Source: Massalongia carnosa (lineage: Eukaryota). From it: a stretch of 64,000 nt of DNA. Made by a program: the position numbers and the translations under genes. The notes beneath the pieces were generated by a model that was not told the DNA's origin, made no database searches, and saw only the letters and a list, made by a program, of their open reading frames with translations. How positions within the stretch are numbered: position 1 is the first letter of the stretch; every line of letters begins with the position of its first letter. Positions 1 through 64,000 of the stretch are shown here, in pieces. The DNA is taken from NCBI GenBank assembly GCA_965645245.1, contig OZ287076.1, forward strand, positions 1,922,001 to 1,986,000. Reading direction: 5' to 3'.

Positions 1-665
1 ATCATCCACTCAGCTTGAACAGCTGCAGTCATCGTCTCAGCGATGCCGGCCATTGCATTTAAATGAAAGCCCCCCCCTCGAGAGGTAGCTGATGAAGGGA
101 CATGACAACAGAGATTAATAACCCGTTCCTTCTTAATGTTGGCCGTTTCGTCGGTAAAGAAGTTGAGATAACTGCAGGCATCTAACTGCTGATTTACTTT
201 CAGTTTAACCGTCTCATAGGCGTCGTCCAATAATTTCCCGCCAACGAGCTTATGATGTGGAGGTTTATATCCAGGATGCATTGCTTGATGATGAGCAATC
301 ACATAGGGATTTTCGAAGTGGTTAAACGGAAGATTGGTCATAAAGACGGACATTGCAGCAGCGCGATGAGCATGCGCAACTTGGGCTTGATTTAAGGGAC
401 GAATCAAAGGGGTGATAGGCAATCGAATCAAAGATTTGCTGCTCCTAGAAGACGTCTCTTGCTGTCTTCTTTCTTGCACTTCTTGAAAGGCATTGCATGT
501 CTGCAAATGCTGCTGACCCCTGGTAGCAACTTTGGCAGACTGATATCCGCAATGCGTACAACGATGCTGAGGGTATTTCATGCCTTCAATGATGACATCA
601 ACGAAATTCTCATCTACCAATGCATTTTTCGGTCGACCGCCAGAATGTCCAGATTGTCGAGACAT
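1..665 (-). CDS. hAT-superfamily transposase, N-terminal part (BED-type zinc finger and start of catalytic region); runs off the left edge
   Basis: Manual translation from ATG at 665 (absent from the ORF track) is open to the window edge: MSRQSGHSGGRPK...HRCTHCGYQSAKVATRGQQHLQTC (CxxC...HxxxC), then NLPFNHFENPY...YKPP...KLLDDAY...LNFFTDETANI, resembling hAT transposases. Confidence 0.75.
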   Translation of the reverse strand, partial: MSRQSGHSGGRPKNALVDENFVDVIIEGMKYPQHRCTHCGYQSAKVATRGQQHLQTCNAFQEVQERRQQETSSRSSKSLIRLPITPLIRPLNQAQVAHAHRAAAMSVFMTNLPFNHFENPYVIAHHQAMHPGYKPPHHKLVGGKLLDDAYETVKLKVNQQLDACSYLNFFTDETANIKKERVINLCCHVPSSATSRGGGFHLNAMAGIAETMTAAVQAEWM

Positions 666-1140
666 GATCAATGTATGTATAGAGATAATAGGAAGGTACC
701 TCAAATTAGGTAGAAATGTCTAGTAATTTCAGGTATTGATCTATGCGAAAGATAAATTTGACATGCTTAAGTAATATTATACCAAAAAGACAGGGTCCAA
801 GTCTGCACGTGATGTATAATACGTGTCAGTTGGCCGTATTTTTCCTAGCCCTAACTATGGTAGTTCTCCTACACATAGGTGCCCCGTGCCCGGTATATTG
901 CGCCCGCTGGCTAGCAGTACTGAGTATCGCTGTAACAACAAAGATCTCAAATGGAAAATGACGAAGACAAATAACATTCATCGTCAAACAAATATCATGC
1001 TTGAATGAAAATGTTGATGTTAATTTGTGTTAATTTAATTAAATTGTGATCAGGCAGTTGAGACTGCGATTATTCAATTAGACTAGCTTGCATTTTAGGA
1101 TTTCAGGTAAAATCTCTGCAGATAGTAATCAAATGAACTA

Positions 1141-1203
1141 TTCGTGCCCCACACTTTCGCTCGGTCGACTCGCTTTCGACTGAGCGAAAGTGTGGGGCAC
1201 GAA
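1141..1203. mobile_element. 63-bp hairpin MITE with TA flanks (Tc1/mariner-type)
   Basis: TA|TTCGTGCCCCACACTTTCGCTCGGTCGA-7 nt-TCGACTGAGCGAAAGTGTGGGGCACGAA|TA; 28-bp arms with one mismatch, TA on both sides. Confidence 0.6.
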
Positions 1204-1345
1204 TATCCCTTCTAAATCTTCGTTTCATGCATCAAGGTGATCAATTCTTCCTCCAATATCTATCACCTCAACAATCTGTCCACACGGTTCAACTGATATC
1301 GCCCATCAGCGTAACATGCGCTCCGACAATTCGGTCTCCGCCAAA

Positions 1346-3353
1346 ATGACGGCATACCATGAACATGAGGATAAGAATCCTGCTACAGCAGTGGCCGCCA
1401 GTTCCGAATAATCCGGGAGGCGCATCTCCGGCGCTCACAGCGACATTTGGATCGCGTGTGCGGTCATCAGCCTCCCGATGATGGTGCTCTCCGGTGTCCT
1501 GTTGGGTCTTGTGTTCTATTATCGAGTGAGCCCCAACAGTTCGACCTCGGCGGAATTCCGACTTTCCCAACCCACCAACCATGATCGGAGCGCATATCTG
1601 GTCGATTTCAGCGCCACGAGACTGATCACGATTGCGTCGTGGACGAGTAGTGTCGCCCCGTTGCTCTCGGGTTTCGTCATGACCTTGCTCTCGTTTCCGA
1701 CCGCGCGGCGCATATCGCAGTCCTCGGAGCGTAACCGGGCCCCATCACTGCCGACGCCTTATCAGTTGAGCCTGTACTTGGCCTTGCTGTCCGGCAGCTT
1801 TGGATCGTTATGGCAATGGGCCAAGTATCGGTGCTGGAGGCAGCGAGAGGGGCAGGCATCCGTGGTCGGGACGTTGGTCATCGGATTAGCTGCTGCGACG
1901 TCATTGGGGTAGGTCGTGCATTTCTCTCGGTATATCGTCCTCTTCGAGCATAACCGCGTCGACGAACAGGAATCTTGACCCTTCAACCTCGCGTTGATTT
2001 TTATTCCCCTTTCCCTCCGGCCTCCGGTTGATGAAATCTTCGAGAATCTAAAAGAAAGACAGTTACCTCATCCTGGCCGCAGACACATGGTTGCACGTAA
2101 CCACATCGACTGTATCGTTCTCACAGACCACTCCGACATCGAGCTCGGCCTCGCATGCATACGGCCGAGGTCTGTATTCCGATCTGTGTAGTAGAAGATC
2201 GGATGTCAGGAACAATCCGTGCACCATTGATAGCTCGGCCAGCAGCCAACTTCTCACGGGAGCATCAGAGGCATATCAAACTCTCAACAACCTCTCCTCT
2301 CTGAATCGCATCTCTACCTTTGAGCACGAAGGGTCCACTTATACCTTTCTCACGGAGGCAAATATCCCGAAGGATGTCGACTTTCAGGCCTCGACGTTTG
2401 CGCTTGCGACGCAATGTAAAGCCGTCAGCAAAGCCTGCAATCTTACGCCGGCTTATGGGGCTTCTACACCGTTTAGATGCACGTCGGCTTTTCAAGGGGA
2501 TGTCACCGCCCTGGAAGATAACAACCTGCGTGATGTTCGCACAGCTTCAAGTCCCATCGGAATGGTTTTTCTAACGGATTATACCCTCATCACCAACATC
2601 ACCTTCGGATCGAGAGACCTGAATCCCTACTACTTCGGCACTTGGGCACGAGTCGATACTCAAGGCCACCTGCCCGGACAATCTTCCTCCGGCATCGCCT
2701 TCCAGAACGATCCGGACATCGTGACGCCTGTGCATGGAGGCATGGCCTGGGTCCTCAACTGCTCCACCACGGTCTATGAAACAAACTACTCCATGACAAA
2801 CGGCACCGTCAAAGCGCTCTCCGTGACGCCCGCGAACGCGTCCCTCGGCGGCATCATCGCCGCCCCCACGCACGAAGACTTCGCCCTCAGCAACCTCGAA
2901 ATCGCCGCGAACGTAGCGTCCTTCAGCGCCAACGCCCACGAGCTCACCGACACCTGGGCCGCCCTGTACTCGCAAACGGCGCTGGGCCTGTCCGCGGGCG
3001 TCATGTCCCCGCGGCCCAATATCCGTCAACAGACCTCGTCGACCATCCTCGTGGCCCGCATCCCCAAAGTCCCGCTCTTCGTCCTCGTCGGCTTGAATGC
3101 GCTGTACGCCGCCGTCGGTATCGTCTTGGCGCTCTACGCCGCATGCTTCACGAAGCGGCGGGCGACCAAGGATGTCCAGGCCCGGTTGACCGTGGAAGGG
3201 CTGGCGGCAACCTGTTTCGAGGAAAGACCGCTCTCGGGCGGCGCGGTAAGCCGGATCGAGGATCTTTTTGCCGAAAGAATGGATAAGGGAAGAAGCGCGA
3301 GAATCGGTCTGAAGCCGGTTGACGAAGGCGGATGGAAGTACGTGAAGCTTTGA
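1346..3353 (+). CDS. Conserved fungal hypothetical membrane protein, 2 exons (1346 or 1478-1908; 2063-3353); in-frame TAA at 1409-1411 if the 1346 ATG is the true start
   Basis: Intron 1909-2062 (GTAGGT...ACAG) joins ORF 1478-1912 to ORF 2091-3353 in frame (…TSLG|YLILAADTWLHVTT…); hydrophobic N-terminal segments, Cys/Ser/Thr-rich middle, C-terminal TM helix. Confidence 0.8.
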
Positions 3354-4172
3354 GAGAGATGTTCGTCGTTTTGCATGATACTGCAACGCTGCGTATTGAT
3401 CATCGAGATATTTATACGAAACATTCTTGTGCAACGTTGCGTAATGATAATTGTGATATATTGACAGGAAACATTCTCCTGGAACTCGTTCATGATATAT
3501 CTTAAGGAAATTTTATATATATGATATCAAGAACCTTAATCTTTTCAATGTTGTTTCAAAGTTCATCGAGTATATTCGTTACGAAAACTTAGTTAGTTGT
3601 TGTTGAATAGGTCTATGACTATGGCTATATGTAAAGATAGGGGCCTGTATGACCATGATGTTAAGGATACAGAGTTGCTACGGACTTTTATCTTGGTCAC
3701 CTCTGCTAAGCGAGATGATAATAGTTTATCCGAGCCTCTAAGCGATTAGATTAGATCTTATCTTATCTAATCTATCGGCTAGGCAATGCTGGTAGAAGTG
3801 GAACATTCAACACCCTCCCTCAAGTTCTGCCAGTACTTGTTCTGATGATCAAAACCGCGCCGCACGGTGTGAACTCAACTAGATGAATTCATGTGAAGTT
3901 GTCTGATGAAGGAGAAGAATTTGACGTGGGTAAGCGGTTTGGTCAGTCCGTCCGCTACCATGTGTTCTGTTGAAACATAGGTAAGGTCTATTCGACCATC
4001 TGTGACCTCATTCCGTATGAAGTGATGCTGAATGTCGATGTGCTTAGTCCTTGAATGTATGAAATATAAATTCACTTTGTAGGTATAGTAGCATGATTGT
4101 CATTGAAGGTAATTATCTATGTGGGCTATTTGTCTGCTTTATATAGCAGTTACAAAACAGTCACATCTAGGA

Positions 4173-4296
4173 GGTCAGACCTTGTCCCCCTGACGGTCAG
4201 ACCTTGTCCTCCTGGCGGTCAGACCTTGTCCTCCTGACGGTCAGACCTTGTCCCCCTGACGGTCAGACCTTGTCCCCCTGACGGTCAGACCTTGTC
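4173..4296. repeat. 22-bp tandem repeat (GGTCAGACCTTGTCCCCCTGAC) x ~5.5
   Basis: Units start at 4173, 4195, 4217, 4239, 4261, 4283. Confidence 0.9.
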
Positions 4297-4349
4297 TCCC
4301 ATCTCTGCTTGTTTAGGCACTTTGCAAGGCACCTCCCGAGGCTCATGAT

Positions 4350-4928
4350 TTTTATTTTATTAATTCATTAAGCGTATGCATCCTAAGGATATGACGCTGT
4401 GACTGCTATTTATGTACATAAACAACAGTCAGGAAGTGGAAACCTGGCCCCCAGGGTCAAACCACTCCCTTGTTCCATGTTGAACGCAACGAGACCGTCC
4501 TTCTACCACGCGGTGCATACACCCAGATCTTCAAGCGCTAGGAATCCTATAGACTCGATGAACTAGACAGTGTATTTCCACACGCTCGACGAACGTTCTC
4601 TCTCTTTAAACGTTTTGATTCAATGGAGGAAAGACTGGCCGTGATCGAGGGCAGATCGTGGTGTCGTATAAATGAAGGTGTGTAAGTGTGGCCATTCTAA
4701 ATGAATGGGCTTTTTCGATGAGGTGAAAGGCTTCCGCCTGAGGGGTGTGGCCATTCCGAATGAATGGGCTTTATATGTGTGCCTTCGAGGTGACGAATGA
4801 TCAGTAGAGACGTTGATCGTTCAAATGGCCACCGAGGTGGACTTCCGCGTTGGCGATGATCAGATATTGGCCACCTCCGAGGAGGTGTTGATAGCCTGCA
4901 CCACGTAGAGGTTTCTGACCCAGCAGGC
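4350..4928 (-). mobile_element. Probable retroposed (TPRT-type) insertion with 15-bp TSD and A-rich tail
   Basis: Direct repeat CCCGAGGCTCATGAT at 4335-4349 and 4929-4943; minus strand ends ...AATTAATAAAATAAAA at the left copy. Confidence 0.5.
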
Positions 4929-7900
4929 CCCGAGGCTCATGATGGATGCCCATGATGATGGTGGCCTCATCATCTAACATCCAACAGAATGTAAGACGGG
5001 ATTATTGGCCAGTGCTATAGCACTCTGATTATCACCTTTCAATGCTATAGCGCCTTCCCTTTCAAGTACATTCACTGTCGGAGTAGCATCATCCTGCATC
5101 AGGCCGAGTTCTGTCATCAATAAGCGTATCCATATGGTCTCCTTAGTAGCTAAGGTGAGTGCCATATATTCGGCTTCTGTGGATGAGAGGGCAACGGTTT
5201 TCTGTCTTTTTGAGGCCCAACTGATTGGTCCATTGTTCAGCATGAAGACGTATCCGGAGGTGGACTTGCGGTCTTCCTTGTCACCGGCCCAAATCAGAAT
5301 CGGAATAGCCCTGTATAGACAAATATCCGCCACCAAAGGTAATGCCTCTGTCTCTGGTTGCACTGAGATATCCGAGAATCTGCTTGGCTGCCTCCATGTG
5401 TGATTTGCCAGGATTTTTGGCATGTCGGCTGACCACTGAGGTTGCGTAGGCAATGTCAGGCCTTGTTTCTATCATAGCAAACATGATGGAGCCGACGATT
5501 GCTTGATACTGTTTAATGTCTGATTCTGAGGCCTGGGTTTCATTTCTGAATAGACTGCCTTCTTTCATTGGGGTGGTGGTAGTTTTCGCGTTCTGCATAT
5601 GAAACTTCTCCAGGACCTTTTCGATGTAGGTAGATTGAGATAGTTTGATTGTTCTGTTATCGCGATTTCGTTCTACCTTTAGGCCTAGATAATGACTGAT
5701 TGAGCCCATGTGCACCATCTTGAACGCAATGTTCAGTTGTTTCTTGACTTCAGATATCATAGGAGATCCCTTTGGACCTATGATGTTTAGATCATCAACG
5801 AAGGAGGTAACAATTGGACCTCTTATTCCTGCCGAAGAGGAGAAGATACTATGATCTGCGTGAAGTTTGGACAGACCCAGCTTGGTAAGTAGAAATTCGG
5901 ATAGCCTTTCATACCATAGGCGTGGAGACTGTTTCAGGCCATAGAGAGCCTTGTTCAGTTTGCAGATCATGCCCGCTTTTTCATATCCTTTGGGCATTTG
6001 GACGTAAATCAATTGATCTATTACCCCATACAAGAATGCTGTGACGACATCAAGCTGTTCGATGTCCAAGTCATGATGAGCTGCTATGGCAAACAATAAT
6101 CGGAAGGCCATTGGTTTCACTACGGAGGCATAGGTCTGTTCGAAATCTACTCCGTATTGCTGGAGATAGCCTTTCACCACCCATCTGGATTTGTACCGTG
6201 TGATATTTCCATTGACGTCTCGTTTCAGTTTGTATACCCATTTTCCACTGAGAGCAGTATGATTGGGCTCCATATCCTCGGTTCTGACAAGAGTCCATGT
6301 TTCGTTCTCGAGAAGACTGTTGTGTTCATTGTCCATGGAACGAATCCAGCTTTCTGAATGTGGACCTTTCATAGCTTGATGGTATGTCTGAGGTTCAGCT
6401 ATGTCGAGTTGAGACAGTGCGTCATAGTCTTCCAATCCTGATGATCCTTCCTTTTCCAAGGTTCTAGCAAGAAGAACGAGTGGATCCTCTATGTCTATGT
6501 CATCGTATGTAGGAGTATGATTGGGTTCATCTAAAGCTGTGTCTGATAGAAGAGACAATGCGTGTTCTATCTGAGCATGCTTTCTGGGTCTGCCACGTCC
6601 ACGTTTTGGAATCGTTGTGGGGGATGAAATGACTGTTGATTTTGATGGAGTGACTGTATCGGGAGTCATGATGGCCTCGTATGTAGGAACGTTGGTCTGG
6701 TCTTTGGAGATGGCGTCTTCGTGAATGCGCAGATCTTTGACCCTGATGACCCTGTAGTCCTTTTCCAGAAAGACTCGATAGATCGTGCATTCATCGTACC
6801 CACACAAGACTCCGCGTTGGGCCCGAGGTAGAAATTTGGCCGATTTGCTGTTGGCGCCTTTGCGTTCTTCCTCATGAATGAGGACATACACGGTTGATCC
6901 CAACACTCGCAGATGATTCAGAGGAGGTGACTTTGACTCGTAAATTTCAAATGGGGTCTTTCCGGATAAAGCATTTGTAGGTCTGACGTTTTTTGTGTGA
7001 ACCATAGCTAAAACCACCTCTGTCCATAGGTAGTCCGGAATGCCTCCTGCAATGATGGTACATCTAGTCATGTCCATGATAGTTCTGCCTGTTCGTTCAG
7101 ACACACCGTTTTTGTTCATGTGAATACGGTGCGGAGGGTTCAAACGTTATCTCTTCTTTCAGGAACCAATCATCCGATTTCAGCCTTCGAAGTTCTGTGC
7201 CGAAATCAGTTCGAAAGATGTTTATTGGCTTGCTCTTTCCTGTCTTGTTCTGAGCTAGACTGTAGTATGTCAACAGATGATCAAACCATTCGCTCTTCTT
7301 GATGCCTGTATACACATGAGTGTATCTGCTGGCATCGCAGGTGAAGGTAAAGAAGTACTGTTCTTCAAGAAGTCCTGCTAGTTTGATGGGTCCTACTAGA
7401 TCGGAATGAACCTTTTGAAAGATGCCTGTTGCTCTCTCCTGAGATGTCTGGTTGTATATCTTAGTGGCCTTTCCGAGTTCACAGGATGAACAGTACCAAT
7501 CTTTGTTCACGTTGTCTGAGTACGACACATCGAGTCTTTTCAGAAAAGCTCGGCAGGTGATCAGGTTTAAATGACCAAGACGCGCATGCCATGTTGACAG
7601 GTCTGTTATGGCTGACGTGTGGTAGACTGATGTGTTCGGCCACTGAAAGGTGCTCTCATCTGTCTGCATAAGATGTGTAGCCACGTCTCCAAGGTCTTTA
7701 GTACAAAGTTTGTATTGACTCTTGACACATAGCCTATGATGTTCTGACTGATCCCGTTGAATAGGGTCCAGTTAACATTGTCATAGTAGATGTTGTTTTG
7801 GTTGAGTAGTGCCAGACTAACGAGGTTCACTGGACACTGTGGAATGAAAAGAGCGTTGTTCAGTATTAACACTGACGAGGATGAGTCGTCCTGTAGTGCC

Positions 7901-8106
7901 AACGTTTTCCGGATCATTCCCCTCCCTGGAGACGTGTCATCTGATGTAGATCCTGCCAGACCTGTGGAGCGTGTTATGTAGTTGATGAACGACGGCCTGT
8001 GATTGCATACGTGCGTGTCCGCTGCGCTGTCTAGTAGCCAGGTATCTCTGTTGAGATGGTTGATGGTCATGACCTTCTGTAGAGTGGTAGTCATGACCAC
8101 TGTGAG

Positions 8107-9042
8107 TCAACTGCTCACTGTGGGAATTGTAGTGACTGTGGTGTCTGGAGTTGACGTGGTGACTTCTGGCTTGGAGTTCTTTTGTCTCTTGACCCTCCCT
8201 GATTCAGCCGTGTCTCCTCTCGCCCGTTTTAGATGGGGGAATTTCTGGAAACACTCATCTGGCCAATGTCGTGTTCTGTTCCTATTTACACACTCTGGAA
8301 CGGTGCAACTTCCGATAGGTGCTCTACCTCTGTTGGAAGCGCCAGTGTGAAAAGCCTTGACAGTTAGGTTTCGTGCATAGGCTATGAGGATTTTTGTTTT
8401 TTCCGAAAGGTTTGTGGTGTCGTGCGTCCAGTCCCTGCGGAGTTGTGCAATGAGCGGGTCATACTTGTCTGTGCAGTTACCAAGCAGCATTCCCTGCAGT
8501 ACAAACTCTATGGAGTCGACGTTCACCTTGACCTCTTCGATCAACATGCCCTTGATCTGATTGAAGGCACCGTCATACTCTGAACAGTATTGACTGACTG
8601 TGTCGAAGTCTCTCATCTTTTTCGTACTAACCCTCAAGATGACACCCGTGATGCTCATTGGTGCCACGTCCTGGAATCTATTCTTCAGAATGGCCCACAT
8701 CTCGGCAGCGGTCTTGTTATTGATGAGGTTGTAGTGACATGGTGCAACCAGTCCATGGATGATTCCAATAGCCTTGGTCATCTCGGTTTTCTGTCTGTTC
8801 TTATCATCCCGAAGTTCTTTGATGAGGATGCTGGTAGTAAGACTGGCCAGAGTAAACCCTGATACGATGAGGCTCTCTCTGATGGAGTCCAATGAGATCT
8901 CTGGTTAGGTTTCCAGAATGGCTGTGTCACAGTTATTCTTCAGCAGAATACCTCTGGTGTAACTAGCCCATGCTGAGTAGTGTTCGGAGTTCTCTAGAAG
9001 GTGAGGCTTCTCTGTGGAACTGTTGATGTCAGGAAGAGACAT
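8107..9042 (-). pseudogene. gag: Copia-A gag (ATG 9042, frameshift near 8900, TGA at 8107-8109)
   Basis: Gag-like TAAEMWAILKNRF and C-terminal CxxxxC...HxxxxC knuckle-like motif; similar to Copia-B gag. Confidence 0.85.
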
Positions 9043-9479
9043 GATGAAGTCAGATGAAGAGAGTCAGACGAAGATGAAGAAGAGGTCTCTAGTAAACTTC
9101 TATTGATTGAAAGGTATCTAAGTTTCTGAGATTGGTGTAGGAGTAGGATGTGCACTGGAATGAATGGAGATGGGAATATGTGATCTAGTTATAGACAAAA
9201 CATTTCCCTTCCTTTGTCATCAAACTGTGATGTTCCTTTCTTTGCCACAACACTTGTACCCTCATGAAAGAACTCTCTTCAGATGGTGGAACTTTCACTT
9301 GGTGGTGTGGAGATAGGGGGCAGTCGGAACCACGGTCCGACCATTCCATTTAACAGGCCGGGCCTGTTAAATGGAATAAGGTTTTTTCCGGATTCCGAAT
9401 TTCCCGATTGAGGCGTTCTGCTTAATTGAAGTCTGATTACTCCATCTGTATAAGCGTAGACTAGTCAGAAAGTCTGTTA

Positions 9480-10190
9480 ATGAATGATACAGCAAGGATC
9501 AAACCTTGGAACTGAATTTCCGAAGTCTGTCTCTGGATCAAAGTATGTTGAGTGGTGATGCAGCAAAAGTCAGAATGAAGTCTGCCCTTGGGTCAACGTC
9601 AGTCATTTGATGATTCAGCAGAAATCGGACCCTGAAAGATAGTTTAGATGGTCGGTCTCTGGGTCAAAGTAAGTTGAGTGGTGATGCAGCAAAAGTCAGA
9701 ATGAAGTCTGCCCTTGGGTCAACGTCAGTCAATTGATGATTCAGCAGAAATCAGAGTTTCATGAGTGGTCAAGGCCGCGCTGCGCGGTTTTTGAACAAAA
9801 CTCAGTGAAAAGGTCTATTCCTGGGTCAAAATCAAATGAATGATGATGCAGCAGAGGTCAATCGTTGGAACTGGTCCACTGGAGTTCTGTCTCTGGGTCA
9901 AAGTCAAATGAATGATGATGCAGCAGAGATCACTCATTGGAACTGGTCCACTGGATTCTGTCTCTGGGTCAATGTCAAATGAGTGATGATGCAGCAGAGG
10001 TCAAACCTTGGAGCTAGTCCACTGGAGTCTGTCTCTGGGTCAATGTCAAATGAGTGATGATGCAGCAGAGGTCAAACCTTGGAGCTAGTCCACTGGAGTC
10101 TGCCTCTGGGTCAAAAGTCAAATGGATGGTGATGCAGCAGAGGTCAAACAATGGAATTGGTCCACTGGAGTCTGCCTCTGGGTCAACGTC
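9480..10190. repeat. ~61-62-bp tandem repeat array in the Copia-A 5' leader
   Basis: Recurrent CTCTGGGTCAA...TGATGCAGCAGAGGTCAAA...TCCACTGGAGT units, best conserved at 9820-10190 and more degenerate at 9480-9760. Confidence 0.85.
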
Positions 10191-10866
10191 ATCCTCCGGA
10201 GTGCCTCTCAGATATTCGGGCATGAGAGCATTCTGATGGTCTGATATGAAGAGAATGTCTTCTGATGCTTGTAGTCTGGCAAAGAGCCTCTCTGCTTATG
10301 ATGTAGATGATTTCCATGCTCTTTCTGATAACCCTTTGTAGGTAGGGAACGTTGGATCAGGTGGCGTTGTTGTTTAACGTCTCTATCTGATTGAGAGGTT
10401 GTCATGATGTGCTTTCACGAAGCTGTTCAACTAGCTAGACTTGCGGGTGCGAATCCCGCCTGATTCAGGTCTGTAAACAAGTAGAGATTTAGTCTTTGCC
10501 TTGTCCATCTAGTTCTTTTCGAGAAAGGATAATGATGCTCAGCTAATGATTTTGCATCGTGATGCTGCGGATAAGAATTGCTTCGATTCCTGTATGATCG
10601 ATAGCGCCCTTCCGGTCTCATAACCTGTTGAATAGGTCTATGACTATGGCTATATGACTATGTAAAGATAGGGGCCTGTATGACCATGATGTTAAGGATG
10701 CAGAGTTGCTACGGAGTGCAGAGCAATCTGTTCCTTTTATGTTGGTCACCTATGCTAAGCGAGATGATAATAGTTTATCCGAGCCTCTATGCGATTAGAT
10801 TAGATTTGATCTTATCTAATCTATCGGCTAGGCAATGCTAGTACTGTAGAAGTTGAACATTCAACA

Positions 10867-11032
10867 ACTGGTCACCCCCTTCTAAGCGAGGTGATCTTAT
10901 CTTATCTTGGGACTAAGCCTAATGCGGCATCTACGGTTTCTGTAGATGATCTGTCCATCTAGGGCAGCCGTAGGTGCTATGTTCATTGTACTGATAGGTG
11001 TTCATTGTGCTAGGAGGAATTGGATATTCAAC
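10867..11032 (-). mobile_element. Partial LTR of a Copia-A-related family abutting the Copia-A 5' LTR
   Basis: Shares GGTCACC..CTAAGCGAG.TGAT and TTATCTTATCT motifs; ends ATTCAACA at 11032. Confidence 0.6.
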
Positions 11033-11179
11033 AAAAAGAAGAAAAAATAATAAGTTCAATTCATGTCTCGTCATTCATCTTAAGTTCTGACGCTTTATAA
11101 TAAAAACCAACTTACTCCGTCCATCTACCCCCTACGCTCGTCCCTCTCCTCCTCCCGAGGAACTCTCTTCTCCTCCTCC

Positions 11180-11802
11180 TCAAAGCGGCTTTCTAGGCGC
11201 CGACTCCCCCCTTCTCACCGCTGGACGAGTCGCACCACCCCTGAACACGCCATCGTCATCGACCAGAGCCCGAACCCCATTGACATCCATCGTAGCCACG
11301 TGAACCGCGACCGAAACCGCGTTCGCATGCGCAGCGTCCACTCGCACCGTCTGAGGCGTCGCGTCAGGCTCGTACCCGCGGTCGACCAGCAGCACGCTGT
11401 GGTCTTCCTTTGTCTGCTCGTCTGCGACGAGGAACTGGTGCGACGAGATGGCAGACTCGGCGTGGTTGTTGTTATGGGAGTCGAGGAAGCCGGCTAGGTC
11501 CTGGACCGAATGCGAGAGGAAGGGGTAGCTGGATATTTCCGTGATAGGGGGATGGGAAGGTTGGGCGCGGGAAGTGCCAAGGTTGGCGAGGAGGGAGGGA
11601 TCGGGGAGAAGGAATATGCTCGGCGGCGAGTCGGGACCGCCCGCGTAGGCGGTCTGGATGAGGTTTGATAATGTCTTTTTTTGGGGGGAGGGGGGAAGTA
11701 GTTAGCACGCAGGTAGCATCATATAGGAATGGATAGTTACAAAGGACTCACTTCTGCCGAGATTTCTGCGACGCAGAAGAGGGGAATGAGACTCTCACTC
11801 AT
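11180..11802 (-). CDS. Small conserved hypothetical protein, 181 aa, 2 exons (11802-11752; 11674-11180); DUF6924-like by motif resemblance
   Basis: ATG 11802; intron 11751-11675 (GTGAGT...GCTAAC...AAG); the spliced frame is open: MSESLIPLFCVAEISAE|TLSNLIQTAY...FLVADEQTKEDHSVLLV...TVRVD...ATMDV...KPL*. Confidence 0.75.
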
Positions 11803-12353
11803 GCTTGCGGGAGGATCGGAGTAGAGTGAGGATGAATCAAAGTGTGAAGATAAAGTGCTGATTTGTTAAGGTACCAAGATAGGGTAGCCGTTGATAATAA
11901 GGGTTCAGATAACGTGGCTTGATGATATGAGCGATTGTATGAAACTTGTGGCGTGCTTTGGTAGAAACGAGCAACTCTTGTCAGACTATCAAGATGGGTG
12001 ACGAAATGACGATGGACTCGGCGTAAAGGCTTCTTTTATACGGTTTGCCTTGTGTGCCTCACGTCTAGCCCACCAAAAAGAGGGAATCGTCCTTATAAGT
12101 ATCGACGGAGATCCTTTTCCGAGAACGTTCCACATTACGATGTCAAGGGAGCACGGGCCGAACCGACATAACTTAGCCTCTTCGTAATGCTTATCGTCTT
12201 TGTAGCCAAATCGAACCAGTCGTTATTCTTTATCAATAGAGAACGAAATCGATAGCGAGAATCTGCCCCCGAGGCCGACATTTTACATAGCCGAGGCAGA
12301 TGCAATTGCTTGGATCAGTTCGTTTCAGCATACAACATAATTTATGGATACAT

Positions 12354-12420
12354 GTACGTTGGGGGCATGTTGGGGTCATGTTGGGGGCATGTTGGGGGCA
12401 TGTTGGGAGCATGTAGGGAG
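12354..12420. repeat. 11-bp minisatellite (CATGTTGGGGG) x ~5
   Basis: Directly visible; a (GT)n-rich tract follows at ~12620-12645. Confidence 0.85.
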
Positions 12421-13574
12421 CTGTAAGCTACACATTTACATGAAATGGTAGAATGCGAGGGATTGTGGGCGGGTGGAATTAATCTATCCGATCAGCCTTG
12501 GGTGTGTTGGAATGGTTACTCGTTTAACCTTACAGGCTGTGTGACGCTCGTCGAGGATTTTCCATACGGGCCTCCGCTCAGCCACAATGTGTACATAGTA
12601 CATATCGTGAGTTTTGTGTTGTGTGTGCGTGTGTGTGTGTGTGTGACGTGAGACGTGTGACGTGTGCATCCTGAGGATTGATAAGCAGTCATCGTTGGAT
12701 GATTCATGGATGCTGCATAAGCTACATGTTGGCTACCTATTGTGCGTAACAAGCCCTCATGTGCTGACTCCATCGATAAAGCACATTGGTTGCGCAGTCG
12801 GTCACATGACGCTGACACGTGTAACAATGCTTGCTGGTTTCAATGAATGAGAGAAAGAAAGAAAGAAAGAGCAGCGGTGAGATCATTAGGCGGAGGATAA
12901 TACTGGAAGTTTGCCCCACATGGAAAGTGGTCGACGATACTTCCTGCAAGAATCTTTTGGCCCCCGAAAATGTCTTTGTTGATCGAGAGAGGTTACAAGA
13001 CACAAAAACTGCTTGTCTTAAACCGAAACTTGAATGCAGCTGCCTTTACAGCTGATGACGATCAATGGTCAAGTCGGAAAACATACCAACAATGCGGCTG
13101 ACATGTGGGATCGTCGTTCAGTCGGCAGTTTATAATGCCGAAAGCCCTTCAATGATACGCAGCCTTACGTTTTGACTTTATATCTTGATCCTGTTGCAAT
13201 CTCAAGGCGGTCTGGCACTGCATCTGCCGTCCGGTTAGAGAGGATGATAAGATTTCTACGAAACAAGGATTCTGCAGCTTTCGCCCCCGAGCATATAGGC
13301 TGATGGTCGATATCGTAAGTACGACTGATCCATCGTTGCTACGGCTTTGCCCTATTGCCAGGCGGAGTGTCACGGATGAAACTCGCAGCTGGGCTATGGA
13401 GCCTACAAGCTTCGCAGCTAACACTATCAATACGATTGCCTCGTACTCCTATGGCATGGCAGAATATATAAACCCCCTGAATTCCCTGACTGAAGGTTAT
13501 CTTCCAGCAACAAGCAGTCCTCTCGAAAAAGCCAACTTCAGCAGCCAGCATCGTCATCCGCCGTATTACTCGAG

Positions 13575-14460
13575 ATGATGCTTCCTTTCTCCCTTTTGGC
13601 TCTGGCCAGCGTGGTGACGGCGGTGAACTTCGATTGGAACTGCCAAAACTCCCTGGGTCCATGCAATAACGCCTGCTTCCGTGTAAACTGCAGAGGTACT
13701 CCGTTGCCGTTCAATTATGACAGTAATGCGGCAAATCGAGGACCTCGTCGTACCCGCTCGGGATGTAACCGCACGCCCTGTTCCAACACCGGCTACGGTC
13801 GGTTTGGAAACTCTTGCGATGAGTTTCCCTTCGCCAGTGTCACGCAGGGCGGAACAGGAGCAACCCTTCGATGTGTTGATAGCACGGAGAATAGCAGTAA
13901 GCTTCTTATATGTTCACAATCTGTCGGACTCGTTAGCTGATTCCTGTGATTTACTATCAAGGTGAAGGAGGTCAGCTTTCGGCCTTTTATGCGGGCTTGA
14001 ACAACGGCGCTCAGTTCGGTATCGTTGTGCGAAACTACGGTGGAGCGTAAGTAACGGCCATTGACGAGCCTCCCCTTTCCCCTCTCTTCCTTGTATTCGA
14101 GAATTCATATGAAAAGAGCAGACGCTGCCTTTAAAGAGAAGTCTACACCTATTGAGAATTACTCTAACTTAAAACAGAGGATTCTGCACCAACGCCGGTA
14201 ACTGCAACAACGACGGGGGCGAGTTCAGGCTATCGAACGGTGCCTTCGTCAACGCTAAAACCCGCCGTGACAACGAGGCATATTTCACCCCCGAGGATGA
14301 TGGCCATCCCGGAAAGAAGAGCCCATTCCGCAAATTCATGGGCACGGATGGCGTGGAGCGGTTGTGGCTTTCCAGCGATCGGAACGGCACCATCGTGGGC
14401 CACGACGTTTGGAGCAAGGAGTTTGGCACGGTAAAAATCTCCCATGAGATCGTCGATTAG
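13575..14460 (+). CDS. Secreted NucA/NucB-family deoxyribonuclease, 229 aa, 3 exons (13575-13896; 13962-14046; 14178-14460)
   Basis: Signal peptide MMLPFSLLALASVVTA; CNNACF, RRTRSGC, SCDEFPFASVTQGG...LRCV...EN|SEGGQL motifs; introns 13897-13961 and 14047-14177 with GTAAG donors keep the frame to TAG at 14458-14460. Confidence 0.88.
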
Positions 14461-14661
14461 AAGAAGGATAGAAACGTTGTTGGAAGAGTGATTTGAAGCC
14501 TAGTAAGAAGTAGTATTGGTCGAAGGAAAGCTGTGCACACTCATTTCAAACGCAGATTGTTTTTGATTTTTGTCAGTGATTGACTCGTATATTGCAAAAG
14601 AAGTTATCCTGTCATTTTAACATAAAAAACTACACTCGTTTAAAAGTAAATGTGTTTAGCG

Positions 14662-14750
14662 TACGTCGCGCAACGGGTTTGGATCGGATTTTCGGGTCGG
14701 TTCGGGTTTTTTATGCGGGTTTCCGGGTTAAACCGTTCAACCCGGTCCTA
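14662..14750 (+). mobile_element. Left end of a hAT-like element (TACGTCGCGCAACGGGT plus CGGGT subterminal repeats)
   Basis: Matches the TIR family at 61141-61156 and the 8-bp-TSD MITE at 63024-63185. Confidence 0.5.
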
Positions 14751-15730
14751 TTTGAAAATTCGATAGAAACACGCCGTTTAAAACGATAAAAAATCTGCCT
14801 ATTAATCAACATTTCTTGATGACTAATTTTTACAATTTTCAGAATTTTCGAATATGTTTGTCTTTGTTGAATGGCGGTTGCGATTATAGTTGTAATAGCT
14901 TGTTAGGCTCACTGCCACATGGACCACGTGGATAGCGGGTAGTCTAATCTTCTCCTGGAAGGCTTTAGGTTTAGCGTGCTTTGTTTGCTAGGCTTTTCCT
15001 CTTACATAGCTATATAGTCAATGCGATTACGAGGTGATATTTTAAAGTATTCGGAATGGCCACCGTAGTGGCCACCGTAGTCTTGAAGAAAAGATGCAAG
15101 TTGATGCTATTCATGACGACGAGATGTATAATTGCTACTGTTAAATTATCCTCCAACCCCTTTGCGGGTGTAGCGTAGCCCTGCGAGCCTTAGCGCGCTA
15201 GGCAGTATATAATAGCCATGTAGACAGATCTCAATAGAACACACCTTCATGCAGTCTTCTCTTGTCAGGGGAGGGCTGGAGCGATACAAGACTCTATCTG
15301 CAGAACGGATATCTGGATATGCTAAAACTAGAAGTTGAGAATAATACACAAGACGTCCGATGAAGAGCTCTAAACACCTGGGAAACCACATAGACTTTAT
15401 AGCCATGGCTTTCAACTCTCCTATTCTCGACTTGCCCCATCTCTGTTCCTATACTAATTTCCTTAACATGATTGCTTTGACCTATCCCGCCTTTATCTGT
15501 GCTGAAGCACTCTCAGTCATAAGCCTGGATAGTGGAGACGTGGAGATTGGATACGGATTGTAGGAGATTGATAGTGCGCTAAGGGCGGCAGAAGAACGCC
15601 TGAGCACGATGGGTGAGATTTCACAGCAATGGGCCCTGTTAAATACTAACCCGATCAGGACAAGCGGGAGGGTGCGAAGCGATTCCGTGACAGTAGCTCC
15701 CCTCTTCAAGAACGAGCTCCTGCGAGTTGA

Positions 15731-18700
15731 CTAAATTTCTTGGCAACGACAGCGGGGAGTTGTACATGGGGTTATGTGTGGTCCGGGGGCGGCAGGGTAA
15801 GCAGAATGAAAGTCGTCTAAAGCTTGCTGACAATTAGTTAGGAAGTTGAATGGTTCCCAAGTAGGGGTATGTCCTTCCAATTGACGAAATGCTGCAACAG
15901 AGGGGGCTGATAACGGCGATCGTATTTTGAGTTCGGAATGCTGTTTACATACCATTCCCGTTGCCCGTCTTCTGCCATAACAGGATCACGCGGTGCTGGG
16001 TGTTGACCGGGCAAAGGGTCGGCAGGGTCGTGTTGCAAGAGATTGACATGGAAAACAGGATGAATCTTGACAGTCTCTGGGAGTTCCAACTGTACGATTA
16101 AAGGATTGTTTGGGAAGACACGATTCACCCGATATGGTCCTATATTTCTGTCGTCCAATTTCACCGTAGGTCTGGCAGTCTGGATATTCTTTGTGTTTAA
16201 CCAGACCATATCTCCGACAGAATAACGAGGGCAGGGACGACGATTTGCGTTGGCGTTGGATTCATATATGGCTTGGGCAATTAGCATTTCGTCACGCAGG
16301 TGAGAATCTAATTTCTGCATCCTGTCAGCGAATTTATCAGCAGCAATCAGATTTGCCCGGGCCTGGGTCGATATATTTTCCGGTAGAGGTTCTGCAGGTT
16401 CAAAGCCCATGCGGGGGTGTTGCCCTGAATTTGCTAAAAATGGCGATGCCAGAGTGCTAGATGAATCAGTGTTATTGGCAGCGAATTCAGCGCCAGGAAG
16501 AAATTCGACCCAATCATCCTGCATATAATTCACATAAGCCCTAAGGTAATGCTCCATGGACGCATTTGCTCTTTCCGTTTGACCATCTGTTTGAGGATGA
16601 TAACTGGTTGATAAACGAGCATCAATCTTTAGTCGTTTGCACAATTTTTGCCAGAAGTCCGATACGAATTGGGATCCACGATCAGATACTAGAACATCTG
16701 GCAGGCCATGGTGTTTCCATACATACCAATAGAAAGCTGTTGCGGCTTCTTCGACTTCCATCGTTATGGTAGGTGCGTAATGCTTTTGTTTGGATAATCG
16801 ATCAACGAATACGAGAATGTAGCGATAGGTGACTCCCATAAAGGTACTTACGGGGAGAGGACCGACATAATCCATGGATACGTCGCGCCAGCGGCGTTCT
16901 GGCGGAGGCAACGGTCGCAACCATCCTTGATATCTTTCCCGCGATGATTTAGACCGTTTACACACATGGCAGTTTCGCACGAATTGCTGAATGGTCTTAT
17001 GCATACTGGGCCACCAATAGGAGCGGTCGATAATCTCGAAGCATTTCGCACGTCCTGGATGGCCACCTACCACACTATCGTGGGCTAATTGCAGAATCCT
17101 AAGTCTCAATCTGTCTGATTTTGGTACATATCGACGATTTCGGAAGTAAAGAACACCATCCCTGTCTTCGCATTCAGCCAACTGAATTCCGCTGTGATAT
17201 CTGGTTCCGTTTTGCAGCATTACTAGAATTTTCGGGGCAAAGCGATCTCTTTGAATGGCTTGATTCCAAAGCTCGTCGGTAGGGATATCCATCGGGTCAT
17301 TGTCAGAGGCGATCTGATCTGAATCTGGATCGAGTTGAGGTTCGTCAGTATGATTATCATCTTCGTTGCCTAGATTTTCGGATTCATCGAGTTCGTGTTC
17401 CTGTTCTAAAAACGCAGGTGCTAGCCTTATGACTTCTTGTTCTAGGAAAGCGGGTGCTAATCTTATAGCAGGGAATAAATTCAGGTCTCGGGCAACTCCT
17501 TCATCTATATTATGCGATTTGATGACAGTTTGATGTTGAAATTGTCGGCGTTCGTCTGTTTCATCCCCTTCTTTAGGGAGATCTCCTGATCTCCTTGTTA
17601 GGGCGTCTGGTTTCCCACCTGCTTTTCCAGGGCGATAGATTATTTTATAATCAAATCGGGATAAGAACTCGCTCCAGCGGGCTTGACGGCGGCTCAATTG
17701 CTTGGAAGACGTGAAATATTCTAGATTTTTGTGATCCGTGATTACATTGATCGGGTGAGCGGAACCCTCCAATTCGGGTCTCCATTCTTCGAAAGCCCGA
17801 ACGATTGCCATTAACTCCTTATCATAGATTTCATAATTACACTCCGCCGGATTGTGTTTCTTGGAAAAGTAAGCAATAGGTCTTAGAACACTGTTCTTGT
17901 CATATTGCGAAAGAATTCCGGCGGATATATAATCAGAGGCGTCTGTCTCCACGATAATTGGCTTGTCTGGATCGAAGTGCAATAAGACTACGTCTGAGGT
18001 GAAGGTTCTCTTCATAGTGTCGAAAGCTTGCTGACATTTATCAGTCCATAAAAATTTCACGTCTTTTCGTGTGAGGTTGGTTAATGGGCCAGCAATCATG
18101 CTAAACCTCAGAATGAATCGTCTGTAAAAGTTCGCAAACCCTAAGAAGCTCTGTACGTCTTTCATGTTTTGGGGAGTGGGCCAATTAATAACAGTTTCGA
18201 CTTTGGCAGGGTCCATTTTTATCCCCTCTGTGGTCACGATTAGACCTAGATATGAAACTTCTTTCACATGAAAAGCGCATTTAGTGATGTCTGCTTGAAG
18301 GCCTGCCTCACGCAGTTTGATCAGAATTCTTTTGATGTGAATCTCGTGCTCTGATTCAACGTCACTGTATATCAGAATGTCATCCAAATATGCGGTGCAA
18401 AAGTCGTCCAGATACTCTCGCAGAGTATCGTTGATAAAGTGCTGAAAAGAGGCGGGTCCATTACACAACCCGAAAGGCATTACCAGGTACTCAAATAGAC
18501 CATATCTTGTGCGGAATGCGGTGAGTTCTTCGTCGCCTTCCTTTATGCGTAGGCGATTAAAGGCTGCTATTATATCTAATTTAGTAAATATTTTAGCTAT
18601 GGACAAACGATTCAAGGTCTCGGCTATCAATGGCAACGGATATCTATTCTTGATAGTGACGGCATTCAGGCCTCTGTAATCAACACAGAAGCGAAGGCCC

Positions 18701-20175
18701 CCTCCAGGCTTTTTCACGAACATGACAGGAGACGCCGCATGCGAACGGCTGGCACGAATGAACCCCTTGGCCAAATTGTCGTCTAAATACCGACGGAGTT
18801 CTTCTATTTCATCGCGGCTCATGCCGTATAACGCTTGATTTGGAGGTTGGAAGCCATCTTTCAAATTGATGGCATGGTCGTAGGGTCGGCGCTCTGGAAG
18901 CACTTCAGATTCTTTTCTAGAAAAAACGTCTAGGAATTCGTGATATTGTTTCGGTAAGATGGTGCTCGGGTCAACGTTCTTTCGTTCCCGAGTGGCTTCA
19001 AGCTCTTCTTGAATTACGGATGTTTCTAAGGTTAGCTCCTTATTCATTTTGCAGATGGTCATGTGCATATCCTTATCGCTAGGGCAGGCCTTCGGATTCA
19101 ATGGTGGAAAGGCCTGCATCGCTATTAGGCTAATGGATGAGCTAGGGTCGGAATGACTGGGACTGGGACTGGGAGGTGCTTTTATTCCTAAAAAGCGATC
19201 GATTTCATGAAGTGAGATACTAAATATCTCGTGATTTTTCTTTCTAGCAAGGCGATCGAAAGTTACTGCGCTGACTTCGCAAATTTGTGACGAATTGCTG
19301 CAGGATGTCTGAGTTGAGTTGATTATCTGAACTGAGCTGGATATCTGAGTCTGATTGGGTTTCTGGATTGGACTGAGTGTCCGAACTGATTGGGGTCTGA
19401 CACGTACATAGCTTTGTGATCGTGGTCTGATTTTCGGAGTTGTGCCTCTCTGAATGGCGGTGAGTATTCGGCTTGGGCCATCTTCTTTTTGATATTCAAA
19501 GATGGAGAGCTCGGGTTGACTGGTCTGCAGAGCTGTTTCTTCTGATTGCCATACCTTCTGACTTTCGGCAGGCATAAGAAATTCTTCTTCTTTCGTGGTG
19601 GCTGATTGCACCATTACAGGTGAAGGGCAGCAGTGTGCAAGGCAAAAGGGGGACGATAGGGACAAGGTGTTGTTGGAAAAGTTTGTAATGACTCCGTGTC
19701 TGCGAAGCCATGGGTGGCCCAAAACAATGGGGTAATGTCTTAATCCTGTTACATAAAGAAAGAGCTTTTCTACATGCCCATTTAGGTCCATGGTAACTTC
19801 GGCGATGTGAGTTATGTTGCCAGTCAATGCTGGCTGGCCATCGAAACCGGAAAGTCGTCTAGGATATTTCAATTGGTGTAAGGGGAAGTTATGAAAACGC
19901 GCGAAATCTTGATCAATAAAGGAATATCCAGATGCACCACTGTCCACAAGAATCAAAGCTTTTATTCTGGTTTGAAAACGACGTAATATACAAGAGATAA
20001 CCATATGACTATCTCTAAATGTCTCATCAGTTTCAAAAAGAGTAAGAGCAGACGCCGCCGAAAAACGATTGCTAGACATGAGCGGCGGTGTAAACGATGT
20101 GGACAGCAGGCAAGAAGAAATCAAGAAATATGGTTGTCTCTGCGCGCGACTATGCGCAGAGACTAAGCTTTTTCC
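15731..20175 (-). CDS. pol: Gypsy-A Pol (-1 frame relative to gag); chromodomain frameshifted near 15870
   Basis: LVDSGA (PR), YLDDILIY (RT), ETDAS (RH), GHPG...CHVC and SDRGSQF (IN); WYVNSI...NW / TWEPF chromodomain split between ORFs 15838-20124 and 15731-15955. Confidence 0.95.
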
Positions 20176-21401
20176 ACCTCCTGGACCTTCGATATCTGTG
20201 ACGTTGATATCGGCGTTGATTGTGCATTTGATGATCCCTCATATAGGACAAGGGAGCGAACCGCGGTTGTCTTTCGATTCGGGCAGTCACCAATGGTACC
20301 CGGATGTTGACGTCGACAATAGAAGCATAGCTTCCAGTCATCACAGATCTTACGGACTCCTGGATCCGTCAACTTATGGCCTCGAACAGCGGCCATTGCT
20401 GAACTCAGATCCATGGGATCGCCGCCGGCAGCGGCGACAGGGGCAGCAGGTGTGGTGACGGCCGGGGTGATGCGTGTGGTCATGTTGGAGGTGCTGGTCG
20501 TGGCAGGTGCAGTTCCTCGTCTAGTGGTCGGAGGATTGCTGGCATTGGTAGCAGGGGTGGTGCGAGAATGGCGATGTTTTAACTGCCTCAGGTCCCAGTC
20601 GGTGTCGGACCACATCTGCACATGATCGTCAAACGTAACGGGCCTGGACCCATCAATTTTTCGCCACGAGATTGCGGCTGCCTGTGTGGCGTAGTTGACA
20701 TTTGATCGCATGGCGTCGATTAAAGAGGCATCTTCCATTCCCGATCGTTCTTTCTTCTGTGTGAAGAGGTTATAGTATTCTTCGAAACTTAGCGTACCCT
20801 GTTTGAGGGTGTCACGAAGATAGGTGCGTGCGTCTTCTTCTTCAAAGCGATTGCCACATGCCTGGCGCAATTTCATTCGCCAATCTTTCAGACTTGTCAG
20901 CGCGCACAAGCCATCCGTTCTATACCTGTTCATCAAGTTGTGTGCTTTTTTCCCGATGGTAAGTCGGGATTCGGCATAAGTTATCTTTTCGTTCTCTGTA
21001 GGATAGCGGTCATGGTTCACATGCATCCTCTGTATCAGACTCTGTTCCCATGAATCGAGATTGTCCATGTTGCCGTCGTATTCGGCAATGTCCGGCAGCT
21101 TTTCTGACTTGGCCGGTTTGTCTGTGGAAAGGTTCTTGGACATAGCAGCTGTTACGGCGGCCACGATCGAAGTAAGGAACTCGGGACTGAGAGAGGAAGA
21201 AGGGGAAGACGTGGAAGGTGGTGTAACGATGGTGGAGGCTTGTCGTGCTTGGGCTTCCTGTTCCAATTTTGCTATTTGGTTTTGCAATCTCTCCATTTCT
21301 TGAAGGAATGGAAGGGGGTTGGCCTGCACGTAGGCAAGCTGTGCATCTGTGCTTTCAATGGGCTGCTCGGGCATAGGTTGTCCTTGATCTTGGTTTGACA
21401 T
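20163..21401 (-). CDS. gag: Gypsy-A Gag (412 aa)
   Basis: GDPMDLS motif and CFYCRRQHPGTIGDC knuckle. Confidence 0.92.
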   Translation of the reverse strand: MSNQDQGQPMPEQPIESTDAQLAYVQANPLPFLQEMERLQNQIAKLEQEAQARQASTIVTPPSTSSPSSSLSPEFLTSIVAAVTAAMSKNLSTDKPAKSEKLPDIAEYDGNMDNLDSWEQSLIQRMHVNHDRYPTENEKITYAESRLTIGKKAHNLMNRYRTDGLCALTSLKDWRMKLRQACGNRFEEEDARTYLRDTLKQGTLSFEEYYNLFTQKKERSGMEDASLIDAMRSNVNYATQAAAISWRKIDGSRPVTFDDHVQMWSDTDWDLRQLKHRHSRTTPATNASNPPTTRRGTAPATTSTSNMTTRITPAVTTPAAPVAAAGGDPMDLSSAMAAVRGHKLTDPGVRKICDDWKLCFYCRRQHPGTIGDCPNRKTTAVRSLVLYEGSSNAQSTPISTSQISKVQEVEKA

Positions 21402-21979
21402 GACTGATTATCTATAGGCAAAAAATGAAAAGAGAAAGGAAGAATAGTGCTTTGAAAAGCACAAAAAATAGCGATCGGACGTAATGTCAGGGGAGGGCTG
21501 GAGAGATACAAGACTCTATCTTGCAGAACGGATATCTAGATATGCTAAAACTAGAAGTTGAGAATAATACACAGGACGTCCGATGAAGAGCTCTAAACAC
21601 CTGGGAAACCACATAGACTTTATAGCCATGGCTTTCAACTCTCCTATTCTCGACTTGCCCCATCTCTGTTCCTATACTAATTTCCTTAACATGATTGCTT
21701 TGACCTATCCCGCCTTTATCTGTGCTGAAGCACTCTCAGTCATAAGCCTGGATAGTGGAGACGTTGAGATTGGATACGGATTGTAGGAGATTGATAGTGC
21801 GCTGAGGGCGGCAGAAGAACGCCTGAGCACGATGGGTGAGATTTCACAGCAATGGGCCCTGTTAAATACTAACCCGATCAGGACAAGCGGGAGGGTGCGA
21901 AGCGATTCCGTGACATCTCTCCTCCCTACCTGATAAACCATTTAACTGCTACCTTGATTAAATAATAAAACATGTTATC

Positions 21980-22128
21980 CATTGAATGTTCAACTTCTAC
22001 CAGCACAACAGATTAGATTAGATCAGTTCCAGTCTAACCGTATCGGTTACTTAAGACCTTTAGCGGTGTCTTAAGCAACCTAGGCTCGGATAAACTATTA
22101 TCACTTCGCTTAGTAGAGGGTGACCACA
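21980..22128 (+). mobile_element. Truncated LTR of the Copia-A family, inverted relative to Copia-A and cut at the Tc1-A TIR
   Basis: TTGAATGTTCAACTTCTACCAGC and GGCTCGGATAAACTATTATCA are reverse complements of Copia-A LTR segments. Confidence 0.7.
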
Positions 22129-22348
22129 CAGTCGACTGCAAAAGGTTGGTCGCGACCCTGAATTTGGGACCACATATCAAATATTTACGCGAAAATAGCA
22201 AAATGCCGGCAAAAATCCGAAAAACTACCCTCACCGCCTACATGCCAATGAAGTCGTACTACTGGTCAGTATTGAAGCGACTTGTAGATTAGTATATGTA
22301 GATGCCATTCCCCGTCTTTTTTCCCTCTCCCTCTGCCATTTTCCCAAA

Positions 22349-23372
22349 ATGCCCCCCCTCTCAGTGAGACCCTTCGTGAGACAATCACGCTTCGTTTTGT
22401 ACGAGGTGACAGCAATAAGACAATTGCATCTGTCACTGGTGTTGGCATCAGATAGATTCAACGAATGAGACGTAATTGGACTCATTTTGGAGATGTGGTT
22501 CTACCTCAATTGTCAATTGGACATCGCCCTCGTAAACTCAGTCAATTTCATGAGATTGAACTTCTGAAATATCTAGAGCAACGTCCGCGTGCCTATCTGG
22601 ACGACTTTCAGATCTCTGCAGATGAGACCACCGTTGGTCGTGCCCTAAAAAGGCTTGGTTGGAATCGAAAGAAGGTGATCAAACAAGCAGCTCAAAGAAA
22701 TCAAGGCCTTCGAGATGGATGGATGCAGAGACTCGGAGAATGGACTGCAGAGCAATTGATCTTTTTGGACGAAAGTGCAGCTTGCGAAAGAACCGGTTAT
22801 TTCCTATCTCATATTTCATCCCATCTTCGTCATTTTTCTGACTTTCTGACTAGGTGATCGACGATACGGATGGGCTCAGGTAGGCGTCCCTCCAATCATG
22901 ATTCAGGATTTGAAAAGGTCAAAGAGATGGAGCATTCTTCCTGCATTTACCGTCGATGGATATATAGCTTGGGAGGTGCATCAGGGCTCCATAACTGCCG
23001 AAATTTTCAACGACTTCGTTCGAAATCAGGTTCTTCCTCAGACGACTGCCAATAGAGGTCCTAGATCTGTTTTAGTACTAGATAATGCCAGCATTCATTG
23101 GAATCAGGAGCTTATTCAGATGTGCGAGACAGCCAACGTCACCTTGGCACGACTACCTCCTTATTCTCCAGATTTCATTCAATCCAATTGAAACGTCGTT
23201 TGCATTGCTAAAGGCATGGATTCGACGGAATCGAGAAATGAGTCTTTCGTACACGGAGCAGTATGGGGGATTCGGACAATTTCTTCCGGATGCAGTCAAA
23301 GATCTGAGAATGGGAGACCCGGGAAATTTATTTAGATTGGCTGGCATTCAGTATCCCACCATTTCAATCTGA
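22349..23372 (+). pseudogene. DD34E transposase of Tc1-A (intron 22796-22853, frameshifts)
   Basis: HTH region TVGRALKRLGW; FLDES...RRYGWA; VLDNASIH; LPPYSPDF-NPIE broken by a 4-bp TTCA duplication near 23175; 34 residues between D2 and E. Confidence 0.88.
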
Positions 23373-23387
23373 TTAGATACATAGTAT

Positions 23388-25555
23388 CTAATCCTCATCT
23401 TCATCTTCGGCATAATCGTATTCTAGACTATGCGTCTCATCTTCCTCAATTGTATCTCCCACTCCAGATCCTACCTCCCCGCCCCCGTCCACCTCCCCAT
23501 CCTCCATCCCCTTATCCACCCGAGTGACCGCCTGAGTGACCGCCTGAGTGGCCATTTGCGATGTCGGTAAATGGCGTTGACGCCGAGGGGGAGGCGGGGG
23601 CATTTGCTGAGATATCTGTCGAGACATTTGTCGAGACATTTGCAAAGGCATTTGCCGAGACATTTCTCTTCCAAATTTACTGACGTCTCGCGCCAGTTGA
23701 ATCCCGATTCCCGGAGGAATTCCTAGCTCCTGCCAGAACGTCTGATGCTCGATGCCTTTCAAGGATTGAACGGTCATCAGATCGTACCCACCTTCCATCA
23801 ATCGATCGCAGGCGTTGGTGAGCACTCCTTTCAAATGAGGCTTCATTTGAACGAGCCAACTGACATAGTCTTCCAGATCTTCTTCCACTGGACTGCTGCG
23901 GGCGACGGAGGGGAGAGGGAGAAATCGACTCACGCTTCGACTGCTTCTGGATGATCTCGAATCTCTCCAATCCAACGGCGTTTTCTCACGGGCTCGTCTC
24001 GAGTCAGGTAATGTAGAAGGAGCATACTAAGAAGGATAAAATGCCGAGGGGGGAAATGCCGAGTGAGGAAATGCCGAGGGGAATGCCGAGGGAAATGTCG
24101 AGGGGAATGCCAATGACGAGGGGGGAAATGTCGAGTGGGGGATTTGGTACGAGTGGTGTTGACACATGGGATGTTGATAAATGGAATGCCCACCTCCAAA
24201 GGGCATTTCCTGAGACGAGGTTTCCTGTTTTGGAGATGATGATTCAGTCTTTTTCTTACCTTTATTCAGGGAGAATAAATTCTCTCTGATCTTCGGTGGA
24301 GGTGTTCGAGAATCAACGCCTGAAATTCCATCATCTAGTGCTTTATTCCAGGTCACGAAATGAGCACTGTTGAGAGGATAATGCTGATTCTTCGTCTCAT
24401 CATCCCAACAGTACTGATCCGAAATTCCTACATGCGCGTTTTTCACAGAGATGCAGACTTTGCAACTCGGACATTCTTTCGGCCGTCATGCCTTGCAACA
24501 TGGCTCGTTCCTCCATCTCTTTTTGCTGCTTCATGGTCGCGGTTCCCAATTTCTTGGTGGCGACAGCTGTGGCAGCAGCAATAGGATCATCGGGAGGAAT
24601 GACGCCATCTTTGGTACGACTGAAGTTGAAAATAAGATCAACCGCGAAGCTTTTCTTTCGAATGCTGCTGTCTTCTAAATGAATTAGAACCTCCTCAATG
24701 GGCTGCCAGGATTCGATCAACATGAGAGCTGCTTTTTCATGCGGTTTGATTCCATTCCATAACACGGTCGCTTTGATATCGACCAAATGACAAACATACA
24801 TTTTGGAATTCGCATACGTCTCGGCTTTCAAACTCATGTCCCCGGTGTAGCTTCTCAAAAAGAATCTTTTCGACGTAGTTGAATTGACTTCGTATGGAAT
24901 CACCGTCTCGAAAACGACGTGCTTCTCATACGACATCTTCACATTTAGTAGATATTTGATTACCGTCGGAGGCAGTGGCGAAGGGGATAAACGGGAGGGT
25001 TCCTTTCTTCTTGGTTTTCTAGACTTCTTACTGACAATCGAGTTACTAGGCACATTGAGATCTTCGACATCATCTTCGGCATCATCTTCGGAATCATCTT
25101 CGGCATCATCTTCGGCATCTACAGCTTTCATCGCGTTCTCCTTTCTCCACTGACCCTGCCACCTCTGCTTCTCGTCTTCATCCGTCCAGTCGTCGGAGGA
25201 ATCCTCCGTAATGACAAGGGGACTATAATAATTCGATTCGAAAGTCTTTGACTGCTGAGGCTGGACCTTTGACTTGGGAGGGGCCTTTGGCTTGGGAGGG
25301 ACCTTTGGCTTGGGAGGGGCCTTTGGCTTGAGGGGGGCCTTTGGCTTGAAGGGGGGCTTTGACTTGAGGGGAGGCTTTGGCTTGGGAGGGGCCGACGTCG
25401 ATTCCGGCGAGGCTTCATCGATGCCGGCGGCGACAATGGCTCTGGCTCTCGGCCCTCCCAAAGTCAGTTTGATTCTCTTACCTTTGAAAGGCTCTTTTCC
25501 AGCCGGGGGGGGGGCCGGAATTTGATCTTTTTGCTCTCGGTTCACGAAGTTTCAT
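23388..25555 (-). pseudogene. Cargo gene of Tc1-A (~720 codons): Lys/Pro-rich N-terminus, CxxxxCxN..CW...HY putative Zn motif, C-terminal SAM-like helical domain
   Basis: ORFs 24400-25545, 24027-24446 and 23388-23975 join through a homopolymer slip (~25505), a 1-bp frameshift (~24418) and one in-frame TAG (24027-24029). Confidence 0.65.
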
Positions 25556-25789
25556 ATCTGAGATAAAAAATGGGGAATGGCAGAGGGGGGAGGGAAAAAA
25601 GACGGGGAATGGCATCTACATATACTAATCTACAAGTCGCTTCAATACTGACCAGTAGTACGACTTCATTGGCATGTAGGCGGTGAGGGTAGTTTTCAGA
25701 TTTTTGCCGGCATTTTGCCATTTTCGCGTAAATATTTGATGTGTGGTCCCAAATTCAGGGTCGCGACCAACCTTTTGCAGTCGACTGTA

Positions 25790-28700
25790 ACCCATCAATT
25801 TTCTTCAATGCTTACAATTTGATAGATCAGTTAAATGATCTCTTCTTTATGGCTATGCCAACCGTTTGGTTGCATGCCCCAGTATATCCGTTATTTTTCT
25901 ATCTTTTGCAGCCTGATTTGGCCTCTTAGCCTTTTCGAAGCTATTGGTTGGATTTCTTTTGATGTTCGGCCAACTTCATTATCGAAACCATACATTTCGT
26001 ACGGTTTTGTTGGTCTTGTAGACCTTCGTGCAGGCTCACTTTAGGGGGCCTGAAGTCTCTTTCTTCTCGGTTGGGGTTGATTTGGGCTAAGCACATCAGC
26101 TGGTGTGGGTTGATTGGACTCATCTCTTGGAGTGATATCTCCCACTGAATCATTGATATCCCTATTATCCCGTTCTTGGAGTGTGGATGCTATAACTTGG
26201 TTTTCAGTAGTCCTAATAGGGTTGGGAATTGACTCAGTTTGGGGAACGACTGCAATAGGGTCTGATAGTTCTCCCTCGCTATCGCTGTCGTCATTATTTG
26301 TTCCTTCTTCCACAACTGATTCTTTTCTCAGCAATTTGCCTCCTGGTTTTCCTTCGTGAAATTTGACTGACGTATGCTATTTAACCCTTCGTCTCTCTAG
26401 GTTGTATATACGCCGTTGATTGGTGGAATGGTAACCCACGAAGATGCCTTGAACGGAGACCTTATCTAGCTTGGCCCGGTTTTCGCTGGGGATGTAAACG
26501 TACACTAGGCATCTGAAAGTTCTAAGATGACTGATTGTAGGTTTCTTTCCGTACCCTTCTTCGTTGGGTGATAGATTGTCTTTGGCTGCAGGAAGTTAAT
26601 TCGTGATATAGTTAGCTGTCATAATTGCCTCTCCCCAAAATAATTGAGGAAGCTCAGCCCAAAGAACCATGGCCCTAGCAATTTGAACAACCGTTCTATT
26701 GAACCTTTCCGCCACCCCATTTTGCTCGGGTGTATATGGAGTAGTAGACTTCATTTTGACCCCGCCTGGTCGTATGAGCTCCTCGAGCTTTTGGTATTCC
26801 TTGGCATTATCACATCGATAAAGCTTCACCTTCTCCCCGGTCTCTAATTCAACCTGCTGCTGCCATTCGCTGATTTTGGAGTATATTTCCCTCCGAGACT
26901 TCAAGCAAATGGTCCAAGATTTCCTTGTAAAATCGTCAATGCAAGAGACGAAGTATCTATGGCCGCCAAGAGTATTGACTCGGTAGGGGCCCACGCGGGG
27001 CCAAAAAAAGTTCCCACACCAAAATTTCACCCACCCTAAAAATCCTTCTTTACCCATCATGAATAATCACTATTATACACGACTATATGCAACAAAAAAA
27101 TCGCTCAATCTCCTGTCATTTTACCCTCTCCATCTAGCACATCATGCATGCGTTGTGGCATTTGTTCTACTAACGAATTGATCCATTCCTGGGGAACGTG
27201 ATCTGATCCCCCCACCCTGTACGAATTGCATCTAAAGTGGTCTCATCGTCCCAATGATCCGATTTTGATAACCACTGCTTGACGGGCAGCCAGCAGTTTT
27301 CAATGATGGACAAATCGGGAGATTTTGGGGCGTTGAAGTAGTACTTTAACCCGTTTTCTTCCTTCCATTTCCGTACGATGTTGTTATTGTTGGCTGAACC
27401 ATGCCCCGAATCACCATCTTCCTCCAAAACAAATCGTTCACTCATCTCGAGACACGGCTTTACAATAGGCTCCAAAATGGAGTCTATATAGACTCTTTGA
27501 CTCATCTTTCCATTGGTGTTTCCAGTAACCTCGTAAAAAATCATATCTGATTTGTAATTCCATCCCACCCACGCCCAGCAATGAAAACGCTTTTGTACTC
27601 TTTCTTCGGGCTCTTTCCCCTCCTGCATGCAGTCAAAACAATATCTTTGACCCGGTCGACGTATAATGCGTAATCGGCGTTGAGGACCAAGCCCGAAATG
27701 AACTTCATCGCTGAAACGAACCAACTTCCAGTCCTCCAATGTCCAAGTGGTGATTTTATCTCGTGCAAAAGTACGTCTTAAAGCACGAAGATGAGGAGCA
27801 ATACAGGTTCTCGTACAAGCGATGCATTTGTGATATTCCAAGTCCTGCATAGTATTTCTGATGGTGTGCCAATGCACTCGATTACTGCCCACGAGGCCTA
27901 CTTCTTTGGCCAGTTGATGCCAGGACATAGCTCGAGCTTGAATACCTCCATTTTCAATTATTTCCTCCAGTCTCTTAAGAGTCTCCCAATCAATCGCTTT
28001 TTTTCTACCTCGATTCTCTGGCCAGACCGAGTTGTGATGAAATCGACGAGATGATTCGCCCCGAAGCATGGCGTAACCGCTCGTTCATTCCACGCCGAAA
28101 TGACGAAAAACGTCTTCTTTAAAATAGAGAATTTTATGAGCATCATTAAATTCAACAAACGCACCAGCTTGCTGGGGGCTAGTGAAGTTGTCACCGTGAC
28201 GGACGGCACCAGGCGTGTAAGCGGGATAGGGCCGGACGCTAGCAGGAGGTGAAAAACTCTTCACCTCCTCCATCCCCCCATCTCTTCTCTCTTTCCTCAT
28301 CAACACTCATCAAAAATCGTGTTTCGCTGTTTCTCCCACCCGCCCTCTCCTACACAGTCTGTCGCTTAGATAGATGGAGTATGTCTTGACCCCAGGGTTC
28401 GCATCTACAGCGTCCATGGACCCCGTAGCCTACCCGTTGCGGCTCCGTACCCGGCGCGGACGGCGCACGAACGGTGTCATGCCACACCCTAGGGTCAGGA
28501 GTTTGCCCAAACACTAGAATAGCAATAAACCCAAGGTGGCTACGTTTCACTAGCAGCTTGAACTTTAGCTTTTATGGGCGTAGAATACTCCTGATTACAG
28601 TTATGATCATCAAAATCAGGTGTACTAGAACGATTAATTGATGATTGATTATTCATAATGAGGGAGTTGGGTAAAAGAAGGATTTTTAGGGTGGGTGAAA

Positions 28701-28890
28701 TCTTTGGTGTGGGAACTTTTTTTGGCCCCGCGTGGGGCCCCAAATATCGGTATGGACCCTTCCTAAACGCCGTGATTCACTGTCTGGGGGCATGCGATTA
28801 ATGATTCGTACTTGCTTGGAAAAATCGCAAGTGCTGCAGTATGGATTTTGGGGTAAGGAAGCAAGATTAAGAGGCCCCTGAGCCACCACC
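25790..28890 (-). pseudogene. pol: Copia-E integrase region, interrupted by Tc1-B
   Basis: CSTCDFSK...HTDIWG|PYRVNTLGG...RCDNAKEY...TPEQNGVAER; close to the Copia-C family. Confidence 0.85.
26992..28734 (-). mobile_element. Tc1-B: DD38E Tc1-like transposon with ~75-bp TIRs, inserted in the GGGGCCCC of the Copia-E integrase
   Basis: TIR (C)CACGCGGGGCCAAAAAAAGTTCCCACACC...; transposase FSDEVHF...EEDGDSGH...SPDLSIIE (ORF 27170-28069; 5' part at ~28656-28085 disrupted). Confidence 0.9.
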
Positions 28891-29720
28891 TAAGAACATC
28901 ACTTAGGTTCACACACCCCTTCAGCTTCTATGCGAACAGTGTAGAAGTTGATTTCTGATGCTATTTGCTGAGTTCTGATGCTATCGTGAATTTTGATGCT
29001 ATCAAGGCCCTTCCTTTTTAGGCCCTTCCTGAGACGGCTGTTTAGGCCCTTCTGCCTTGACTAGTCCTAGTAGGTTGATAAATTCTTTGTGCCGCTGAAT
29101 TGGTAGGGCCTTAGTGAACCTATCGGCCAAAATCTGAGCTGATGGCACCAGTTGATAGAGATCGTCTTATTGATCACTTCTTGCCGTAGCCAATGTGAAT
29201 GAATATCCACATGCCTTAGCTTAGTCGAGAATCGGGGGTTTTCTGATATTAGGGCTCTGATAGTTTGACGGTTATCACATTGAATGGTGAGATCATTTCC
29301 TAGGTCAAATTCAATCAACTCAAACAGACGGGACCACCATATGGTCTCTTTCACGGTCTGAGAAATAGCCAGCAATTCAGCCTCAGTTGACGATAGCGTA
29401 ACCGTGTAGAAGTATGAGGTTATATATTTTTGTTATATTGATGATTCTATGACTCTACTTCTAAGGTCTGAAATCCTCCTAGTCCAGGATGCGTGCCGCA
29501 TACCGGAATAGGTCTACTGTTACACGTGACCATAATAATGTCTAGCGCCATAGGTTGGTATCCAACACCCCCCCACAAGCTATGCGCTAGTTACGTAAGA
29601 ATCGCCCACGCTAACGAATCGATTTTTATCTCGTTTTTTCTGGAAGAATCAGCAGCTGTTGGTTGCATCGGTTCATTGGTAGGTTGTGGCTCCAGGTAGT
29701 GTGGCTGTGCTGATTTGGCT

Positions 29721-32700
29721 CTAGGTCATCTGCATCTGTTCGACAAAGGTGTGGAACTTTGCGTGCGTTAGGGCCTTCGTCAGGCCGTCGGCGATCATCT
29801 CCCCAGTTGGCACGTAGGTCAACTCGATTCTCTTTGCCTCCACCTCGTCTCGGATGTAATGGTGCTGGATATCGATGTGTTTGGTCCTGGCATGGAATAC
29901 TGGGTTGTGTGCCAGAGCAAGAGATCCTTGGTTGTCACCTTTGAGTGAAACAGTGGGGTCTCCGTCGCTGGGCTTGAGGCTGTTGAGGTCTCTGTCGATC
30001 GCTTGTACGCACGAGTTCTTGTTGGAGACCTTGATCTCAGCATGCTGTTGGTCCGCTTCCAACACCCCAAGCTCTGTGAGGAGTAGACGAAGCCAGGTGG
30101 CTTCTTTGGCGGCCAGCGTGAGTGCGATGTATTCCGCTTCTGTGGAAGAGAGAGCAACTGTTAATTGCCTTTTAGAGCACCAGCTTATCGGTCCCCCGTT
30201 CAGCATAAAGATGAAACCGGATGTTGACTTCCGGCTGTCCTTGTCACCTGCCCAATCCGAGTCCGAATAGCCTTCGATTTTCAGTTCTTCATCCCCCCCA
30301 TAGGTTATGCCTCGATGTTTCGAGCCCTTGAGGTATTTGAGGATGGTTTTGACTGCTTCGGTGTGCTGATGGCTCGGGTTCTTGGCAAAGCGACTTACGA
30401 GGGACGTGGCGAAGGCAATATCTGGTCTGGTCTCTACCATGGAGAACATTATGGACCCCGTCATTCCTTGGTATCTCTCCTTCTCTGGTGGTGAGGCTTC
30501 TCCTTCCTCGCGTTGGGAGAGTGGCACAGATTCTTTCATCGGGGTGTTGACGGGGTTGGCTTTGTCGAGATGGAATCTCTCCAACACTTTTTCGATGTAG
30601 GCCGGTTGAGACAGTTTGATGGTTCGTTGCTTTCGATCCCGATCTATTCTCAGTCCTAGGTAAAAGCTGATGGGACCCATATCTGACATAGAGAATGCAG
30701 CTGTGAGTTCTGCTTTGACTCGCTTGATTATCCCACTGTCCTTTGGCGCCATAATCTTGATGTCATCTACGAAGACGCTGAGTACGGGACCTTTCAGCCC
30801 TGCACCCGATACGAATATACTGTGGTCTGCGTGGATGCGTTTCAAGCCTAGTTTCTCGAGGAGGAAGGCTGAAAAGCGTTCGTACCAGAGGCGGGGAGAT
30901 TGTTTGAGGCCGTAGATAGCTTTCAACAGTTTGCAAACCATATTCTTTGTGGCTTCTGTCTCAGTTCCCTTTGGAATCTCCATATATATCAGTTGATCAA
31001 TGAGGCCATAGAGAAAAGCCGTTTTTACGTCCATCTGGTCGATGTCCAGGTCGAAGAAGGCGGCAAGGGCGAACAGGGTTCTGAAGGCCATTGGCTTCAC
31101 CACGGATGCGTAGGTTTGATCGAAATCAACACCAAACTGCTGTAGGTACCCTTTGATAACCCATCTGGCTTTGAATCTAGATACCTTGCCTTCGACATCA
31201 CGCTTGACCTTGTACACCCACTTCCCCCCCAGAGGTCGATGACCTGACTCCATCTCGTTCTTTGGTATGAGAACCCAGGTCTTGTTTTCGTGTAGAGAGT
31301 CTATTTCTTCTTTCATTGCCTGTGCCCACTGCGAGGCGTGGGGGCATTGCATTGCCCTGTTGTATGACTCAGGTTCTTCGACATCTAATTGGGTGGCAAG
31401 GACGTAGTCTCCTTTACTTTGGGCATTGGCCTGAATGAGCCTCGAAGTCAAGATTGTGTATGGGTCGTCGTCTGCGTCATGGCCGTCCTCCTCGCATTCG
31501 ATGTTTGTCAGGAACGCGTTTGCTTTTTCCTCCGAGCTGTGTTCCCAGTCAAGGTCTAGCAGCTTGCTGAGATGTACTATCAGATCTTGATCTTGAGCCT
31601 TTTGTGTAGGCCTTATCGTTCGGCCAGACCGAGACTTCCTTGTCTCCGTAGTTTCATTTGACGCTCCAGTAGTTTCATCTCTAGTAGTGACCTTTCGGCC
31701 CTTCCTAGGGGTTACTTTACTGGGAGTTGACTCGCTGGCACCTGTTGCATTGTTGAACTTTCGGCCTACATCCAACATCTGTGTGTCGCTCGTCGCCTCG
31801 TCATCGTCATCGGAGAGTAAGAAACCTGAGAAGGTGGGAGTGTTTTTGTATTCAGGAAGCTCGGTGGACGTCTTGGCCTCGTAGTCTTCAAAGATTCTGA
31901 GATCTTTGATGCGAATGACTTTGTTCTGTTCTCGGATGTGGACTCTGTAGATTGTATGACCATCGTATCCAACAAGAATACCGCGTAAGGCTCGTGGGTT
32001 CCACTTCTCAGACTTTAAGGCTCGTTCCTCTTCGTGTAGGAGAACGTACACTGTCGAGCCTAACACTCGGAGGTGTTGGATATCTGGGTGGATTTTCTGC
32101 TGTGCATGGTAGGGGTTGTCTCCACCTAAAGCCTTCGTGGGACGAACATTTTTGACGTACGTCATCGCAAGAACAATTTCAGGCCACAGCTCGTCATCAA
32201 GGCTTCCCTCTAGGATTGTCGCTCTTGTCATATCCATGATGGTTCTTCCCATTCGTTCTGACACGCCGTTTTGTTCCTGAGAGTACGGTGCTGAGGGTTC
32301 AAAAGTGATGCCCTTCTTCGCAAACCATTCCTCTACCCTTTTGCTCTGCAGTTCTGATCCATAATCTGAACGTAGGCGTTCGACTGGTCTCTCTTTGTGT
32401 GACCTGGTTTTGCAGAGGTTGTAGAAGGTCTTAAGACATTTGAACCAATCGCTTTTCCGGGCACCAGTGTGCACTTCGGTATATCGCGTGAAGTCATCCG
32501 TAAATGTGAAGAAGTATCTCTCCCCTCCAAAACCAACAGGGTTGATGGGACCTACTAGGTCTGTGTGTATAAACTGGTACGACTCGCTTGCTCGTTTCTG
32601 AGGCTCGTGGCGGTTGTAGATTTTTGTGGCTTTCGCACGTTGGCAGCTGTCACACACGTACTTTTCTGAGTCGTCCAAGTAGTCGATCTCCAGTTTGTGG

Positions 32701-33251
32701 AGATGTTGCTTCAGTGAGGGGAAGTTGAGGTGGCCGAGTCGTTTGTGCCAGGTGGTGAGAGGTAGTTTTGATGAGGTGGTGGTCCTGTAGGCGTGTGGTG
32801 GCCACTCGTACGTGTTGGCGTCGATCTGCTTTAGATGAGTTGCAGAGACAGAGAGGTTGAGAGGGTGAAGAAGGAAGCTGGTCCTCCACCTTTCGGCGTA
32901 AGCCAGGGTTTCCTTTGTTCTTCTATCATAGAGTGTCTCGTTCTCATTATCATAGAAAATTCCATGAATGTTAAGAAGGCCGAGGCTGACAAGATTAGAA
33001 GGACTGTGGGGAAGGAAAAACACGTTGTTCAGGTTCAGGATCACTCCTTCGCGACCGTCTTTCAGGCTGAGGCGAAGGCGCACCTTTCCACGGCCTGGTG
33101 AAACCCCATCTGCAGTTGAGCCTCCGATCCGGGTAGGCTTTTCGTGGTACTCAGTCATCAAGCTTCGATCATTGCACACGTGCACGTCCGCCGCGCTGTC
33201 AACCAGCCAGGAAGCGTCTCTCGGCCCTTTGACCGCTAGCACCTTTGGTTG
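29721..33251 (-). CDS. pol: Copia-B Pol (PR-IN-RT-RH), in frame with gag after a single TGA
   Basis: WLVDSAADVH, HTDLVGP, YGLKQSPRLW, FVDDI, YSDSDWAG, KHIDIQHHY in one 1173-aa ORF. Confidence 0.95.
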   Translation of the reverse strand, partial: QPKVLAVKGPRDASWLVDSAADVHVCNDRSLMTEYHEKPTRIGGSTADGVSPGRGKVRLRLSLKDGREGVILNLNNVFFLPHSPSNLVSLGLLNIHGIFYDNENETLYDRRTKETLAYAERWRTSFLLHPLNLSVSATHLKQIDANTYEWPPHAYRTTTSSKLPLTTWHKRLGHLNFPSLKQHLHKLEIDYLDDSEKYVCDSCQRAKATKIYNRHEPQKRASESYQFIHTDLVGPINPVGFGGERYFFTFTDDFTRYTEVHTGARKSDWFKCLKTFYNLCKTRSHKERPVERLRSDYGSELQSKRVEEWFAKKGITFEPSAPYSQEQNGVSERMGRTIMDMTRATILEGSLDDELWPEIVLAMTYVKNVRPTKALGGDNPYHAQQKIHPDIQHLRVLGSTVYVLLHEEERALKSEKWNPRALRGILVGYDGHTIYRVHIREQNKVIRIKDLRIFEDYEAKTSTELPEYKNTPTFSGFLLSDDDDEATSDTQMLDVGRKFNNATGASESTPSKVTPRKGRKVTTRDETTGASNETTETRKSRSGRTIRPTQKAQDQDLIVHLSKLLDLDWEHSSEEKANAFLTNIECEEDGHDADDDPYTILTSRLIQANAQSKGDYVLATQLDVEEPESYNRAMQCPHASQWAQAMKEEIDSLHENKTWVLIPKNEMESGHRPLGGKWVYKVKRDVEGKVSRFKARWVIKGYLQQFGVDFDQTYASVVKPMAFRTLFALAAFFDLDIDQMDVKTAFLYGLIDQLIYMEIPKGTETEATKNMVCKLLKAIYGLKQSPRLWYERFSAFLLEKLGLKRIHADHSIFVSGAGLKGPVLSVFVDDIKIMAPKDSGIIKRVKAELTAAFSMSDMGPISFYLGLRIDRDRKQRTIKLSQPAYIEKVLERFHLDKANPVNTPMKESVPLSQREEGEASPPEKERYQGMTGSIMFSMVETRPDIAFATSLVSRFAKNPSHQHTEAVKTILKYLKGSKHRGITYGGDEELKIEGYSDSDWAGDKDSRKSTSGFIFMLNGGPISWCSKRQLTVALSSTEAEYIALTLAAKEATWLRLLLTELGVLEADQQHAEIKVSNKNSCVQAIDRDLNSLKPSDGDPTVSLKGDNQGSLALAHNPVFHARTKHIDIQHHYIRDEVEAKRIELTYVPTGEMIADGLTKALTHAKFHTFVEQMQMT

Positions 33252-34208
33252 TCAACTTTCGCGGGACGGGGTCTCGGAAGGGCTCTCTGTCTGGCTTTGG
33301 AGGTTTTGCCTAGAGCCTTTTGTTCTCATCTGATGCAGCGAGTGTTTTGGCCGAAGTTCGGGGTATCTCAGGAAACAACGGTCTGTGTAGTGCTGTGTAT
33401 TTCCCTTCTTGATGCAATCTGAGTTTGTGCAGGTCCCCGGGGGTGCTCGATTACTAGGCTTTGGTGGTTTGGAGGTGAAGAGTGCCGATTGTTTGGGTGT
33501 GCCGGATTGTCCTGGAGTTTGGTCGTTCTCTTTCCTGATTTCTGCAAACCGGATAAGCTTTTTAGTGCTCTCGGCGATGTTTGTGTTCCCCATTTTCCAC
33601 TCTGTCTCCATCATAGAGACGATCCCCGAGTATTCGTTTCCCATCCCAGTGAGCAGTCCTGCCTGCAGGAGTACCTCGGCTCCTTTTGCGGGGATCTCGG
33701 AATCTGTGGGAATGAGGCCGCACACAGTGTCGTAGGCCTCTTGGTATTTGCTGCAATATTCGTGAATGTCTGTGCAGTCCGATAGTCGTAATTTGGTGGT
33801 CTCCAGGATGAGTCGCGAGATGCTCATTGGAGAGATGTGCTGAAATTTCGTTTGTAGGGTTTCCCACATTTCCTTGGCTTCTTTGCCCTCGATAGCTGCT
33901 TGGTGTTTGGAGGCTACGGAGTTTTTGATGATGCCCTCCGCTTTGCTCAGGGAGGCTCGGTGCTCTTTAATTTCGGTGGAGAGGGCAGTCCAGAGTGCTT
34001 GGGCCGTCATTTCGGTGGGTTTGAAGCCCATGGCTATGATGTCCGATCTGACGGACTCCTTCGTTGGCTCTGGCTTTCCGGTGACTGCCCAGGCGCAGTT
34101 CTTCTGCTTGAGCTCTCCCAGAATGTAGGATCGCCATAATGTATAGTTCTCGGAGCCTTGGAGAATGATGCGGGGAGCCTTCTCCTGCTCTTCTCGTCGG
34201 TCTGACAT
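33252..34208 (-). CDS. gag: Copia-B Gag (ATG 34208, MSDRREEQEK...)
   Basis: ILQGSENYTLW, AKEMWETLQ, CTNSDC...HYTDRC; ends with TGA in frame with pol. Confidence 0.9.
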   Translation of the reverse strand: MSDRREEQEKAPRIILQGSENYTLWRSYILGELKQKNCAWAVTGKPEPTKESVRSDIIAMGFKPTEMTAQALWTALSTEIKEHRASLSKAEGIIKNSVASKHQAAIEGKEAKEMWETLQTKFQHISPMSISRLILETTKLRLSDCTDIHEYCSKYQEAYDTVCGLIPTDSEIPAKGAEVLLQAGLLTGMGNEYSGIVSMMETEWKMGNTNIAESTKKLIRFAEIRKENDQTPGQSGTPKQSALFTSKPPKPSNRAPPGTCTNSDCIKKGNTQHYTDRCFLRYPELRPKHSLHQMRTKGSRQNLQSQTESPSETPSRES

Positions 34209-34288
34209 TTTGTGGTTTTTTGGGCGAAGAGTTCTCAACGCCTTTGGGTTGTAGGAAGGTGGGTTGCCTTGTAGCTGTTGTGGTATGC

Positions 34289-35208
34289 GAGCGTCTTCGC
34301 TTCGTAACCTTTGGTATATGAGCAAGTTCTCCGCCTCGTAGCCTTCGGTATGTGAGCGTTCTGCTTCGTATGAGCGTCTTCGCCTCGTAGCCGTCTGGTA
34401 TGTGAGCGTCTTCGCTTCGTAACCTTTGGTATATGAGCAAGTTCTCCGCCTCGTAGCCTTCGGTATGTGAGCGTTCTGCTTCGTATGAGCGTCTTCGCCT
34501 CGTAGCCGTCTGGTATGTGAGCGTCTTCGCTTCGTAACCTTTGGTATATGAGCAAGTTCTCCGCCTCGTAGCCTTCGGTATGTGAGCGTTCTGCTTCGTA
34601 TGAGCGTCTTCGCCTCGTAGCCGTCTGGTATGTGAGCGTCTTCGCTTCGTAACCTTTGGTATATGAGCAAGTTCTCCGCCTCGTAGCCTTCGGTATGTGA
34701 GCGTTCTGCTTCGTATGAGCGTCTTCGCCTCGTAGCCGTCTGGTATGTGAGCGTCTTCGCTTCGTAACCTTTGGTATATGAGCAAGTTCTCCGCCTCGTA
34801 GCCTTCGGTATGTGAGCGTTCTGCTTCGTATGAGCGTCTTCGCCTCGTAGCCGTCTGGTATGTGAGCGTCTTCGCTTCGTAACCTTTGGTATATGAGCAA
34901 GTTCTCCGCCTCGTAGCCTTCGGTATGTGAGCGTTCTGCTTCGTATGAGCGTCTTCGCCTCGTAGCCGTCTGGTATGTGAGCGTCTTCGCTTCGTAACCT
35001 TTGGTATATGAGCAAGTTCTCCGCCTCGTAGCCTTCGGTATGTGAGCGTTCTGCTTCGTATGAGCGTCTTCGCCTCGTAGCCGTCTGGTATGTGAGCGTC
35101 TTCGCTTCGTAACCTTTGGTATATGAGCAAGTTCTCCGCCTCGTAGCCTTCGGTATGTGAGCGTTCTGCTTCGTATGAGCGTCTTCGCCTCGTAGCCGTC
35201 TGGTATGT
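34289..35208. repeat. Eight perfect 115-bp tandem units in the Copia-B 5' leader
   Basis: Units start at 34289, 34404, 34519, 34634, 34749, 34864, 34979, 35094; each is built from ~4 GAGC..(C/T)TCGTA subrepeats. Confidence 0.97.
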
Positions 35209-36039
35209 GAGCGTTTGCCTCGTAGCCTTTGGTATATGAGCGTTCTACTTCGTATCCTTTCAGTACGTGGGCGTAGCACTCTTCCTATCTATTGTGGTAG
35301 GTGGTCAGGCGCATTGGCTTGATTCCACACCGCCATTTCAGAATTGGCTCCTTTTGGTAGCCAAGTGGGGTCGGATGCTACCTCATAGTAGCATTCTTAA
35401 CCCTCCTGCCTCACACCGCTCCTCCTGTTCTAGGTGCATTGCTCTGGGGGGTGTGGGGTATTTGTGGCCTGTCGCTAGCGAAGATTAATGAGCTTATGCG
35501 CTGGCCGGGCTCATAACCTGTAGAAGTATGAGGTTATATATTTTTGTTATATTGATGATTCTATGACTCTACTTCTAAGGTCTGAAATCCTCCTAGTCCA
35601 GGATGCGTGCCGCATACCGGAATAGGTCTACTGTTACACGTGACCATAATAATGTCTAGCGCCATAGGTTGGTATCCAACAAACCGTCTTCTGTTTGTTG
35701 GCCTTCTAGTCTATTAGGCCTCCGAATAGCTCCATTGCGTAGCCCTGCGAGCTGTACCTAGTCTGCAGGTCGTCAGCAAAACTGGAGTCACTGCTGACTA
35801 TCAGGACTTCTTTTGGTATGACTTCTCTTGGTATGATTATGCGACCGTCGAACATGATTGATAAGGTCCTTGTTGAAACGAGGTAACCAATCACCCTATT
35901 CACGAACTCGATTTGTCTGTGTGAGAGGTTGTTTAAATGTTCTGATAATTTGGAGGCCGAACTTGCTATATCAGGCCTTGTAATAACCGCAGGGAAATTG
36001 ACGTGCCCTACTTTCGTTTGGTATTGAAATATGTCTTGT

Positions 36040-39000
36040 TGTTTAAAATAGGAGGGATGGATGGAGAATGATGGACCCAATGCACAGAAAATAGGTGGCA
36101 GAGTGCCAGAAGTCTCTGGATAGTACAGAACTTCTATGAATGAAATAATTCAGGTTGTTGCGACTGATCTCTAAGCTATGCGTAGGAGTGATGTTATATA
36201 CATGTTGATCATAGAACATTCGAGATTCTACTCGAACGTCTATAGACCTGAATTTCTAAGCATCGAAGATACCAGAAATTCTCAGATGTAACTATTCCCA
36301 TATCAGTAAAATACGCGAGGGCATTCGCATATTACGTCAGATATGATCTAGCTGGCTTGGCATTCGCAACACTCCCACTGCAAAGTCAGCTGAGAAATTT
36401 TAACAGAAAAAATACCTGTATCCCTAACTCCTAAACCGTTTATCAATCTATGTCAATTCACCTCTTCCATATGCAATTTGAATTTGGTTTGGACCTGTTG
36501 TGTGCAATCTGATTTGGGTCCATTAGCTCCCACTGAGCCTGTGTTCCCCTTTTCTTATTCCACCTCTTGCACACCAAGCTTGGCTCGTAGTTCTTTGAAC
36601 ATGGTTGCTCCCAAGGGCTTGGTGAATATATCAGCTATCATCTCGTGTGTGGATACGTGACCAGTTGAAGCATAGCCATCGTTGATGACTTCGCGAAGGT
36701 AGTGGAGTTGGATGTCTATGTGTTTTGATCGGCTATGATGCTCGGGGTTTCTGATCAAGTCGAGGGTTCCCTGATTATCACCGTTCAGCTTGATCGGGAA
36801 GTTCATATGCTTGCCAAATCCCAATTCATTCATCCACCTTGTCACCCATACGATATCCTTGCCTGCTTGGCACATGGATGAATATTCTGCCTCCATTGTT
36901 GACGTAACCACTGATCGTTGCTTCTTGCTTGCCCAAATCACTGCCCCATTGCCCAATAACATTGTATGCCCGTAGGTTGACTTGCGGTCATTGACGTCAT
37001 CGCCGTATGCGGCATCCGCAAAGCTAATGAGATCACCGTTACGGTTATGGTCGTATACGAGGGCTAGGTCGGCTGTCCCTTTGAGATATTTGAGGACTCG
37101 GTCAAGGGCTGTTCGGTGCCTCATGGCTGGATCATGCGTGTACTGACTGAGTTTTCCAACTGCAAAAGCGAGGTCTGGCCTCGTGCTTACCATAGCGTAC
37201 ATGACACTGCCAATACGCTTCTGATATTCTAATTGATTGGTTCTGGGCTCGTCAGCCGTTGCAGGTGTAAGGCTTTCTTTCCCGTCTAGTGGTGTTAGTA
37301 CTGGATTGGCGTTATCCATCTGGTAATCGCGAAGGAAGTTCTTGATGTAGTTGGATTGATCGAGGAAAACCCGTTTTCCTTCACGTCGAATGCGAATACC
37401 CAACACGTACTGTGCTGGCCCTAGGTCTTTCATTTTGTACTCACGATTTAATAGCTCTTTGACATCTTTGATCGCTGCCTTGCTCTTTGAGAAAATTAGT
37501 AAATCATCTACGTACAACGCGATGATTACGTGCGAGGTTTGGTTGACAAAGACGCAATTATCGCCTGTGAGGGTCTTATAGCCAATAGAACGCAGGAATT
37601 TAGATATTCTTTTGTTCCACTCTCGTCCAGATTGCTTCAATCCGTAAAGGCCCTTCCGTAGTCGTAATACGCAGTCTTCATAGCCTGGTGGTGGCGTGAG
37701 GCCTTCGGGCATCTCCATGTAAATAATTTCTTCTAGATCCGCTTTAAGATAGGCATTCGGAACATCATTTTGCTCGATTTCAAACCCGAAGTATGCTGCG
37801 AGCGACAAAAGCATCCGCAAAGATTCCTGACGGAGTGTGGGTGAAAAGGTCTCCTCGTAATCTAGGCCGAATATTTGTGTATATCCTCGTGCAACTAGGC
37901 GGGCCTTGTAGCGGTCTATGAAATTGTTGACCGTATATTTTATCTTGAATACCCATTTGGACGTCACGATATTTCTGCCATGCGGCCGCTTACAATACTC
38001 CCATGTGCCATTAGCAATGAGGGCACAAAGCTCCTCGTCTATTGCTATTAGCCATTTACGCCAGTCAATGCATTTGATGGCTTCTTTATAGGAGCGGGGT
38101 TCGGATAGCTTGGGGGTTTGATAAACTTGCTTGTGACCACTCTGGTCTAGGTTTGCGTCCATGTCTGCTTTCCGAGCTATATGCCCGTGTGCTTTATCGA
38201 AGCCGTACTTATCAAATGGCTTTCGCTCCCGCGTTGATCGACGAGTAGGCTTATTAGTAGAGGTTTGTATGGTGGAAGAAGAAGAATTGATGGTTGATGA
38301 AGATACGGAAGTGGAAGGGTTCGTAGGAGTGGAAGAGTTTCGATTATGATTTTGCGACCGGAATGTTGAACCATCTGGTCGCTGATAAGCATTAGGGGAT
38401 GAATCAGTGATAAATTGCTGATTTTCAGGATTTGATCCTGAATCCCCTCCTGAATTTTCGTCTCTAACCTGATTTTGAACACCCTCAGGCGCTCCCACTT
38501 GATCAGAATCAGGTTTATTTGTGTCATCCTCGTTATCAGTCCTATTGTCGGCAGCATCATTAGTGACGCCGGACTGTACGAATAACTCGCGATCCTCATT
38601 TGGTTTTGCTCCTCCTAGAATAATCCCGCCGGGTGTGTTTTCTAGGAACTTAATTGAAGTATGCCATTCTACCTTGCTCGTTTTTGGATTATAAATGCGA
38701 TATTGGTTTGAAGAGTGATATCCGACGAAAATTCCTTGCCAGGATACTTTATCCGGCTTGGATCGATTTTCCTTCGGGATATGAACGTGAACCAAGCAGC
38801 CAAAGGTGCGTAGATGGCTAATGTCCGGTTTTTGCTCCGTCCATTTTTCTTCGGGTGACTGGTTAACTTTGGCGGTAGGGAGGAGGTTTCTGAGATAGTT
38901 AGCAGTCATTGCTGCTTCTCCCCAGAAGGAATGAGGCAATTTCGCCCATACGAGCATGGACCTAATCATTTGAACGATTGTTCGGTTATATCGTTCCACA

Positions 39001-41535
39001 ACTCCATTCTGTTCTGGAGTATACGGTGTAGTGGGTTCAGCGCGAATGCCATCGGGTCGAATAAGTTCCATGAATTTCTTGTACTCCTTAGCATTGTCGC
39101 ATCGGAATTTGATTACCTGCTGATTCTTTTCTCTTTCAACGAAATTCATCCATTCTTTGATAGCTCCATAAATGGTTCGTCGGTTTTTAAGGAGAATTAG
39201 CCAGGACTTCCGTGTAAAGTCATCAATCAATGAAATAAAGTACGAATGGCCTCCGAGGCTAGCCGTACGATAGGGGCCCCAGATATCCGTGTGAATCCTG
39301 GCCAATGGCCGGACTGTTTTCGAAAACGGCTCGTGACTGACCACTCGAGTTAACTTGGTAAAGTTGCAGATAGAACATGAAAGTTGTGTAACAGTTGATG
39401 AAAAGGAAGTTATTCCAGACGCATAGCGGTATAAATCCTGGAGTCGTTTTGGGCTGGGGTGACCCATTCGGGCGTGCCACAGCCTGTATTCACGCTCTTC
39501 TGGCCTTTCTTGACCTACAGGTGATACCGATTTTTCTCGCGTGCAATCTCTTGCTGTTATTGTAGGCTTGTTCGACGATTTAGGATCTTCGGGGTTGGCT
39601 TCCTCGATATTTTCGCTGATTTCCGCGAATGCCTGTAAGGCAACCTGAGAGGTCCGCAAGAAATACGTACGTCCTCTAAGAAAACCGCTGGCCACTGAGG
39701 TACCCTTCCGCAGGATCTCCACACCTTTTCCATGAAACAAGACATTTAACCCCTTTTTGTTTAATGCCGAAATAGACAGTAGGTTTGCATCCAGTTGGGA
39801 TACGTATAAAACGTCGGTCATGCGAATGGCAACACCATCGATATCCACAGAAATATCACCCTTACCCTTGCTCCAAAGCCTCTGGCCATTAGCAATTCGA
39901 ATTGGGGTGCGGTGGTATTCGAATTTCGTGAAGATATTTCGCATATAGGTCATATGACGTGAAGCACCAGAGTCTAGCATCCAGCCACTAGTTTTATCCT
40001 CTGCACCTTCACGGACTTCAAAAATTTCTTCTAATTTTTCAACTTTCTCATCAATAACCTCCTCTTTTATATCCACGGCCATCCACCCCTCATCCTCACT
40101 GGCACCATCGTCAAAGTCCTCTTCATTGGCCGGCCGGGCAGTGCCTTTGCTTCGGCCACTGAAGTTGGAAGAACTGGTATTGCTCGTGGAGGTAGGCCTA
40201 GTGGTACTCCGTGATTTCAATTTGGGTACAGGTTTTGATGTTTCGGATTTGGACTTCGGTTTCCTCCGTTGCTCAGGATGGGTGCGTTCCCATTCCTGGC
40301 CTTCGTCGGTGTCATCAAGCCAGCTCCAGCAATAGATTCGGATATGTCCAAGTTTCCCGCAATGGTCGCACTTCTTTGGTGGCCCTTTACCCTTTTTTGC
40401 ATTCGCTCGATGGGCATCCTCGACAGAGTCATCCTTTTCGAATTTTAGTCGCTGCTCCGTCGCTTTCAAGGCCTCCTTAGTTGCTTCCAAGGTAAGCTCG
40501 GGTTCCCGTTCCAATAAAAGCTTTGTTGTATCAAATGCAGGGTCCTCCACGGCACTCATCAGGGCTATGGCCATCAACGCATCGTGAGGCTCAAACTCCG
40601 ATTTTATGTCCGCAATCTGGACTCGTAAGGTCTCAAGGGCCCCTGCTATATCATCGATGGAGTCGCTGGATCCAGCCTTGTAGGTATAGAATCGCTTCAA
40701 TAAATAGTTGATTCTTCCTCTGGCGTGGACTCCATGGACCTTCTTTAGAGCGTCCCAGGCGGCTTTGGATGTTGTTTTGTTTCGAAGGTGAGTCAATTGG
40801 CTTTTCTCACAGTTGGCCCGTATCCATTTCAATGCGTTGGTATCATCGTGGTCCCATTCGTCAAAGTCTTTTGGTCGGGTTACTGTATCTGGTTGAGGGG
40901 TTTTTCCTTCTACTAACTTGAGGACTCTCATAGATTTAAGCTGAATCCACATCTCTTCCGCCCAGGTTAAATAATTATCGGCACCTAGCTTGGGCTCTAC
41001 CCTTATATCCCCTTTCCTTACCGCTTTTGTATACTGCCCATCGGGGCCAGAAGATGAAGAGGAAGGAGGGGAAGGGCTGGTCATACTTGCTGGTGTATTA
41101 GGGTCTGTGGAGTCGCGTTGGTCCGCCATCTCGTTATGTATAACCTCGAAACTAACACAAGAAAATCACTCGGCAGCACTATAGGCTAACCGGGCTCATA
41201 ACCTGTTTAAAATAGGAGGGATGGATGGAGAATGATGGACCCAATGCACAGAAAATAGGTGGCAGAGTGCCAGAAGTCTCTGGATAGTACAGAACTTCTA
41301 TGAATGAAATAATTCAGGTTGTTGCGACTGATCTCTAAGCTATGCGTAGGAGTGATGTTATATACATGTTGATCATAGAACATTCGAGATTCTACTCGAA
41401 CGTCTATAGACCTGAATTTCTAAGCATCGAAGATACCAGAAATTCTCAGATGTAACTATTCCCATATCAGTAAAATACGCGAGGGCATTCGCATATTACG
41501 TCAGATATGATCTAGCTGGCTTGGCATTCGCAACA
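36040..41535 (-). mobile_element. Copia-C: young intact copia (332-bp LTRs 36040-36371 and 41204-41535)
   Basis: TSD CTTGT; LTRs appear identical; PBS GGTTATGAGCCCGG. Confidence 0.97.
36555..41129 (-). CDS. Copia-C single gag-pol polyprotein (1524 aa)
   Basis: CDHCGKLGHIRIYC knuckle, WMLDSGASRH, HTDIWGP, LYVDDLL, FADAAY, KHIDIQLHY. Confidence 0.97.
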   Translation of the reverse strand: MADQRDSTDPNTPASMTSPSPPSSSSSGPDGQYTKAVRKGDIRVEPKLGADNYLTWAEEMWIQLKSMRVLKLVEGKTPQPDTVTRPKDFDEWDHDDTNALKWIRANCEKSQLTHLRNKTTSKAAWDALKKVHGVHARGRINYLLKRFYTYKAGSSDSIDDIAGALETLRVQIADIKSEFEPHDALMAIALMSAVEDPAFDTTKLLLEREPELTLEATKEALKATEQRLKFEKDDSVEDAHRANAKKGKGPPKKCDHCGKLGHIRIYCWSWLDDTDEGQEWERTHPEQRRKPKSKSETSKPVPKLKSRSTTRPTSTSNTSSSNFSGRSKGTARPANEEDFDDGASEDEGWMAVDIKEEVIDEKVEKLEEIFEVREGAEDKTSGWMLDSGASRHMTYMRNIFTKFEYHRTPIRIANGQRLWSKGKGDISVDIDGVAIRMTDVLYVSQLDANLLSISALNKKGLNVLFHGKGVEILRKGTSVASGFLRGRTYFLRTSQVALQAFAEISENIEEANPEDPKSSNKPTITARDCTREKSVSPVGQERPEEREYRLWHARMGHPSPKRLQDLYRYASGITSFSSTVTQLSCSICNFTKLTRVVSHEPFSKTVRPLARIHTDIWGPYRTASLGGHSYFISLIDDFTRKSWLILLKNRRTIYGAIKEWMNFVEREKNQQVIKFRCDNAKEYKKFMELIRPDGIRAEPTTPYTPEQNGVVERYNRTIVQMIRSMLVWAKLPHSFWGEAAMTANYLRNLLPTAKVNQSPEEKWTEQKPDISHLRTFGCLVHVHIPKENRSKPDKVSWQGIFVGYHSSNQYRIYNPKTSKVEWHTSIKFLENTPGGIILGGAKPNEDRELFVQSGVTNDAADNRTDNEDDTNKPDSDQVGAPEGVQNQVRDENSGGDSGSNPENQQFITDSSPNAYQRPDGSTFRSQNHNRNSSTPTNPSTSVSSSTINSSSSTIQTSTNKPTRRSTRERKPFDKYGFDKAHGHIARKADMDANLDQSGHKQVYQTPKLSEPRSYKEAIKCIDWRKWLIAIDEELCALIANGTWEYCKRPHGRNIVTSKWVFKIKYTVNNFIDRYKARLVARGYTQIFGLDYEETFSPTLRQESLRMLLSLAAYFGFEIEQNDVPNAYLKADLEEIIYMEMPEGLTPPPGYEDCVLRLRKGLYGLKQSGREWNKRISKFLRSIGYKTLTGDNCVFVNQTSHVIIALYVDDLLIFSKSKAAIKDVKELLNREYKMKDLGPAQYVLGIRIRREGKRVFLDQSNYIKNFLRDYQMDNANPVLTPLDGKESLTPATADEPRTNQLEYQKRIGSVMYAMVSTRPDLAFAVGKLSQYTHDPAMRHRTALDRVLKYLKGTADLALVYDHNRNGDLISFADAAYGDDVNDRKSTYGHTMLLGNGAVIWASKKQRSVVTSTMEAEYSSMCQAGKDIVWVTRWMNELGFGKHMNFPIKLNGDNQGTLDLIRNPEHHSRSKHIDIQLHYLREVINDGYASTGHVSTHEMIADIFTKPLGATMFKELRAKLGVQEVE

Positions 41536-44500
41536 CTTGTGCAGTGGCGATGCCGTTGAATTCGGGAATATCTTCAACTGGTAGCGGCGAGGTCTTTGCA
41601 TTGACCGCGGTGATGTTGAACTTTGCACCTATTTTGTCGATATAACTGTCCTGGCATAGCCACAGTTTCCTTGAGATCCTATCCCTAGTGACCCGTATGC
41701 CCAAGAACCACTCAATTTCACCTAAGGCCTTCATTTCATATTTGTTAAAGAGTTTTGCTTCGAAAGCATCAACGTATGCTGAGTAGCGTTTATCATAGAT
41801 GACGCATATGTCATCTACGAAGAAAAACACTATCACATAGCTGTTGGTGTAAATGCATTCGACCCCAGGGAGAGATTCTAGCCCTAGCTCTATTAGAGTG
41901 CTTGATAAATCGTTGTGCCATAGTGCTGGTGACTGTTTTAGCCCGTAGAGTGCCCGGAGAAGACGTAATATAACGTTCGAGTTGCCAGTCTATCCTGGTG
42001 GAAGCCTACAGTATGTTGTTTCGTTGATTAGTGAATTAGCAAATGCATTCACTGCATCGTACTGCCTCGTATTTAGGTCAAATGATGCGACGAGGGCCAT
42101 CAGGAATCGAAACAGGCGTGCAGCTAATGTGGCTGCATACGTATCGAAATTCCCTCTAGCCACCAAACGCGCCTTATGTTTAACAAGCCAGCCGTCCTCA
42201 TCAAATTTATACTTGTAGACCCACATGGTAGGGACTGATTGCTTGTGTATGGCCTCATCCTTAGCCACCTCTTCCCACGTGCCTTTGCGTTGTAATTCCT
42301 TTATCTCCACCCGCATTGCCTCTTTGAACGCCTCGCAGTATGGGTGCCTAGCCAGTTCCTTGAACCCTTTCGGCGCGGCTGGCATATTGTCTCGATGTGG
42401 ACAAGTATGAGGTCGCTCCAAGGATGAGGTTATCCTGGTCGTAAATGCTAAAGCTGGACGATAGGCCGAACCTATGGTGAGGGCTGCAAATGAGGCGTGA
42501 AAAGGGTCTGTTGATCCTTGACCAACTTCCTCCAACTGTGTTGCGTACACATTATGACGCGTGGTTCTTTGCCGTTTTGACCCTTCAGGTAAGATGAGGT
42601 CGTCGTCTAGGTCTGCTGAAATTGTTTGAGCCTGTGGTGCTATGTTCCTTGACCTCAATGGCCTCATAGCACGCGCACGCCTCATTATCGGTAGAGACCT
42701 GTAGCATCATCACCATCACCCCCCAGTGTGCTTGGTGAGGGACTAAGGGACGGTGTAGTTGTAGGAAGGATGTTTGGTGCTGTGTCATGAGGCCTCTTTA
42801 TAGATGGCCCACCAAGTCCTATACTAGGCTCTTCCGTTATAACAGGCTTTTCCGCGATAGCAGGTGAATTTGCAAATAATTCGTCAAAGGTGCTACGATG
42901 TTTTTCGTCCTCAGCATCTAACTCAGCGAGTGCATTTCGCATGCGATCAGTAATGATGTAGCGTGCATTATCTCCGGTGGTAGAGAGGAAATGCAACAGG
43001 TCTGGTGGGTCAACAAGGCTATGGACCTCGTCCTCATCGAAAAGGACCTCCCTTGATCGTATGATTTTGCGCCTTGATGGTATCCAAATTCTGAAGATTT
43101 TTATTGAATCATAGCCTACCAAATATCCTGTATGGGCCCTAGGTTCCAGTTTTTGCTTCCTTGGTATGTGATGTTTCAACGCGTAGGCCTTACATCCGTA
43201 GACCTTCAAATGTGATAAATTAGGCTTTTGGCCGGTGACTAGTTCGTAAGGGGTCTTCCAGTTATGTTTCGCCATAGGTGTGCGATTTGCCAAATAGCAA
43301 GCAGTGTGAATAGCCTCAACCCACAGGTAGTGAGGCAACTCGGCCTCTATCCGCAATGCCCTTGCCTTTATAGCCAACATCTTGCCTTTGCGTTCCGCAT
43401 ACCCGTTCTATTCAGGCGTATCAGGACTACTAGGTTCCAAGGTGATTCCTAGGCCTTTGATTTCATCTCTAAAAGCGGTGTCAAAAGAACCCTCGTTGTC
43501 AGAACGTATGAACACGACGTCGCGTTTAAACCTCCATTTTATCATAGCGATCGTGTTCAAAATGAACTCTCTGCATTCAGACTTGCTGCGATGAGTCTCT
43601 AAAATGTTGAAGTCAGTAGCCATACAGGCTATGTGGGTCGCCCATTCGTGCCCATTTAATGACATCTCAAAAGGCATCAGGTCTATGGAAATACGATGAA
43701 AAGGCTCCGTTTTATCTTCTGATTTGTTGGTGGATCGAGAGATTATTCGTTGAATTTTCAACGCACACGTCTTAAATTGATTTGTTTTAGGGACTTCCGA
43801 CTCCAGGACTTTTATTCCCTCTGCTGATTTCTCCAAGTGGCTGATTGTTTCACCGGATGGGTGACCCATTATCCTATGCCATTCCTCCGCAGCCTTGCTC
43901 CGTATAGCCTCAGTCGCGTAGGCCGAAGGATTGGTTGCTGTTGATTCAGGTTCCGGCTCAATTTTCGCAACCCCCTCTGGAAATGGATATAGGAGTCCTG
44001 TGGCCGAGAAAGTAAGGTACGATTCATGGCGATGGAGGCAAAAGCAGACTTTAGTAGGGTCGTCGCCGGTGAACAAATGAGGTCCTCTAGAATTCAGGCT
44101 TACATTCTTGCTTTCTAAAAGAGCACCTGAAACAATACCGTCATAAAATTTGCTGCATAGGCCACGTTTTGAAGAGATGCTCCATATAGTCCGTTAGGTG
44201 TCTCAAAGGCGGTGTGCATCACCCCCCAGCTTTCGATTCTGACCTTGTCAGTTCCTGATTGCAGATACTCATCGCTATGTGAGTTCCTGATTTTCTTATA
44301 GAGGTGGGCCGACCACCTATTGCAAATGTGCACTGATGAGGCCGCGTCATGAATTAGCAGAGACTCCATGCCAGAAACGTCTGTGGCAAATGCAGAATTA
44401 TCAGTCGTGACGAATGCACCACCACCTTCAGTCCTTGATGCAATTGTAGGAGTATTGGCTGTTTTAGACGATGAAGATGCATTTGAATTTTCGGCCTGAC

Positions 44501-45334
44501 GTTTTAGAAAGCCCTCGACCCTTTCTTTCGTTTCTTTATTTTTTAATGCCTCATCGACCTTTTTCCTTTTCTCTGGATCCTCCTTCCATCCTAGTGGTGC
44601 TTTACTATGAACGAGGTAGGGACAATTGGAATAAAACATGTTATCACTACAGATGCACATGGGCCCCCTCCCTTCCCTGCATTTATTATTCTTGTCCTTC
44701 CCTTCCTGATCTCTGCCTTTGAGGGTAGGTTTTGCCTGAGTTGCTAGGGCGGCCGGGTTTCTTAATGCTAAGGTCAGATTTTCGCGATAATCCTCTCGCA
44801 GGCTTTCTATCTCCTGTTCCATGGTGAATTGTTGTTGTTGACGGCCTAGGCCTAGAACTAAGTTCTCGGCCATGCCTTGGTTCTGTATCTCGATGTTCTT
44901 ACGAAATCCCCGTCGATTGCTAGCATAATAAGGGTTGAAGGTCTTGACAGCTAGCAAAAAATTGCGGATGGCCCTTTCGCCAGTGATCTCGAAAATCTTT
45001 CGCCTTTTGGCCTCATGATACATATCTGTCCACTCATCTAGCCAAGCTTCTATGTTCTGATTTCCAGGTCCTTTGGCCAGACGATGGAACTTCCTTTCCA
45101 CTTCGAGAGAAAGGCTTGAGCTAGAGGGTTTAAGCCGTTGTTTCAGAGCTGTGAGGGTGTCGTATGGGTCCTGTTCCGTATAGGCCGTATGATTCACCAT
45201 CCGTGCTGAAACTGACTCGAGAATGAGGGTATGCACCCTGGTCAATGCTTTGTCCTGCTTTTCATACAAATCCTTTTCCTAGTCGTAATATAATTTGTTC
45301 ATCTTCCATACTTCTAAATCAGCACTGCTTATTT

Positions 45335-46475
45335 ATTTGGGTCTGGGTAGGGGCAATCCTCGTGAATATGGATTTATTTGGGGTTATATGTCTCGTCGCC
45401 CCCGAGTCTATAATCCACAGCTTTGGTGATAAGTTCTTCGAGCTTCGACCAGTAACATCTTTATCTAGGGCCATCCACCCCTCTTCTCCTTCACTACTCT
45501 CGTCCTCACTTGATTCGGGGGATTCCTGCGCCTTCCTAGCTCGGCCCCGGCTCTTCGCTGAAGACTTTCGTGCTGATGAGAGTGGCCTTCGTCTCTTCTT
45601 ATCGTTTGATCTTTTTGCCTCATCGGTCTCTTGCTTCGGGTGTTTCTTCGCATAGCGTCGGCCGTCCTCGGTATTCTCCAGCCAATCGGAGCAATAGTAT
45701 TTAATGTGACCGTTCTTCCGGCAGTGATAGCAAGTCCATTTCTTGCCTCTTTGTATGCTGACTCGGTGGTAGAAGTGTTGGCATCCTTCAGCTTCATTTC
45801 CACCGCCTTCAATCTCTCCACGGTATATGCTAGCGATAGGTCCTTCATCTCCTCCAGGTGGAACTTGGCCAAGTCATAGGCCTCGTTGTCAATTGCCCTC
45901 ATGAGAGCCCAGGCTGTCATAAGGTCGGATGGGGTTTCTTCGGGACGTACGTTTATTATCATATCCTGGATTTTGCATAATTCCATCTTTATTTCCTCGA
46001 TGGACTCTGATGCTCCGGCTTTATAGGTGAAGAACCTAGTCATTAGATGGACCAACCTCCCTTGAGTAAACTTCCCATGCACTTGCTGAAGTGCCTCCCA
46101 TGCGGCCTTGGCCGTTGTGCACTTCTTCGTGTGGGGATGCTGGGGGTCTTCGCAGTTCGCATGTATCCACATTCGGGCTTGCTTGTCATCGAGGCACCAT
46201 TCTTTATAGTCCTTCGGTCTGGAGTTTCTATCGGGCATTGGTTCCGATCCATCGATCAACCTCCACAACTCCTTCGCATCGAGCCAGAGCTGCATCGAAT
46301 CTGCCCAGTCGATGTAATTATCAGCATTTACCTTCTTTACCTTAATTTCGCCCTTCCGGACGGCCTTCTCGTACGAATTATCTGGTAGGAGTATAGGGAC
46401 AGGGGGATCGCGAATAGCCTCGCCCATCTTCATCGCCAATGACCCGGGCGCAGGGGAGTCAGTGTTGCTGGCCAT
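45335..46475 (-). pseudogene. gag: Copia-E gag and protease (frameshifted)
   Basis: Similar to Copia-C gag (KAVRKGEIKV..ADNY..WA); continues to WIIDSGATRH before switching to Copia-D sequence. Confidence 0.85.
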
Positions 46476-48090
46476 ATCTATGCTCTATCGCTTCGAGAGA
46501 TTCAACTTCTTTGTGCAGGAAAACGTCTCCGAGCTCATAACCTGTTGAAATAAAAGGGGCTGAGGGAGCTGCACTAAATCAATGAAAAGGCTAATATGCT
46601 GCGCTTGAAAGTCTATAACTAATTGAACTTAACTTACTGAACTATCTAAGAAAGAAAGAGGTGGGATTATTTGCCCAAATATATACACCGAATATGACTG
46701 TCATGGAGTCTTCGAGAAACTTCCATCGAGTTCGTCGCAGGGACCTTGTCGTGCAATAATAGCGGAATTATAGATTCCCATAGAATGTTCCATGAGGTGA
46801 AGTTAAGACAATTAACCTCGGTATCCCTTCGTCTGGCAATTTGGCAGCCATTTAGGTAATATTCAATTTTACACGCGCCGTCTCCGGGTAATGACTAATA
46901 ACTTTAATCTGGCCAATCAGATTTTCCCTTTTCAACGATAATGGGTACAACACCTCAATCACCCCTCATGATCTATGTAAAATTTCCCAACATGCCTCCT
47001 TTTTGCAACATGGTCCACAGCTCTTACATTGCCATCTGGTCTGACTTGCACGTCGTCTTTTGGTGCAATTTTCATCAATTTCCCCAAGTGGTCGGCGTCG
47101 TTTGAGTCTTGGCACTTGCCTTTTGCAGGCCAAACAATAGTCCTTCTTATTCAAATGCTCCCATTTGCAAGTTGACTCGACGTCTTTATTAACGTCTTGA
47201 TTAGTAATAACTATGACATCTGTCGGACGTTTCCGTAGGGCACCGGCTTGATTAGATAGTAGGGCATTTACTATTTCTTTTCGAAAGTCCAAATGGCTGA
47301 GTGTTGAATTCGGATACAGAATTCTCCACAATTTGAAGGCATTTAGAACGGCTGCATCCAGAAGAAAGATGAAAATTGACCACCAGTAGCGACGATCAGA
47401 TCTTTGAGGTGAATAATATGCTCTTTGCTGAGAATTCCCATCTGACCCGCCCATGTGCTGGTTATATTCCACGATGGGCATGGGAAATGGAAGCTTTTCT
47501 TCTTTATCATCAACGATGACTCTGGAATTTGCAGGAATTCCATGACGTCGACGGGAATTCTTGTAGAAAGAAGTCTTCAAATCCTCAATTGTATGAACCG
47601 TGGTCCTGAATTGCACGGTGTTTAAATCCACCCATGCCATACACAGAATGTCCCCGTCATCAATGTTTGATTTTTTACTTTTACTTGCTGATACCGTCAT
47701 CAATGCCTTCTTTCCCCAGTCCTTATTCTTGGTAGCTGCAACCCTCAGACGTAAAGATCAACAGGAAAACCGCATCCTGATTTAGCCGTCCCACAGGCAC
47801 CAATTCCAATGGTTTTCAGAGCTTTGAATAGCTTCGTATTTGTGAAGAAGTTGTCCAGAAAGATGACGTATTTCAAGCCATCATCAGACGGTAAACTTCG
47901 AGCCAGTTGAATGACGACTAGGGAGGAAGGAGACAAATCCCATTTTGTTGTCGGAAATTTCAATTGTCCAGGCGTTTTTAACTCACTAATTTTGGACACC
48001 TGTCTTGCAATTAGTACGATGCAAATTGAGGCCTTTTCTACTCACCTTGGAGGTAAATAAGAAGTCAAAAAGATAATTTTCCTGAAATAA

Positions 48091-49964
48091 TATCATGAAA
48101 TCGAACCAACCCGATCCAGAATCAATCCCGCAGATGAATCTGACTAAGCTCCCGTTCACGTGGGTGTCAAAAGTTTTTACCTAATGGGGGTCAGGGCCCT
48201 CACCAAAATTTTCAAGGCACCTCACCAAAATCATCAGAATTTACCATAGATCGGATTTTATTGCTTTGCCCTCCGTCGCTATTAATCTCTTACATCGATC
48301 AGGCATCTCCTTAATTCGGGCCCGAATTTCATCTATAGATATTTTGTCTCATTCATCTAGAATCACCCGTTTTAACTCTCTCATATTGCTGCACCGTCGC
48401 CGTCTAACTCGCTGTTTCAGAATATTCCATACCCCTTCCGTTGGATTGAAATCAGGGGATTGCGGAGGATGATTCAACGTTTCAATCCAGCTAGCTGCCT
48501 TGAATCTACGTACGATATTGTCTGTAGATCGTGTGCCGTGACTAGGATCGTTATCTTCTTGAAAGATGCAAAATCGATCATGAAAAACACGACATTCATG
48601 AATTTCAGTCATATAGCCGGGAAGCAGACGCTCCGTATAATAAGCTTGAGTTATGCTATTGCCTTTTGATTTAATCTCTAAATCGTGAGGTAGAGATGCC
48701 TCCCATTCAGCTATTCGCTGACGATGATCATACTCCGTTTCATACTTCGACTTGCGTAGTTTTCTGGGCTTGTGAACCTGAATTTCAGGCGCGTCGTGCT
48801 CGTCATTGTAAAACGTCAGCGGCCCTTTATGATGCCACGAAATAGAAGCGGCCACATGCAGTTTTACTCCCTTCATGTCCGTCATCTTTTGCATGTTTTC
48901 TAACTCGTATCTAGTGCCTTCTTCTCGAAGAACTCGCTCTTGGTACGTTTGATCCGGGTCGAAATGAGCCTCATCCGTGAAATGAACGTACTACCAGAAA
49001 TTCTCAATAGTATGATTTTCATGCTCTTTCCCGTATAGAACTCGTAGTCGCTCGTTTTTCTGACTGAGCGTTTTCACCTTCGCTTTTTTAAATCGAGCGG
49101 CACGAGGTTTGCGAGTACTGAATGCTCTTTGCAGTGTACGTCGCATTGCATATATATGTAAGTGCTCCAATTGTAACGGTGTACGGCTGATCGCGAACGC
49201 TATTTGTATGTGGATTCAGCATCTGATTTATCAACTGAGTGCCTACTTTTTTAGGTCGACCGCTACGAGAACGTCGTCGATAGGCGACGTCTTCAAGACG
49301 CTGGCGTTGCTTCAGCCAATATTTTCCTTGATCGAGCTTGATGCTCTCCTGCTCGCAGACATCTTTGATGGTGACATTTTCCGGCCGATGATCAATAGCA
49401 TGAAAAAGGCGGGTTTTTCTGATAGTATCAGCATCAGGGGATTTTTTGGCTTGTGGTGGTGGAGTAGATGGTGCCATGGTTGATTGGGGGAGGAAATCTA
49501 AAAAAAATTTCATCCACATGGGGGATTTTCGCTTAAAAATCCTACCCTCATTAGGTAAAAACTTTTGACACCCACTGTGGTTCCTCTATTCAGCTTAGTC
49601 AGAATCTCATTAACTATATCGAGTTTAGACACCTCTCAACGGCTTCAGGTCAAAGCTGTACCATCACCATCAAAGCGTACCAACGACAGGAGAACCTCAT
49701 CTCCACCTTTTATCGTCAAACACCTCGTCAAACCTTCGTGCCGTACGTCTCCTAATAGGGGGAGATGAACACTGATCGAATCTTCATGCACAGGGGTTCG
49801 AGACAAATATAAAATGAAGGACAAGTTAATTAGATAGTTGACTCCTTGTCCGACGTCTTGTATAGCAATCTATCACCTAGCTATAGCCTTATTAATAAAG
49901 ACATCTTGATCACCCAATCCAATTCCTAGGAACATTAGTTCAATCCCCTGCCCAGTCCTTGACA
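48091..49964. mobile_element. Solo LTR (~450 bp) in the piggyBac transposase, itself hosting Tc1-C
   Basis: TATCA...TGACA ends; TSD AATAA/CATAA; removal restores GFKIYSLC|QENYLFDF. Confidence 0.7.
48157..49579 (-). mobile_element. Tc1-C: DD38E Tc1-like transposon (pseudogenised transposase, ATG ~49477)
   Basis: TIR CAC(A)GTGGGTGTCAAAAGTTTTTACCTAATG; HFTDEAHF, QEDNDPSH, SPDFNPTE motifs; GTT on both flanks. Confidence 0.88.
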
Positions 49965-51329
49965 CATAAACTATAGATTTTGAAGCCTACACCAGCCGCC
50001 TTGGTGGCTATCTGCATAGTATGGCAGCTCCTACCCCTGAATAAAATCCATTACTCGTCAACTGACACATGACTTCCAGGAACCCAGTATTTCTTTGATG
50101 CTTTTCGAAAGTCTGTGGCCAATGGTTCCAGCTTTTCCCACAAATCAGGGCCTCGAGTATTAATGATCTCATCTTCGTCGGGGTTGGATATCTTCAAATA
50201 TCGCTTGAGTGTAATACGGATGGCGCTAGAGGGATACGTGATCGCCTATGGCGGTTGCGGGATTAACTAGCGTGGACCATGCCGTAGTACGAAGTCGCAT
50301 AAGCCGTCGAGGCTGACACACTGCCATCTTGCCCCGAAACTTCGGAGTTATTGTTATCACGTTCTTGACTACTTACAGATCAAACACCTGTCGAGGCCGT
50401 GGTGGTAGATTGCCATGGAGTGTAAGGCGGACTCCTGTGGAGACGCCAAGGAACTCTATATGGGATCTACTGGCCTACTCGGAGCTACTGGATCTCTTGA
50501 AGGTTCAAGAGAGGTAGCAGGAGGCACGGCTCGCTGGACGCAGCTTGAGCTAGGCTCCCCGGTGTAAACTTCAGCTTCAACCTTTATTACTACGTTGGTA
50601 GTGATGTCGGCTGAATGAACCTACATGACCTCGTTGTCTAGACCTTGTGTTTAGAGGCAGGTCCGCAGTGTAGCGAGGTATTCAGTCGGAGGTAACCTTC
50701 CATCACTAGGTAGTGGTGACGGCGAAATGAAGCTACATAGCCTGAGGCATGTAGTGAGGGATCTAGCCGGGGGTAGAATTGTTTTACCTTGCAAGGGAAG
50801 GTCTAGAAGGCTGCTCGAGGCTGACTAGATGATCCAGCGAACGCCGAGTTCGTGGATGGATCCTGAGGGATGGTTGGATGTAATGCGATAAAGTCGGATG
50901 TGGATTGCAAGGCTGTAATGCTCGCAAGACTCCCAAGGCTTGCAAGGCTCCTAAGGTTCCAAGGCTCCCAAGGCTATAGGCTTGGGGTGAGTAGGATAAA
51001 TATCAGAACGAATCTTGTAGTATTCGTTAGCAATTAGTCTTTATTCTATGAACAACCTACGTTTGGGTCTCGGACGAGATCTCTTGGTCTAAGCACTTCC
51101 ACATCCATTAGTTCTTTGGATCACGTATACTCTCGGAGACTAGCACGTAGTAGCTATCTTCCTCCTCTCACGCTGAGCATTTCCCCTTTCGAGATCAGTG
51201 TCGCTCGTGATAAGCTTACTGGTCTCGTAGCCCATTACAATTCTAATTGCTCTCATACCCTACGGGTCAGCCAGCCCGTTTGGAGGAAGCTTAGCTAGTG
51301 GAGCCATCTGTTCTTGAACTCCGCAAACG

Positions 51330-52481
51330 ATGTCTTCAAGCTCTCGCCCTCGCAGGAACGTTCGGCAAGGTCCAACAAGATCTCCCCAGGCAGAAGATAC
51401 TTCAAGGCCTGCGGAAGATACGCCGACACCAAGTACTGAGGAAGCTACGGGTCCTGCCAAATACACAGAGGAAGATCTGCAGAGAATCACAAAGCTCTGC
51501 ATGGAGTCGTTCCTCCAGGCACAAGGTAGTCGACATGAAGGCCCCCGAGAAGGTCAGTTGAAAGCTCGGTTCCCGGATCTCTACTATGGGAAGTCCCATA
51601 TGGAGTGTTACCATTTCTGCCAACAATGCGAAGACCACTTTGACACCGCCGGCGCCACTGGGTCTAACCGTACACCCTTTGCCGCATCTTTCCTTCGTGG
51701 CCGGATCAGCTTTCGTTGGCACCAGCACAAACGTCGAAGCCAAGGCGAAGAGGTAGGACCTTTGTCTTGGATCGAGTTCAAGGCTTTCCTTCGGAAGAAT
51801 CTTGGGGACTCCAGGGCTTTTGTGGACGCAACCTGGAGTAGGATCAAGCGGGACTCACAGTATCAACAAGAAGAAGTTCAGGATTGGGCTTCTCACCTGG
51901 AACATCTGCAATCTATACTCCTGGAGTTTGATGCTGAGGGAGCTCCAGAGGAGTCGGACCTTATCCGGTTCTTTCGTGAAGGCCTCAAGCCTTCGATAAA
52001 GGCCCAGATGGAACAACGAGGAAGGGAACTAGACAGTTGGGAGGAGCTGGTCGAAAAAGCGATCGATGCTGAGGCAAAAGCTAGCCTGCAGCCGCAATCG
52101 ATCCTTCGTGAGATGGATCAGCGTTGTCCACATGGAAACCGGCCCGCTCATGCCACTGTGGCCAAACCCCAGACCTCTACTCGAGACCCTCGAGACGAGC
52201 CTAGCGAAAAGCCCAAACCGTCGGGTCCGAAGCAATTAAACTCCTCGCGCCCAGAGAACAGCGAGATTGCCGACAAGAAAGCTCGGAGAGAAAAGAAAAG
52301 GCAGCGACGTCTTGATCAAGCTCGAGGTCGGAAAGGCTCGGAGTCCACTCCGGCCACCGGTGCCAACACTTCCAGTGGCACCAGCAAGGACGTGTCCCAA
52401 ATAACCTGCTTCAATTGCAACAAGAAGGGACACTACGCAAGTACTTGTCGCGAGCCCAAGAAGGATGCCTCAAAAAACTAG
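51330..52481 (+). CDS. gag: Gypsy-B Gag (383 aa)
   Basis: CFNCNKKGHYASTC zinc knuckle; ends A AAA AAC TAG. Confidence 0.95.
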   Translation: MSSSSRPRRNVRQGPTRSPQAEDTSRPAEDTPTPSTEEATGPAKYTEEDLQRITKLCMESFLQAQGSRHEGPREGQLKARFPDLYYGKSHMECYHFCQQCEDHFDTAGATGSNRTPFAASFLRGRISFRWHQHKRRSQGEEVGPLSWIEFKAFLRKNLGDSRAFVDATWSRIKRDSQYQQEEVQDWASHLEHLQSILLEFDAEGAPEESDLIRFFREGLKPSIKAQMEQRGRELDSWEELVEKAIDAEAKASLQPQSILREMDQRCPHGNRPAHATVAKPQTSTRDPRDEPSEKPKPSGPKQLNSSRPENSEIADKKARREKKRQRRLDQARGRKGSESTPATGANTSSGTSKDVSQITCFNCNKKGHYASTCREPKKDASKN

Positions 52482-55400
52482 TATCGGTCTTGGCAACCTC
52501 CGCGCCTATGACTGAAACTAGTAAGGAGGCTAATCTTGAGCGGGTTCCTTGTATTCGATATCCGGTCCGTTTGAGGAAGGATCAAGACGAGGTAGAAGCT
52601 TTGATAGATTCCGGCAGCGAGGTCAATGCAATGCACCCCGCTTATGCCGCGAAACTAGGGCTTCGTGTTAGGGAAGCAGATGTTGGGGCGCAGAAGATTG
52701 ATGGATCTCACCTGGATACCTTCGGTATGGTTATCGCAGGGTTCTTGGTCGAGGATAAGCTAGGGAAGGTTCGATTCTTCCAGGAAACCTTCTTGTTGGC
52801 TAATATTAGCCTGGAGGTGGTCCTGGGAATACCTTTTCTTACACTCAGCAGTGTGGATATACGGTTTCCAGAGCGAGAGCTTGCCTGGAGAACTTACACA
52901 GCTGCCGAGGCTTTACCAACAACCAGACGTGTGGAGATCATCGATAAGGAAGAGTTCGCGGAGACGGTCCTTGGAGGAGACGATGAGGCATATGTGGTGC
53001 ATGTAATGGCCGTAAGCAAGCCATCGTCCATGCCGATCCACGCCTCTCGCCAGGCCCAAGTAGCTTCGCTAGTGAGCGAGGAGGCCAATATCCCCGTTGA
53101 ATATTCCGACTTCTCTGACGTTTTCTCCCCTGACTCTGCAGCGGAACTACCGGAGCACACCGGCTTTAACGACCATCCTATCGATCTAGTAGATGGTAAG
53201 CAGCCACCTTATGGCCCAATCTACAGCTTAGGTCCTATGGAACTAGAGACACTGAAAACCTAAATTGAAACCAATCTAGCCAGCGGTTTTATTAGGCCTT
53301 CTCAGTCTCCGGCTGGTGCTCCTATACTGTTCATCCGCAAGAAGGACGGTAGTCTCCGCCTGTGTGTGGATTATCGAGGACTCAATACCCTGACAATCAA
53401 GAATCGGTACCCGTTGCCCTTGATTGGAGAGTCGCTTGATCGACTAGGCCGTGCCAAGCGATTTACGCAGCTAGATCTCACGAACGCGTATCATCGGATG
53501 CGAATTCGAGAGGGTGATGAATGGAAGACAGCCTTTAGGACTCGATATGGTCACTTCGAGTATCAGGTTATGCCCTTCGGCCTTTCCAATGCCCCAGCTA
53601 GTTTCCAGGGCTATATCAACAAAATTCTAGCAGAGAAACTCGACGTCTTTGTCATCGTATACTTAGATGACATCCTGATCTATACCGAGGACGTAGGCCA
53701 AGGCCATGTTGAGGCTGTTAAGTGGGTCTTGGAGAATCTCCGAAAAAACGGACTCTTTGCCAATCTAAAGAAGTGCCGTTTTCATCAAGATGAGGTTCGC
53801 TTCCTAGGCTACGTTGTCTCTGGCCAAGGAATTCGTATGGAAGAGGAAAGGATTGAAGCTGTCACGAACTGGCCAGAACCCAAGTCAGTACGAGACGTCC
53901 AGGTGTTTATGGGATTCGCCAACTTCTACCGGCGGTTCATCCGGGGGTTCAGCAAGATTGCTGCTCCACTCACCTCAATGCTTAAAACAAACTTGGTAGC
54001 CAACACTGGGCCATCCCCAAAGGCAAGGCGCGGAGCGGAAGAATCTTGTTTCTTAACTCCTGCCGCTGAGTTAGCCTTTGCCCAATTAAAGCAGGCGTTC
54101 ACTGAAGCACCGATCCTCCGACATTTTGACCCTGAGCGCCACATCCGACTTGAGACGGACGCCTCGGGTTACGCCATAGGTGGCGTTCTTAGCCAGCTGG
54201 ATATCGAAACCGGCCAATGGCACCCAGTAGCGTATTTTTCTCGGAAAATGATTCCTGCAGAAACTCGTTACGAAACTCACGATGGGGAACTACTGGCCAT
54301 CGTTGAAGCCTTTAAGAATTGGAGGCATTATCTCGAAGGTTGTAAGCATGAAGTCCTCGTGCTTACAGACCACAACAACCTGCGGCGATTTATGGATACG
54401 AAGAGTTTAAGCCCCCGCCAGGTTCGCTGGGCGCAAGAACTCTCTCGTTACAATTTCCGCATCGATTATCGTCAAGGCAAGGCTAATGGAGCTGCCGATG
54501 CTTTATCTCGCTATCCTCAGAGGAGCCAAGGCGAAGAGGAAGTGCTTCGAGCTGAGAATACTCGAATCCTTCACCGACTGCAGTCCTCGCTGACCAGCGC
54601 CAGCATCTCTGGTATCACTAGTACTCAGCATCTCACCCCTCCACACCACATCATTATCTGTGGAACGCACGTCTTCCCTCAACTGCGTCAGTTTTGGGAT
54701 ACGCTCCGCCAAGACTTGACCTCAGAAGGTCCTTACAAAGTCAGCATTGGTGGCATGAGGTTGAGGTTGCAGGAGTTGCAGGAGGAAGATACCCAAGCTC
54801 AGACGATCAGAGCAGAGAAGCTTGGAAAAGATGGTTGGGAAGACACCGAGGGGATTTTGCACTATCAAAGCCTGCCTTATGTCCCTGAGATCCTCAGAAC
54901 TGAGCTAATCAGTAGGCATCATGATGATCCATTAGCAGGACACTTCGGCATCGAAAAGACGCGAGAACTCATTGCGAGAAAGTACTTCTGGGAGACTCTC
55001 CGCCGCGATGTCGAGAGCTATGTCAAGGGTTGCGACGTCTGCTTATCTTCTAAAGCGGTCAGACACAAGCCTTACGGAGACCTACAGTCACTGCCAGTGC
55101 CAACTCATCGCTGGAAAGACTTGTCTATGGATTTCGTGACGGGGTTGCCTGAATCTGCGGATTGGAAGCGCGACAGTTACGATTCGATCCTGGTTATCGT
55201 CGACCGGCTTACGAAGATGGTGCACTATGAGCCAGTGCTAACAACGATCACTGCGCCATTGCTAGCAGAGGTAATCATAGACGTGGTAGTTCGTCACCAC
55301 GGCTTGCCCGACTCTATCGTCAGCGACCGCGGCTCAGTTTTCACTTCCAAGTTCTGGTCTTCCTTGTGCTACTTTTTAGGCATCAAGCGACGCCTCTCTA

Positions 55401-56332
55401 CCGCGTTCCATCCACAGACCGATGGGCAGACCGAACGCCAGAACAGCACCATGGAAGCCTACCTTAGGGCGTTCGTCAACTACGAACAAGACGACTGGGC
55501 GCGCCTGCTTCCGATGGCTGAGTTCGCGTACAACAATGCGAAAAACGCGAGTACTGGGCATACGCCGTTCGAGCTCAACTGTGGCTACCACCCCCGTGTC
55601 TCATATGAGGAAGACATCGACCCCCGTTCCAGGTCCAAGTCAGCAAATGAACTAGCTGCAGAACTAAAGGACTTGATGGCTATCTATAAGGAAAACCTTC
55701 AGCACGCACAAGAATGGCAGACAAAGGCCCACAACAAAGGAACCAAGCCACGGAGCTATGCACCTGGCGATAAAGTTTGGTTGAACAGCAAATATATTAA
55801 GACCAAACGCAATCGCAAGCTAGAGGCTAAGTTCTTTGGGCCATTCCGTGTCTTGCAACCAGTGGGCAAGCAAGCCTACAAGCTGGAGCTTCCAAAGCGG
55901 TGGCGCATCCATGATGTCTTTCATGTATCACTGCTGGAGCAGGACACCACAAGGAAGGGGCGGGTGGACGAGAAGATCGCGGAACAGCTGGAATTCGAAG
56001 CTGGTAACGATGAGGAATACGAGGTTGAAGGCATTTTGGATAGCGCGGTCTATGCCAAGGAGTCAGAAGCTGGCCACCTACCAGGCCTCTACTATCTGGT
56101 CTCCTGGAAGGGCTATCCAGAGGATGAAAGTACGTGGGAACCGGCGGCAGCGATCAAACACCTACGGAAGATCGTCAAAGCCTACCATGAGGGTAACCCC
56201 ACCAAGCCGACAGCAACCTCTCCTCCTATTGACACCGCACCGCCAATGGCTAAGCCGGCCGTTAAGCCTCAAGGCAAGAGGAAACGCGGCCGACAAGCTA
56301 CCAGCACTCGGAGCAAGAAGGCGAAGAAGTAG
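52472..56332 (+). pseudogene. pol: Gypsy-B Pol (-1 frameshift) with one premature TAA at 53261-53263; intact chromodomain
   Basis: LIDSGS, YLDDILIY, ETDASG, GHFG..CDVC, YEVEGILDS...YLVSWKGY...TWEP; ORFs 52415-53263 and 53366-56332 are in the same frame. Confidence 0.93.
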
Positions 56333-58892
56333 AAGCCTCGGGGTTTCTCTCCTGCCACTTGCTATGGAATCTAGGATCGGTTTTCCCTTCGTTTTCCCGT
56401 TATCTTATCAGGGTTTAAGGGTTTTTCATCGATCTTGAGAAGTCGGTTTTCCCTACGTTCTCCCGTTGTCTTATCAGGGTTTTAGGGTTTTTCATCGATT
56501 TCGATAAAGTCGGTTTTCCTCCTCAGTTCCCACTGGGTTAGGAGGTTTTTCATTGACTTCGGAGGCTGGTTTTCCTCCTTGCTATCATACAAGGAAGGAG
56601 GTTTTTCACCGCCTGCCATACACATCATACCACCCACCTAACGTGTCGTTACTATCTACTACACGCTCGGCGGAGCTCGCGTCCTAGAGGGGAGGCAACT
56701 GTAATACGGATGGCGCTAGAGGGATACGTGATCGCCTATGGCGGTTGCGGGATTAACTAGCGTGGACCATGCCGTAGTACGAAGTCGCATAAGCCGTCGA
56801 GGCTGACACACTGCCATCTTGCCCCGAAACTTCGGAGTTATTGTTATCACGTTCTTGACTACTTACAGATCAAACACCTGTCGAGGCCGTGGTGGTAGAT
56901 TGCCATGGAGTGTAAGGCGGACTCCTGTGGAGACGCCAAGGAACTCTATATGGGATCTACTGGCCTACTCGGAGCTACTGGATCTCTTGAAGGTTCAAGA
57001 GAGGTAGCAGGAGGCACGGCTCGCTGGACGCAGCTTGAGCTAGGCTCCCCGGTGTAAACTTCAGCTTCAACCTTTATTACTACGTTGGTAGTGATGTCGG
57101 CTGAATGAACCTACATGACCTCGTTGTCTAGACCTTGTGTTTAGAGGCAGGTCCGCAGTGTAGCGAGGTATTCAGTCGGAGGTAACCTTCCATCACTAGG
57201 TAGTGGTGACGGCGAAATGAAGCTACATAGCCTGAGGCATGTAGTGAGGGATCTAGCCGGGGGTAGAATTGTTCTACCTTGCAAGGGAAGGTCTAGAAGG
57301 CTGCTCGAGGCTGACTAGATGATCCAGCGAACGCCGAGTTCGTGGATGGATCCTGAGGGATGGTTGGATGTAATGCGATAAAGTCGGATGTGGATTGCAA
57401 GGCTGTAATGCTCGCAAGACTCCCAAGGCTTGCAAGGCTCCTAAGGTTCCAAGGCTCCCAAGGCTATAGGCTTGGGGTGAGTAGGATAAATATCAGAACG
57501 AATCTTGTAGTATTCGTTAGCAATTAGTCTTTATTCTATGAACAACCTACGTTTGGGTCTCGGACGAGATCTCTTGGTCTAAGCACTTCCACATCCATTA
57601 GTTCTTTGGATCACGTATACTCTCGGAGACTAGCACGTAGTAGCTATCTTCCTCCTCTCACGCTGAGCATTTCCCCTTTCGAGATCAGTGTCGCTCGTGA
57701 TAAGCTTACTGGTCTCGTAGCCCATTACATTGAGTTGCTCCCATCTTCGAAGACTCATGGCTTGAATCACCCTGTCATGTATGGCAAATTTAGGAGACGT
57801 GTTCCAATAGTCAGTAAGACGTGGCATCAGTGTATACCCCATATATAACAGAATTCCCAGAAAAGCTCCTACTTCAGAAGAAGAGGTGTCATGCCATTGA
57901 CGTCTCTTGATGTCGTTTAGGGCATACTTCTTTTTCGCTTTAAGATTGGTGTTTTTAGCTATTATTTCAAGCATTTCAAAGCTAAAGTAGAGGCAAAATA
58001 AACTGAAAGGAGTCTGATTTATCAAGCGCATCGTCTCGTCCGGCTGTGGTTTACGAAATGGGATCGAAATTGGACAATAATTTGATGACGGAGAGGGCAT
58101 GGAGTAAATTATGCTTTTTACGCTGGGTTTATTCTTTTTGGCCTGTTCATTCAGAATTGAGGGGGGCAAAGCGTCTGATTGGTCAGGAACTTCTATCTCA
58201 ATGCCTCTCATAATTATTCTAAAGAAATTGTAGATGTTTTAATGATTTTCAACTGATGTTTACCTTCTTATTTACAAAAAAAGGGGAGAATGTTTTGAAG
58301 TTCGCGACTCAGCCCTACGGTATCTCACTAAGCCTATTTAAGGTGGCTGCCAAATTGCCAGACGAAGGGATAGTGGCAAAAGCAAATAACGCCAAGACAG
58401 TATGAATCAACAAGGTGGTCGGGCGCTGGCGTCTTGGCGTTCCGATTATATGAGTCTTTTTCTTGCACTTTTTCTTCTTATCTTTCGAGACATCCATCTT
58501 CGGATCATTAACTCGTACTGCTATCAACACATACAGCTATAATAGACATATTCACTCATTCAGCTAGTCGGTCATTGATTGACCTGACGATTCATTTATC
58601 GATTCAGTGAGGCTCTGTTGATTTGATTATTTGTTTATTTGTTTCATCCTTCTCTCGTTCGCCACCACCCAGTTTATCCCTTCACATTTAGCGACCAAGG
58701 TGCGCTCGGAAGTAGCAGGACCTGAGCAAGAACATTTGAACATCATTAACCTTCTGAGCACGAGCACGAGGCTAGAAATTCAGACTAAACACGAGGCACG
58801 AGACACGAGCACGAGCACGAGCACGAGCACTGAGACTGCGACCGAGACCGAGTACGAGACAATATAAAATTGAGCACTGGGCCGAGCACACG

Positions 58893-60338
58893 ATGGCCAC
58901 AATTCACCTTTCCTTTTTAGCCACCGCGACCACCACCACCACCATCATTCTATCACCGACAACCTGCCAACCAGATGTATATTCCTGGGACTGGCTTATC
59001 TTCCTCCTTGCTGCACTGACGGCCGTCACCTCGTGCATCACTTTCTGCTACTGGGCCAGTGCGGCGGCGACCGCGAAAAGGGTAGCAACTTCATCATCCG
59101 ACTCGTGTGCCTTAGAGGCACCTATCATATCTGTTGCGACCATGGAGGAATGGTTGAACAACTGCCAGGCAGCCACTAGTCCGCCGCCGACCGAGCCTGT
59201 GACCGAGTCACATGACACCGTGTCAGTCACCGAGTCTGCTGCGTCTGAGCTGAAAAAGCCAAAAACGGCATATTCGTATTCAGAGTCTGATTTACTTGCT
59301 GCACTAGCGCGGGCCGAAGAGGACCCGGTGGCCGATCCCAACTCTAATTCGTGCACGACGGCTAACACTGATTCTGCTTTGCCTTTTGCGTCAGTACGGT
59401 CAATTGATTCACCCGTCAAAGTTCCGGCCACCAATTCTGCCATGCATGCACCGATCATCATGCCTGATTCATCATCTTCTGATCAATCAGCTTCGTCTTC
59501 GCTCGCTGTCGATCCGGTAGTATTCGCGCTGATGCATGATTATCTTCTGATCAGGGCCATGACGCTAGTGACTCCGATAAGCCGAATGACGAAGATGTCG
59601 GTCAATGAAGCCTTGACGCATTTGGATCCGTTCTTATAAAAATTTATGCTAGAAACCGATGAGGGAGCAAAGATTTTGCTAGAACTGAAGAATCAGGTGC
59701 TTCAACGTCGCATGCAGACCGATCATGACAAGGCGCATGATACACGTGGTTCAGCTAGCCCATCCCCTCCGCCCCGCTCTGAGGCCTCTGTTTCAGCCAA
59801 CCGTGTGACCCATTCACCAAGCGGACGACTAGCAAGCAGAGCTCCACCGAGCAGGACTTCCGGGCCCACGCCCCCTCTTCGTCGGACAGCTGCTCCGCTC
59901 CCATCGGGGCCATGGCAGTCGGAACGTGCTAGGCAGGCAAAAGTGGATCGTCGGCAACAGCAGCAGCAGAGCCCTTGGCCGGAACAGAGTAGTTCCAATT
60001 CATTTAACAGGCCCGGCCTGTTAAATCAGCAGTCACCACCTCCGACACCTCCGACACCTCCGACACCTCCGACCCCGACACCTCAATGCAGCGTATTCGG
60101 ACCTTTATTTATGGGACGTGACGAACCGCGACCGACGGGTGCGTACGTACCACCTTACCTACGAGCTAACTACATGCAGTCAGAGCAGGACTGCTCGGCC
60201 AATCAGAACAGGTTTGTACGATATGTTTCAACTCCGGAGGGCTGGAAACAAATTGCTAGTGTCATGAATAACGTTAGCAAGTTGACAGGTTTTGAGGTCG
60301 ATTATGCTTGGGGCTTCAACCGAGCGGGCATGAGCTAG
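58893..60338 (+). pseudogene. Low-complexity cargo ORF (~480 codons, one N-terminal hydrophobic helix) with one in-frame TAA at 59637-59639
   Basis: ORFs 58893-59639 and 59646-60338 share a frame (TTC TTA TAA AAT TTT ATG). Confidence 0.5.
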
Positions 60339-60588
60339 GACAAATATGAAGGGATAAACTGAGTGGTGGCGAACGGTAGAAGGGTGAAACAAACAGACAA
60401 ATGATCGAATCAACAGAGCATCACTGCATCGATGAATGAATCGTCAGGTCCATCAATAACCGACTAGCTGTATGAATAGATGTGTCTATTATAGCTGTAT
60501 GTGTTGATAGCAGTACGAATAAATGATCCGAAGATAGACGTCTCGAAAGATGAGAAGACAAAGTGCAAGAAAAAGACTCATATAACCG

Positions 60589-61020
60589 GGTCACGGAATC
60601 GCTTCGCACCCTCCCGCTTGTCCTGATCGGGTTAGTATTTAACAGGGCCTATTGCTGTGAAATCTCACCCATCCGTGCTCAGGCGTTCTTCTGCCTCCCT
60701 CGGTGCACTATCAATGTCCTACAATCCGTATCCAATCTCCACGTCTCCACTATCCAGGCTTATGACTGAGAGTGCTTCAGCACAGATAAAGGCGGGATAG
60801 GTCAAAGCAATCATGTTAAGGAAATTAGTATAGGAATAGAGATGGGGCAAGTCGAGAATAGGAGAGTTGAAAGCCATGGCTATAAAGTCTATGTGGTTTC
60901 CCTGGTGTTTAGAGCTCTTCATCGGACGTCTTGTGTATTATTCTCAACTTCTAGTTTTAGCATATCTAGATATCCGTTCTGCAAGATGGAGTTTTGTATC
61001 TCTCCAGCCCTCCCCTGACA
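60589..61020 (+). mobile_element. Solo LTR of the Gypsy-A family
   Basis: Reverse complement of 15263-15692; TSD AACCG (60584-60588, 61021-61025). Confidence 0.93.
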
Positions 61021-61205
61021 AACCGGAACGCCAAGACGCCAGCGCCCAACCACCTGACAAATCACCTGACTTGTTACCGACCGGGTAGAGTTCGACTCGA
61101 CCACTTCACAACGGCTTGGGTTTTCAGAAGAGAAACCCGACCCGTTGCGCGGCGTAGTCATAATAAGATTCGACATCGAGTCAAAATCAACCTTTTTACA
61201 ATATC

Positions 61206-61357
61206 AGTTAAATGGTATATCAGGTAGGGAGGAGAGAAGACTGCATGAAGGTGTGTTCTATTGAGATCTGTCTACATGGCTATTATATACTGCCTAGCGC
61301 GCCAAGGCTCGCAGGGCTGCGATACAACTATAAAGGGGGTTTGAGGATAAGTTAACA
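61206..61357. mobile_element. 152-bp solo-LTR-like element, an empty-site copy of the Gypsy-A target
   Basis: Inverted match to 15139-15262 plus 21921-21947; flanks ATATC/ATCTC. Confidence 0.75.
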
Positions 61358-62214
61358 ATCTCAATCAATATTTTTTAAGCTCTTCGAGGGTTCGAATTTT
61401 TGTGAATGTAATTTGTTGATATTGAAACACTTTATTCGAGAAATTCTTAAAGTCAGTTCAAGATTGTTATTAGGTATTGACGTTTAATTCTTCTCAATTT
61501 TTAACGAACGTGACTTTGTATTGAATTCCGAATTTTCTAGTCTCACCGTTGTCACGATAATATAACATAGCATGCATTCGTACTCTAATTGTTGCGAATT
61601 TCCTAAGTTGCCGCATTTTCTTGAGTTCCCGCATAACTATTTTTAGCTAAGCTCAATTGGGTAATCGCAAAATCTTTAACGAGTTCGATTTCTAATGTGG
61701 CGGGATGAGATTTCAAATCACTCTTTTACGGCATGATAAACCGCGAGAAGATGAATAAGCTATAGTAGCTATTTTGCCATACATGGCGACAATGGCCTCA
61801 TCAGATTATCAATCCTTTCGGCTTCGTACATTCGAAAGTTGCGAAGTTCGGTCAGCAAAGCCGAATAGGGGTAATATTCTTTAGGTATAATAAGGCGTTG
61901 ATTTCTCATGTATTTTATCTATTTAGTCGTTATCAGGTAGCTATTCGGTATAATAAATATTCAGCTATTCAGCACTTATTCTTGTACCTTTATCATCCCA
62001 GACAACCTGCCTCCCATTATCCAGGCGCGTTTCAACACTAATACTTGCTTATCTCCGTGATAAGCCCGGCTTAACTCTTTGGTCCTTCTATTATGAAACG
62101 GGGAGACCTTCTCCTAGCAGGCATTCACTACTGGAAGATGGAATCCACAGGGGCTACACAACGTGCTGGTCACAATAGAGGTACAAAATAGGTAGGGTAG
62201 GGTCAAAGGGTAGA

Positions 62215-63414
62215 TGTAATACGGATGGCGCTAGAAGGATACGTGATCGCCTACGGCGGTTGCAGGATTAACTAGCATGAGCCAGGCCATAGTACTTAGT
62301 CGCATAGCCGTCGAGGCTGATACGACGCCACCTTGCCACACAAATCCGAATTAGTTGTTACTACGTTCTAGACTTCTTACAGATCAAACACCTGTCGAGG
62401 CCGCGGTGGTAGATTACCATGGAGTATGGCGAACTCCTGCGGAGACTAGCCGTGAACTCTATATGGAAACTACTGGCCTACTCGGAGCTACTCGATCTCT
62501 TGATGGATCAAGAGTTGTAGCAGGAGGCACGGCTAGCTGGAAGCAGCTTGAGCTCGGCCTCCCCGGTGTAAAATTCAGCTTCAACCTTTATTGCTACGCT
62601 AGTAGTGATGTCGGCTGAACGAACCTACATGACCTTGTGGTCTAGACCTTGTGTCTAGAGACAGGTCCGCAGTGTAGATAGAGATTCAGTCGGAGGTAAC
62701 CTTCCATCGCTACGTTGGTAGTGGTGACGGCAAAATGAAGCTACATAGCCTCGGCGTCTAGGCTTTATATTTAGAGGCAGGCTAGCAATGTAGCGAGGGA
62801 TCTAGCCGGAGGTAGAAGTGTTCTACCTTGCAAGGGAAGGTCTAGAAGGCCGCTCGAGGCTGACTAGATGATCCAGCGAACGCCGAGTTCGTAGATGGAT
62901 ACTGAGGGATGGTTAGATGTAAGGCGATATGGTCAGAAGTGGGTTGCAAGGCTCCTAAGGTTCCAAGGCTCCCAAGGCTATAGGCTTGGGGTGAGTAGGA
63001 TAAATACCAGAACGAATCCTGTATACGCCGCGGAATGGGTTGGGTTTTGCCACAGTTGGGTAACCCAAGTTACTAATATTAGTATACTTTTAAGGGTTTA
63101 ATTCTATGTATAGTATACTAGTATACTAAATATAGTTGTTTGGGTTGGGTTTTCATGGTCAGAACCCAACCCATTCCGCAGCGTAATCCTGTAGTATTCT
63201 TTAACAGTTAGTCTTTATTCTATGAATAACCTACGTTTGGGTCTCTTACGAGATCTCTTGGTCTAAGCACTTCCATATCTATTAGTTCTTTAGATCACGT
63301 ATACTATCGGAGACCAGCACGTAGATAGCTATCTTCCACCTCTCACGCTGAGCATTTCCCCTTTCGAGATCAGTGTCGCTCGTGATTAGCTTACTGGTCT
63401 TCTTGCCCATTACA
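62215..63414 (+). mobile_element. Diverged solo LTR of the Gypsy-B family
   Basis: TGTAATACGGATGG...CCCATTACA; TSD GTAGA/GTAAA. Confidence 0.93.
63024..63185. mobile_element. 162-bp hAT-type MITE inside the solo LTR
   Basis: TIR TACGC(C/T)GCGGAATGGGTTGGGTT; 8-bp TSD ATCCTGTA; the matching site in the Gypsy-B LTR (ATCTTGTA, ~51012-51019) is empty. Confidence 0.9.
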
Positions 63415-64000
63415 GTAAACTAAATGCTACCCTTTTGAAGTGCTTAATCATTGATCTATATAGGGTAGGACAATACACAACCTAAACTCTTCTTCTATAC
63501 CTCGCCCATAGTACCTGGTATTTTCGGTCTCCGAAAAACTTCGATCACCGAAAGACACGGTAGATGAGACTAGGCAGGCGAGCTAGGGGAGGTGAGGTGA
63601 GGCGATGTGAGGGGATACTTCGTGTACTACGAAAATACCTCCATAATAAGTTTAATCCCTACACTATGCCTAACTGGGTTAGGCGGGACCTTATTGTCTT
63701 GGTAGCTGTTTTAGCTATACGTATCCCACATAGCCACAAAGGCCAGTCTTACGTTCAACGAACACATACTAGGCCTACCCTATTACACATGATAGGAGCA
63801 GGTCCAGATTGGGATTAGTCTAGATTAGCTGTATATAGACGAGCTTGCTCGCATATCTCAACTGATATCCTTTTACAGACTATTATTATGATGATGAACT
63901 TTACAACAGCAGTCTATTACTTTTAAGAGTTCTCATTTTTCGTATGATTCTTTCTCATCGTTTTCTGTTATCGAGATAGATGAGACTAACGAATGATCTT

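What the first reader, a model, noticed from the sequence alone, without database searches (positions are those of the whole stretch)
22129..25787. Tc1/IS630 transposon with a MuDR-like two-gene layout: convergent transposase and ~720-codon partner, each starting at a long TIR
Seen: ~217-bp TIRs. The DD34E transposase ATG (22349) lies a few nt inside the left TIR and the second gene's ATG (25555) ~15 nt inside the right TIR. The two stop codons (23372, 23388) are 15 nt apart. The partner reconstructs to one ORF with a Lys/Pro-rich N-terminus, an H-x-C-x4-C-x-N...CW...HY motif and a SAM-like C-terminal helical block (YVSWL...FWQELGIPPGIGIQLA). Established: Tc1/mariner elements normally encode only a transposase, while convergent genes driven from TIR promoters are the hallmark of maize MuDR (mudrA/mudrB). 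Inference: a two-component Tc1 family whose second protein could be a helper, targeting or anti-silencing factor, with overlapping 3' ends producing antisense RNA.
Basis: partly seen in the sequence, partly recalled or inferred. Interest (0 to 1): 0.8.

Follow-up and report, generated by a model that had tools for sequence, protein, structure and literature searches.

The report
Two-gene Tc1-type transposon, dead copy
This is a broken copy of a fungal cut-and-paste transposon family that, unusually for its kind, always carries a second, unknown protein gene facing the transposase gene, so the second protein probably serves the transposon itself.

Summary
Window 22128-25788 is a 3,661-bp element with 214-nt terminal inverted repeats (97% alike). 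It carries a DD34E/DDE_3 transposase gene (+) and a 722-codon second gene (-), tail to tail with 15 nt between the stops. Each ATG lies just inside a repeat.

The window copy is dead: seven lesions across the two genes. High-depth contigs of four public runs differ from it at exactly those lesions, so the commonest form has both frames open.

The second gene is not a one-off capture. Near-identical copies lie on at least 7 other large contigs. A second subfamily (55% identity) has three 584-aa open copies. A distant family in metagenome contigs (partner 30-49%, transposase 35-64% identity) has the same layout in 8 of 8 full-length elements, with TA flanks.

The partner has no Pfam family. Its model shows a beta-grasp (PB1-like) domain, a CCCH knuckle of no known fold and a SAM/helix-hairpin-helix-like C-terminal bundle; all fold scores are middling.

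Its function is inferred, not shown: most likely a transposon-encoded cofactor. Expression and antisense RNA could not be tested. I rate it a new variant of a known kind, interest about 0.6.

The parts
22128..22341 (.). Left terminal inverted repeat, about 214 nt. The terminus reads ACAGTCGACTGCAAAAGG. GCAAAA-type words recur at 22198-22219.
22349..22795 (+). Transposase exon 1 (helix-turn-helix DNA-binding part and the first catalytic D, in FLDESAACERTG). Broken here by a 1-nt loss in the C run after the ATG, a TAG at 22453-22455 and a 24-nt in-frame deletion at 22598.
22796..22853 (+). 58-nt GT..AG intron of the transposase gene. It joins ...ERTG to DRRYGW... in frame. An intron sits at the same place in the metagenome family.
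   Evidence: inferred from frames, no RNA
22854..23372 (+). Transposase exon 2 (DDE_3 catalytic core, with D-34-E). Broken here by a 4-nt insertion at 23174. The TGA stop is at 23370-23372.
23373..23387 (.). 15-nt spacer between the two convergent stop codons.
23388..25555 (-). Partner gene, 722 codons when read through. The ATG is at 25555-25553 and the TAG stop at 23390-23388. Broken here by 1-nt insertions at 25505 (G run) and 24417 and by a TAG at 24029-24027 (CAG in other copies).
25051..25389 (-). Partner N-terminal low-complexity part: Lys/Pro-rich repeats (PPKPKPPLKSKPPFKPKAPLKPKAPPKPK) followed by an acidic Asp/Glu run. It is modelled as disordered in the relative P0038.
24604..24963 (-). 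Partner central domain, a beta-grasp (PB1-like) fold in the model of the relative P0038. This is the family-defining block (VIKYLLNV...KATVLWNGIK...DLIFNFSRTKDG).
24267..24603 (-). Partner long helix, CCCH knuckle (C-x4-C-x5-C-x8-H) and two further helices. No known fold was matched.
23670..23897 (-). Partner C-terminal five-helix domain (SSPVEEDLEDYVSW...PPGIGIQLARDVSKFG). It is SAM-like or helix-hairpin-helix-like in the model, and is the best conserved part between families (49% over 77 aa).
25575..25788 (.). Right terminal inverted repeat, about 214 nt.

Best explanation
SHOWN. Window 22128-25788 is a dead copy of a DNA transposon of the Tc1/IS630 kind (DD34E, DDE_3 transposase). Its family carries a second conserved gene as part of the element. 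The layout has long TIRs (about 214 nt here, 158-172 nt in the distant family). The two genes converge, each ATG lies 4-44 nt inside a TIR, and the stops are 15-36 nt apart. The commonest form of the element in sequencing runs has both frames open.

The partner is a 721-aa modular protein of no described sequence family. In order it has a Lys/Pro-rich basic tail, an acidic run, a beta-grasp (PB1-like) domain, a long helix with a CCCH knuckle, a disordered linker, a SAM/helix-hairpin-helix-like bundle with a near-invariant PGIGIQLARDVSK, and an acidic end.

INFERRED. The gene has stayed with the transposase while the transposase diverged to 35-64% identity and the partner to 30-49%. I therefore take it to be kept by selection on the element.

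My most likely mechanism (about 0.4) is a transposon-encoded cofactor of transposition. It would bind DNA or chromatin through the basic tail, the knuckle and the hairpin motif, and self-associate through the beta-grasp and SAM-like modules. That could help pair the two long TIRs with the transposase, or steer integration. Comparable roles are played by MURB for MuDR, by the Myb-like protein for PIF/Harbinger, and by host HMGB1 for Sleeping Beauty (these comparisons are recalled, not tested).

Both genes would be transcribed from promoters within the TIRs. The two transcripts would have to overlap at their 3' ends.

The confidence of 0.7 is for 'a conserved two-gene transposon whose second gene serves the element'. 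The two-gene family itself I put at about 0.9.
For: Same layout elsewhere. Of 18 metagenome loci found with a 30%-identical partner relative, 8 hold a convergent full transposase homologue 1.0-1.1 kb downstream of the match. Those same 8 are bounded by TIRs 3,481-3,590 bp apart. TA flanks both ends at 4 independent sites. The partner ATG lies 4 nt, and the transposase ATG 44 nt, inside the TIRs in L002, and the stops are 36 nt apart.

Multi-copy with open frames. The P0003 cluster has 8 members on 7 different contig lengths. A second subfamily has three 584-aa copies. Transposase cluster P0047 lies on 5 contig lengths, all 5 of which also carry subfamily-2 partners. Partner relative P0014 and transposase relative P0135 both lie on an 8,751-nt contig. 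In 4 of 4 runs, contigs repair six of the seven lesions of the window copy. The seventh, the 24-nt deletion, is filled in a contig of X1 and shows as loose ends in X2, X3 and X5.

Uneven conservation. Between subfamilies, 23-24 of 30 residues match in the C-terminal domain, 16-21 of 30 in the centre, and 6-7 of 21-27 in the acidic part. Between families, the centre is 30% over 199 aa (E=2e-22) and the C-terminal domain 49% over 77 aa (E=5e-18).

Folds. In the AF2 model, residues 80-310 have pLDDT 80-96 and residues 425-500 have 70-87. Residues 81-196 match a PB1 domain (4mjs_A, Z 7.4, rmsd 3.0, 85 of 88 residues). Residues 422-505 match SAM domains and the RAD51C/RAD51 N-terminal and NusA AR domains (Z 5.3-6.8).
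Against: There is no functional evidence. No RNA run was listed, and no test of binding could be run.

Pairwise dN/dS within the metagenome family is 0.3-1.8 for the partner and 0.4-1.9 for the transposase. It shows no selection on either gene, as expected for copies decaying after insertion.

All fold matches are in the range the tool calls middling (Z under 8). Foldseek found nothing at E<=0.001. Pfam finds no SAM, PB1, HhH or zinc-finger family, even at E<=5 for the C-terminal piece.

All copies whose DNA I could read are broken: the window copy and L001-L018. Intact partner frames are known only as database proteins, and none covers all 721 residues in one record (the longest are 584 and 573 aa).

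Matching contig lengths on Mb-size contigs is weak evidence of linkage.

The two families may come from related fungi, so this is two deep lineages, not a broad survey.

The window copy lacks a clean TA duplication.
Confidence: 0.7

Rival explanations
1. The partner is cargo that serves the element, or itself, in a way unrelated to the chemistry of transposition. It might be an anti-silencing factor, a regulator that damps transposition, or a selfish passenger gene that rides the transposon.
For: Mariner-type elements are known to carry extra genes with no shown role in transposition: Fanzor1, endonuclease and methyltransferase (passages in PMC3627910). The partner changes faster than the transposase (55% against 86% between the subfamilies, if P0047 is the subfamily-2 transposase). 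Such fast change is typical of proteins in conflict with the host. Hypermutated copies (270 of 281 differences C>T or G>A) show that the hosts do attack these elements.
Against: A pure passenger would be expected to be lost in some lineages, yet 8 of 8 full-length elements of the distant family keep it in the same place and orientation. The modules seen (basic tail, knuckle, oligomerisation-type folds) suit a DNA or chromatin factor as well as a silencing antagonist, so the structure does not discriminate.
Confidence: 0.22
2. One-off capture: this copy picked up a fragment of a host gene (a Pack-type event), and the second frame has no role.
For: The window holds a single copy with both genes broken. 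No known family gives the partner a transposon pedigree.
Against: The partner is multi-copy on many contigs. It forms two subfamilies, and it sits in the same position in a family only 30-49% identical. The ATG-at-TIR geometry and the full length are conserved.
Confidence: 0.03
3. Nested or composite element: the partner belongs to a different transposon that inserted into, or fused with, an ordinary single-gene Tc1 element.
For: The window is a dense pile of transposons, including another Tc1-like element 1.2 kb away.
Against: There is no second pair of repeats and no duplication around the partner. The partner ATG abuts the outer TIR in both families. Element length is constant at 3.55-3.66 kb across families.
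Confidence: 0.03

Closest known systems
Tc1-like DD34E elements of the IS630-Tc1-mariner group, especially those with long 'IR/DR' repeats such as Sleeping Beauty
   Same: DDE_3 catalytic core with D-34-E spacing. The best solved relative by sequence is the Sleeping Beauty catalytic domain (5cr4_A, E=0.05, weak). There is a helix-turn-helix N-terminus (HTH_33, below Pfam's cut-off). TA flanks are seen in the distant family. The repeats are about 200 nt long.
   Different: It carries a second conserved 721-aa gene on the opposite strand and is 3.6 kb long rather than about 1.6 kb. The transposase gene has an intron. That Sleeping Beauty has paired binding sites in each repeat and uses host HMGB1 is recalled, not tested here.
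Maize MuDR (mudrA and mudrB)
   Same: Two genes inside long TIRs. The second encodes a protein of unknown biochemical function that is apparently needed for integration (passage in PMC6446971). That MuDR's two genes converge from promoters in about 215-nt TIRs is recalled.
   Different: The transposase superfamily differs (DDE_3, not MURA/MULE), and the flanks are TA rather than 9-11 bp. The partner was not compared with MURB, as no sequence was held. This is a likeness of layout, not kinship.
Multi-gene members of the Tc1/mariner group: ciliate TBE and Tec elements, and Mariner elements carrying Fanzor1, endonuclease or methyltransferase genes
   Same: These are DD34E or Mariner transposases accompanied by further genes inside the TIRs. 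TBE includes a zinc-finger protein (passages in PMC7325037, and PMC3627910).
   Different: Those extra genes are a tyrosine recombinase, a zinc-finger protein, TnpB-like Fanzor, nucleases and methylases, in ciliates, protists and giant viruses. Here there is one partner of an undescribed family, in fungus-like contigs, in a fixed tail-to-tail layout.
PIF/Harbinger (transposase plus Myb-like DNA-binding protein) and CACTA En/Spm (TnpA plus TnpD)
   Same: These are two-protein cut-and-paste systems in which the second protein binds the ends and recruits or assists the transposase (recalled). This is the working model proposed here.
   Different: The transposase superfamilies and target duplications differ. 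No Myb/SANT domain was found in the partner.

Membership tests
Tc1/IS630-mariner group, DD34E Tc1-like | DDE_3-type RNase H-like catalytic domain | tested here: met
   PF13358 scores E=6.2e-16 (59 bits, cut-off 28.6) on window 22898-23191 and 6.4e-19 on L001. Nearly all of the 120 listed relatives carry PF13358.
Tc1/IS630-mariner group, DD34E Tc1-like | Second D and E separated by 34 residues | tested here: met
   The spacing is 34 in P0043, P0047, P0135 and P0048 (4 of 4). The window copy gives the same once its 4-nt insertion at 23174 is skipped.
Tc1/IS630-mariner group, DD34E Tc1-like | TA target-site duplication | tested here: inconclusive
   The window copy has CA on the left and TA on the right, and its right flank is not the continuation of its left flank. 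In the distant family, TA lies on both sides at 4 independent sites.
Tc1/IS630-mariner group, DD34E Tc1-like | N-terminal paired helix-turn-helix DNA-binding domain | tested here: inconclusive
   HTH_33 scores 20.2 and 22.4 bits, below the cut-off of 25. HTH_29 and HTH_32 are weaker.
Tc1/IS630-mariner group, DD34E Tc1-like | Single gene (transposase only), as in the classical definition | tested here: not met
   A conserved second gene is present. This is the variant feature. It does not affect kinship of the transposase.
MuDR / Mutator-like elements | MURA-type (MULE) transposase and 9-11 bp target duplication | tested here: not met
   The transposase is DDE_3, with no MULE family in Pfam scans. 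The flanks are TA.
MuDR / Mutator-like elements | Partner homologous to MURB | not tested
SAM domain (SAM_1/SAM_2) | Sequence match to the family profile | tested here: not met
   P0002 matched 0 Pfam families at E<=5, and none were found on P0038, P0036 or the L001 C-terminal half. In the Atlas, a SAM cluster appears only at rank 17 with score 0.82.
SAM domain (SAM_1/SAM_2) | Five-helix SAM fold | tested here: inconclusive
   Residues 422-505 of the model match many SAM chains at Z 5.3-6.6 (3k1r_B, 3bs5_B, 5jti_A, 9l2g_A). The (HhH)2-type RAD51C N-terminal domain and NusA AR match at Z 5.4-6.8. The tool rates Z under 8, or under 13 for helical bundles, as possibly only a common arrangement.
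PB1 domain | Beta-grasp PB1 fold | tested here: inconclusive
   4mjs_A gives Z 7.4, rmsd 3.0, 85 of 88 residues. MAP2K5, NBR1, Cdc24 and Par6 PB1 domains give Z 5.4-6.6. Foldseek's best matches are the beta-grasp domains of superantigens at E=9e-3. There is no Pfam PB1 hit. By eye I saw no acidic OPCA motif (the motif is recalled).
Fanzor/TnpB-carrying or TBE/Tec-type multi-gene Mariner elements | Second gene is TnpB-like, a tyrosine recombinase, a nuclease or a methylase | tested here: not met
   No such Pfam family appears on any partner piece or relative.
PIF/Harbinger-type two-protein system | Myb/SANT-like second protein | tested here: not met
   No Myb or SANT family appears in Pfam scans. 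The functional analogy remains open.

The most novel reading that the evidence does not exclude
These elements are a true two-component Tc1-type transposon. On this reading the 721-aa partner is an obligatory, element-encoded architectural protein that polymerises and binds the long TIRs, and without it the DD34E transposase cannot pair the ends or integrate. Its modules would be a PB1-like beta-grasp domain, a new CCCH module and a SAM/helix-hairpin-helix-like domain. That would be the first such system in the Tc1/mariner group outside ciliates, and its layout would have converged on that of MuDR.
Probability: 0.3. Interest if true: 0.75.

Novelty: new variant of a known kind. Interest (0 to 1): 0.6.

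Why it matters
Tc1/mariner elements are the textbook case of a transposon that needs only its own transposase. That is why they cross species so easily and are used as gene-delivery tools. A lineage that has kept a second large protein through deep divergence suggests a requirement the transposase alone does not meet, such as end pairing on long repeats, chromatin targeting or escape from host defence.

The partner also defines a protein family with no Pfam family and no name in the databases searched. One of its modules has no recognisable fold.

Practically, gene callers split these copies into many 'hypothetical proteins' in fungal and lichen-associated assemblies. Recognising the family would clean up those annotations.

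Four full-text searches and passages of five papers turned up no description of a fungal two-gene Tc1 family. Repbase and subscription journals were not searchable, and no supplementary files were consulted.

Tried and rejected
Whole-genome census: no genome is held for this window, so copies could not be counted directly.

dN/dS (NG86) of L001 against 10 other copies gave 0.29-1.79 for partner regions and 0.39-1.90 for transposase regions. This is uninformative, because the copies decay after insertion and are hypermutated.

An alternative genetic code (TGA=Trp) in the metagenome family was considered, because all 9 internal stops of L002 are TGA, most of them at positions where relatives have Trp. 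It was rejected: L001 has TGG at 5 of them, and the changes fit the CpC-biased C>T hypermutation.

Pfam on all partner pieces and relatives found nothing above chance. The PDB profile search found nothing; the best hit was a GATA finger at E=0.032.

The protein Atlas gave only unnamed clusters, commonest phylum Basidiomycota or Oomycota. A search with the C-terminal 190 aa of P0038 found only P0038 and P0039.

The zinc module folded alone (mean pLDDT 70, residues 80-150 about 90). Of 48,161 chains, 0 reached Z>=5; the best was 4.6. Foldseek's best was E=0.42.

No RNA holder was listed for the element, so expression, start sites in the TIRs and antisense overlap were not tested.

Complex prediction, intended for self-association of the C-terminal domain, was not available.

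Contig depths are 13-20 times higher for element contigs than for the unique right-flank contig in X2 and X3. The tool states that depth is not copy number and cannot rank genes, so I did not use it.

The sigma-70 promoter scan was not used, as it does not apply to eukaryotes.

Earlier findings of this scan: none for this genome or this sequence.
Full report
WHAT IS THERE

Window 22128-25788 is one 3,661-bp element. Its ends pair as inverted repeats over 214 columns at 97.2% identity. A global alignment shows 4 mismatches and 2 single-base gaps. The 30-nt terminus occurs exactly twice in the 64-kb window, against 0.00 expected. No other copy lies in the window.

The surroundings are a pile of transposons:
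- A gypsy-type element with LTRs at 15263-15692 and 21485-21915 ends 212 nt to the left.
- An unrelated single-gene Tc1-like element lies at 26986-28740.
- Copia- and gypsy-type polyproteins fill most of the rest.

THE TRANSPOSASE GENE (+)

The ATG is at 22349, 8 nt past the repeat. A 58-nt GT..AG intron at 22796-22853 joins ...ACERTG to DRRYGW... in frame. The stop is at 23370-23372.

Pfam finds DDE_3 at E=6e-16, and HTH_33 just under its cut-off. Intact relatives have exactly 34 residues between the second D and the E, in 4 of 4 checked. The nearest solved structure by sequence is the Sleeping Beauty catalytic domain, weakly (E=0.05).

THE PARTNER GENE (-)

The ATG is at 25555-25553, 20 nt inside the right repeat. 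The stop is at 23390-23388, so 15 nt separate the two stops. Read through, the gene is 722 codons.

THIS COPY IS DEAD

The transposase has four lesions:
- a lost base in the C run after the ATG
- a TAG at 22453-22455
- a 24-nt deletion at 22598
- a 4-nt insertion at 23174, inside YSPDF/NPIE

The partner has three lesions:
- an extra base in the G run at 25505
- an extra base at 24417
- a TAG at 24029-24027

Contigs of four public runs were laid on the stretch. In 4 of 4 runs they differ from the window at exactly these places:
- +C after 22351
- T>C at 22453 (TAG to CAG)
- 4 nt left out at 23174
- 1 nt left out at 24417
- 1 nt left out at 25505
- A>G at 24029 (TAG to CAG on the minus strand)

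The 24 missing bases are present in a contig of X1 and appear as loose ends in X2, X3 and X5. So the commonest form of the element has both frames open.

A 2,511-nt contig of X1 (22298-24787) and a 1,125-nt contig of X3 (23193-24317) bridge the tail-to-tail junction. One of these runs may be the window's own source, so they are not four independent witnesses.

IS THE SECOND GENE PART OF THE FAMILY?

There are three lines of evidence.

(a) Copies in large assemblies. A full HMMER search with the central 199 aa found 26 proteins at E<=0.001, 9 at E<=1e-10 and 3 at E<=1e-30. The 97%-identical cluster has 8 members on 7 different contig lengths, from 0.23 to 2.8 Mb. Its members read through each break of the window copy.

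(b) A second subfamily, 55% identical in the central domain.
- P0036 (573 aa) starts MKLRGPRSKRANTGPP. This confirms the window's ATG (MKLREPRAKRSNSGPP).
- P0038, P0181 and P0182 are three 584-aa open copies that run to the C-terminus.
- A transposase cluster 86% identical to the window's (P0047) lies on 5 contig lengths, all 5 shared with subfamily-2 partners. This is suggestive only, as the contigs are Mb-sized.
- More telling, partner relative P0014 (32% identity) and transposase relative P0135 (53%) both lie on an 8,751-nt contig.

(c) A distant family whose DNA I could read. A scan of metagenome contigs with two relatives, about 30% identical to the window's partner, returned 18 loci. All 18 are one DNA family, 68-99% alike over aligned stretches of 350 nt or more.
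- In 8 loci (L001, L002, L003, L010, L011, L012, L014, L015) all three pieces of the window's transposase match the opposite strand, 1.0-1.1 kb downstream of the partner match. Identities are 30-45%, 35-60% and 43-64% for the three pieces.
- The same 8 loci are bounded by inverted repeats of 119-172 nt, 3,481-3,590 bp apart. L002's repeats are 100% identical and L010's 99.4%.
- L004 and L016 keep parts of the transposase.
- L013's weak transposase match belongs to a separate 1.5-kb element upstream.
- L005-L009, L013, L017 and L018 stop being alike after 1.0-2.2 kb, or end with the contig.
- No full-length element lacking either gene was seen.
- TA flanks both ends at 4 independent sites: L002=L010; L011=L014; L012; L015.
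- In L002 the partner ATG is 4 nt, and the transposase ATG 44 nt, inside the repeats. The stops are 36 nt apart.
- L001's partner is nearly whole, with one frameshift and one TGA.

So the layout is conserved between families whose partners are 30% (centre, 199 aa, E=2e-22) to 49% (C-terminal domain, 77 aa, E=5e-18) identical.

SELECTION

Pairwise dN/dS within the metagenome family is about 0.3-1.8 for the partner and 0.4-1.9 for the transposase. Both genes look like copies decaying after insertion, so this test cannot tell them apart.

The evidence for constraint is indirect:
- The gene is retained across deep divergence.
- Conservation is uneven between subfamilies: 23-24 of 30 residues in the C-terminal domain, 16-21 of 30 in the centre, and 6-7 of 21-27 in the acidic region.

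WHAT THE PARTNER LOOKS LIKE

No Pfam family matches any piece or relative. No solved relative was found by profile.

The AlphaFold2 model of P0038, built with a 32-row alignment, has mean pLDDT 64.9. It splits into a confident core (residues 80-310, pLDDT 80-96), a fair C-terminal bundle (residues 425-500, pLDDT 70-87) and disordered remainder.

Foldseek found nothing at E<=0.001. An all-against-representatives structural search gave these matches:
- Residues 81-196: PB1 domains (4mjs_A, Z 7.4, rmsd 3.0 over 85 of 88 residues; others Z 5.4-6.6).
- Residues 422-505: many SAM domains, plus the RAD51C/RAD51 N-terminal and NusA AR helix-hairpin-helix domains (Z 5.3-6.8).

The tool warns that Z under 8 may reflect only a common arrangement. 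I therefore call these folds 'PB1-like beta-grasp' and 'SAM/HhH-like', not family members.

The near-invariant PGIGIQLARDVSK resembles the hairpin signature of helix-hairpin-helix motifs. That consensus is recalled, not tested.

The segment with the long helix and the knuckle (C-x4-C-x5-7-C-x6-9-H) was folded alone. It matched nothing: best Z 4.6, 0 of 48,161 chains at Z>=5, and Foldseek best E=0.42.

HOW IT MOST LIKELY WORKS

Shown: this is a Tc1-type cut-and-paste element family that carries a conserved second gene.

Inferred:
- Both genes are driven from the repeats, since each ATG abuts one.
- Their transcripts must overlap at the 3' ends, since 15-36 nt cannot hold two terminators.
- The partner acts for the element.

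My preferred reading (about 0.4) is a cofactor that binds DNA or chromatin and self-associates. It would help pair the long ends with the transposase, or choose targets.

The main rival (about 0.2) is cargo acting against host silencing or damping transposition. One-off capture and nesting are each about 0.03, and are contradicted.

COMPARISON WITH WHAT IS KNOWN

The transposase is an ordinary DD34E Tc1-like enzyme. The likeness to MuDR is one of layout only (passage in PMC6446971).

Extra genes inside Tc1/mariner elements are known in two settings:
- ciliate TBE and Tec elements (passage in PMC7325037)
- Mariner elements with Fanzor1, endonuclease or methyltransferase genes (passages in PMC3627910; the lead came from earlier finding e1-558531)

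Four full-text searches and passages of a survey of fungal cut-and-paste elements (PMC5751038) showed no fungal two-gene Tc1 family. Repbase, subscription journals and supplementary files were not covered.

VERDICT

The function is open. I rate this a new variant of a known kind, with interest 0.6.

Noticed in passing
L010:309-3878 against L002:767-4337 (same insertion site in two metagenome records): L010 is hypermutated: 270 of 281 differences are C>T or G>A. Of those, 198 hit the first C of 5'-CpC-3' and only 4 hit CpA (background: 353 CpC, 503 CpA). The terminal 200-nt bins carry 2 and 0 changes. This context differs from the CpA bias of classical RIP (recalled). It explains why the internal stops of L002 are all TGA, most of them at positions where relatives have Trp.
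   Followed up: partly
window 26986-28740: A separate, ordinary single-gene Tc1-like element. It has 57-nt inverted repeats (82%) and one DDE_3 frame at 27170-28084 (-). It has no similarity to the transposase of the finding.
   Followed up: partly
window 15263-21915: A gypsy-type LTR retrotransposon with a 1,466-aa open pol frame (RT, RNase H, integrase) and LTRs 98.6% alike at 15263-15692 and 21485-21915. A third copy of the LTR lies at 60590-61020.
   Followed up: partly
window 22082-22127, 3694-3737 and 10743-10786: The 45 nt left of the element are the end region of another repeat. Its other copies continue ...GACCAACATAAAAGG. The element's right flank is not that continuation, so this copy has no clean target duplication. 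A rearrangement after insertion is possible.
   Followed up: partly
window 22136-22146 and 22198-22219: GCAAAA-type words occur at the terminus (CTGCAAAAGG) and as a tandem pair inside the left repeat (GCAAAATGCCG, GCAAAAATCCG). The distant family's terminus also reads TGCAAAACC. These are possible transposase binding sites.
   Followed up: no
window 5281-8904, 29721-35288, 36555-41165, 45465-46484, 51318-56332: Several copia-type and gypsy-type retrotransposon frames (RVT_2 or RVT_1, rve, gag). The one at 36555-41165 is a 1,536-aa open polyprotein frame. The window is almost wholly repeats.
   Followed up: no
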